Assembly (NCBI RefSeq): GCF_000181795.1
Contig: NW_003526941.1
Coordinates: forward strand, 2,042,232-2,106,231
Direction: 5' to 3'
Length of the DNA stretch: 64,000 nucleotides
From: Trichinella spiralis
Lineage: Eukaryota
The notes beneath the pieces are model-generated. The model made no database searches and was not told the origin of the DNA. It saw nothing but the letters and a program-made list of their open reading frames with translations. The position numbers were made by a program, and so were the translations under genes. Within the stretch, counting starts at the first letter, position 1, and every line of letters starts with the position of its first letter. This document shows, piece by piece, positions 1 to 64,000 of this stretch.

Positions 1-1527
1 TTGCGAAAGCCCGTTGAACCCAGGTAAAACATTATTTTATTAAATTATTAATTACTTTTCATTAACAACATTTCAACACAACCAATTGATCAATTCAGTA
101 GTGGAAACAGTGCCGACTGAAACAACTACTACAGCTGAAAATTCAACCATGCCAACTGTTCCAATGATCAACGATAATTCGACTATTATTCAGCCTGCAG
201 GACCTGTCGATCCATACGCAACTGTATCACCATCAGAACAAAGTAAGAACAAAAAAACCAAAAAAGGAAAGAAATTGCAACTGTCATCAATTATTTAGTG
301 ACAGGTTATGGATCTCCGGGTGCTCATCCAATGGTACCTTCAGAATATGATGGTAGAGTATTTACTGATTTATTTTTTCCACAAACCGTTACATTTAAAC
401 GACCAATTTAAATGGGCAAGATTACTGATCATTTTTATTCGTGTTTAGCTTTCACCCATGCTCCTGGCACCAGTCCTAAAGCACCTGGCTTCGAAGGTGG
501 GACTTGCTTTTGAAAATGTATTTCAGTTCACTTTGAAATGACCATTTACGTGTTCAGATATACTTTATCCATACCATGTGAATACGAACGCTCCAAGTCC
601 GTTACCGTACAGCCCATCATCTCCCTCACCCTGTAAGTTGGAAAATGAGTGCACCAATTCAACTAGTTAAGAAGCTGTTTTTTAAGATCTTACCAACGGA
701 GAAATACCATCAAGTAACACACTTGCGCCTCAAATTGGTGAGCAGTTTTTCAACTGAAACTTAATAATGTCTTTAAATGCATTTTAATGCTTTTCTGCTT
801 TTAAGAGACCTACACGACCATTCATCATCCAGGTAGTTATCCTTATCCTCCAGCAACAGGTTAAACAGAACAACATTGTCTGATAGATATTTTTTAATCA
901 ATGAATATAATTTCAGTGGGCACAACATCTTCAATACCAGGCAGTTATCCTTACAGGCCACCTGCTGAACGTAAGCAAAATTTCAAAATTTACTTTCATA
1001 TGTACATTTCATGTCGTCATTCATCTGTCTAGCTGGATCAATTTCTGGTTCCGAACAAATATTACCTCCTGCTATCGGGCCAATTCCTGATATTATTCAA
1101 CCAAGTAATGAATAAATTGGCTTAAATAAAACAGAAACGAATTAAACAGTAATTTAACATTACAGCTCCAAGCTCGCAAGTGGAAGTTCCTTACACTGTC
1201 GCGCCGAGTCGACCTTTGCCAAGTATGAACCTGAACAAACACTTATAAAAAATAATGAATATGTTTATGTTTTCAGTGCCAGCCCTGCCGTCGCCGTATC
1301 CGCAGGATTTCGATGTGACAGAGAACCCACAAGATCCGAGGTATTGGCTCTACTGTCCGGATGGTGAAATTCCGATGCAGTACAAAAATGGCACCATGAT
1401 ACGGTGCTTGCCGGGCCAAAACATGTGCCCGTTGAAATCCAGGTGCTACTTTAACGGGCTCGACTATTTCTGTTGCTCCACTGCCACCTACGAGGTCCAA
1501 GAGCCTGCCTTGCCTTCGCCATACTAA
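1..1527 (+). CDS. 3' part of a multi-exon Pro/Ser/Thr-rich (mucin-like) protein ending in a 6-Cys Lustrin/WR1-like module; 5' end lies outside the window
   Basis: Eleven exons join in frame through ten GT-AG introns, all phase 1 (e.g. ...GYGSPGAHPMVPSEYD|...HPGSYPYPPAT|...IPGSYPYRPPAE|...). The last exon, 1277-1527, encodes CPDGEIPMQYKNGTMIRCLPGQNMCPLKSRCYFNGLDYFCC (C-C-C-C-CC pattern) and ends in TAA at 1527. Confidence 0.75.
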
Positions 1528-1838
1528 GCCATTCTACTGGGCTGGGCCTTTGCCACGCCTCAATGCCCTGCCCTGTTTCTCACTTTCAGTCCGAGAGTGC
1601 GCAACATGCGCATCAAAATACATTCCTCAAATCATTCCGGCATCAAATGTACATAAATACTTGTGTGATTACTTGTAAGTATGTCGTTCTACCTTACTTC
1701 TAAACTGTATCAGTATGAATAAACTATTTGTTGTTTGTGAGTTGCTTTGTTTTATTATGAATAACTGAATTCTGTAGCACTGAACGTTCTGCAGCATAAT
1801 TCTTTCTAATTGAAAAAAATCATAAAAAAGCAAATACA

Positions 1839-2936
1839 TCAAGCCACTGGAATTAATTTCATGTAAGCAATACTTCCGAGAGTGCCGGCTAACCAGACCA
1901 GTAGCCACAAACGCCTACCAACCTGAGTGACAATAAACGGCATCGTTAAGAAGGCAACAAGTAGAACGGATGGTAAAGTTTCTCTTAGGGGAAGCGGTTT
2001 GGAATAAGATGGCTCGCCTGGAAATGCTTGCCCATTTTCATTGAACTGCTTCAAATAATTCTCTTTAGCTGCAAATCGTTGGAAAAGCCATTTCCTAAGC
2101 GGCACTTCATCCCTGGGAACATCATACAACGGGATGCAATCCAATTTGATATGAATACGAGTCGACCTCCAGTTGCAGACTGTGGTTAACATGTTCGGTA
2201 TCTGACGAATATCGTCCAAACGTTCGTACAAAATTGTGACATCGTGGACGAATTTCAAATTTTCCCTCAAATGGTTCAGTATCCAATAAAGTCCACGAAC
2301 TCGCGGAAGCAAAGTGTATTCAGGGATGGCGACACCAAATTCTTTCGCAAACTGTGCTGACTTTTCCGACGCATGCTTATTATTTGAAGAAAAACGAGTG
2401 CCTTCTGGAAATAGAACGAATGATGTAGGAACGTTAAAGTTTTTGATAAAGTCCAACTGTTGTCCAGATATTTCAGGACGAAAGCGACCAGCGCGTCGAA
2501 CATAAACGCAACCGTGTAAATAAAAATAAAAACCATACAACGGCACGTATTGAAGTGTGTCTTTCAAAATATATCTCAAACTGCCAAGGCGGCCACGTCG
2601 CACTGCAAGCATATCCCCAACGACCCAATCCAATGAACTTTGATGATTGAAAAGATAAATGATATTTCCCGATCCACGCAGTTCAACTGAACACGGATCA
2701 ATACCATAAAATATTAATTCAGCACCAGAAACGTATTCAAACAAGAAAAGAACAAATCGCTGATATATGCTGTACATCGAATCGTCTACTTTAGCCCAAA
2801 TTTGTTCGGGAAAAATAAATTTGGAAAACACGCGCCACATTATCGAGATGCAAAAATATGGCACTGAGGTAGTCATGACCATTAATGGAATGAAAAAAGT
2901 TTTCACATAACTAGACACTGTCGTGATGATGTTCAT
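1839..2936 (-). CDS. AGPAT5: 1-acyl-sn-glycerol-3-phosphate acyltransferase, AGPAT5/LCLAT-like (365 aa, single coding exon)
   Basis: Acyltransferase motifs NHQSSLDW (HxxxxD), LRYILKDTL, YVRR and LFPEGTRF, plus hydrophobic N- and C-terminal segments. ATG at 2936 follows a TTTTCAG acceptor at 2964. Confidence 0.88.
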   Translation of the reverse strand: MNIITTVSSYVKTFFIPLMVMTTSVPYFCISIMWRVFSKFIFPEQIWAKVDDSMYSIYQRFVLFLFEYVSGAELIFYGIDPCSVELRGSGNIIYLFNHQSSLDWVVGDMLAVRRGRLGSLRYILKDTLQYVPLYGFYFYLHGCVYVRRAGRFRPEISGQQLDFIKNFNVPTSFVLFPEGTRFSSNNKHASEKSAQFAKEFGVAIPEYTLLPRVRGLYWILNHLRENLKFVHDVTILYERLDDIRQIPNMLTTVCNWRSTRIHIKLDCIPLYDVPRDEVPLRKWLFQRFAAKENYLKQFNENGQAFPGEPSYSKPLPLRETLPSVLLVAFLTMPFIVTQVGRRLWLLVWLAGTLGSIAYMKLIPVA

Positions 2937-5651
2937 AACTGATTCAACTAATTGGATTCGTACCTGAAAATCACTTACAGTAATACAAAACACTGTATTG
3001 TGGGGAATGATTTAGAAAAATAATTTTCCTAACCAAACAATTAATGAATGCATTCCTTTCTTTAAACTTTATCAATATTCTAAATAATTAAAAAATTATA
3101 AACAAGCTATACATGTAAAGGTAGAGCGAATGTACTGTATTCATAAATCGGCTAAAATCTTACGGATAGTGATTCAAAATACAAACTTATTTTCAATAAT
3201 TTAATCTTTAGTAATACCATTTCAGAAAATTATTTTACTGACAGTTAAGCTCTAACTGAATTCATATGTAGTGGACATGTTGGATCCAAATTATCTACAT
3301 CTTTAAGCCAGTCTGTTCTTAAACTGTATGAGTTTGGAAACTAATAATACTAGTAATTTAACTACAGTTTTGGTCAATCAATAAGCAATTGTGATTGGGA
3401 TTTATTGAATGAATTACTGGATACAGTGAGCATTAGTATAAATGGTACGTACTCGAGAAAATGCAAAAGCTTACTTACTGCTCAGTCATCGATTGGAATT
3501 AGCGGAAAAGACAAATGCAAAAAATGCCTTATCTTAAAATGCTCAATTCTGTTAATTACATCAGTTGAAAACTTTGCCAACATCAAAACTCGGCAACGTG
3601 ATCCAAAAAATGAGTTCTGTAAAATAATCAAGTATAATTTTTTTCATATGGTCGATTTAATCATGGTTACTATTAAAAAAAGAGAAACAAGCGTTTTTAT
3701 AATTGAAAATAATGAAATTATTAATATACAATATAAATATATACAAACAGACATAACTGTTATCAAAAAAATGGAACACTTCAAATGATCATTTTTTCTC
3801 TTAAACCGTAAAAAGGGAAATTCAACTCTAAGCAATGCAATAAGAAAAAATAATGATTAATTAAAATACTGTCGACAGAAATTTACAGACTGACGGAATT
3901 ATTTTTTTTTCAATTTGTAGACAATAAATGAAGCACTAGAGTGACAAAATAGATCAGCATGTAATGTTTTAATGTTACAGCAACGTTCTTCAGAGAATGT
4001 TGCATTTCAGCTAAAAAGAACACATGCTCCTTAGCAACAACAGAAAATTATAATCCAACATTACAGTTGATTCCAAACTGCTCAAATTAATCTAATCGGT
4101 TTTGATTTCATCATCCATACATGACAAGTACAATGACAAATGATTTTAAAAATGAAATAAACTTGAAACTGCGAAACAGTTTATCATGAACTTTGTAATA
4201 TTTAAAGAATGTTTTTCAAATGTAAAATTCTTTTTTTCACTATAAACTTAATTCTACTTGATATTTTAATTGAACTTGTCTAACCGTGTGCTTAGGTGAA
4301 AATTATTAAAGCGAACATGCGTGCATCTGTGCAGAGGCGATATCAATGTTAATTTTGCTGTCATATATGATATCATTCATCAAGTAAATTTCAAAATTGC
4401 ACGCTATGATTATCTGAAACTGAGATAAATTAATTGGTAAATTTTCCCTTTGGTAGGAAAATTTAACATCACAAATAAGGTATTAAGTTGCCTTCCTGTT
4501 AAAGGTTATTTTTAGCATATACCAATAATCAAGTTGAATAAGAATAATGCTGAGAATAGTTTTCATTAGCATCAATCGTACGTACAACTCAACTTTAAAT
4601 TGATTCCATTTTTATACGCAATACATCATACTGAGAAAAGTTTATTTCATTTAAAGGGTTTTGTTTCATTATTTTATCTATATGCCAAAAAATACTGACA
4701 AATAAATAAGTTTTCAGTTTATATTAAGAGGAGAAAAAGAAACTTTATACTGGAATTATAAAGAAAATTAATCGATCAAATAAAAGACAACACATCTCAA
4801 GTTTTTAATTAATAAACTGAAAGAAGATGAGTGTGTCAAAAAAAACATTGCGTGTATCACAAAAAAAGACCAAACGCATATAAATACGTTAACATGCAAT
4901 GTGAAATTTTGATTATCAACCTGTGGTGAAAATAATCACTTCATTCAGTCAGTTATACAGAGAAATTCAGTGATTAGACTGATAATTATAACGATGAAAT
5001 AAATCCATTCTACAAGATTTGTTGCGTTTTTGAGTTACTGAACTATTCAAAAGAACACAAGACTGAACTGCATATTCGTGTAAGTAGTATTTCAATTTTG
5101 CGCACGCTAAATATTTCATTCAACTATTTCTAAATTACATGCATGCAATTATTTTTGCATACCATTATAATTGAAAAGATATGAAAAATAAGATGCAGAA
5201 AAGATCTTATAAAATTAGTAATTTTCTCGTGTTATTTGAAAAAAGTCTGAACATCATATTGAAGAATTAATGAACGGTGAAAACATTGAAATTTGAATCA
5301 ATCAAATTACATTTGTAAGTAAATATCATTTAATGCAATATTAGACAATACTGTTTTTTTTCCTAAGTATAAATTTCACAAAAATTATTCACATAATACC
5401 ACTGCTTTCAAAAGCAGTTTTGTCAGTTCTACAAATTAAAAGTCAACAAACATATCTCTCTGTCCATAATACACAAAACATAGTACATAAAAAAAAAACA
5501 AACCTTTCGTGATATTCTACCGTTTACGTATAATGTAGATACAATAATAATGATAAGTATAAGTGAATGTACTCAATGCACCATACAGATATATTATTTC
5601 AATAATAATTTTTTGTTTGATGCAGAAATTAACGCTAGTGCAAAAACTCAC

Positions 5652-5720
5652 AGCAGCATCAACATTTCCAGTGAAGCGGAGTAGAACAAAACCAACATTA
5701 AGAACAGCTATTAATTGCAT
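5652..5720 (-). CDS. Putative first (signal-peptide) exon of a small secreted protein; downstream exons uncertain
   Basis: ATG...MQLIAVLNVGFVLLRFTGNVDAA is followed directly by a consensus donor GTGAGT. Candidate micro-exons follow at about 5503-5515 (NITK) and 5400-5428 (ELTKLLLKAV). Confidence 0.35.
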
Positions 5721-7044
5721 GTTACTTTATCCACCCTTAATTGTATTGAAAAATATTTTCGCAAAGGAACGAAAACAAGAATAAATCGCAAATTCAAGAT
5801 AGAAAACAAACATATAAGAATAATAAGAATAAAAAATGAAGCGATTCCATTCTCTGTAGAGTTTTCAGTCTCCTTCCACGTCGAATATTATTTATAACCC
5901 GACTAATAATTAGCTTTGTGTGAGTGATTAATTTTGTAAAATTATAATTTCTTATGGATAATTTTCAACGTTTCGCTCATTGGTTGAAAAATTCTTAGCA
6001 AAAGATGTTTTACCAGTTGTTTCAAATGGGTTTGCCATCCATCATTCATTCATTGGTGATTGCTTAGGACAAAAGAATCGACTTGTAGAAATCTAATAAA
6101 GACATCAAGTTATAACAAGCCACCATTAATGAAATAATAAATAATCTGATAAATGAAATATTTGTGGTTTTATTTTTGGCGAGAAGAGAGAAATTTCTGA
6201 AAACAAAAACAGTGCACTCTTCGATTCTTCAGATTAAATTAAGAAATAACAACGGATAATTTAAGTATGAAAGTTGCATGTATAACACATTTCAAGTCAG
6301 TTTTCATGTATAACATCTCCTTTATTATTTCTGTTGAATAATTGTAAAATACAGAAACATATTGCATCATAGCTTATGAGTTACGGAAAGTTCGTGACTC
6401 TAACTAGACGAGGCGGTAATAATTTTTCGATTTCCATAAAAGTAATAAAGTTCCACAGAGACGCGTTCAAAAGAACCCCTGAGACATAAGATTAGTGAAC
6501 ACAAATGAATGTCCGTTATCAACAAAGCACGCCCTGGGATTTCAATCCTGTAAGTTCAAAAAGTTAATCTTTCCTTGATACATATACTCGTGGAAAAGTC
6601 ACAAAATCATAATTTATTGCACATAACGGTTATTGAAAAACAATAACCTTATCGCTATTAATTTGTATACATTTTTTAAAAAGCAGTGAGATGTATATGT
6701 CAACGTTGTGAAAAATGAAATGATATCAAATGACCATTAATAAAAGAAAGAGAAGAAGAAGAAGAAGAATAAAAAGAAAATTAAGAAATGGAAAAAAGAG
6801 AAGAAAGAATAAGTTCAAGAAAAATAACAGGAAGAGGAAGAATGTGATTCGCTCAAATGAAAAAGAAAAAAGACACTTAATAAATGCAAATAGCAAAATT
6901 ATACATAGAGAATATTTTGTAACAAAATAAGTGTATAACAATTATCCCAACTTTAAGATTTCAACAATGAAAGATGCAAATCGATTTTTGTAAAAGCTTA
7001 TCACGTAAATTATGAAGTCGACAAACAATCGAGTTGAGTTGTGC

Positions 7045-7112
7045 AGAAGAAGGAGAAGAAGAAGAAGAAGAAGAAGAAGAAGAAGAAGACGACGACGACG
7101 ACGACGACAACG
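7045..7112. repeat. Compound (AAG)n(ACG)n microsatellite
   Basis: A run of agaagaaga... is followed by gacgacgac... Confidence 0.9.
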
Positions 7113-7266
7113 AAGCTTTGCGCGTTTGCTAGCGTGTATCCGTGTCTGTGACTGAGTCACAGTTACAAGTAAGAGTAGCATGCACTTGCAGACCGGCGTA
7201 TTTCGATCATGCTGATAGCATAAATGATGCTAATAATGCAGCGCTAATGCAGCTGCGTACGAAAGC

Positions 7267-8548
7267 ATGGAGCAGCGTTATGAAGATACAGGTTTCAAAT
7301 TTCAGCAAAAATTTCTCGAAATGGATGCGCTCACTATCGGACGAATGGCACTGCTGATTTTCCTCGAATGCTCCGCCTTCATAACTCAACTGTTGTTCAT
7401 TGGCATTGGAATTTCTCGAAGACCGCTTGAAGCTTTTCCAATGCTCATAATTTGTAAGTTACTTTTAATATTTGTCTACTTAATTACTAAAATTCTACAT
7501 AATTCTCTTATTTATCAATTTCAATGGAATAAAAACTATTTTTTATTGAAAATTCAATGTTTAATTATAATACATTTGTAATGCTTGTTAAATGTTCATT
7601 GACAGCTGATTTGAGTGCGTGCTTTCTCTTTAACTTGCATAAATGCATCAGCTATTGTTCTTTGAGTAATAACTAACTACTCATCAAAAGATCTATAATC
7701 AATTCTCTTTTGCCAAGTATTCATCTGTCGATGATCAATTTAAATGTATGCAATACATATTCACCCACATATCCTAAATATATTACCATAAAGACACTCT
7801 ATGCAATACAAGTCATTTTCAGATTTGAAAATAATAATTTAACAGATTATTTGTTTATTTATAAAGCATCTACATCATTTGAACTAGTTTCTCCATAATC
7901 ATCCTCATATGTAGATAAATAATGCAGAATAAATTCATGAACATCTGAACCAGTCTACTGAATCTCACAAGAACAAATGAAAAAATAAAGAAATAAAAAA
8001 TTTGACATTTGACAAAAATCATGACTTATGTTCGTTCAGTCAAAGGAGCAACCTTGTAATTAATCATCTTAAATTCATTCAAAAATTAAAATCATATTCA
8101 CTTTTTATTTACCGGATAACTATAACAAAAAAATGAAAATCTGTTTAACAAATCAAAGCGCTTCACTTGCTGTTATTTATTATCTGTTACATTTGAAACC
8201 CTTTCAAACTCATTGTTATCATCAAATGCCCACATTTTTACACTTTACTAATGAAGTTCATTTCACTAAAATTAAATCTATTATTGTTGCTTTTTTCAAA
8301 AAAAAAACAGATAAATTCATGCTAGAATATTCTTCAATTTCTAAAAATACATGTAGAATGCAACTAAATAGCATTTAATAAAAATATCCTAATTTTAACT
8401 GCATCAAATTTTAATTATTAATCGATGTTATTTTGCAGTGTATCCATACAATATGAATTTCAATTATTAATCAATGCAGCAGTAACACCATGTCTAGTGA
8501 AATATATCTATGGGCATATTTTAATTAAGTATCAATTGTCGGCATATA

Positions 8549-8584
<36 letters not shown>

Positions 8585-8592
8585 ACAGACAA

Positions 8593-8660
<68 letters not shown>

Positions 8661-10097
8661 GGAGGAGGAGACAGATTTATGCATTAACTTCATTATTTCA
8701 GTGCCAAATAAATTGTTAGCAGCTTCACGTTTAATAATTATCAAAGTATCAATCCGTAGTTTCATGTTGATTTTAATAAAAATAACATACGAAAAATTCA
8801 GTGCATATTGTGCAAACAATACGGTAAAATATATTTCACTGAAACTGGGTTTTAAAATTTTTAAATATTCTATTTAATTTCGAACATTTGCAATAAAGTA
8901 CACTTAAACATGTTCGCTAATTATAAAGCAATATAGTTGATATATAATGCTTACCAATATTTAAAAAAAGAAACAAATAGATAGTTCAACCTAATATTCG
9001 ATCTTGTTATGCATCATTATCAACAACAACAACAAGAATAAATTATAAAAGTATAAAAGAAAACGTAAAAATAATTCATTAAACAGCAATGCATGCAACA
9101 TAGTGATATTAGACTTTAAACCTCGGAAGAAACGATCATCACTTAAGCCCATTTATAATGAAATTTGCTTAAAATTTTCCTCCATACACGTTTGCTGCGG
9201 AGTGTCAGTTTTCTCTTTTTATCAAAAGCTTAAATCATTTACGAAGCTAACATGTCAAATCTAACAATAAACGCAACAACAATTCATTTGTGAAATTTTA
9301 ACAGTTTGTAATGCACAAATTTTTAATTATGTCTATGTGTTTCAGTTTGCAGCGCTAATTCTTGCATCATCGCTTTCAGCATGATATTCGAGTATGGACG
9401 ACGATTTTACCTGTCCAATTCCAATCTATTCGCTTATCGCCCTTTGACATGCTTGTACGCATCGCCACATCTGATAACTCGAACATTTGGTCGTAGCAAT
9501 TTTGTACTAATTGTTTTATTACTTTCCGTGGAACGTCTACTCGCCTTGTACTACCCTATGTGGCATAAGCGCTTGTTTTCAGAACGTCAGTGCCGCATGT
9601 TGATGTGCTTAATTGCGTGCAGTTCAATTTCGATTGTGATCATACTTTGCCTCTGCGCATGGAACAATTCCAACGCACTCGTCTCACCTCAGTGTTCACT
9701 TCAGCAGACGTCTTACACGTTCACGCTTGCCATGGCTTATTACTACTTGATCGGCGATTCACTGAGCTGCTTGACCAATTGTATCCTGCTTTTCAAACTT
9801 TATCGGCGTCGATCAGTGTCGACAATGAACGTCTCAATCAGAAAAAGATGGATAGTGATAATCATAATGACGAATATCATTCTAGCCTTTGGACCGGATG
9901 TTGTCAACGTTATGCGCTTATGCGGTTCAGTCAAGCGTGGTGTACAACGGCTTTGCCAATTCATGAAACAAACCTACGCCTACGTTATGGTAGCGCTTTA
10001 CTTTTTCTCTTGTACAGATTTGGCAGAAAGTATGCGACGGACTTTCCGCTGTAACAAATGCTCCCTACGCAGGCCTCCTATTTTACCTGGCAACTGA
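7267..10097 (+). CDS. Orphan 7TM G-protein-coupled receptor, about 312 aa, resembling nematode serpentine (Srsx-like) receptors
   Basis: Exon 1, 7267-7453 (donor T|GTAAGT), joins in frame to exon 2, 9346-10097 (acceptor TTTCAG). The product has about 7 hydrophobic segments and the TM3 end motif LSVERLLALYYPMWH (D/ERY-like plus downstream Pro). Confidence 0.75.
8551..8657. repeat. (TA)n plus (GA)n microsatellites in the GPCR intron
   Basis: Read directly from the sequence. Confidence 0.95.
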
Positions 10098-11385
10098 TTA
10101 ATCAATTTTCTACAGACTTCCTTCCAATTCGAATTTCCATCAAAACTCAATTATTAATCAATGGATTGTTACGTTCTTCTTCATAATAAAACAATATTTT
10201 ATTCGTAGTTCAATAACAATAGTAGTAATTTAATTTTTTGTACGAAGTATATTTTTCTCAAAACTTGAATTTCTCAACAATTATCTGATTTTTCGACTCT
10301 TTACATCTTCATTTAAACGATAAACAAAATAAAGATAAAAAATACCACTCTCTGCTGCTAGTCTCCTAACTGACTGATTGACACCGAGTAATTAAGAAAT
10401 CTCAGTCAAGATTCATTATTAATTTATTTGTACTTGAACATCATGCGTACTTGAACAATTTACAACTTATTCATTTTTTCCTTGTTAGTAAAACTTATAC
10501 AACTTACAAATAAAACCGCACTTTCTTTTGAAAAAAATTAATGACATTAAAAAACATCAATTAACAATGTTGCTTATGTCAGAAACAATGCTTATGGTCA
10601 AAAATAATAAAAATGCACTTACTTTAGCAGTGATTATTCAAAATTTTCACGCAGGTGTTTCAGCAATTCGAATCACATTTTGTTGTGTGTTTCGTGCTTG
10701 TTGTTTGCCCTTAAATCTCTGAAATCTGTTCTCCAGATTGAGATTATCATGGAAACCTGATTCACCTGATCATGGAAATCAAATATTTTCACATATTACT
10801 TGAAAATCAAAAACTACAGTATCCTAAAAATAAAATTGAAAAGCATTTCTGAAGCATCGATTAATTGACTACCAACTTCATCTTTCTCATATAAATTTTT
10901 TCTTACCGATCTAAGTGCGTATTGTAGAATTTATTTCGTGTCGATTAGTTGAATGACATTTGTTGTTGTGAGAGGTATATGAAATTGACATTCAACAACA
11001 TGATGCTCAATCAGAGAAACAGAGATGCCAGTGGCACGCAGATGGTCGTGTATCATGCTATGCATGCTAGCGTGCAAATGAATGCAAATATCGGCTGAAC
11101 ACTGGTTCTAAATTTCAACGAATGAGGTATTACTGTTTATGTTCATGTTTACGTCAGCAAATGCAAACAGTGAAGCAGTGAATGCTGCTGCAAATTTGAA
11201 TCTCTTTCACTAACCACTGTCCAGGGCATCGGTTTACATAGAACAACTTAATTCATAATTATAAACTAAGGTGCCTAAAAGTTCGACGTGATCACAAACA
11301 CTGCAAATGGAATGTAATAAAACATTAATATACGGTCAGTCATCAGCTGTTGAATGCAACTGTATATATGTATATACATACATAC

Positions 11386-11457
11386 AAAAGCTGCATCTGC
11401 ATTTTTGTGGAAAAACAATAATGCAAACATCACTGTACATAAATAACCTGTACGCAT
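11386..11457 (-). CDS. Putative first (signal-peptide) exon of a small secreted protein; downstream exons uncertain
   Basis: A TTTTCAG acceptor lies just upstream of the ATG. MRTGYLCTVMFALLFFHKNADAAF is followed by a GTATGT donor and has the same N-x-D-A-A ending as the exon at 5652-5720. Confidence 0.4.
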
Positions 11458-12475
11458 ATTCAAATTTCTGAAAAACTTGAATCTGATAAAACAACGATTC
11501 TGCTATTTTCATTGTGCGTGATGAGCAGCAAAGAAGAGAATAATGTGTACGAGAAAACTTCAAATAAAGTAAAAGATAATATAATGAAGTGTCACATAAT
11601 TCATTTACATGAAGAGAAAACAAAAAATAAATTTAATAAAAAAATCGAAAAACAATCTCTCCTTTTGGTGTTTATTCATTTCATGTCAGCTAAAAATTTA
11701 AATCCTCACTTGAATACAAAGGAGGCAAGTTGAATTGTTCTTTCAAAATTTAATTGACCCGAGGTCTTGTTTACTTTGTTTCACAAACCCAAACGTTGAT
11801 ATTTCGCTAAAGATAAAAGAATAAAGCTAAAGCTAAACGTTGATACTTCCCCGAAATTTATTGCGATATTCTAATCACGGATACTTATTAATTAATTTTC
11901 TTAAATTTGTACCAACAAAAATTAGTTGCTCAAATCTTACCTTGCTTTCACAACCGCATCAAATATTTTTTAATTACAGAACTAATAATCTTTACTATTG
12001 ATTATTCCACTACCGATTTAGTGGAAACCTCTTTGCCATAAGCTGTCACTACAGAATTCAAAATATGCCTGCTTCACCCATCAATAACAACATATGGAAG
12101 ATAATTATGATGAAATCTTGCATAGTCCATTCTGAGAACTGAAAATGCTTTTCACACTGCAAACAAATCAACTTTCGATTAGAATAACAGTATAAATAAA
12201 TAGTGGTAGTAGTAGCAGTAGAAAAATAAGTAATTTTTAAATAATTGCTTAAAAAATAAATTAGAAAATAAAAGTTGCCCTATTGTAATAATGTGACAAT
12301 AAGAAAATGCCGACACTTTGCTTTTCTGAATAAAAATTTAATCAGAACAAAAGCGAATCATTCGTTAATAATAAGAAGCTCATTTGATAATCATTTAGGG
12401 AGGGGGGGGGAGAATGTGCTTAATTGAAATAGGCGAAAATTGAAATCAGAACTAATTGGTGGTGCACAAATTTTG

Positions 12476-12870
12476 CTAGTCATTTTTAAATAGCTTGCGA
12501 GTGATAAATCTGGGATCTCGCAGTGGAATAGTTTTCAGGCGTCTTGAAGTACCGAGTGCATTCATTGCTTCCATTTCTCCTGAAAATTTACAAAATTCAC
12601 CTTATTCTAGAACTGCTACAGTATTGAAAAATGAATACGAAAAATATGTAATTTAATATATTTGAAAGATGAAAAAATGCAATAAGCCGTGAGGGAAGAA
12701 GATGTTGCCAGATAAGAAAAAGTTGCTGTTTTCAGGCGCTTACTTGCGTACAAATCAATCAGATTTTTCAGATCAGCAAATGTCGGCTCTACAACGGCAT
12801 CGTCTTCGCCGCGAGCAAATAAGAAAAGCAAAGCAGCAATCAGGTGAATAAAAAGTTGCATTTTGACCAT
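12476..12870 (-). CDS. Small secreted neuropeptide-precursor-like protein (76 aa), loosely NPF/NPY-like
   Basis: Exons 12870-12744 and 12579-12476 (A|GTAAGC...TTTTCAG|GA) give MVKMQLFIHLIAALLFLFARG-EDDAVVEPTFADLKNLIDLYAREMEAMNALGTSRRLKTIPLRDPRFITRKLFKND*. It has a signal peptide, an amphipathic helix and RR and RK dibasic sites. Confidence 0.65.
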
Positions 12871-14405
12871 TCAAATGCAAACCTTTAGCAAAATTATATC
12901 TAATTTTTTCAGCTGAAATATGAGAACATCATATATTTTTTAAATTTTCAATGATTTTCTTAAATATTAGAACATAATTCTGGATTTTATTTAAAAAAAA
13001 CAGATAAAAATTCATTACTTTCTCCTGTATAAATACGGTGAATTATAGGGAGAGAGAGAAAGAGAGGTCTTTGTGATAGCTGAAAATGACAAGAGGATCG
13101 TACCAGCTACTTACTGTGAAAAGGAAATTTCAAAACGAAACGGAAATGTTGAACTTGTTCAATTTCATTAATTTAATTTGCCGGTAGAAATGTGATCGCA
13201 AAGCTAATCGCATTTGCAAAGGCCTAACACCTAAGATTATTTCCATCCATTTGCATGTTAATTGAATTCTCAATCACACACAGAGTCAACTGAGCCTACT
13301 TCACGCGTAACGTAATTGCAAAAAAATTGAAATTGCATTCAGAATATGCTCTCATTTTAGGTGAGAAATTAAAATGGAAGAAAAAAACACAGCAAAAGGA
13401 AAAACACTGTCAGTGAAATGATGAACGGAAATTAAATTTGTTACCAAGTTCACAATAACAGTGTCAGCAAAAAATATGCAAATTTCAAGACAATTCAATT
13501 TATGTTTAAAATGATGAAAAAAAAGAGCGAGCAAAAATCAGTGAACGAAAAAACCAATAATATCAAAAGTGTGTATTTTTGATGAGCTTATTTTTAATGG
13601 TGGAGGAAAACTTTCATTTACCGTTAGCATAAAGTCAATGATCACAAAATTAGCTCTTTCTTTTTTCAATTTTTCCAATGACCAATTAAATGCAATCTGT
13701 TCTGACATTTTGCATGTTCGTTGATTGCTTTTTTTAATTTTAAAATTCACCAATGTTCAAAACTTCAAAATTTGATCCTGTGCAGCATATCAATAAATGC
13801 GATGCTTGACGAAAAGCACAAATTTCCCGATCAAATAATTCGAATGATATTAAGAAATGCTTTTATAAAAAGAAAATAGACAAATTGTTCAGTGAATGAA
13901 TGAACGAATGAGTGTATTTATACTTGTCGATCATTCAATTCAATTTTCCCCTCGCACATGCATTTGGTGTCCAAAATATTCTTTCACCACACGACAAACC
14001 AATCTGTGTGCCAGTGAGAAGGAATCTTCTTCAATGAAAATAATTTATAGCATTTACTTTCATCTGCAAATTAACAAATTACTCTGCCCGTGATTGAAAT
14101 TATCTCTTAAGCATTCTGCAATAAGTTGAAATGCAATAATCCGTGCAATACGGCTTATTATATTCAATGACGACATGGCTCTTTTCAACAAAATGGTCTC
14201 TGCGATTTAAAGTCACTTTTGCTTTTTTGTTATTTTTCCATTAAATCTTTGCATTATATGTTTATAAGACGGAGAAGAAAAAAAGAAATAAAAAGCAAAT
14301 TCGAATAAATCAAGAGAATAAATTCAATTTCATTTTGCTTTGGTTAGATAATTCGAAGCAAAGCAAAATTTTGCTCGTCTCGAAATCACGCAATCTCAAG
14401 CGTCA

Positions 14406-15028
14406 ATGTCACCGGCTGTATTGAGATCTTTCACAATTTTTGCATTTCTGTTCACATGCTCAGCAACAGATACAACAGTGGTCAGCAAAGCACAATTACA
14501 TCAACACGAAATCAAACGAAACAACAAAGCACTCTGCTCAACAGAGGATCCCAAGCAATGCCTGTTCAGTTTGTTGCAGAAAATGTTGAAAGGAAATCAT
14601 TCGAAAGGTTTGAATACATTTTTGTTTTCTCATTTCGAGAAAAACTACCTCATCACATCACATCACATCACATCTCATCTCATATATTCTGTACCATAGC
14701 ATTATTAACGAATATCAAATTCAAATTTACATTGCGCATAAATTTCAAATTGCCAACACAACTAAATAACGTTCAGTGAAAAATTACTGATTATTTTTGT
14801 ACAAGGAACAATATGCTAATATTATTCATATTTTTAGGAATAACTCTCGTAAATCCTGCCGAATTTCTCCAAACACAAAGTATGTTTCTCTGCCCCATCA
14901 TGGACTTCGTTTTGTTCGAACAGTTTCCACTTTTAGATAAACTGCTGAACAATGCTGATCATGAAAGCAGAGACAGTTTCCATATACGATTTGGAAAACG
15001 TTCAACATTTCACGATAGCAAAGACTAG
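14406..15028 (+). CDS. RFamide neuropeptide precursor A (predicted DSFHIRF-NH2)
   Basis: Exons 14406-14607, 14838-14879 and 14937-15028; the last intron is 57 nt and in frame. Signal peptide MSPAVLRSFTIFAFLFTCSA, Cys pair CSTEDPKQC, C-terminus ...HESR-DSFHIRF-G-KR-STFHDSKD*. About 111 aa. Confidence 0.85.
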
Positions 15029-15790
15029 CAAAGATTCTATACTTCAGAGAATTACTAACTGTATTGGAGATAATGAAGTAAAATGCACCACTTGAGCATT
15101 ATGCGTCACAAAAAAATAAAAGTGAAATATAACAACTAGCTGTGAAACTAATTTAAACAAACAGATATTCACCGCCCACATACAATACATCTCTTGCACA
15201 ATATTAAATCATCACTATTCAATAGTTATTAAAATCTGTTCGCAAATATGAAAATGAAAAATTGAACATTTCAAATCAAATTTAAATGAAAGTAAATCAA
15301 AAATGCATTTGAAAAAAACTCAGATAATTAAAACACATGCTGACAAATGTTAGGCACAGTAGCGAATTGACTATGAATTTCCATTTGCCCAGTAGTGGGG
15401 TTTCATTTTTTAATTAAGAAAACGGAAAATTATTCAATGTTATTCTTACAACATGATGAAAAATATTCTACAAACAAAAATCAGATGACATTAAATTTCT
15501 ATCTCCTTTTTCTGAGCACAGTGTAGGGTTTCACATACTTGAAATGAAATAAATTTTATCACACGCACTTCGCATGCATATAGGTAGGCAAGAAAGGCCC
15601 ACAGAATAATAAATGAACGATTGGTTTGTTTCCGCGGCAGAAAAAAGTGAAAAGAAAAGAAACAATTCAATAGCTGATGAAATAATATCAAAAATATTGT
15701 GTATTAAGGTTTCGGTACTTACGGGCAAAGTCGAAATTTTCTCTGCCAATGTGAACTTCAGCCTCGGTGTAGAAAGGTGTTGGTAATTGT

Positions 15791-16466
15791 ATGATCATGC
15801 TGCTTGTAGTAAAAGTTCTTTTCCTCAGCACTTTATCGATGCAGTCGTTGTCCTTTGAACTGTTCGATAGCACAAATCCATGCAAACATTCAACAGTCGG
15901 CACAAATTCAATGAACATTCCCTGCGAGCGTGATTATTACAGAATGCGCATACTTCAGTTGCTCCAAAATGTAATCAAAAGTACTTCGAACGGTATGACA
16001 GTATAATCATGTTTCCTCCATCTGTTTGCAGCTAAAATTAACACACTCTGCTGTATAAATTATTAATAATGTTCTATAATCTTCTATAATGCTCGAAATG
16101 TTTAAATAATGATTAAAGACACTTTATAACAACGTTTCATTATTATACGTTAAAAAGAATGAAAAATTTTCAGTAAAGTATTTGTATTTTGAATCATTTC
16201 TTTTAATTCAGTTTCCTAATGTTCCCTGAATTGCATTGTAAAGTTTAAAATCAACTTTAAACTACAGGAATTGTGTTGAAAAATTTCCGTGATGTCGTTT
16301 CAAATCAACACTCAGACTATGGACTTGGTACGTAAGATGTGAAAATATTTATATTTTCAAATCAATTTTACTGCAATTTCTAGGTAAAGAATATTGGAAA
16401 GAGCCGCTTATGCAGGGAAGGCATAGCATTCACTTGCGTTTTGGAAAACGATTTCAATTCAGTTAG
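15791..16466 (+). CDS. RFamide neuropeptide precursor B (predicted HSIHLRF-NH2)
   Basis: Exons 15791-15992, 16268-16327 and 16384-16466 join in frame via phase-1 GT-AG introns. Product: signal peptide, CKHSTVGTNSMNIPC, then GIVLKNFRDVVSNQHSDYGLGKEYWKEPLMQGR-HSIHLRF-G-KR-FQFS*. 114 aa. Confidence 0.85.
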
Positions 16467-18333
16467 CTTGGCAAAAACCGAGTACGACTACAGGCATGGC
16501 TTAAACCCAGTAAAATTCGTCCCAATTATACATATCATAAATGGAAAATATCAATATGTATAATGGCGGAAGTTACGTTGAATTTTGCAAAAAGCGTTAT
16601 TACAAAAATGTAACTTATATATTTCTATCTAATCGAAATGATCTTTCAACAATAATGAAAATAAACCGTGAACAGCTAATAATTGTAAATATTTTTTAAA
16701 AACAATGACGCAAATGCTTCAGCTTAGTTGAAAGTAAATGCATTTTTTGTGTAATATTATTTCAATTAAGAATCAATGTGCAATTTTAAAATAAATGACA
16801 ACAAACCCCGGAGAAATTAATTTGAAATAATTTTAGCTTTTAATGTAAATGTAAATTGATTTCATTAAAGTAATACAAAACCACAAAACACTGCTTTATA
16901 AATTAAGCATTGTGTTTGAGATTTATTTCAGAAAAGAAAAAAAATATACAGATAGAAAGAAAATTCCTACATATATATATATATATAAGAATTTGAGTGA
17001 AATGATAATTTAGCTTCCCACAAAAGAAGAATATCGACTTGTAAGAAAAATTTTAGTGAAAATTGAATCAATACTACACATTTGGAACAAATAAATGAAC
17101 TGAAAATTCACCGCCAATGACTTATTTCCATTTAAATAATTTTCCTCCGATGCCAATTATCAGTATAAAAAATAATAAAATAATAATGACGGATAAAGGG
17201 GCAGAGGGAGAGAAAAAACAGTTGCTGTCAGTTGGATAGCAATTTTCTGTTTTATTGACCAAGATCCACCAAAAAAAGCAGGAATGCCAAAATGACATGA
17301 ATACAATTTCAAAAACTGTGATTTCATAAAGAAATATCAATAAGGAAATCAATTTGACATTAAACTTTCATTAATTACATGCAACAAGCATAAAAGAATA
17401 ATACAGCACATATATATTATTTTAATAAATATGACTTCTACATTGATTGTACTTTCAATTTGAATAATACAACACTATTATTTTATTTGTTAAACTTATT
17501 CCAAAAACGCGTGCATAAGATACATTAAAAAGAAAATTTTAAAAATTAACATTTGCTTATTCATCGTTTAGAAAAATTCCACATTCTGATAAACCGTCAT
17601 TAGTTTTTCAGATAATATGTTATAATGTAATATAATATAATATAATATGCAAGATGATGTGGTAATTCAGAGGAAATAATCTGCAAAATCATACAGCAAT
17701 TACAGAATTACTTTAGGATAAAAAAGTTCAAAATATTAAAAACAGTTTTAAAAATAAAGAAAAACTAAATTAATAAAAGTTACGCGATTAATCATTGGAC
17801 TAAAAATTTTTATCAGTGATTATTATTCATTAATTTGTATTTACATGCTGCATATCCATGTGCATGCATGTATATTTCATGTAGTTGCACATTAATCGAG
17901 AAAAATTGCAAAATAAATGTCAAAATTATTAAACACCATGCAAATAGAAGATTATTATCAACTGGTAAAGTTATTGTTATAAAATGAGAATGTTGCTATT
18001 TTCGAAAAGTCAAGTTGCTAAGTGCTGCTGCTAATCTGCATTGGTTGAAGAAAAACACCACTAACAAGCTGAGCATAATTATAAAACAAAATGCTTTTCT
18101 AAATTAAATTCAACAAAAGATATTTTTTCATTTAAAGCATAGAATTGAAGAGTGATACTAATTTTCACAGATTATAACACAACTAATTCTGTAATAATAT
18201 TGAAAGAAAACCAAGAATTAAAAATGTATCGTCTAAAGTTAACACAACCTAATAAAATGTTATTTCTACCTTTTCAGAGAAATTTGAAATTTTAAAATAT
18301 TACAAAAGAACCACAAATTGTTCACGTGTGAAT

Positions 18334-18334
<1 letters not shown>

Positions 18335-18372
<38 letters not shown>
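18335..18372. repeat. (GT)n microsatellite
   Basis: Read directly from the sequence. Confidence 0.95.
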
Positions 18373-18374
<2 letters not shown>

Positions 18375-19192
18375 AGAGGGGGGTGGGTGAGTTTGTCTAA
18401 ATGAATCACATCATTTATGCAAATGTACAAAAGGAAGCAGTACGGAATAAAAAATTTCTTCTACTGAGTGTTGTTTTCTTTTCAAAGCTCAAAATATCAA
18501 CATAACCGTTTCGAAATGTATCGCTAACATTACAAATAAGCAATAATAATAGGATATCCAAATGGAACTGATGTCGAATGAAAAAATTCAAATAGGTCAA
18601 ATATTGTGGTTACTATTTTCATTTAACAAATAGCATCAGCGGTATTATCACACAAATGCCGGTCGAAACAAACGCAAGCAACTGTTCATGTTAATGTTTG
18701 TAGAGTATCTCTCCCCCAATACAAATAATATCAAAACAAAAAAATTAAAAATATATAATACATGTGAATAATTCCATAATTGATTATAATTTGTATTGTA
18801 CAGTTCAGCTTGTTCACTGCTGGTGAATGCGTCAACCGACAGTGGCAATTATCTGACTAGTACTTCAATTATCCATTAGCACCAGTTGGTGTCGCTTTTG
18901 TTTCCGCACGTAATCACGTGATTCGCTTTCCAAGCAGGGTGCCTGCGCACTTTCTGGCCACCTTTGAATGCGATTGTGGCGTTGAGGCGTCGCGAGGGCG
19001 TTTGGAAAATTCAACTAACAGAATTTCTTGATAAGGCGCAGACCAGCACCAAGGTCGACAGTTGTGAGCTTGTCAGAGCAACACGTTATCCATCCACACG
19101 TCGGACACATCCACAAGTTTGCACATCGTAGTACAGCATTTGCAGGTCGTCAAAGCTGCACCAACAGGCTAATAAGAACAACAGCAACAACC

Positions 19193-19226
<34 letters not shown>

Positions 19227-19430
19227 TCATTCAATTATTTTTACATTATTCTATTATTCATTGCCTTTCTACAAGCAATCCGTGAACGCTTAACCGTGGA
19301 AGTCAGTCAATGAGCAGTAGCAGCAGTAACAGTACAGTGAGTTAGATAGATAGATGGTAGTTGTTGGAGGGGAAAATTTTTTTTTGTTCTTCTTTTCCAC
19401 TACAAAAGTAATGAACAATTTCAGACGACA

Positions 19431-19857
19431 ATGCTGTGGACAGTTATTTTGTTGACAACTTTGCTGTTCAACAGTTGCTTCGGATGGGAAGGTTGGTATT
19501 GGAATCCTGAAGAAGTGGGCGACGCTCACCATGATCTGGTAAAAATATGCGGATCCGAAGATCTTCGACCTTGCTACAAACGTATCTACGAGGCAGCTAG
19601 GGAGAATTTCAGAGGTATTTTTGTCGAAGAAATTTCATCCCTGCGTGCTTACTGCTTTGTTCCTTGTTATTCAAAAAATTAAATTAACATTTTCCGTTCA
19701 AGGTGATCCGGATGAAGAAAGCATGACGAAAGAGTTTATGGAAATTTTGGCACCAATGAAACAGATCATCGACCGACTGGAAGCTAAGAAAGAGAAACAA
19801 CGTCTGAACCGCGCTACGAGAACAACAAGCTATCACATCCGGTTCGGAAGAAAATGA
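19431..19857 (+). CDS. RFamide neuropeptide precursor C (predicted TTSYHIRF-NH2)
   Basis: Exons 19431-19614 and 19703-19857 (phase-1 intron). Signal peptide MLWTVILLTTLLFNSCFG, Cys pair CGSEDLRPC, C-terminus ...RLNRATR-TTSYHIRF-G-RK*. 112 aa. Confidence 0.87.
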
Positions 19858-21692
19858 AACTTTCCACTATTTTCGCACTGCACATTTTCCAAATTACTAT
19901 TATTTCTTGTTGTGTATTTGTGATGAAGTATATACAATTCAACTGGCTGAAAGCACGATGCCAACGTTGATTCGAACTGTTTATCTCCTTTTTGCCGTTC
20001 CTATTGTGCACAAACCACGCACTATTCAAGTGGTATCTGCACTCCAAGCTGACACGACTTTGTTTACACATAAAGTTTTTTCCAAGAAAACATTTGTATT
20101 TTGCGTACTCAGTTTTTAGATCTATTTGAAAAATGCGAAATAAAACATTATCCTTAAACAACATGATCGATCGATCGATCGATCGATCATCCACACGTAC
20201 AAAACCAATGTACAAATTAATAAGCAAGAATTAATTTTAAAAAACCGTTTGCAAAACCTCTCAAAATAATAAAACACTCAAATAACCAACTGTCATAAAA
20301 AGATAATGCAAAAAAGTAAAAAATAAAAATAAATTTCAGCGGAGTCTGTCGTTCATTGTTCCAAAGGCAAGCAAGTTAATTCCAGAACCATTAAGCTGAA
20401 AACGGATAACGACGACGACAACGACGAAAGCGAAATAATTGCACAATGAAGCAGCGTCGTTACTGTTCAATTACGTCAAATTAGCCTTAATTAAAACCCA
20501 TCAGGGTGTTTGTCAATAAGCAAAAATAAAAATAGTACCAATAATAACTTGCTAATGAATTGCAATTTAAATAAATGAAATGTTTATCTTAAGTAATATT
20601 TGCACGTTTAAAAAGACAATTCACCTACAATAGGCTGCTGATTTGATTAATCAAAGCACGCTGTTCCTGCTGCAGCATTTGCCAATTTCAAAAGCAGGCT
20701 CTATTCTTTCTTGGGAAATTTAATTTCATATTCACTCCTCAAATTGGAACAGTAACGCATTTGGAGAATTCACTTCAATGGTAAGATCAGTTAATTACAA
20801 CACTGTTTGTCAGTAAACTGGAATAACAAACTTCTTTTTTTTTCTACATAAAACTAACTATCCACCTCGTTGAAACTACTTGGCAGATATTTTACAGAAA
20901 ATTTAAATTTCAATAAATCTGAAGATGTGTAATTGAAAAAAAACGGTTCAGTTGTGATTTTTTTTGGAATAATTATCGTTCTTCAATTTAGTTTTTAATA
21001 AATAATCTAAAAATAGACTTTTGCAGTGGAATGAAAATCACGAAACACCTTGGTGAATGCTTTCACATTACAACAAAAAAATTAATCACCTAACGAGTAC
21101 CATTTAGCTGATTATTATTTGGCCAAAATTGAAATTTCCTTCCAATTTTTTCATATCACGCTATCAAATCGAAGAATTCATTCGTTATCTATTGTTGTTC
21201 TTTGTTAGTTTGCAAAATTATTCACTTTTGAGATGATTCAATATAGAAATTTGCATGTATTTACACGCAATTTTTATGGATTTCATTCACACTCAAAATA
21301 ATGCGATCGAAGATCTCAGATCGAATGATACACAAGACTAGACCACTTTACTCGCATAACAGAGCAGTAATTGATGGAATATTTACAACCAGACAAAAAA
21401 AATAAAAGCATCCGAACATGATATTCATTCATGTTCTAACATTGTTTTCAGTTGACTGAAATCATCGTCGAACAAGAAAATATAGCAATGTCCATTTTGG
21501 AAGAATAAAGTATTTTAAAATCTGTCTGCAACAAAATTCGTATAAATTTTCATACAATTCAACTGCCGTACTGTTAGTGGAAAAAAGTATAACCGGAAAC
21601 AAGAAAGTACCATCATCAAAAGGCAGTGAACAAATATGTTAAGCGGGAAAATAATTCATGACAACAAAACTACCCCGTTCTGTAAATAGCCG

Positions 21693-24600
21693 TTAAAGAA
21701 ACTGCTGCAAAGGGTGCCATTGAGAAGCTGGCAACGTGTGCAAAGCATCTAAAGCAGATAAAATCGATCTGAAATTTCGATAGTCTCATGAAAAATTCTG
21801 CACACTACAAATGGGAAACAACATATGAGAATCTTATGGCAGAGAACGACAACTGACCACAACAGAGAACAAGCGACAAACCACACGCATACACACACAC
21901 AGCTTCACAAGAAAACACTAATTTAGTTTTATGCCTTGTTTCAAATGAGACGTAACAATAAATAAAACAATGATAAAGATGATCATTCTCCACCACCAAA
22001 AGATAAAAAATAGACAAGCAAAGCGAGAAAATTATAAATCAAACAACTTGATGAGATAAACAAAAAAATTAACAAGGTAACTTACAAAAGCAAACAACAA
22101 ATCACTGTCAGTATACGCATATAATCAGAAAACACTTACCTGAAAGATTGATGATCACTTTTCCCAGAAATGTATTCTGCTTGAAACGATCATAACTCCA
22201 GACGGTGAATTCTAACATCTTGCCGAGCGCTTGTTCCAAGTTCAAGTCTTTGTAAACCACAGTTTGGTTCCACACGGGATTGTTTGATCGAGCAATGAAT
22301 TTCGTTCGACGCTTATTTTGTACACTATCAAAAAAGCAACAAAGTCAACAGTTGAACAGACAGACGGTGTGTAAGAAAAATATGGCAATAAATTAATAAA
22401 ATGTGCATATATGTACATTCGTTCAGGAAGAATGTATATTTTTACAAAGGGATTCGGGGGTCGTCGCTTTTTCGCATCGACGTTCGGCAACCGAGCTGCA
22501 CATAATACTGTGACGAACAGCGTGTCGGATGTGTGGTCAAAGCAGACGCGCAGTTTCAGCAAGCCCCCGTTGGCCAGATCCTGAGCAAGCAGTGAATTCT
22601 GAATTATATACAATAATTCAAGTGTCAATTTTTTTGCGTATCCAATCTCCTCCTATGTGTATGCTCTTAAAAGCAACAGCAATAAATAAAGGAAAAAATG
22701 AAGAGAAACAATAATTATAAAGTATAAAATTAGCACAAATATTAGCATATGTTGTACAAATGACAACGTGAAAGATATACACTGATTTCGGTCTTGTCCG
22801 AAGCTATTTTATTTCAGAAAACAAAGAATCTCAAAAGAATAGAATAAAGAAAAAAAACAATGACAGTATAGCGGTAGGATATTACGTGCAAAAAGCAATG
22901 GACCAGAAACAGAAGCGTGAAAAAATGAATAAATATATTAGATACACGGGCAAGGAATGGTCAGAAAGAGAAAAGCAATGTTTCTGTTTCCAAAAGTTGT
23001 TGACTGACAAAAGCAATTTTGCAAATGAAAAGAAGCTGCAGCAGACAGAAAAGTAACAACAAGTATTATCAATGATAACAACAAAATCAACTACACCAAC
23101 AACAACAATAATAATAATAATAATAACAGCAGTAACAAAATAAAATAAAGCATTGAAGCAGATTTGGTATTTTTGCTAGGAAGTGTTTCAGGTTACCTGC
23201 TGCTGATTCGCAGTGAAAGGTGATCGACTGCGTGGGGTGGTGCTGAAACACGGAGAAGCTTTACCAAAATCTAGCCCTTGACAATGCCTATCATTAGCTA
23301 AACAAAAATACACCAAAACGTCAGTATTTTTGTTTCCATTTATATTCTTATTTTAGTTCATTAAAAATATAAAAGAAGGATTAAACAAATAAAATAGAAC
23401 AAAACAGAATATTTCAAAGGGAAAAGTGATTTAGAAAATACATACAGATAATAAAGTCGCAACAAAACGATTGCTTACTTTGATCGAGTCCAGTTTTTCG
23501 TTGTAATGCTAATTTGGCTAAACGAGGATGTGCCAAATTGGACAAACAGCAATCACTTTCGTAACCCTTGTCCAAACTGCTACTTGGACCTTCTTCCAAA
23601 CGATACACTTGATTTAAATTGGCATCGCTGAAATAAATATTAACAACAAAACAAATAATGAATAATAAAGCGGCTGAAGTGAATAAAAATACACCGCACC
23701 TTCGTAGAACAATCTCAAATTCCCCTTCTGTATTGTCAATAATCGATTGAACTTCTTCGTAAGTTTTGCCTGTCAACTTTATGCCATTCCATTCCAATAT
23801 TTGATCGCCTAATAATAATAATAATAATATAATCAATGAAAACAGCAATGAAATTATATTACCTTCTTTCACTTCTTCCATCAAGTCTACCAAACCACCT
23901 TTATACACAGCAGCCACGTAAGCAACTAATTCGCCGTCAGAACCAGGTAAAATTTTACCACCAATAACACGCATACCTATGCCATGACCTGAAACAAAAA
24001 TGAATTTGTTTGAAGTAGAATTGAATTTCCAGTTCCAAACAAGCAACATACCGGAACGATCACGAACGTCGCGCACAAGCAACAGCCGTTTGATATTAGC
24101 CGACAATGGAGATGAAGCCTGACGAAAAATCGACTTACCCTCCTCTAGCAAAATTTGTGACGATGCCTAGAAATGGAAAAAAACGCCCGCTTCAGTGCTT
24201 CTCTTTGTTCACATGAAAGGCATAAACTGAAAAAGTTCATCCGGCTAAATTTTGGCACGTTTTCTTTTCCACCCTCTTTTTTCAAAGCTCAATTTCCCTC
24301 TGCTGATAGTTGCCGCCGCAAATTCACATTACATTCTTTATTTTCTCTTAAACCTTCTTTCATTCCATTATTAAATGAAAACGCGTTTTATTTAAATCTA
24401 ATTCGCTCTATGATACAAACAACCAGTCAAAATCACCAATTTGTATAAGTGAAGAGATTATTTCAGAAAAAAGAAGAGAATGATTTTTCTAAAAATAAAA
24501 CTTATTAATGGAAATATAGCATTTGCATAGTCATGCTGCAGAATTAAATAAATTGCAAACAAATAAGCAAAAATTCTGAAAACAAAGCAAATAGAAATAG

Positions 24601-27600
24601 AAGGTAGATTAAAAGATAGATAGATAGATAGATTGATTGATAACAAAATGAATACGATTTACACAGGGCAAATAAAGAAAAGCTCACAATAGGTCACGTT
24701 GATGTGGCTGGTAAAGATTAGGAACGTCAAATCTTACGCGTTGTCTATGATGATTTTCAACTGATGCGTTTTGCAGGCTTGAATCGATCAAATATGGATT
24801 ATATGACTGTGTTTTCAAATCTGAAAAAACAAGAAAACAACAATTTTCATCTTCTACATCGACCATTCGAATAAATTGAACCGGATATTTGACTTCTCTT
24901 TCACACCTGCATCGTATTGAGCAGATTTGACGCCTGAATAAAGAGGCTCTTGATCCTGTTGTCTTCTGCTTCTTCTTCTTCTGCTGTTGAATGCCGGCTG
25001 CTGGGCTGTCATGGAACAATAGTCGCGTGTCGATGGGTAAGTTTCCATGGGGGCATCGGTGCGACAGCCGTGCAACGATAAACAATCGTTCAACGGTTCA
25101 TCGTACTTGTCGTATGGGAGCCGACTGGCTATCGGTTCCATCACTGAACTCGGTCTACAGTTGAACTCAGTAGAGGAATCCGCATACGGCATGCATTTGG
25201 CAGTGGAACGGTCCTCGCAAAGTTTGCCATACCCGTCGTCCAGTGCACTGGAGCGACGTAGAAAATCGTTGTGCAAATAGTTCGCATAATGTGACAGCAT
25301 ACTGCTAGATCGGGGCGTGTTCACCTGCTCAGTTCCTGCTTCACCTGAAAAAAAGGAAAACATTTCATCAAACGTTTCGGAAAAAAAGAAGAAAAAGACA
25401 AAGCACGCATGCATGCATGCATGAGCAATTATCAATCTACTCACCAAATCTACGGCCTCTGCTGTAACCACGAAATGAGCATTCAGGTTGAGAATCGAGC
25501 GATTCGTAAAGATTGTTCAAATAGGGCAGTGACGAACTGAGCGATCTCTGACCATCAATGAACCAAGGTTTCTGATCCCGCCAAGTCAAAGTGTCGTAAT
25601 TTGCACGATGAAACGCCGAATCTTGACCATCGGCAAACGAAGCCGTGTCCGATCTGTACAGTCGGTCGTACTTTTGATACGGTCTCAACGGATAGCTAGC
25701 AGAAAAGGAGGATGGTTCGTTGTCATAAAGGGCATTTCTTGACATTGGAGAATAATCGTACAGTCGATCGATGCGTGGAAGTGAACCGTAGTGGCCGGAA
25801 AAACGATTCGAAGAATACAACGAAGGTGTAATGTAATTGTTCAATTCCATCCCGTCGTCCATGTAGCGGTACGTAGAATCAGCTCTGTGGGGCGGCAAGT
25901 TGAACAAATCTTCATAAGAGCTGAACTTCTCTCTACGTCGCGCGATTTCACGACGAATTTTCGATCGTCTGCTTTCACGTGAAGCGAAATCATCATCAGC
26001 TGAGAAATAAGTAAACGATTTTGAATTCAAATTTCGCCACTTCTTATTTCCCTCTGAACGTCGTCTAGCCATCAAACGATCTTAATCATAATCACAAAAT
26101 ACAATTCGCAAAATATGACAACAATGAACAAACACAATATACCTTCATCAATTTCATCCGTGCTTGTCGATATTGTTCTGCAAGTTGGACCATCGCTAGT
26201 TGATACGCCTACATTTTTGTGCTTGCTCAAGAGAAGATCATCTTTTGGTTTAAATCGAACAAAATTTCCACTGTTCGTCGTTTCGGACGATTGTTGCACC
26301 GTTTGTGTACTTGCATCTTTGTATTTTTCCAAAACGTCTGACGTCTGAACGGTAAAATCGTTACGCTTGGTTTGCTAAAAAATATTAAAAAAACACACAC
26401 ACACTAAAAATGGCGATCCACAAAATTTTACAAATAGCAGTACCACTGAATCATCTTTTTTTACAAACGATTCCTTTTTGCGAACAAGTCGGCTATTATT
26501 CCACTGTTCTTCACCACCATAGCTACCGTAACGTGACGACTGGCCGTAAGAATTGCTGAATTCAGCTTTGGATGACTCTCGTTGTCGAATTGAAGATAAA
26601 TAACGCGATCGATCAAAATGCACCACACAGCCGCGTACCATTTCTGGAGACAAGCCGCATCGAACCACTGACGGTGCTGAATCAACGCCAGCCGACTGCG
26701 GATACACACCAGTAGCCATATATCGCTGCAATAAACCCTCTCATTATCAACTGCCTCAATGAACAAAAAAATACATTGGACAAAGAATTGCATTTTTCAC
26801 TTTGAAGTTTAGTTTAAAATTTCGACATTTCAATAATAAGAAGAAAAAGAAGAATATGCAACTAAAATGGTCAAAGAAATGGAATAACAATATAACATTG
26901 ATAATTGAAACAAGGTGGCTTTACTCCCAACGAACAAATTCTTCGTTGATGGGCTTTCAATTTTCGGCCGCTTCCAATTTTGTCCCAGTCGTTTGGTAAG
27001 CGGCTTCCCGCAGTTCTTGCTTGGAGTAGCACTCGGTGCAAGCGGTGGGGCGGCAGCAGACGTCGACATTGGTAGCCAGAGGCGTTGAATGCTGTGGCCG
27101 CAACGTTTGCCCAATGTTCTTCCACGAACTCGGCATGCTGATGNNNNNNNNNNAAGTCAAACAATTGAACAGCCAGCCGGTGTGTAAGAAAAATATGGCA
27201 ATAAATAATAAAATGTGCATATAGGTCGATTCGTTCAGGAAGAATGTATATTTTTACAATGGGATTGGGGGTCGTCGCTTTTTCGCATCGACGTTCGGCA
27301 ACCGAGCTGCACATAATACTTGACGAACAGCGTGTCGGATGTGTGGTCAAAGCAGACGCGCAATTTCAGCAAGCCCCCGTTGGCCAGATCCTGAGCAAGC
27401 AGTGAATTCTGAATTATATACAATAATTCAAGTGTCAATTTTTTTGCGTATCCAATCTCCTCCTATGTGTATGCTCTTAAAAGCAACAGCAATAAATAAA
27501 GGAAAAAATGAAGAGAAACAATAATTACAAAGTATAAAATTAGCACAAATATTAGCATATGTTGTACAAATGACAACGTGAAAGATATACACTGATTTCG

Positions 27601-30600
27601 GTCTTGTCCGAAGCTATTTTATTTCAGAAAACAAAGAATCTCAAAAGAATAGAATAAAGAAAAAAAACAATGACAGTATAGCGGTAGGATATTACGTGCA
27701 AAAAGCAATGGACCAGAAACAGAAGCGTGAAAAAATGAATAAATATATTAGATACACGGGCAAGGAATGGTCAGAAAGAGAAAAGCAATGTTTCTGTTTC
27801 CAAAAGTTGTTGACTGACAAAAGCAATTTTGCAAATGAAAAGAAGCTGCAGCAGACAGAAAAGTAACAACAAGTATTATCAATGATAACAACAAAATCAA
27901 CTACACCAACAACAATAATAATAATAATAATAACAGCAGTAACAAAATAAAATAAAGCATTGAAGCAGATTTGGTATTTTTGCTAGGAAGTGTTTCAGGT
28001 TACCTGCTGCTGATTCGCAGTGAAAGGTGATCGACTGCGTGGGGTGGTGCTGAAACACGGAGAAGCTTTACCAAAATCTAGCCCTTGACAATGCCTATCA
28101 TTAGCTAAACAAAAATACACCAAAACGTCAGTATTTTTGTTTCCATTTATATTCTTATTTTAGTTCATTAAAAATATAAAAGAAGGATTAAACAAATAAA
28201 ATAGAACAAAACAGAATATTTCAAAGGGAAAAGTGATTTAGAAAATACATACAGATAATAAAGTCGCAACAAAACAATTGCTTACTTTGATCGAGTCCAG
28301 TTTTTCGTTGCAATGCTAATTTGGCTAAACGAGGATGTGCCAAATTGGACAAACAGCAATCACTTTCGTAACCCTTGTCCAAACTGCTACTTGGACCTTC
28401 TTCCAAACGATACACTTGATTTAAATTGGCATCGCTGAAATAAATATTAACAACAAAACAAATAATGAATAATAAAGCGGCTGAAGTGAATAAAAATACA
28501 CCGCACCTTCGTAGAACAATCTCAAATTCCCCTTCTGTATTGTCAATAATCGATTGAACTTCTTCGTAAGTTTTGCCTGTCAACTTTATGCCATTCCATT
28601 CCAATATTTGATCGCCTAATAATAATAATAATAATAATAATATAATCAATGAAAACAGCAATGAAATTATATTACCTTCTTTCACTTCTTCCATCAAGTC
28701 TACCAAACCACCTTTATACACAGCAGCCACGTAAGCAACTAATTCGCCGTCAGAACCAGGTAAAATTTTACCACCAATAACACGCATACCTATGCCATGA
28801 CCTGAAACAAAAATGAATTTGTTTGAAGTAGAATTGAATTTCCAGTTCCAAACAAGCAACATACCGGAACGATCACGAACGTCGCGCACAAGCAACAGCC
28901 GTTTGATATTAGCCGACAATGGAGATGAAGCCTGACGAAAAATCGACTTACCCTCCTCTAGCAAAATTTGTGACGATGCCTAGAAATGGAAAAAAACGCC
29001 CGCTTCAGTGCTTCTCTTTGTTCACATGAAAGGCATAAACTGAAAAAGTTCATCCGGCTAAATTTTGGCACGTTTTCTTTTCCACCCTCTTTTTTCAAAG
29101 CTCAATTTCCCTCTGCTGATAGTTGCCGCCGCAAATTCACATTACATTCTTTATTTTCTCTTAAACCTTCTTTCATTCCATTATTAAATGAAAACGCGTT
29201 TTATTTAAATCTAATTCGCTCTATGATACAAACAACCAGTCAAAATCACCAATTTGTATAAGTGAAGAGATTATTTCAGAAAAAAGAAGAGAATGATTTT
29301 TCTAAAAATAAAACTTATTAATGGAAATATAGCATTTGCATAGTCATGCTGCAGAATTAAATAAATTGCAAACAAATAAGCAGAAATTCTGAAAACAAAG
29401 CAAATAGAAATAGAAGGTAGATTAAAAGATAGATAGATTGATAGATTGATAACAAAATGAATACGATTTACACAGGGCAAATAAAGAAAAGCTCACAATA
29501 GGTCACGTTGATGTGGCTGGTAAAGATTAGGAACGTCAAATCTTACGCGTTGTCTATGATGATTTTCAACTGATGCGTTTTGCAGGCTTGAATCGATCAA
29601 ATATGGATTATATGACTGTGTTTTCAAATCTGAAAAAACAAGAAAACAACAATTTTCATCTTCTACATCGACCATTCGAATAAATTGAACCGGATATTTG
29701 ACTTCTCTTTCACACCTGCATCGTATTGAGCAGATTTGACGCCTGAATAAAGAGGCTCTTGATCCTGTTGTCTTCTGCTTCTTCTTCTTCTGCTGTTGAA
29801 TGCCGGCTGCTGGGCTGTCATGGAACAATAGTCGCGTGTCGATGGGTAAGTTTCCATGGGGGCATCGGTGCGACAGCCGTGCAACGATAAACAATCGTTC
29901 AACGGTTCATCGTACTTGCCGTATGGGAGCCGACTGGCTATCGGTTCCATTACTGAACTCGGTCTACAGTTGAACTCAGTAGAGGAATCCGCATACGGCA
30001 TGCATTTGGCAGTGGAACGGTCCTCGCAAAGGTTGCCATACCCGTCGTCCAGTGCACTGGAGCGACGTAGAAAATCGTTGTGCAAATAGTTCGCATAATG
30101 TGACAGCATACTGCTAGATCGGGGCGTGTTCACCTGCTCAGTTCCTGCTTCACCTGAAAAAAAGGAAAACATTTCATCAAACGTTTCGGAAAAAAAGAAG
30201 AAAAAGACAAAGCACGCATGCATGCATGCATGAGCAATTATCAATCTACTCACCAAATCTACGGCCTCTGCTGTAACCACGAAATGAGCATTCAGGTTGA
30301 GAATCGAGCGATTCGTAAAGATTGTTCAAATAGGGCAGTGACGAACTGAGCGATCTCTGACCATCAATGAACCAAGGTTTCTGATCCCGCCAAGTCAAAG
30401 TGCCGTAATTTGCACGATGAAACGCCGAATCTTGACCATCGGCAAACGAAGCCGTGTCTGATCTGTACAGTCGGTCGTACTTTTGATACGGTCTCAACGG
30501 ATAGCTAGCAGAAAAGGAGGATGGTTCGTTGTCATAAAGGGCATTTCTTGACATTGGAGAATAATCGTACAGTCGATCGATGCGTGGAAGTGAACCGTAG

Positions 30601-33600
30601 TGGCCGGAAAAACGATTCGAAGAATACAACGAAGGTGTAATGTAATTGTTCAATTCCATCCCGTCGTCCATGTAGCGGTACGTAGAATCAGCTCTGTGGG
30701 GCGGCAAGTTGAACAAATCTTCATAAGAGCTGAACTTCTCTCTACGTCGCGCGATTTCACGACGAATTTTCGATCGTCTGCTTTCACGTGAAGCGAAATC
30801 ATCATCAGCTGAGAAATAAGTAAACGATTTTGAATTCAAATTTCGCCACTTCATATTTCCCTCTGAACGACGTCTAGCCATCAAACGATCTTAATCATAA
30901 TCACAAAATACAATTCGCAAAATACGACAACAATGAACAAACACAATATACCTTCATCAATTTCATCCGTGCTTGTCGATATTGTTCTGCAAGTTGGATC
31001 ATCGCTAGTTGATACGCCTACATTTTTGTGCTTGCTCAAGAGAAGATCATCTTTTGGTTTAAATCGAACAAAATTTCCACTGTTCGTCGTTTCGGACGAT
31101 TGTTGCACCGTTTGTGTACTTGCATCTTTGTATTTTTCCAAAACGTCTGACGTCTGAACGGTAAAATCGTTACGCTTGGTTTGCTAAAAAATATTAAAAA
31201 AACACACACACACTAAAAATGGCGATCCACAAAATTTTACAAATAGCAGTACCACTGAATCATCTTTTTTTACAAACGATTCCTTTTTGCGAACAAGTCG
31301 GCTATTATTCCACTGTTCTTCACCACTATAGCTACCGTAACGTGACGACTGGCCGTAAGAATTGCTGAATTCAGCTTTGGATGACTCTCGTTGTCGAATT
31401 GAAGATAAATAACGCGATCGATCAAAATGCACCACACAGCCGCGTACCATTTCTGGAGACAAGCCGCATCGAACCACTGACGGTGCTGAATCAACGCCAG
31501 CCGACTGCGGATACACACCAGTAGCCATATATCGCTGCAATAAACCCTCTCATTATCAACTGCCTCAATGAACAAAAAAATACATTGGACAAAGAATTGC
31601 ATTTTTCACTTTGAAGTTTAGTTTAAAATTTCGACATTTCAATAATAAGAAGAAAAAGAAGAATATGCAACTAAAATGGTCAAAGAAATGGAATAACAAT
31701 ATAACATTGATAATTGAACAAGTGGCTTACTCCAACGACAAATTCTCGTTGATTGGCTTCAATTTCGGCCGCTTCCAATTTGTCCAGTCGTTTGGTAAGC
31801 GCTTCACGCAGTTCTTGCTTGAGTAGCACTCGTGCAAGCGTGGGCGGCAGCAGACGTCGACAATTGGTAGCCAGAGGCGTTGAATGCTGTGGCCGCAACG
31901 TTTGCCCAATGTTCTTCCACGAACTCGGCATGCTGATGACATTGTTGTAACTGCTTCCGCCAGTGATACCAGTGATGCCACTGCCGTTGGCCGTTGTCGT
32001 TGAAGAGCACACCGGTCCGGCCGACCAGATAATGTTGCACAACTGTTCGTCAACATCCTGAACAATACATTGTATTATTCTTTATTTTTCGCCTCAAATC
32101 GAATGGATTTTTTTTCACCTGTTGGTGTCGGTTGGAGGCAATTTTTGGTATATTCGGCAGTTTGCGGCGACCCATTTCACCGGGTGATGATTGGGCAAAG
32201 AATAGCCGTTCATTCTAAAAAAATTCATTAAAAAATGTTTATTATAAAAAAAGAAAAAAAGTATTTCAAAAACATCTTGTTCTGGCTTAAAAATCTATAA
32301 TAAAATCTATCATTTTAGTCAGAGCAGCTCCAGGTTTTCCTCTTACATTTGCATGATAGGAATAATGCAATTAATAATGTGCAATTTTTTCCCTTTCATA
32401 TGCAATAATAACGACAAAATAATAATAATAAGCGTTTTGCAAAACGATAAGTTTAGCCGAACGACGTGACCTACCCAGCTGTGAAAAGCAGCGCCGTGCA
32501 CAATCGATGGAATTGAACAATTGTTGTTACCCTCTCTTTACACATATATAAATATATATATATATATCTTTCTTCCCCAAGCTGGCGCGAACTTTTCACA
32601 ACGAAGCTGCAACAGCAAAAACTAGGCGAAAAAAAAATCAATCCTGCACACAATTAACTAACGGCAAACCGTTGTGAATCAAAGAAAACGATCTCTGGCG
32701 TTTGTGAAAACAAGAAAAACACTTTAATTTTTAGGGAAAGTTCATCTGCTGCTTACTTGAGAAAAGCAGTCAGCAGTCGTGTGAAATTTGAAAAATAATC
32801 AAATCTAATTATTCATCAATTATAGAAATCAGATGGATTTAGAAATTCATGAACAAATCACTGCCGTCATTAACACTTTCAAGTAGATTAATAATCCACA
32901 ATTAAATAAATTTCAAATCAAACAAGATATATATATATATATATATAGTGGACAGTTGCAGAGTAGGAATTGCTAAATGAGAGAAAAAGTGCCACAAAGT
33001 GAGTGAAATGTTATGTTAAACATCAAACAACAATCAATAAGCCGAAGTTAAAAGTGTCAAATTGTGTAGCCGTTGAAATCGATAAAATGACACAGGCGGA
33101 AGTAGATATCAGCCACAGGTACAATTTCCACTTCATTTGCCCTCTCTCCCTCTCTTGTCTTTAATTTCAATCTTGACTTTACACAATAACACTTGATACT
33201 TACTGGATATTAAAGTAAATTACAATCATTAGCTGTTATTTCAATTATCCACAAAAATGCACATCTTCGTCAAAAAAAACAAAACTCGCCCCTTTTTCTA
33301 TTAGAAAATCATTTGAAAAAATACCCAAATAATACAACAAATAATTGTATTCTTATCAAATATGAATAATAAAATGGAAATAAGAATATAAATGAAATTA
33401 AATTAAAATAAGATAAACATTTGAAAATAACTTTGAAATGAAAAAAAAATTACGAATGATATATAAAGAACAAAGATGAGTGAAAGTAAAGACGAATGAT
33501 GAGGGGTTGGATGAATGAAGTATGAATAAGAAAATTCTCTTTTTTGAAGTCAATTACCACACTGTGTGCTATTGTAAAAATGCATGCGAATAAATTTGTA

Positions 33601-36600
33601 CAAGAAATTAAAATTAAATACATACCAGAAATGTTTTGCCAGATTGCAGAGTATCGCCGCAGGAGGTGGAGGAGACGACTTTGGTCGGCGTTGGAATCGC
33701 AGAATCGATCAGACGAGACGACGGGTACGATGTCGACGAACATGCGGTCAAAGCAGACGTTGGTGTCGATTGTAGCGCCGTCTGCAAACTACCAGCCCGC
33801 AAATCGGTTTCGTTTTTGATACAGTTGAGCAACATTGCCGGTGAACGTTTCAAACGTGAAACAAACGGACCTGTGCCCGAACATTCGACCACAGCCTCGT
33901 CATCATCTGCTTCATTTGTTGTTATTAGTGTCGTTGCTGGTGCTGTTGTTGCCGTTGTACAGAGCGTGGTGGCGGCAGAATACAGCGGCAAACGGCTGCT
34001 TGGATCCGAAACATCCATATCAACCGTCCGAACAACTGGCAGAGCAAAACTGACCGCCACAGTGGAAGACGAGGGTGTGTCCGACTTCTTCTGCCCGGCC
34101 AGTATCGTCCAAGTGCTGCTGCTGCTGCTGCTGTGAACCGGCTTGAAAGCGGTACCGTTCAAGCTGCCACTGACCATTGAATCGTTCACATCAGTGGACA
34201 GTGGAACGTCAGCGCTGTGACGCCTGCCGCCTGTCGGTTTGTTAGATGTTTCTTGGTGGATCGATTTTTCAATTTTGGCATCTCTAAAATCAAGCGCCGC
34301 TTTTCAAATTTCACAAAACAGAAAAAAGGAACAAGATCCAAAATTAGATACTGTTCACATTTTGAACTAAGAAGTTCAATTAATTTAAAAAGAATCCATA
34401 ACATAATAATAATAATAATTCGACCTGTGAACAATCATCATTGGAGCAAAGAAAAAAATAAAATAATCAAACAACGCATCACAGAGGATGATGGTATTGG
34501 TGTATTCGTTGTTCCAAACGATAAGGTTCTTGTAGGATTATATTAAAAAATGCAATTGAATAAGTAATAATGACCAATAAGTAGACAACAAAAATACATC
34601 AAAATTGGAAAAAAACAGTCCCATATAACATCTGTTATTAATTTACTCGCAATTCTGCAGCTGTCAAGCCCATTTCGTTTGAATTCTTTTGAAAAAAATC
34701 GATAAAGTTGTGAAGTATTCATCAATGTGTGCTGTTGTTTTTATACACAAAAGTATTGAAAAGTGCTTTTCTCCTGTTTTGACAAAAAGGAAAACAAACA
34801 ATAAATTATCTCCAATCAAGAAAAATTGTTTGTCTAAAGGGATGTCTGAAAGTTGAAGCTAGCTAACTAGCTAATCGATCCAAACAAACGACAAAACGCG
34901 TACACAAAACCAAGCCTATCTATCCATCTGCTTTGTTGTGTTGCAGTAATGAATCAATCTCACATCATTCAGTCATGATATTTCTCCTCCATAAATAACA
35001 TAAGGTTATATAATGAAATAAAATTCTACAAAAATAGATGATTCAAAATAGAAAACGCTATATGCATCTGATGATGATGATAACATTGTTGTAAACGAAT
35101 AAAAAATGATAATTTCAACAAACAATCTCACCTTGAAATCGAATATTGGCTCGGCGGAGGAGGAGGTGGAGCTATTCGAACTGGCTTTGGTGTGAAAGTG
35201 CTGTTACTTTGTTGCACTGCTGTTAGTGTATGCGACTTGCTAGCAGTGATTGAAGTTGTAGTTGTAGAGGTGGTTGAAGTCGCAAAAAAATGTTGTACAA
35301 GAACATCAGAACTCACGGTCGAAGTCAATTGTTCAGTGCTTGCATTGCCGGAAGTTTGCATCTGTTGAGCGGGACGATCAAGACCAACATAACTGTTTGG
35401 CAGAGGAGAAGAAAAGCTGGTCAGCTGTGATTTCGACGATGAACTGCTAAGCGTGGATGACCGAGAGGCAGAAATTGCTGAAACATCTACTGTTAAACAT
35501 CTTTCGATTGACCACAATGCATTTCAATCAATATCGACATTAAACCAATATTATTAATATTAACTTGTCTGATATGACGCTGTAACCGAAAAAGTATACG
35601 CATTCTCACAAGTGATATAAGTTCTAAAATGAAGCTATTCAAAATATATTTCTCATTCTTTCGTATGCATAAAACTCGCATTGTTTTATAATAAACAGCA
35701 TTCACTATATATTGATTATGTAAAAACAATAATGTAAATTTAAAAGATAATAATGCAATTATTGCATTATTATACGAATAATGCAAATTATAAAATTTCA
35801 CTACCTGCCATATATGCAGTTTTATTTTTACCATCTTGATTAAGCTCCATGACTTCTTCGTCATCTTCCAAAATTGTGTAAACAGGTCCAGGGCGATGGA
35901 TATAAAATGGTTGTGTATTGTAATAGCGCATCGCCTAAACATGAAAAACACAACAGAAACAATATTTCATATGCAGTTGCTGTTGAATAAAAATCAGCAA
36001 AAGGAAAAAAGTCAATGCCAACCAACCTGCGCATAGTCTATCGAATCTTCTTGGGCATTATTGCTGTTAGTACTTTGACAACTCTGCTCTGGTGGAACAA
36101 TTTTGCCAAATATTTCCTCGCCTATGCTGAGTTGAACATCACTGGGAGAAGCTAAATAATATTCACATTTAATTCAAAGAACAAAAAGAACCACTTAAAT
36201 ATTTATTCACTTTCACCTTGTTCGGTTAATTTTTCAAAAGTCGGCGACTGCCCTACGCTTATTGGTACGGTTTTGAACGGATCCGTTTCAAAATTTCCTT
36301 TATCAAAATGTCCGGTGTGTTGATCATGATGATCGACTTTCCTAATTCAAATAAAATTAATAATTTTCAAACCACAAGTTTCAAAAAAAATAGAAATTGC
36401 TCATTCAGTTTCATTTCAATTCTTACCCCTCGTGCTTAGTATCGTCACACTGATCGAAATTATTCATAAAATGTTTTTCAATATCTCGAAACACTTTATA
36501 GCATTGTTTGGAATTGCTGGTAGAAAATTCTTGATCAAAATCGAGCTGCTTCACTGGCGACGAGGGTACTTCAATGACCACGTCCGGATAACTGTCAGAA

Positions 36601-36726
36601 GAATCACTAGCTTGATCGGAAATATCCGAATCAACTTCCTGTAATGAAACGTGTAACGTGAGAAGAACAGTTAGAGCGTCGTTAATTGATAAATTGCATT
36701 TCAAACTAGCAACGCAATACTATTTT

Positions 36727-36761
<35 letters not shown>

Positions 36762-39700
36762 TTATTTATTTATTTATTTATTAAAATTTTTATTTGTTTA
36801 TCACGACTGAGCTGCTCATGATAATTGATCTACCGATCACATTTTACATGGAACAGCCACTAACAGCTCAACTATAATCACCGACTGCTTTCGCATCCAT
36901 AAAATAACTATTTAATGAAATTGCTAAAAATTTCAAATTCAATAACTTTAAATTGAGTGCAATTAATTACACAACTAACAAAAAAAATAAAACATCATAG
37001 CAAGAAGAGAAAAAGCTCCATACCTGAGATTTTTCAAACGTCAGTTTCGAATTATCATCTTCAGAAATGGCTTTTGATTTCGTCGCTATAAAAATATCCA
37101 ATTACTGAACCAATAAACGCAAAATGCATATGCATCGCGATCGGGCATTACCATCACAATACCAGCGACCATTGGTTTCGGCAATATTTGAATCGCATAT
37201 GCCACATAACCATACTTTGCGCTAAATTATAAACATTTAAACAATAATTTTTATACATTACAACTGAAAAACATCGTTTGTTATAAAATTACTGCATGCA
37301 TATCATATTATTTTATATGCAACAACTTCTTCATGAACAAACACTCTAATCAAAAAGAAAAACAAAAGAAATGAAGCAATGAGTAACTGGATTATATAAT
37401 TACCCCATTTTGTTCGACAACATGACCACATTTCGAACACACAGTCAAACCACAGTTGCCGCATGGCTGACCATTGATGCTAACGCCATCAGGACGTACG
37501 TGGACTTCGGCCATCTGGCATAATGGACACATCTGCCAATCCTCGACTGAATCTGCTGATTGATTATTTTGCAACAAAAATTCAGATTCAATTTCTCTAA
37601 AAAATGAATAAATAAACAACCAATGCAAATCATATGCATAAAAAAAGAAACATAAAGAAGTACGTTATTCTTTTTTGGGCATCTTCGTCGAACTGTTCGC
37701 TGGATACCTCACTGCTGTCGTACATTTGCGTGCATGCTGACGAGTCCGGTGCAGAATCTTCAACGGTGAACAATTTTGTAATTTCATCTGCACCACTGGT
37801 CGCTATGGACTGTTGCGGTGGATATTTCAAAGGTGTCGACTCGCTAGGCAGAGGTAGGGTTTCAACTTCTTCAATTTTAGGAGTGGAATCCTTGCCCGCT
37901 TGGGATATTTCTTGGGGCCCATCTATTTCTCCGAACAGTTGCTGCGATTGTAGAGGCTCAGAAGACCAGAAACTCTGTTCAGCGATCAAATGGAACTTTT
38001 CCTGCTCGCCTGGTTCAACTTTTTCCACAATGTCCAACTGGCGCTTTTGGCCGCTGACGTGAAACGATTTTGTCAACTGATCATCAGCTAAAATTAGAAC
38101 AAAATGAAAAATGAGAAAGCAAAGTAATTTTTTTTCTTCAGATAAATTAATGAAATTTTCCAATGCATTAGGAAAATGTTCATCTACTAAAATCGTTAAC
38201 CTTGTTCGACAATCACAGAAGTAATCAACCTCTGCGAAAAAATGCCATCTTCGATGAACGGGTTGATCCTCCGTCTGGGACTTAGCGGAGCTTTCACCGT
38301 ATCAACGCCCAATTTACGACTGCTGTCGTAGGTGATCAGGAACTGAGCCCCGTCACTTCCCACTCTGTAAAATTCATCTTCCGGACTGCAACGGCTACTG
38401 TATCCTGTGTCTTCGGTCGAATCACTGTTACAGGATACGCGAAACGTGTTCGAAACCACGGGACTAGGCTGAATTCCCTTTTTGCCAACAACCGTTGCCG
38501 CCGTTGATTTCATCATAGCCTATAAAATTATTGAAAATCAGAATAAACAAAGAAAACGGTAAATCGCATTAGTTGAAATCAAATCCACTTTTGGTGGATG
38601 AAAAACAATGTTTTAATTATTTAACTAAATTATTAAATAAAAGTTATGATTGAATTTTGAAAAATTTTCAAAAAAAAGCATAATCATTCAGAACATTATG
38701 TTATGATATTGAAAAGTTGAATTATGGAAATTTTCAGCAAGACGACCTACGAAACAATTTTTGCACAAGCAACATTCAAGTGTACATCATAGATTGCACG
38801 ATATTTGCATATGATTGTGATAAATATGAAAATATTTGCAGTTTCGACGTTTGCAAAGAGTATAATGCCGGCTCAAAACAAAACAATCTCCTCCAGACAA
38901 TAATTTGAAGAAAAGAAAGAAAAATTAAGATTAAAAATTAATACGCTGCGCCCAATTCTGCTTTTATTATTATTAGACCACAGCTACATTTTGTGCATTT
39001 TGCTAAGCGAGTGTGCAACGAACGAAGAGAGAAATTCGCTGCTGTTTCAACAATTATTGGTGTCGATTCGACAGCAAACCGCAACCAATGCCTACAGAAT
39101 CAATGCAAAATAAGCAAAAAAAAGCCAACTTACCGAACTGTTGTTGTTGTTGTCAGCTTTATCGACTTCCAATGCCGACCATTGGTCAGATGACTTGTTG
39201 CTGTTAGCCAAAGCGTTGTCGGCATTGATGGCCGACGACGAGGGTGATTTTGGTGGAACTGTACACGGCTGGTTGTTGCTGTTGAATGAATCTTGAGACA
39301 TGGAGACGACGCTGGATGAGGAGAAGGACGAGGCGACCGAATCGGTTGCCTTTTTCAAAGCAGCTTCAGTGCTTTTCTTGACCGACGTGGCGAAGCTGGA
39401 AAAATCGACCTTCGGCCGGCTGAACAAGCCACCGAAATTTTTCAACGATTTTCCACCAAAGCCGTCCAACGTTGCAGATGCTATTTTATTTGCAGATTGG
39501 AGCTTAGCTTGCGACGCTGCCGGCATGCTGAACGGTTGTTTGACAGAGCGACTAGTCGTTTCTGTTAGGGAACGTCTGGTTTGACGTTCAATTACTGCAC
39601 TCGATGCAGCAACGGCAATATTGGATATTCCAAAGCTGTCAGCATGGTCGGCTACAGTTGCAAATGTTTTTTCCGCTTGTGAAATAATTTTCTCATCCAC

Positions 39701-42695
39701 TCCGAACGTATCATCATCACTAGACGGTATTGGTTCAGCTAATGCCGTAGAAAGCTGCTCATCAACAGAAGCATCGATAGCTAATTGTTGTTCATTATCA
39801 TTATTAAATTTTTCTTCATCAACTTCTTCATCCGGTTCTTCCACAGGCACTAATTCAGAAATAGCTTGATCATCGGCAAAAGATGCACCGTCTAAAAACG
39901 GATTCGAACTTTCATCCCCGTAAAACGTTTGGCTTGATGCTTCTTCGTCCATTTCAACGCCCGACGCTTTATTCATAACGCTAAAACAAATATTTCAGTT
40001 AGTTGCTCACGAAAAAAACATTTTTTGTCATAATTTATAAATTATCACTTCACAAACTGTTGTAAATTTGCTATATAAATTTATAAATAAATTTAAAACT
40101 AACTGCCTAGGGAATAATACGAAAGGGTCCAGAAATATCTTGTTCAACATTAATGAAAATATTGATTGCAGAATGTTGTTTTGCAATACATTTATAAACA
40201 TACATACATATACCTATTATAAATACATATTCTTTATAAGAAATAAGAAATTTTGTTTCAAACAACAAGAACATTCAAAAACAGTAACTGTTTGAATATT
40301 TTCTTCAAAAAATATTTATAAAAAATCAATTGCAAATTGAATCTGTTTACTATTATTTCGTTAACTAATGCAAAATCTGCAAAGTTTGCTTTCAACTAAA
40401 AAAATTATTCAAAATCAATCAATAACTCAGTGTAATCAATTGTTAATAAAAAAGATTATAAAACTGATCCTACGTGAACTATAGAAAATACACAATGAAA
40501 AAAAACAAAAGAAGAAGAAGAATGCGCCAATTCAAACATTAACTTCATGAAAAATTAATAATTATCAAGCTTTTCAGCTAGCTGATTTCTGATCAAAAAA
40601 TGCGCAGTGCTTTTTCTTTTTCATACTGACATATATTCTCATTCCAAGGCAAAACCTCACATTATTATTATTATTATTACTATTGATCTGCTAATCAAGA
40701 ATCAATACCGCAGAAAATGAGAAATAACAATAAACAAACAAATAAAACAATAAGCAAAACTAAACATGAAAAACGGATTGATTGTAGTCATTTCAGAAAA
40801 CATGACAATTTAGCAATTGTCGCCAAATCAGCTCAGCTTGCCTGCAAACGAAACTCAATTTAATAACAACCTAATCTGCTCATCCAAACTCCAGCACTGG
40901 CTGATTGGGAAAATGAAATTCGCACGATTCAACATTTTACCTTCAATACAATTATTGAATGGTCTCATTTCTCCTCTTCTTCTTCTTCCTTTTTTGTTCT
41001 CATTCTCATTTTTATAAAGCTAAACTACTATATAATGTTGAAAAAAAAGAGATGAATAAATAGTCAAAAAAGGAGAGAGGGAGAAACCGAAACAATATTG
41101 AAACTATGTTAGTGAAATTAACTATACAACATATTATTATTATTATTATTGCCTATTGAAATTTCCAACTTTTATTGTATGGAAGCTTGATCATAAGTGC
41201 AGATACTTTGATTTCAAAAAGAATTAATTACGAAAGCGCAAATGTTCAACACATAGACTAAACTTCACGCGAGGGATTCAGCCAATGGAGTGGATTCAGC
41301 AGCGGTTTTTATCTAAAAGCTGATTATTGTATTTATACGGAAGCTTTCAGCTTGTCACGAACAATCAATGCTGGCCGTGATAGTTTTCCAATAACAAGTT
41401 GGGAGGGCTGTTTAACGCCCTCCTGTCGATGCTTTATAGATTAAAGATTGGGAAAACGTGTTCAAGCATAAAGTAGAACAAATTTCGAATCATTGCAATT
41501 AATTTGAAAAATTCAATTTCAAGTGAAAAACAATTTTTAATAATTAATGAATACTTTTTTTCACTTACCTTTGATCCGTTTCGTTTGAAGAGAGTTCAAT
41601 CTCTTGGGTTTGCAAAAGTGGTTCAACGTTTGTCCATTCGGTTGGGTCGGTTTGATCGTAATTGAAAAGTGATGAAGCAGTAGTGTCGGCCGCGGGCGGT
41701 GGACTCGAAGCCGCTGGTTCGGTTTGGTAAATTGGCCTCTCATTCGACTGGCTGAAAGAGACCACTGTCGCTTGGTCATTATCATCATCATCTTCTTCTT
41801 CTTCTTCTTCTTCTTCATGTTCGCCTTCAACAGCGGTCAAAGTAATCGACGGGGTTGTGGTTGGTTCGTCGACTTCGATGCTTTTCCGAATCGGCGCCGT
41901 AAAAGATTCACCCGCATATTCGCAGTTCCACTCGTCACCACTGGACGACGGAGATTCGTCACCCCCACCAGTGGCAGCAAGCTGCAAATCTTCCTGATCG
42001 CCCGGTATTTGCACTACTGGTTCAACGACGTCTTGTGTATCCGATTCAGGAGACGAATAATGCTCAAGTTCGTCAAGACTATCTTCCTCATGTTCTTCAT
42101 CTGCATGTTGTTGCTGTCTTTCATCTTCCGCTTCTTCTCGTTCTAGTTCATTTGCATCGCTTTCATCAACAGCACCGTTGGAATTGGTCGACGGCGAGTG
42201 GACAACAATGGTCGGCTGCTCTTCAATAGATTCCTGACTGGTCAATAGCCGCTCTTGTCCAATTTCAGCGAGTCCGTCTAGCCGCATATCGGCCGGCGTC
42301 ACTTCACTCAAGCCGATTTGATCCAGATCAGGAATTGGTCCACTGTCGTCGTCGTCATCGTCGGATGTATCATCGGCACCTTCGGTTTCAGTGGACGAGG
42401 CAGACGAAGGACGAGATGGCAAGGTCGATGGTGCCAGTGATGGTGGCGGCAACGATGCAGTCGCGTCAACAGTGGAAGCGGTCGACCTAGGCAGCACCAT
42501 AGGCTGTTGCGACAGTTTGGAATCTTCATCCGCAGCGCGCCTTTGCACAGCCAAAATGTGCGCCCGTTCAACTTCGGACAGACCCGCCAACGGATCCACC
42601 GTCGCATTAAACTGAGGTGCCAATACCTGCGTCCGCAGTTGACTGGCCGTATGACTGACCGCGTGAGTGATACCACCGAACACTTTGCCAAACAT
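21693..42695 (-). CDS. cla-1: Piccolo/RIM-family presynaptic active-zone scaffold (clarinet/Fife-like): N-terminal helix, 8-Cys zinc finger, coiled coil, PDZ and C2; multi-exon
   Basis: N-terminal [21 protein letters not shown]. Zn finger CPLC...CGNC...CSKC (37403-37596) plus WLCGIC...TNGRWY (about 37151-37221). Coiled coil [23 protein letters not shown]. Piccolo-type [35 protein letters not shown]...[10 protein letters not shown]2 domain LRVCFD...[12 protein letters not shown]|...[20 protein letters not shown]...[11 protein letters not shown]...FLGKVII|...WHPLQQFL*, stop at 21693-21695. The start codon is approximate and the orthology is inferred. Confidence 0.8.
22342..31938. repeat. Near-identical 4.8-kb tandem duplication (22342-27143 and 27154-31938) flanking a 10-N gap; probable assembly artefact
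   Basis: The same ORFs recur at an offset of about 4.81 kb. Indels are concentrated within a few hundred bases of the gap on both sides. Confidence 0.9.
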
Positions 42696-45348
42696 CTCGT
42701 CCAAGTTTTTGATTCTTGTTTTTTTGCTTATTACTTTCTCAAATGCTAATGCTTCACTGTCTCATTAAGTAAGTTAACCAACTCTGGGCAGAATGAAGCG
42801 CTCAATGACGGCTGCTTCGACAGAGCCGGCTGGCGGAAATGGTGGCAGCCAGTCGAACTCCCATTCGAGTAGTCGGTAGACGTTTGTGAATCGATCGATG
42901 CGCACAAGCCAGTGTGCGGCATCTTTATTCACTGCTCCAGTCCGACTGAAAAGTCGATAAAAGCGTGCACGAATCAACACCACAAAATATCAATCAATCG
43001 CACCCAACATGCCTGGAACCTCTGCCCTCAACCGTCTGACCAAAACACATACAAACATCCTAAACTGAAAATCAAAAATGCTACATCATTCAATGCGACC
43101 AATTTTCATTCATTGAAAAAAAATTCTTTTTTATAACAAATGAGAAAAAGTATTCATTGCTTGTATGCATTTTCAACATTTATGACAGATTAAAAATTTT
43201 TTTAAGTAAAACATTAAAATCATAATCAAAGACACAATTTTCTCATATCAAGCAGAAAAATATAGATCTATTTGAAAAATTTCCATTTCACCTCTTGCAC
43301 TTGCTGATCACAATCATTGCCAGATCTTCAATCAGGCGTCTAATTTCAACTCACATGCTTGGAATCACCGCATTTCATTTAAAAATGAAAACTATACTAT
43401 CAGGAGAATAGCAATAAATTTTGAACAGCAATGCAAATTGAAATTGTTATTGGCATTATTAACAACACTGTTCAGAATTATTTGATTTATATTATAGTTT
43501 AGGTAAATTTTTCTTCACTCAATTCAACGAAATGAACTGTTATTTCATGGATGTTTAGTTTACATAGAACATATACAACTTCATAGCTTATACACTTTTC
43601 TCTTTTCATAATTGAATTCGTAATAATTTTCCTATAAATTATGCTTCGTATAAAATTATATTTAAAAAAAAGAGGAATTATTTATTTATTTATCCACCAA
43701 ATTTCAATCATCAACTATCTTGCGAAATGTAGATTAAACTGATACTGGAGCATCAAATTACAGGAGGCAAATTTTCAACCGCTTTTTTCACCAAAAAAGT
43801 ACCATTTGTACTTTTATTGGCGTCACCAAAGTGCACATCAATTAACACAAAATCCACTTGACAGTCATGGGCTTCAAGTTAAAATCAACTCGTCGATTCA
43901 TTTTGAAAATTCCACCTTCCATTGAAGGACTTGCTCAGCATAGTTACAGTAATCAAAATTGCAAGTACTTTTTCCGTGGTTGTGGTAGTATCTTTTTTAA
44001 TAAAAATAAATTTCCAATCATTATGAATTTTCTTCAATTTATCAATCGAATAGCAATATCTCTAGCCAATGTCAACAAAATTGAATTCAAATTCTTCACG
44101 CGCGTACACACTTATATACGTTAAAAGATAAAAGCTGCTATGACGTAATAATTCAAAATTATCAGCGAATGTTTTTCGCTGTTTAATAAAATCAAATTCA
44201 ATGATGTCGACAAAGTCTCACAGTTTTAAGCACATAATAAATTGCCTTTGATTATAAAAAATACGTCAGGATCAAACGTGGACAAATCAAAGGATTGAGA
44301 ATTTTGTTTTGTTTTGTTTGCTTTGAAAATTAAAAACATATTTCACGATGAACGCTTTTACGTCATCTAATTACGCTGCCAAATGGGATGTTTGACGATG
44401 AATCAAACCTGCACGCGGGGCACTTCAGTGCATTGATCTACTAATTAGACGTAAAACAAAAAAGAAAAAATAAATTGCACGTCCTCTTTGTCTAATAAAA
44501 CAACAATTCACAAACTGCAACTGCTGAGATTTTGTGCTGCTGCTTTGCTTCAGGCGGTGCTAGTTTTTAATTTTGTTTACGACTTTTTGATATTCAACGA
44601 CGTTCGACTGTATGTGATCAAAAATGATATAATTTCCACCAACTACAGCAGCAATAAATTTCCCATAATTTTGCTCACAATTGAATAAATGGAAAAAGTG
44701 CAACAGAACACAACAATCAGGCAAAGTAGGTAAAGAACAAAAAACAACATTTACATAATCTCATTTGGACAACTGCTTTTCATTTTTTAAATTTTGCGTA
44801 ATGTTCGTTTGTGGGCAGTCAATTTGCTGATAAAAAATCAAAAAACATTTCAACATATCAAGCAGTAAAGTGAACAAGTGAAATTTCAACCTACGACGCT
44901 GCTGTGACAATGTTGAATATGCAAAATAGCGTGTAGAATACAATACAAATTCTGCTCAAACTCCCCCTCAAAAGGTGGAATAAACAAGAAATATGTTAAA
45001 AACAAATAAGTAAATAAAAACAACCACAATCAAGGAAAGAATATTATTATTAGCCGACGATTCGGGTTTCAGTTCAATTCAAGTATGCATCTTCCAAACG
45101 CATCTGCTTGAAACGGAATACGAAAGCAGTAAAAAGCATTTAAACTTCTCTTCGGCTTGTTTTGCGTTCTAAGAAGGAGTACAAATGCACCAATGCCAGC
45201 CTGATCACTCTGACGTAACTGGTTTATTGCCCAAACCGTAAGAAAATGGTGATGATGTAATAATCATCTTTTCGTTCTTGTAGAAAACTAACGTTGTCAA
45301 TGCTCAACGTCAAATCGACCCGACATTTGTGTTAGCGTTTGCTTTCAG

Positions 45349-45887
45349 CGCTTCAAAATCAACACAACTACCCACCACCACCACCATTCGTTCACTATTT
45401 CCAATCAATCCAATGGAATTGTTGTCTACCTCTCGGTAAGTAGAATTCATTAATTTTCCAACAATCACTGGTAATAATTTTCAAGTTGAAATCAAATAAA
45501 ATTCACAAGTTCAAAAAAACATCCTGCATTTGTCAAATAAACTTTCCCCAATAGACAGACAGATATGCATATCTATTTTGCACATTTGCAAAATATTATA
45601 GTAAAATATATTATTGAAGATAATGCAGTATGTTTGCCAGATCAATGCACGGATGTGTCATTTGATCCAATGGAGTGCCTTTTTCACCTGCGCGAATTCA
45701 TGTTTGCCGTTCACGCGTTCAAACAACTGCTAACGAACGAAACAAACGTGTTCAGCGTTGTAAACAGGGCAACTGTGCAGAATATCATAAATAACAACAA
45801 ACGCTTATAGCATGCTTCAGCAGAAGAAAAACAGTCACATTCAGAAGAAGATCCATTCTGTTCTAGTTTCCATGCGATAATTGAAAA
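45349..45887 (+). CDS. Possible internal exons of an unannotated small gene
   Basis: Exons 45349-45435, 45641-45759 and 45811-45887 have plausible AG/GT borders and join in frame: ..LQNQHNYPPPPPFVHYFQSIQWNCCLPLDQCTDVSFDPMECLFHLREFMFAVHAFKQLLTNETNVFSVHASAEEKQSHSEEDPFCSSFHAIIE. No start, stop or homology was recognised. Confidence 0.3.
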
Positions 45888-48141
45888 GTAAATTTTCTAA
45901 TATCGAAGTTTACAGAAATAAATAGCTGCAACACTTTTCTGCTTCACCAAGTGCACAGTTATATGAATATTGATAAAATGCTTGAAAAGTAAATCTATTG
46001 ATCACGGTAAAAATTCCAACAGGCCAAAAACAATTACCGCTCAACAGTCTCTTACTACTGCAAAAGCGCGTATCCCCAAAAATTAACTTCACAACCTGTA
46101 AATCAATATATCATTACCGTACGAAAATTTTAAATTTTTTTGGCTTTTGTTCAAAATAAATCAAAAATATTCTTTCCTATTTTAAAAATCATCTCTTTAA
46201 CAAAAAAGTCAATTTTTTTAACATAACCAACTTGCTTTCCTTCTTAATACGCGACAATTAGCTTCAAATAAAAATGTACAATGAAAATACTTTTCATAGC
46301 TTCAATTATTGATATTTCAAAAAGTAGTCAATCTTTTTGTTTGAAATGAAAAGAGCTATTTGCCATTCAACTTGAAACGGGCAGTAAGCAATAAATGAAT
46401 TATATCTTATCAGTTGACAGATGTTGCAACACCTCAATTTTAGCAATTCTTTGCAGATGTGATTCAGAAGATAAAAATATAATTTTTCATGACGGTAATA
46501 CGATTCTTTGCATGCAGAGAAGAATGTCATTGTCGAAAAATGCATACTCAAATTTCCACTTTCATTATTTGAAAAAAAGAATTGCATGGAAATAGCTGTG
46601 AACTTTTGGCACCAATATATACATGTACACATGAATGTTATTATACAGCCAGATTTTAGATTTATGTTTTACAAACAGGAAATTGTAAAGTATTGTTATG
46701 TGAAATTTTAAAGTTTACATTTACATCTTCTGACGTTCGAAATCTTCTGCAAAGCAACTTCTTAATTAGTTTGTTCGTAGTGGGGAGATTGAAATAAAAT
46801 TTCAAATTATTCCATTATTAAAAGTCCAATTTCATCAGAAAAAATTTCAACACTGAAAAACTATTTCCTCATTTGACGTTGCGCATGAATGCTTAGAGTT
46901 GGCGGAAATATGGTTAAAAAATTGTTTGAAAAGTCCTGAAATTGCTACGTGTTCGTTCTTCCGTCTGAAACTGAAATGATGACTCTTATGCATTTTCAAA
47001 CCTCTAAACATGGAATTTTTGCCTGTGAATATTTTCATTTCTGTATTTAAAGAAAACATTAAAATTGAAATAAAAATCAGCAAAATGGAAACTTTTTTCC
47101 ATTCAGCAGTGTTAAGCTGGCAGAGAGAAGAAATAGAAACGATCGTTCGACTTAATAACAGCATATTCATGTTATAGAAATAGCGTTGCACTTCCGTTCC
47201 TAAGGCGATGCTTTAATTTCAACTAAAATTATATCATTAAATAAGTCAAAAAGAAGGATCTTTCCTTTGAAAATAGTTAATTTGAAAATGAAAATTTTTT
47301 CCAATGACACCATACTGTTCCATTGGATTTCACTCTGAATGATAGATGTAACATGAACTCAATAATTATGAAAGAGGAATTTTACGGTAATTTCCAGAAG
47401 AAGAGGTGAAGTGAAAAATGCTTAGGTTGTCTGCAACTTTTGACGACACCAAACAACTGCCAAGATTCGTGTTAATCATCGACGGCTTCCACGCCGCTAC
47501 GTGGGTAGCAATTTTCAACACGGCCTTGTCTCAATTATATACTCGGCATTAAGCTGGCTGAGTAATTCTGCCGACTAGCTAGCTAGCTAGCCTATTAGCT
47601 AGCTAGCTAGCTAACGAGCTAATAGAGCTAATAAACGAGCTACACTTTCGTTTGATGCATTATTGCCGTTGCATTTTCGGCGCAATTGGCAACGAGGTGC
47701 TCTGATTGCCTCGGGTCAGCTGCGCCGGTAGTTCCACAACTTTCAACGTTGATTTTCCTTGCTTGCACACTCGCACTGGTCAAACGTCTCAGCAAAACTT
47801 TCGCTTAACAATATATTCATCGGGTAAGAATTGTCACCAGTAGAATAATGCATCCACTTTTATAACCAAATAATAATACTATTACTAATTTCTTCCATTC
47901 TGCACTTTCAAAAAAATTTCTTCACATCCGGCTTTTCTTTTTCACTACATTCATTTAGTTGTTTTTTCTGTTCCTCTGCTTGCTTCTCAGAAATGAAAAG
48001 TAACTCGCGTTTGTTATTTGCTATTTCGGTTCTTTTTCACGCCCACGCATCGCGCTAATCATCAAATAATTGCAATTGAAAAGCATATTGACAAACAACA
48101 CCACACTGACCACAAGAAGCAAGCCAAGCAAAATTTGAACG

Positions 48142-51100
48142 ATGATGATGATGGAGACGCTGCGTTTGGGAATGGTCAACGACCAGTCGAGTTACAAGAA
48201 CGCGTTGTTCAGGTCAGCTCAGATGATGATTGCCAAACTGAAAGGCAAGCAAGCAGCACGTGAAACACTTGACAAATTGGCTGTTTATCCCGAAATGGTA
48301 AAGTGAGTTCAAGCTATACAAGCAGAACACACGCACATACAGAAGGAGAGAGAGAGAGAGAGAATGATGAAATGGAAACGTAAAGCGACCCTTTTCTTTA
48401 TTGATGATATCTATTTATACAAAATCGGTGCCAGGCAATTGAAATTATTTGACAATAAATAATAACTCGTGTAAAATCAGTGCAGGTATCTTTCAACTTC
48501 TTCTTCTTCAATTTCATGAATACCAATCATTTATTGCCTACTTGAAACTATTCATTTCGTTCGTCACCAGCGTAGAATAAACTTTCTATAATAGTAAAAT
48601 TCTCCAATATATCGTGTGCACACGCTATTCATATGATAAACCATTCAATTCGATTCATTCGATCACTCTACTCGTTGATATGTAAAAGATAATAAATAAT
48701 TTTCTTTGCAGACTGCCCAACGCTCCAGAAGAAACAATAAAATTTCAATACGACGCTTTCACACACACCAACAACGGTCATTTGACCATTGAACAGCAAC
48801 ATCAACAACAACAACAACCTGGTAAGCTTTTGCCGTTGGTAAATTTTTGATTTTCATTTACTCCATTTACATTGCTCCAGGGGTTATCAATATTCATTTT
48901 CATTAGCCACATTAAATTAGCCGATTAGAGCAAAAGGCTGATTGATTGTTTTCCTTTGGCATAATGCTAGACGTTTTCAACAATTTTACGTCCAATAGCT
49001 GTCAGAGCTGTTCATTTCAAATGTAAACATTGAACATTCTGATCATGCAAAAAGCTTGCAACGCTTAAGCTAAGTATTGAAGAAGAAGAAGAATAAGAAA
49101 AAAAATTAATTGCTTTTTCATGATCAACATTTCAAACATATAATTTGTTACACAATCTAAGTTTCACTGAAGTAATTAGCGCCAAAAAAACAATCATTTA
49201 CATATGTACATATGCCGTATGTATGTAATGATCAGACGAGAGGAGTTCCGTTCCCACTAACTGACTAAATCGACAAACAAGAGAAGCAAAAGTTAGTTGT
49301 TGGAAATAGAAATTGGCCGTCCGTTTTGACTATTTGTAAGAAAAGCAACAAGCGCTTTAACAAAAGCATGTTTTCTGCTAACTTTCCAGTCTGAATTTAC
49401 TTTTCCTCTCGGACCACCGGTTCAGTTTACCAGATAGAGACGACCGGACGTCGAGGGTCATCGATGGGTGTGCATACCGGTAAGCGAGACTAGTTTCCCA
49501 AAGATGCTTGCCACACGCTTCCAGTTAAGCCTGGCAAAAGCGCAAAACGACCAACTGCCTGCCTTCTTGCCCTGTTGCACAATAAATAATAAGCTGAACT
49601 TAGTCGGCTTGTTTCTCCCTCCCTCCATTGATTTCTTTTTCTTTTCTCTGCTTCTTTCTGACAATTCCAATCACAGCCATGAATCTCGCATCTACTAGAA
49701 TACCTTCATGGGCAATGGATTTGTTCTTTTCAGATCGTCACTTAAATACTGAAAACAGGGATAATTTTCTTCCAACCATCGTTTATCACAACCCTAGCGC
49801 GGTGTCAAGACAATATCAACGCCCTACTGTTAATTACAACAACGACTACTCCTATTGCTTCCAAGATTACAACAATTATCCCGCCCAATCGTATTATTCT
49901 TCCGGATCGCAGACCGTCATCGACAGAGGCCGACGTCCAAGGAACATGCTGCGCATTAGTCCCAATTCAGCGTTCTCACCCATAAGGAACGAATCCAAGT
50001 ACAACGACTGGGCAGTGCATGCGGGGCATCCGCTGATCGAACCAATCGCCATCAAGCCTGTACCGGTTCACATGGACGCTGTGCACGTACATCCCGCCCA
50101 CAGAACATACCACACAGAAAAGTGGAAAGTAAGTCAAATAAATGCAACGATGTTGTTTTTCTTATTTTTTAAAAATTACTTTCATTTGAAAAATTCACCA
50201 AATCACTCGCTCACCGCTACTGCGCATGAAAATGTTCAAACTAGACAACAAATTGCTGCCATTGAAAAACTAAATCAACACTTTGTCAAATAATATGATG
50301 AAATCAAAAATTACCATTGGATCACAGATGCGTTTTTCTCAGCCAACAGTATGATAGATTTTTGTAATAGAAAAAAAAATTAAAGAAGAAACCAATTTTC
50401 CCTTATCAGATGAGAAAAAGTGACACAGAAGAATACTTATGCAAGTTCAAAACACGACAATTCATTTTTTGAAAAAAAAACAACAACTTCACTTACCGGT
50501 TGACTTTTTGCTTTTGTAGGAGCCGAAGCATTTGAAACCACCACTTTCGGAGATGTTCATTCCGCCGAGAGCTACGATGACCACGTTGGTTACTGGTAGT
50601 CCACGTCAGCCGACTTATGGTAAAACTCAGTTCGACTGGCCAGCATCTTTCGACCAAACTTTGGACTGTCCCGACGACGGATACCAGCAGACGTTGCGGC
50701 CGACCTATCGTCGGCAGGGTACGGTGCCGGACAGTTGGTCGAGCGGTCATCCGCAGTTGGCAGCGTTGTCAGTTGGCGGTCAGCAACGTAGCAGAGCTTG
50801 GACGAAGCAGACGAGTTCGTTCTGCGAACCGGACGTGGAGACGGTTCACTTTCGTCGGCGGCAACAGTACAACTATCAGCCGCCGGTCAAGCCTTCCTTG
50901 TTTACCGGTTCGTTGAATCGTCGTGCTGACAACGAGTCGTCCACGGTTCTTTCCAGCTGGCGCCACTCCGGACCCGGGCAGCAGCAGCTTAAACAGCAAT
51001 GGACGCTGTGCGACGAGCCGACGGCCAGATCGACGGTACTGCCCGTACCGTACGACGAACCGTTCACGGAGCACAGGCAGAGACGTTTGGAACGACGCGT

Positions 51101-53058
51101 CACCGTTGGTTCCGGTTCGAAAGATTTGCCGAGCTGTCGTCCAACCGAGCCCCCAATCGGTGTACGCATTCAGCCGAGAGACAGTATCGCTTTGGCCAAA
51201 AAGGACCTCAAGTTGCAAAACGGCAGATCACCAAAGTGCGTACAGTATAGTACCATTTATCGCTTCTACAGTAATACTCGTCTTTTATTTCTACGGTATT
51301 TTTTCTCCTTGGCAGGATGCGTGTGAAATCGAAACATGTCAGCTTCTTGTTGCTCGACAAGGAAGAAGACCACAATCGAAGGGTTCCGGTCGAAGCGGAC
51401 GAATTCAAAGTGACGCCGGTGCAGCGAAATGGAATTGTCGATTCAAACGTCTTCTTTCACAACGCGATCGAGTCGTTGCGCGGCGGCAACGTCACCGCCA
51501 AGACCAAACTGTTCGAAGCACTGGCCGACAGTGCCCAACGGTCAGCGGTGCGCTACGATCCGGCACGGTCACCCACCACAGATCAGTCATGCAAGGAGAA
51601 CAACAGCAATGGTCGACGGGCATCGGAATGCTGGCTAACATCGGCGGCGCGTCAATTCCATCCTGACGATCTGGTCGGTGTCGACCACCACTGGGACAGT
51701 GTGGAACCGCTGCAGTCCTACCCACTGGTGCATTACCACTCCACGCCGAACGTCCAAGTCGACCAACCGCCACTGGTACCACTGAGCCGATACCCGTCGG
51801 TCGGATCCACGCTGGCCAACGGCGCCGCCGCCGCCCCATCCTGCGTCGCTGACGAATCTGACGAACCGTACGAAGATGAGTTCAGCAAGCTGTCGCTGTT
51901 GCAAAAAGCGCGTCTGTTCGACACGACAACAGCCGCCAAATCTGTACAAAAGCGTCGCGACGACACTCGTTCAGTAACGCAACCAGTCACGGAGGTAAAC
52001 GCAACGACAAATGAAAATGACCTTCTCTCGCCACCTTTTATATGCAACATTTAAAAATTGGTGGCATACTTTTTGAGTGAACTTGAAAGTCAATAACTAC
52101 AAAGTACATTTAAAAGTTTGCATATTTTTCATAAATAGCAAAATTTCACGATAATTTAAACAGATAAATAAGAAATAAATTTTATTTTAAACAATAATAA
52201 TTGAAAAACACTATAAAAATTATTTTCAAAATTTCTATGAAGAAAAGTAGTTAATAATAAGCAGCAGCTGTAGAAAAGAAACGGGTTTTGTAGAATTGTG
52301 GAATTTTTTACTTTTTTATAATTAATTAATTTCAACGTGCAATTTGTTAAACACAGCCGGTGTTGAACGGCATGAATGAACAAAATTTCGAGTTACAGTA
52401 ATATTATTGATCGTATGACCATTTTCGAAAAAATAACAGTTCAGTTCAGTTTAAGCTTTTATTTAAATTGTAATGAAATATTTAGGAAGATTTGAAGTCA
52501 GCTCGATCGTTTGTTCATTCTTTTATCGGCTCGAAGCTGACCGGCTCTGTGGTGAATTTGACTCCAAATGTGAATTATTCGCATCAGAACGCTTCTGGGA
52601 TGGAAAAGCGTTTCACCAGTTGTAAGAGTCTATTGTTTTTTTTGTTGTTTTATTTTCTTTTTTTAAATTTTATTTAAATCACAAAAGTCACCTTTTCAGG
52701 CAACACTTTGGTAGATGAGAACGCAACACCTACCGTGGTGAACACGAAGCAAGAAACGTTGTCGTCGTCCACGTCGCCTAGTCAGCCTTCGGAACCCGTG
52801 ACTAGACGCATAATGAAGCCGAGACGGGTTGTCTACTTGCATACGGAAGAAGAAGCGGAAGCGATGTCGAAAAGGAGTGAAGTTTCATCATCGGATGCGG
52901 ATCATGATTCATCATTTCTGAAAGACTGGTACGACTTTTTTGTCTTCTGTTCGAACATTTTATGTATTGTTTTGTTGGTAATTTTGTCTGTCGACTGATT
53001 TCTTCTCTTTTTCAGGGATCTCAAAAATGCTCTGCACAGCAAAGAGACTCCTCTGTGA
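48142..53058 (+). CDS. Large, mostly disordered protein with supervillin-N-terminus-like motifs and a C-terminal class I PDZ-binding motif
   Basis: Exons 48142-48212, about 48712-48821, 49734-50128, 50520-51235, 51316-51994, 52486-52621, 52700-52928 and 53016-53058 join in frame with GT-AG borders. Motifs VTAKTKLFEAL, SKLSLLQKARLFD and TRSVTQPVTEEDLKSA. The protein ends ...HSKETPL*. Confidence 0.7.
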
Positions 53059-54138
53059 AAATTGCTATTGCTATATCATTGCACAAACAAAGCTTATCTG
53101 ATTGAAATGAATCTGATTTGGCTTTACGTGTTTTGCCGCCTGATAAACTAAACTAACTTATCACTTTACTACTTTTTTCTTGAAAATGAAATAAATGATT
53201 TTCCTCATCATCACCTACTGTTGTTGTTTATGAATTTATATATTATTATTAAAAATAATGCCGTCTTGTTGTTTGTTGGTTTGAAATTATTCGAGGCGAT
53301 CAACAAACAGTATTATATTTTTTTCAAAGTCCTCTGCCAACTGGCAGCATATAACTGGAAAAAGAGCAAAAGTAGTTTTTGTATTTTTCAAATTTAATTG
53401 TGCGTGATCGTCCGTCTGCGTCTAACGGAACATTTTCAATGTTAACAAAGGAAAATGGAAGAAAGAAAATATGAAAAAAAGTAACAACATTCAACAATGA
53501 AACAACGAACCGGCGGCAGAAAGAAAGAAAATAAACAGCACTTCACAGTATCATTTTTCGAATAAATAAAACATCGTAAAGTGGAAAAATCGTTTTGTCC
53601 AACTTTTAGGCGAAAAATTTTTCCCAAAATTGCATTTGTGATTGGCGTCCCTTTGAAATTTTATTGGTTCTTTTATACGAGACGTTGTTGTTGTTGTTGT
53701 TGCTGTTGTTGCAAATTTCAAATTGTCCAGTGAAGGTGATAAAAAAATTAACTTTCAAGATACAAGAAATTTGCAGTAAAAAAAATTCCAACATTTGCGT
53801 ATGATTACTGATTGATGGAAATGACAATGGAAGTGAACCAACAACAAAAAACTGCTGCTCAATCACAAAGCTCTGTGTCCAAATCTGTTCTGAACTGAAG
53901 AGAACATCCATAGGAAAGAAAATAATTTAAACTCGTTTAAAAATATGACTAAAAAACTCGATTATCTTTAAAATGGGAAAAGGAGAGATCAAATAGACCT
54001 TGTGTAATGAGCAAGTGAACAGGCGCATTGTTTTTCACTTTATAATAATAATAATAATAATAATGAATATGAGAAAGAGGAGAAAGTAAAAAATAGAAAA
54101 GAAGAATAAAACCGACTCTGGGCAAATGCACAAAATTG

Positions 54139-55974
54139 TCAATTCAGAATTGAAGCATTCTCCAACAATACCAGCACCAAATCCTCCAACGTTTGCGTCA
54201 TCATGGCCATTTTCTCGAAACAATCAAACTGCGGTCGAACCAGGGTAGGCCAAAGGCATTTTGCCAAATTACGATGATCCATCGCATTCTCTTCTGAATG
54301 ATCGGCAATTCTGAAATTGAAGAATTCAATTCAATCAAACCACAAACCGATCCGAACTAATACCGTCGGAGATGCGTCAGAAAATAACTAAGCAAGGCGT
54401 GATTTTTCGGCGTTAGTTTACGCAAAATGTGCCGAAGTGCACCAATTCGCTCATTCTCATCTGTCAACGCTGAAAAATATCAAAATAAATTAATGTAGAA
54501 AAAACATTTTACACATATGCAACAATTATACCCATTGCTTCAATCAAAGGTTCGTATAATGCGGTAGAAATGAGCGGCTCAGATTGGTAAGCAAAGTAAT
54601 TTTTCAGCGCTGTCGTGATTACATTCACCGGTACGTCCAAATCTTTAAATGATAGATCTGAATTTTCCAAGAAACGTTGTTCCACTGCAGCTGCCTGCGA
54701 TTGGTTTCCCGGAACTCGATACACGCCTTCTGAACTCAAGCCTAAATAAAAGATTTGAAACATGGAAAGTAAATACAAATATATATTTATATTTACATTT
54801 ATATATGAATACATACCTTCTGCTTCGATAAATTCAACGCATTTTTGAACAAACAATGGTACACCGTTGTTTTCCTGAGATTCACAAACAATCCCAGATC
54901 GATCCGAACATACTGCACGATTCACTGCTGTTAATGGCGACTGTGGCCTGTTCTTGTTGATCAGATGTCGTGGATCGGATCCAGCGCGTTCGCTGCTGCG
55001 CAACTTCTACATCAATCCATATATATATATATGCACACGCATACAGAGAAAACGGTTACGGTAGTCAAGTACCTGAGCATCTTTAGAAAGTTTACGTTCT
55101 TTAATTGTGGAACGTTCTTGACCAGGACTTTTCATCAACGACGCTCGGCCCTGCACACTACACGCTGCCAGCAACTAGCAAATAAATTTGTTTTTCTTTT
55201 TGATATTGCACATTTGTACACAATTTCAAATTACCTTGGAAGATACTAACGACGACGCCGCGCTGACCAAAGCTCCAGCCGTGCTGACATCACCGGATAA
55301 ACGTTCTGAAACAGACCGAAATAACAGTGACAACAAAGCATATTGATGAAACATGCATTGAGAAAATTTAACATGCAAAACGACAACGACAACTATGCAC
55401 AGAGCTGAAAACATTGTCGAAATCAAATGAATTGTCTGTCTGCCGTTGCTTTCTAATTTTTTACAAGCGAAGCAGTCAGTCATTCTCCTGCGTTAAAAAT
55501 TTTATTTCCTTGTGCTCACTCTCTCTAGACACAGGCGAGACGGTAGTGGTGTGGGGCTTGGACAGGGCAGATGCGACTGTTAGCTGGTGATGATTGGGCA
55601 GTAGGAATGTCGTCGTCTGGTCGACAGCGGACGGCGACTGAGGCAGTGATTTGCTTTCGTCGAGCGGCGGCTTTTTCCTGCGTATACGAAACGACGAAGC
55701 GACTTTACGAGCCAAGAAGCTCGGCGACACCAGCGCCACTGCTGGCGGTGGTGCCTGCGGGGATAGCGTGGCTTGTTCGGTTTGGGTCTGGGAATTAGCG
55801 GTCAAGCAAGTATCGTCCCCTCTGACGTAAACAAAGTCAGTCGGCTCGGTGAGCAGAAACTCCTCGCTGGACGAGCGAAACGGTATCATAAAAGCTACAA
55901 CAACAAACAATACTACGACACGAGCACAATACCAAAATCACAACACAATACTAACAACAACAACAACAACAACA

Positions 55975-56026
<52 letters not shown>

Positions 56027-56370
56027 ACGCCCATTTTTTTGATGAATATTGAAATTGAGAATAATTTAAATGATTACTTTTGAAAAAAAAAGGACTCTTG
56101 GTACATTCTGTACCTTCTCGTTGGCCAAATTTTGTATTTATACCACACAGTGACCGGTTTGTTCTTTCATATGGAATTATCCTCTGCCGAGTGGGGCTGA
56201 CTAACTCGTTCCACTAGTATCATGCCGACTTCACCGATACTCCTTTTCCTAGGACCTACTGCTAGAGCTGGTGGTGCTTGTTCACCTTTGATCCTTCTCT
56301 TTACTCCTTCATCCNNNNNNNNNNCCAAAATCACAACACAATACTAACAACAACAACAACAACAACAACA

Positions 56371-56443
<73 letters not shown>

Positions 56444-56748
56444 GCCCATTTCCAAGCTGAATATTATAATAAAGAATAGTAAAAATGTATACTTTTGAAA
56501 AAGAAAGGACTCTTGGTACATTCTGTACGTTCTCGTTGGCCAAGAAGAGTCGGCGTACCAGGCAGTGACCGGGTAGCATCAGTCAAAGTGGAATTATCAA
56601 GTGCAGAAGCGAGCTGTCGAACTCGTTCCGCTATAGTCGGTCCGACAACACTGATACGCCTATTCGTAGGAGCTACTGGCCGAGCTGGTGGTGCTTGTTC
56701 ACCGTTGATCATTCTCTTTCCTCCTTCGTCCAATTCAACTGCTATCAC

Positions 56749-56780
<32 letters not shown>

Positions 56781-59700
56781 TAATGATAAGAAGAAGAAAT
56801 ACATGGATAAAAATTCAACGGTACCTCTAATGGATGACAATGACTGCCTATCGGTCGAAATTTCATCTCCATCACCATGCAGACTCTAAATTTGCAATAA
56901 ATAAAGTTTCACAACATTTCAAGCTCCAGTCAAGGGGTAATGAAAAAACAAGAGCGCAAAAATGCAATTTTAAAACTTAAGCACTTTGGTCAGCAAAGAG
57001 TCGGCAGAGATTTCGACACTTTCTGGTGTAGCCAACGGCGCCGAGGGTCGAGTGATCGCTACGTTCCTTCTACCAGACGACGATGACAGCGACGGATTAA
57101 AAGAGCATCCACTTTCGTTCAACGAATCAAACGACGACGTCGACGGACTGGCCAATGGCCGTCGACTGGATAACTCTTGACTGTCTACCGTACTGGCCAC
57201 AGCTTGGATGCGACCACCGCCGTACAACCCGGCTAAACTGTTCAAATGACGCTGATCTGATCAAAATAAAAATAATGTAAAAAATACACACGTCACAATT
57301 CAACAATAACAACAAAACAGCACGATGATGCTGATGAGAAACCAACAAAAGTCAATAAAGTTTGCAATTTTATCGAAAATCTTTTCATCAAAAATCCAAC
57401 TCTCCCCGGCTAGCTAAATCCAGCCGCAATAACAACATTCGTTAGCGGCTTGTTGGCTTGGACGAAAACACGAAAAGAAATGCCTGAATTAGATCTTCGC
57501 ATTGCCATTATACCAGTAGTATTTATTATAATCCAAATCAATTTCAATTTATGCAAATAAAAAAAACTAAAATAATGCATTCCATGTTTTGTTTTTTGTT
57601 TGACTTTAACTAAAAAATAAAAACGTGCAACTGAAAACTGAAAATAATTTATAACAGCAAAAGAGCAAATATATAATCATGCGATGCGACTACTGCTGCT
57701 ATCAGAAAACATAAAACTCATTGAATTGTTCCACTCTGTTCAAAAATGAATTTAAAAGGAAATAAAAATGAATAATCACACTTACTAGATGGACAACTGT
57801 TCTGGAAACGTTCTGAATATGGTGAAGTAGAATTTGAGGATGCAAATGCGCTTTGTTGTTGTTGTTGCTGCTGTAGACCGTTCGTCAATGCGGCATCGGA
57901 AGGAATACCACTCCAGAAGGAAGACAAGCTCATGTAATCCGGCTCTTTTGTCTCCAGAAGCTGCTCTTCCACTTCCACTGCTTTTGCTTGTTGTTGTTGT
58001 TGTTGTTCAACGTTTGCTGTCCTCTGATCGAACGACTGTCGACTGGTGGTGCTTGTTTCGGACGACGCATATGGAATAGGAGAAGTAATGTTCATTACAT
58101 AAGATCTAGAATATTCGTGCGTGTTCCTGGTGTCGGACTTGCGCAGCCAAATATCTTCATAAAATGACATGTACGCACTAGCTGAAACAGAAGAACAGAA
58201 AATAAATTCGGCTAATCAACGAAAATCGATTATAATTGAATTCAAATTTCAAACATTCCACACAACATGTAGTAAGCACGTCAAGCATGCATGCAGAAAT
58301 CTTTCCCACTGAAACACACTACTGCCACTACTACTACTACAATTCTACATTTGCACTGAAATAAAATCAACAGTGGAGTGAAGCCCATTTTTCTACATAT
58401 AATTATTTGTCAGTCATTGCTTTATGTTAAATAAAATAATGTCGTCATGGGCTGCGTATCGATTGAAATAAAAATTACATTGATCATATTATAACTAGGA
58501 AAATAAGATGAAAATCACATGAGCTCATAAAGTAAAACATACCACAATGATGAACAAAATAAAGTTAAAGTATAAAAAAACAAATCAAGCATCAGAAAAA
58601 ACAAATCGACAACAACTTTCGCTTCAAACAGCTAAACAGCTGCACAACCAAAGCACTACAACTCAAAAATTGCAAAGCTTATTTCAAAAAAACTAAACTA
58701 AAACAACAATAACACATGAGAAGAAGGACAGAAAAGAAATGCATGGCAGACACAAGGTTTGAAGAATTTCGTTTGAGATGAAAAGTAGAGTCGAGCAAAG
58801 CTCGCTGTCCTTCTTCCCCTATGGCGCAACAACAGCTGCCAATAGCCAATCTCCCGCAGACAAATGACACCAACAATAAATGACCACGTTTCCGTTTAAA
58901 ATTCAAAAACACGTTTACACATAATCGCGCAAATGATTAATCTGAAAATATTTTCTAAAAATTCCTAATCTCAATCAATGCCACAGTACCAGTAGCATTG
59001 GAATCAAATTACCTGAATTTCAAGAGAAAGCAATAATACCGTAATATAATATACCAATGTATAAAGTTAGTTTTTTTTGATTAAACAATTACTGAAAAGC
59101 AAACAATACAGACTAAAACATCAGACCAAATATTTAAAAAAATTATCATACGTGCTTGTTCGTTGGTTCGCGAGACAGTGATAAAACGAGCGCCCAGTTC
59201 GTCGGCTAGTCGACTGCCTTCGACGATGAAGCTGTTGGTCTGTTGATCAGAGAAGAAGTCGACCACTTCTCCGACGGCAACCAGCATCAACGGAATCGAA
59301 TGAGGCAATCGCTGACTCAGGCACCTGGAGTAAAAGAAATAAGCAATTTAAAATATACATATATGCAAATAAATAAATAGAAATAATTGCTTTTCTCTAT
59401 TCGAATAACAACTAGCTTACAGCAAATGGGCAAGTGAAGCACGTCGCTTGGCCGAATAGACGAGCACGTAACCGTCGAAAAATTGCCTACGCAACGTTGC
59501 TTGAAGGGCTTGATGATACGAGCCGACTGTGGCAGTGGCAAGCAGACGGCCGGACGTGTTTGGCAAAAACGCTTCAACCCGTACCCTGACAGCGCCGGCT
59601 TCGGCCAGAGGACCTGAGCCGGAACCGTTCAAACACAACGACCACAACGACGTGGAAAATGAACAGTCGGCTTGGCTGCGAGTTGGCGCCTCCAGACGAC

Positions 59701-62700
59701 AACAGTTGTGCGAATACAACAACGGATTCAACACCGTAGCTGGATCGTAATTGTCGCCGCACATCATGCAGACAAAAAAGTTGGCCATTCTCTGCCCGCC
59801 TGGTGATCTCGTCGACGAAGTTGAAGCGGTCGAACCACGACCGGGATACTGCTCCCCAGCGACGCAAACCAACGAACTCAAACAGCGGTACATCTGCTGA
59901 CCTGTCAGCAAGCCGCCCAGATGACGACGACACTCTTGATTTTGACCAACGCATCCAGTGAAATCACGCTGCTGTTGTTGTTGTTGTTGTTGTTGATGGT
60001 GGTGGTGTTGTAAGCCAATAAATTGAACCTGAAGAGGTTCACAAAAGCGAGCCCCTTGCTGTTGCAACAGCGGCATGTCATCCAAGTGAGCCGGATCGCC
60101 AGCAAATACAACCACTGCCGGTAGTCGATAGGAGAGATTTGGAGCTGCTGTATCACTGCCGAGCAAGTCAATGTCCAGCAATGTGTGCAAAATAAAATGG
60201 CGCATAACCGCAAAGGAAGCTTTGCAAGAATATGGAACAATCACCCCTGGCGGAAATAAATTTCTCATCATATTTTAAAAGTGAATATTTCAGAGATAAC
60301 ATTTTCATACCGTTTGCTTCAGTCTCGTTAACAATAGAAAAAAAACGAGAAAAATCACACTCGGCTACACATTGAAATTCCACTGACAACGTCGAACCGT
60401 GACAATCAAACAGACCCTCTGAAAGATATACCTGAAATAAAATACAAATTTACATTATACATTTTTTCGTATGTTCTGACAAAATTAACAATAATGCATG
60501 CCATTTTTACCTGAAATTCCCTTTGAATTTGATAAATCAATGGATCTCTGCCAGCAATCAACAATTTCACCTGATCGTTTACAATTGGATAAAATATATT
60601 ATAATAAGGTATGGCAAATTCGGCGGTTGAAGATTGACTTCAAAAAAAAGAACAAATAAATTATCAAATACCAAAAAAATATTTTATTTTTCCTACCTGG
60701 TCAATTTGACGGCAAGCCATTGGCGCGCCAACGTGTCCATGCAACGTGGTTTCAACGGACAATGTTGGCAAGACGGTCGATGGATAAACATTGCATATTT
60801 CTGTATGGCACTGTCTCGCCACTGATACAGACGATTCATCACCCTGTACCTGTGATCCTCTTGAAGACGTTCGTGAACGAATCGACAATCCGAATCGGAC
60901 ATTTCAGGCCCAGTCTCTGTCAAACTTTCGTTCAGTCTCAACAACGACACCGCCCTTCTTGAATACAATACACTGACAAAAACGTCCACCTTTTCCAACA
61001 ACAATTCAATAAAATCTTGCCTAGCTCGTTTGATCAAAACACGCTAAACAAATATCAACATGTTAATAAGGTGTATATTTATTTGATTGTTTCGAAAAAC
61101 TTTGCTTTACCTGATATTGATCATAAACTGCTTGCAAATCAACCTCTGGCAAAGATTCGAAAGGTTCTTTGCCCATCAAGAATAATCTTACATCAGACAG
61201 CGGTTTACCAGGCGTCACCTGACTACAGTTGGCTAGCAACTGCGAAAAATCGTTGAGGAGCCTTGAAAATTGGAAAACATTTCAATCAGTAATGCATACG
61301 CATATGAGAAATGAAGTAAGTACTTTTTTCTTGCACTTCTTGCTTCTAAATAAGCAAAATGCTGTCGAAAACAAGCTTCCGCTTCTGGAGTATAAAGAAT
61401 ATCCGGCGATAGTCGATCGCCAATATCATCGGCATTTGAATCGAGGCGAAAAATTTCACCATAATACGGCTGATTTTGCATGTAACAAACAATATCATCC
61501 CAACTTCTGCAAATGTAGGAAAAGATGAAAAAAGTGAAGCTGAAACGAGCGCACACTTATTGGAAAACTTACTTTCCACAACAAGCTGAAGAATCGGGTA
61601 AAAGTTTCAACAAAGCATCGGGCAGTTTTCGAAGCTCACTCTGGCGACGCTGTTGTTCGTAAAAAGAATACATTTCGGCTATGTATTGTTCAAAAATGGA
61701 TTTCGCTTTCACACGACCACACAAATCGCAAAAATGTTCAAAATCCGGCTCATCTGACGATAAATAAGATGATGACAAATGAAACTAAGCTAAACTAAGC
61801 TAAAACTCACTGCTGAGCACTTGGCAAAGATGAGACCAAGTCCACCGGTGATTGGGAACTGTCTTTCGAATAGCTTGCAAATAGGCGGCCGTGGCAACAT
61901 CAATAATCTCCTGCCGACGCCTGACTGCATCGTTGAACTGCGTCAAGCGTGGTCTTGCACGGCTACGATCTGCCAAACAGATCAACACCAGGAATGGAAC
62001 CTCGACATTGACACCCAGGTGAGCAGACGTTTCGACCAACGGCGCCAATGAGCGCAGTTCCCGCCTTCCAAGCAGTCGGTCCAACGCTTTCAAGCTTCTC
62101 TCGTCGGCTCGGTCGTGTTTTGTAGTGGCCAACACCACGGGCTTTTTGGTCTTCAACGCATTTTGCAGAACTGCAAGCACAAATTCGCACTGCCGTTCGG
62201 CACTTCTACCAGCTACTGAACTGACATCGAACACGCATACAAATCCATCCACGTTCGTTCGACCTTCGGGCAATGTTCGTTGTTCATAATCATGTTCAAC
62301 ACCTTCAACACACACACACACATACATATATACAAATTTGCATAATATAATATAATATAATATAATATAATATAATATAATATAACCCTTTTCCACTCTT
62401 AAAATCATGTGAATTTATTAACATGCATTTCTTAATGTTCAAATATATGATGATCACTAAAAAACGCAAAACTATATTTACGAAAACAGTGAAATAATAA
62501 ATTCTCAAGGAAAACTGTAAAGTTGCTTTGCAACAAGCAAACATGCATATATATATATATATATATGTATATACAAGGACGCCAATAAAGATGACCCAAA
62601 ATTGAATCGATCAAAACTGCAAATCACACAAAAAGCTTTAATTAAAGGTTACGCATAATGTATGACATTATACGACCAGTTTTCGGCACATTCCTACAAC

Positions 62701-64000
62701 AATGCAATGCACGAAGTGTCAAAATTGGTAACAAATTATTAATAAATGAAAACAAAACAAGACAATAATAGCAAAAGTCCAAATATGCAATTGATTGTTT
62801 AAAATAATAAATATTATTCAACTTTTTATAAAATTTTGTACACTGTCATTTTAAAATTAATCATCATGCGAGACAAAAATAGTAGTTCAGATGTTCAACC
62901 AAATAAGAAGTTTTATATAAAAATGAAAGAAGCCAAAAATAAATAAACAAACATATAAAAGCATCAAAAGCCCAAAATGTGTGAAAATTTTGACACGCAT
63001 CACCAGTCGAAAAATGCTTTATCGACTGATTAGCACCGACATAAAGCAAGCAACAAGAGAGAGAAATTCAATGAGCCGAAACAAATTGCCGCTTTTTCAA
63101 TCGGAAAAAAATTCATAAATGCAATATCAAAACGTTTGCAGCTTGTTTTTTTTATTCATGCAACAATTCTCATAACAAACCATCAATCATATTTACTTTT
63201 CATAATATTTTTTCCATTTTCTCATTTCTATTCAAATCAAATTTGCAAGATGATATGAAAAATTCATCGAATCCACTTTGTTTGATAATTTTCAATTTTT
63301 CAAATGAGATGAAGAAGAAGAAGAAGAAGAAGAAAAGCATTACTGATAAATCAAACGATGAATAATAGAAATAAGCAACACAATAAACGCCCAGACGAGA
63401 CGAATCAACAAAATAACCCCCCCCCCCCATTTACACACAACAACGTTTCACTTTAAATCATGTTTGATTTGAAAAAGAAAAATATTCATACATTAAAATC
63501 ATTACAAAAGTATAGAGAAGAAAGAAATACCGCTTCTTCATCTACTTTTTATTTACATAACGCATTCCTCAGTTGATTGTAATCAGCTTATCGAGATGAA
63601 TCAGTTTCAATTGTTAAACAAACATGGCCATGGCTGAGCAATTCAAACAACGAATAAGACACTTGCAATCAACGTGAATGTAGAATAAATCTACATTATT
63701 ATTCCCTTCCAATAACCTCAGCGAAAGCAGTTGCGAAAAATTGTCCACTGCAATACAAAATACCTCACTGATTATGCACATGCATCCCTACCCCTCAGTA
63801 GACAAATATGAACCATTGAAACGTAATGGAGATCGAGTGAGTGGATGTTGGAATTCGGAAAAGGATTGAAATGATCAATTCAACTTACCTAGTTGGTCTT
63901 TGCAAATGTACATTAGCTTGTCTGGTGAATGGAGCTTCAAAGCTGTACTGCGCTTGGGGTAGGGTTCACGTTGACTGGCGCTACCTCTGAGCGGTTGAAA
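54139..64000 (-). CDS. rga-5: p190 RhoGAP (ARHGAP35/ARHGAP5, rga-5-like): N-terminal GTPase, FF repeats, pseudo-GTPase domains and RhoGAP; 5' end lies beyond the window
   Basis: LHSPDKLMYICKDQLG|VEHDYEQR, VDGFVCVFDVS, KKPVVLATTKHD and VETSAHLGVNVE (N-GTPase). RARQDFIELLLEK (FF repeat). DGYVLVYSAKRRAS and IPLMLVAVG (pseudo-GTPase). VPLFVQKCVEFIE..GLSSEGVYRVPG..ALKNYF..NAMDHRNLAKCLWPTLVRP (RhoGAP). Stop TGA at 54139-54141. Confidence 0.92.
55932..56731. repeat. About 0.4-kb duplication around a 10-N gap (56315-56324) containing (CAA)n(TA)n; probable assembly artefact
   Basis: The left copy, 55932-56314, degrades after the (TA)n tract. The right copy, 56325-56731, keeps the open p190 exon. Confidence 0.85.
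62342..62385. repeat. (ATATA)n pentanucleotide microsatellite in a p190 intron
   Basis: Read directly from the sequence. Confidence 0.9.

What the first reader, a model, noticed from the sequence alone, without database searches (positions are those of the whole stretch)
14406..19857. Tandem cluster of three paralogous S-[FIY]-H-[IL]-RFamide neuropeptide precursor genes
Seen in the sequence: three same-strand genes within 5.5 kb encode 111, 114 and 112 aa proteins. Each has a signal peptide and one C-terminal peptide after an Arg and before Gly plus a dibasic site: R-DSFHIRF-GKR, R-HSIHLRF-GKR and RATR-TTSYHIRF-GRK. All three have a phase-1 intron splitting a Gly codon after the Cys-pair region, with first coding exons of 202, 202 and 184 nt. 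A and B both resume with GI[TV]L. Established knowledge: Gly followed by KR/RK signals prohormone-convertase cleavage and C-terminal amidation, and H-[ML]-RF-amide is the C-terminus of arthropod sulfakinins. I do not recall this motif among the C. elegans FLP signatures. Inference: this is a locally expanded, possibly lineage-specific HxRFamide signalling family. It would be easy to miss because the pro-regions have diverged and the ORFs are split by introns.
Basis: partly seen in the sequence, partly recalled or inferred. Interest (0 to 1): 0.9.

Follow-up and report, generated by a model that had tools for sequence, protein, structure and literature searches.

The report
Uncatalogued Trichinella RFamide neuropeptide gene cluster
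Three spliced genes side by side in the parasitic worm Trichinella encode precursors predicted to release short amidated nerve-signalling peptides of a type missing from the published nematode lists checked here; they would raise this worm's known count of such genes from four to seven and likely act on inhibitory receptors of the myosuppressin-receptor family.

Summary
Three + strand genes (111, 114, 112 aa) each have a hydrophobic N-terminus and one C-terminal HxRF peptide before Gly plus a dibasic site. All five predicted introns appear as GT..AG joints in RNA-like runs and not in the DNA-like run. The proteins match Trichinella 'hypothetical protein' records. A's peptide block is invariant in 13 of 13 congeneric records and C's in 9 of 9; B is on record only in T. 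spiralis. A and B are clear paralogues; C is weaker. The sulfakinin lead fails: no Tyr at -6, no Gly at -5, and T. spiralis already has nlp-12. None of the flp signatures in a 2014 catalogue has His at -4. The nearest outside hits are FLP-6 precursors and, by language-model features, myosuppressin and gastrin/CCK. Best reading: an uncatalogued FLP-class family nearest FLP-6/10/17, likely acting on DMSR-type Gi/o receptors (about 40% for that step). New here: the cluster lies antisense inside a C2-domain gene's transcript. No peptide or receptor has been shown experimentally.

The parts
14406..15028 (+). Gene A, 111-aa precursor; exons 14406-14607, 14838-14879, 14937-15028; Cys44/Cys52
   Evidence: identical to P0012
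14969..15001 (+). A: single Arg (14969-14971), predicted 7-residue RFamide (14972-14992), Gly plus dibasic site (14993-15001)
   Evidence: block invariant in 13 of 13 congeneric records
15791..16466 (+). Gene B, 114-aa precursor; exons 15791-15992, 16268-16327, 16384-16466; Cys31/Cys45
   Evidence: identical to P0011 (T01_2633, T. spiralis); cluster of 1 member
16419..16451 (+). B: single Arg (16419-16421), predicted 7-residue RFamide (16422-16442), Gly plus dibasic site (16443-16451)
19310..19857 (+). Gene C, 112 aa from ATG 19431 or 123 aa from the in-frame ATG 19310; exons (19310-19336), 19425/19431-19614, 19703-19857; Cys40/Cys48
   Evidence: 112-aa form identical to P0003
19810..19854 (+). 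C: R-x-x-R site (19810-19821), predicted 8-residue RFamide (19822-19845), Gly plus dibasic C-terminus (19846-19854)
   Evidence: block invariant in 9 of 9 congeneric records
15723..16031 (-). Distal alternative exon of the opposite-strand C2-domain gene; overlaps B exon 1 antisense
   Evidence: joint 16031-22140 in 3 of 4 runs; loose ends map to 22146
16032..22139 (-). 6108-nt minus-strand intron that holds B exons 2-3 and all of gene C
   Evidence: CT..AC on +; splice contexts
12913..15722 (-). Inferred further minus-strand intron that holds gene A; joins the antisense exon to the exon starting at 12912
   Evidence: loose ends at 15723 (X9) and 13019 (X7, X10) match the sequence at 12912; outside the laid stretch, so not shown as a joint
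22140..22324 (-). C2-domain exon of the host gene, upstream of both alternative last exons
   Evidence: Pfam C2, E 1.8e-13; joints

Best explanation
These three spliced Trichinella genes encode precursors predicted to be cut and amidated into one short HxRFamide neuropeptide each, likely an uncatalogued FLP-class family nearest to FLP-6/10/17 that would signal through inhibitory receptors of the myosuppressin-receptor (DMSR) family. Shown: gene structure, splicing, the Arg / peptide / Gly-dibasic layout, and invariance of the peptide block of A and C across the genus. Inferred from established prohormone biology (about 85-90%): the signal peptide is removed; the Cys pair closes a loop in a helical pro-region; a PC2-type convertase cuts at the single Arg (A, B) or R-x-x-R (C) and at the dibasic site; carboxypeptidase trims; the amidating enzymes turn Gly into an amide; 7-8 residue peptides are released from dense-core vesicles. 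Inferred, weaker: origin by old tandem duplication (A-B clear, C probable), and a DMSR-type Gi/o receptor that lowers cAMP and damps neurons or muscle (about 40%; FRPR-type about 30%, CKR-2 about 10%, NPR-4/6/8 about 10%, other about 10%).
For: Splicing. Conservation: A peptide block 0 of 11 positions variable against 25 of the other 100; C only 3 of 112 variable. Both Atlas searches returned only amidated-peptide prohormone clusters among the listed rows. The whole-library HMM search gave 9 hits: 3 Trichinella and 6 FLP-6-type precursors. Register from the amide end: Ser at -6 and an aliphatic residue at -3 are shared with the FLP-6, -10 and -17 consensus lines; His stands where they have Tyr/Phe. 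4 of the 6 FLP-6 hits carry a pro-region Cys pair 8 apart, against 7 in A and C. T. spiralis is listed without flp-6, -10 or -17, while the clade-2 worm X. index is listed with flp-10 and -17. FLP-6, -10 and -17 act on EGL-6, and EGL-6 and DMSR-7 lower cAMP; egl-6 is filed in the Dromyosuppressin receptor family. T. spiralis has DMSR-2, or DMSR-2, -7 and -8. All three upstream Arg sites have a basic residue (His, Lys or Arg) at -4 or -8, which fits a recalled monobasic-cleavage rule.
Against: The FLP-6 hits (E 2e-6 to 1e-3) are driven by their 3-6 repeated peptides. The profile comparison aligned only the peptide, not the Cys region (probability 62%). His at -4, no Lys at -7 and single copy do not meet the FLP-6/17 signatures. 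EGL-6 itself is absent from T. spiralis in both surveys, and the two disagree on DMSR-7/-8. The Atlas ranks myosuppressin first for C and gastrin/CCK first for A. In the only run on record as RNA (X18, 23 records laid), reads over A and B exon 1 were all in the antisense orientation, so no sense reads for A or B were seen there. B's introns were seen in 0 of 4 runs from other organisms, and no congeneric B protein was found. The three proteins score no FARP match in Pfam. No peptide, expression site or receptor is shown.
Confidence: 0.6

Rival explanations
1. Divergent true orthologues of arthropod myosuppressin: a ~100-aa precursor with one C-terminal RFamide, retained in this early-branching nematode lineage and tripled locally. 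The predicted receptor family is the same as in the best explanation.
For: Atlas: myosuppressin clusters rank 1 and 3 for C (0.92, 0.90) and rank 3 for A (0.94). The crab precursor is 100 aa with one C-terminal peptide. A pro-region Cys pair in myosuppressin precursors is recalled, not tested.
Against: His is at -4, not -6, and the FLRF-type ending is absent. For C the shared-feature count (163 of 256) is under the tool's 170 mark, and unrelated prohormone families score within 0.01-0.04. No myosuppressin passed E 0.001 in the whole-library search. FLP-1 is already treated as the myosuppressin-like nematode peptide, and T. spiralis has flp-1.
Confidence: 0.17
2. A second sulfakinin/CCK-type system acting on CKR-2.
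For: His at -4 before an aliphatic residue and RFamide matches the sulfakinin ending; B has Leu there. The Atlas top hits for A are gastrin/CCK clusters (0.94, 182 features, 13 of 30 hits). ckr-2 is present in T. spiralis.
Against: The family signature needs Asp at -7, Tyr at -6 and Gly at -5. All three peptides have Ser at -6 and no Gly; C's only Tyr is at -5, with no acidic neighbours. There is one peptide per precursor, not two. nlp-12, the ligand of CKR-1/2, is already listed in T. spiralis as Tsp_12011.
Confidence: 0.07
3. Not three equal neuropeptide paralogues: B is a young or decaying copy kept partly by the overlapping antisense exon, and/or C's near-invariant helical pro-region is itself an active hormone, with the short RFamide secondary.
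For: B is annotated only in T. spiralis, and its introns were seen in 2 of 8 runs. C's pro-region varies at only 3 of 79 positions, against 18 of 72 in A. B-C pro-region similarity is at chance level.
Against: B is spliced at canonical sites with an intact frame and a complete cleavage and amidation layout. A and B have no detectable DNA similarity beyond the peptide, so B is not a recent copy. Absence of B in congeners may be missed annotation: the RefSeq models of A and C carry consecutive accessions, with no B between them.
Confidence: 0.11
4. Host-directed mimics: secreted RFamides acting on vertebrate RFamide receptors in gut or muscle.
For: No full-length relative outside Trichinella was found. 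Mammalian NPFF receptors respond to all five groups of mammalian RFamides (passage).
Against: The layout is that of ordinary neuronal prohormones. A's peptide is invariant across species with different hosts. There are no secretome data.
Confidence: 0.05

Closest known systems
Nematode FLP-6 / FLP-17 / FLP-10 (EGL-6 ligands)
   Same: RFamide with Ser at -6, a ring-bearing residue at -4 and an aliphatic one at -3; 7-residue length in A and B; pro-region Cys pair (4 of 6 FLP-6 hits); one peptide listed for C. elegans FLP-10.
   Different: His instead of Tyr/Phe at -4; no Lys at -7; one peptide against 3-6 matched stretches in the FLP-6 hits; single Arg upstream in A and B; pro-regions do not align; EGL-6 not found in T. 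spiralis.
Arthropod myosuppressin
   Same: ~100-aa precursor with one C-terminal amidated RF peptide; nearest Atlas cluster for C.
   Different: 7-8 residues against 10; His at -4 against -6; no Phe at -4; three tandem genes.
Sulfakinin / CCK (nematode NLP-12)
   Same: His, aliphatic residue, RFamide at the end.
   Different: No Tyr at -6, no Gly at -5, no acidic context, one peptide; nlp-12 already present in T. spiralis.
Catalogued T. spiralis FLPs (flp-1, -8, -14, -18)
   Same: RFamide class, Gly-dibasic amidation signal.
   Different: None of their peptides shown has His at -4; all are multi-peptide precursors.

Membership tests
Nematode FLP class | Signal peptide, peptide ending Arg-Phe-Gly, basic cleavage sites on both sides | tested here: met
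   (hydropathy only; SignalP not available)
Nematode FLP class | Amidated peptide detected and active on a GPCR | not testable with these tools
   needs peptidomics and receptor assays
Catalogued flp-1 to flp-34 | Match to a listed C-terminal consensus | tested here: not met
   by eye against Table 1 of PMC4058706: no signature has His at -4; one B. xylophilus FLP-13 copy does, after Pro
FLP-6/17 | Ser at -6, aliphatic residue at -3 | tested here: met
   3 of 3 peptides
FLP-6/17 | Lys at -7, Tyr/Phe (Leu in some FLP-17) at -4, several copies | tested here: not met
   0 of 3
FLP-6/17 | Homologous Cys-bearing pro-region | tested here: inconclusive
   similar spacing, but not aligned by hhalign
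FLP-10 | Tyr at -4 and a small or basic residue at -5 | tested here: not met
   His at -4 and a bulky residue at -5 in 3 of 3; Ser at -6, Ile/Leu at -3 and single copy do agree
Sulfakinin | His, Met/Leu, RFamide at the end | tested here: inconclusive
   B meets it; A and C have Ile
Sulfakinin | Asp at -7, Tyr at -6, Gly at -5; two peptides per precursor | tested here: not met
   0 of 3 have Tyr at -6 or Gly at -5 (A alone has Asp at -7); one peptide each
Myosuppressin | ~100-aa precursor, one C-terminal peptide | tested here: met
Myosuppressin | Decapeptide with His at -6 and an FLRF-type ending | tested here: not met
Myosuppressin | Shared intron position and pro-region Cys register | not testable with these tools
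   no myosuppressin gene or precursor was returned by a sequence tool
NPY/NPF | Intron inside the Arg codon of the RF ending | tested here: not met
   feature; each peptide lies wholly in the last exon
Luqin/RYamide | Peptide next to the signal peptide, Cys pair C-terminal to it | tested here: not met
   order is reversed; nlp-72 is listed separately for T. spiralis

The most novel reading that the evidence does not exclude
An early-branching nematode keeps an ancestral single-peptide, Cys-loop RFamide precursor that links arthropod myosuppressin to the nematode FLP-6/10/17-EGL-6 system. Trichinella tripled it inside, and antisense to, a C2-domain gene's transcript, so alternative last-exon choice of that gene could tune gene B. 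These peptides would be native ligands of the parasite's few orphan DMSR receptors.
Probability: 0.2. Interest if true: 0.75.

Novelty: new variant of a known kind. Interest (0 to 1): 0.55.

Why it matters
T. spiralis is cited as having a 'dramatically reduced' FLP set (13% of C. elegans, four genes), from searches seeded with C. elegans peptides; that study states it did not look for new flp genes. Three spliced precursors with a new signature would take the count from four to seven and suggest that part of the reduction is a search artefact. They supply three cheap synthetic ligands for a parasite with a small receptor set (22% of C. elegans neuropeptide GPCRs), so receptor matching is directly testable, and FLP receptors are pursued as anthelmintic targets. 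A specialist would find this useful and plausible, not startling.

Tried and rejected
No whole genome is held for this window, so there was no genome-wide count of such genes or receptors; no RNA holder listed; X1, X3, X7, X9, X10 and X11 are RNA by the tool's guess, and only X18 is on record as RNA. Pfam gave no family above cut-off for 3 of 3 proteins. Word-index searches found only Trichinella (1 of 1, 2 of 4 and 6 of 1139 candidates). The metagenome scan had 263 pattern matches and 0 confirmed. The AlphaFold model of C is low-confidence (pLDDT 57.5, pTM 0.35; four helices), so no fold search was run. No earlier scan findings. Paper searches: one search was swamped by an unrelated word; one search gave 6 papers, by listing 5 arthropod peptide papers and 1 unrelated; one search gave 52 papers, and the 20 listed hit only the two T01 strings and were unrelated by title. 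A numerical scoring of the mature peptides against published FLP peptides was not done, so that comparison is by eye only. The 130-aa database model of A (57-nt intron retained in frame) is rejected in favour of the spliced form seen in 5 of 8 runs. NPF and luqin are rejected on gene structure and domain order. Not seen: bioRxiv supplements (closed), figure-only alignments in the McKay and McCoy supplements, theses, subscription journals and WormBase ParaSite; any of these could already name these genes.
Full report
1. Observation. Six-frame translation finds three HxRF-Gly-dibasic sites at 14987, 16437 and 19840. Enumerating GT/AG models gives A (111 aa, three exons), B (114 aa, three exons) and C (112 aa, two exons), with first exons of 202, 202 and 184 nt and a phase-1 intron in a Gly codon. 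For B and C other models tied on my crude splice score; the RNA joints decide for these. The products equal stored records P0012, P0011 and P0003. The pattern occurred 3 times in the window and 0 times in 100 Markov simulations; the looser RF-Gly-dibasic pattern occurred 6 times against a mean of 0.35. The best hydrophobic 9-mer of each protein lies within the first 17 residues.

2. Transcription. Eight runs were laid. A's introns appear in 5 of 8, C's in 7 of 8 and B's in 2 of 8 (two samples of one study); none appears in the DNA-like run X13. Only X18 is on record as RNA: 4 reads span C's intron, with first mates on the minus strand over C. Its reads over A exon 1, B exon 1 and 18823-19224 have the opposite orientation, so it shows no sense reads for A or B among 23 records. 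A further intron (19337-19424, 4 of 8 runs) puts ATG 19310 in frame with C, giving a possible 123-aa form as in several database models.

3. Organism and range. All full-length relatives are Trichinella 'hypothetical proteins'; B equals a T. spiralis record. Among 13 other A records, the Arg-peptide-Gly-dibasic block varies at 0 of 11 positions, against 5 of 20 in the signal, 18 of 72 in the pro-region and 2 of 8 in the tail. Among 9 other C records only 3 of 112 positions vary, none in the peptide block. B has no congeneric record. A profile search of 1.84 billion representatives gave 9 hits at E up to 0.001: the three Trichinella proteins and six FLP-6-type precursors. A distant homologue sharing only the peptide would be missed, so lineage specificity is open.

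4. Paralogy. With signal and peptide removed, local scores against 2000 shuffles give A-B p = 0.0065, A-C p = 0.048 and B-C p = 0.75. Full-length BLASTP gives A-B 29% (E 7e-6) and A-C 18% (E 0.001). Intron 1 lies 24, 23 and 22 codons after the aligned Cys; A and B share a second short phase-1 intron. No DNA similarity better than E 0.3 remains between the genes, so the duplications are old. B keeps only one of the two Cys of A and C in register.

5. Context. The cluster lies antisense within a minus-strand transcript. A C2-domain exon (22324-22140; Pfam E 1.8e-13) splices either to 21748 or, across 6108 nt, to 16031, each in 3 of 4 runs. The long intron holds C and B's last two exons, and the distal exon (16031-15723) overlaps B exon 1. 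Loose ends at 15723 and 13019 match the exon starting at 12912, which would put A in an intron too. By eye the host resembles a PDZ-C2 active-zone protein (RIM/Piccolo/clarinet type); that name is recalled, and the PDZ-like ORF gave no Pfam hit. Whether the overlap regulates B is untested.

6. What family. Sulfakinin: the ending resembles it, and A's top Atlas hits are gastrin/CCK. But the defining Tyr at -6 and Gly at -5 are missing in 3 of 3, and T. spiralis already has nlp-12, the CKR ligand. Myosuppressin: the layout fits and the Atlas ranks it first for C, but His sits at -4, not -6, and many unrelated prohormone families score almost as well. Nematode FLPs: no consensus in the 2014 table has His at -4; T. 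spiralis is listed with flp-1, -8, -14 and -18 only. The best register, by eye, is FLP-6/10/17: Ser at -6, ring residue at -4, aliphatic at -3. Four of six FLP-6 hits also have a pro-region Cys pair, but hhalign aligned only the peptide. So these genes work like FLPs but are not members of any listed flp gene.

7. Mechanism. Processing to amidated 7-8-mers follows from established prohormone biology (inferred, 85-90%). For the receptor, the two nearest ligand groups converge. FLP-6/10/17 act on EGL-6 and FLP-1 on DMSR-5 to -7; EGL-6 and DMSR-7 lower cAMP, DMSR-7 through Gi/o; egl-6 is filed with the DMSRs. T. spiralis lacks EGL-6 in both surveys but has DMSR-2, or DMSR-2, -7 and -8. I therefore commit to a DMSR-type inhibitory receptor at about 40%; FRPR-3/-7/-18/-19 are the main alternative.

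8. Literature seen. Passages plus supplement searches: PMC4405611, PMC8764417 (Table S3 whole), PMC8515059 (Table 2 whole), PMC8449533. Section 4 whole plus passages: PMC4058706. Passages only: PMC11462694, PMC11004728, PMC7615250, PMC7041311, PMC7314547, PMC12035899, bioRxiv 2024.07.20.604414 and 2020.08.07.240440. Nine library searches listed no paper that names these peptides or accessions. The HxRF words had 0 hits in 8 McKay supplement files and 1 hit (a B. xylophilus FLP-13 copy) in 6 McCoy files. I could not map McKay's Tsp_ ids to these loci. Figure-only alignments and closed sources may still bear on novelty.

9. Verdict. Real, spliced, conserved (A and C), and uncatalogued in the sources checked: a new variant of a known kind. 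New FLP signatures in an under-searched clade are expected, no function is shown and the family's depth is unknown, but the result corrects a repeated claim and gives directly testable ligands.

Noticed in passing
window 12861 to about 12480, minus strand: A small fourth gene candidate: hydrophobic N-terminus, phase-1 intron 12743-12580 by best splice consensus, 73 aa with two dibasic sites but no amidation Gly. Its first exon (from 12912) is the splice target of RNA loose ends at 13019 and 15723, so it may be transcribed together with the C2-domain gene. Exon 1 had no Pfam hit. Possibly another peptide precursor.
   Followed up: partly
window 15723-16031, 21748, 22140 (minus): Alternative last exons of the C2-domain gene give two different short C-termini; seen in runs of three other organisms.
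   Followed up: partly
window 22342-27143 and 27154-31938: A 4.8-kb tandem duplicate, 98.8% identical and separated by a 10-N gap; likely an assembly artefact duplicating part of the host gene. A smaller, 77% repeat flanks the N gap at 56315-56324.
   Followed up: partly
window 14880-14936: In-frame 57-nt intron of A that several database models (130 aa, including XP_003379280.1) retain; RNA contigs splice it out.
   Followed up: yes
window 18390-19168: GC-richer, RNA-covered stretch upstream of C, minus-oriented in X18; no convincing ORF seen.
   Followed up: partly
P0026-P0031: 4 of 6 FLP-6-type precursors carry a Cys pair 8 apart before the first peptide; a shared pro-region Cys loop may be a useful handle for finding divergent FLP genes.
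   Followed up: partly
window 9327-10097 (+), 1839-3011 (-), 54509-62414 (-): An intronless hydrophobic ORF that looks GPCR-like by eye but had no Pfam hit; an acyltransferase; a p190-type RhoGAP.
   Followed up: partly
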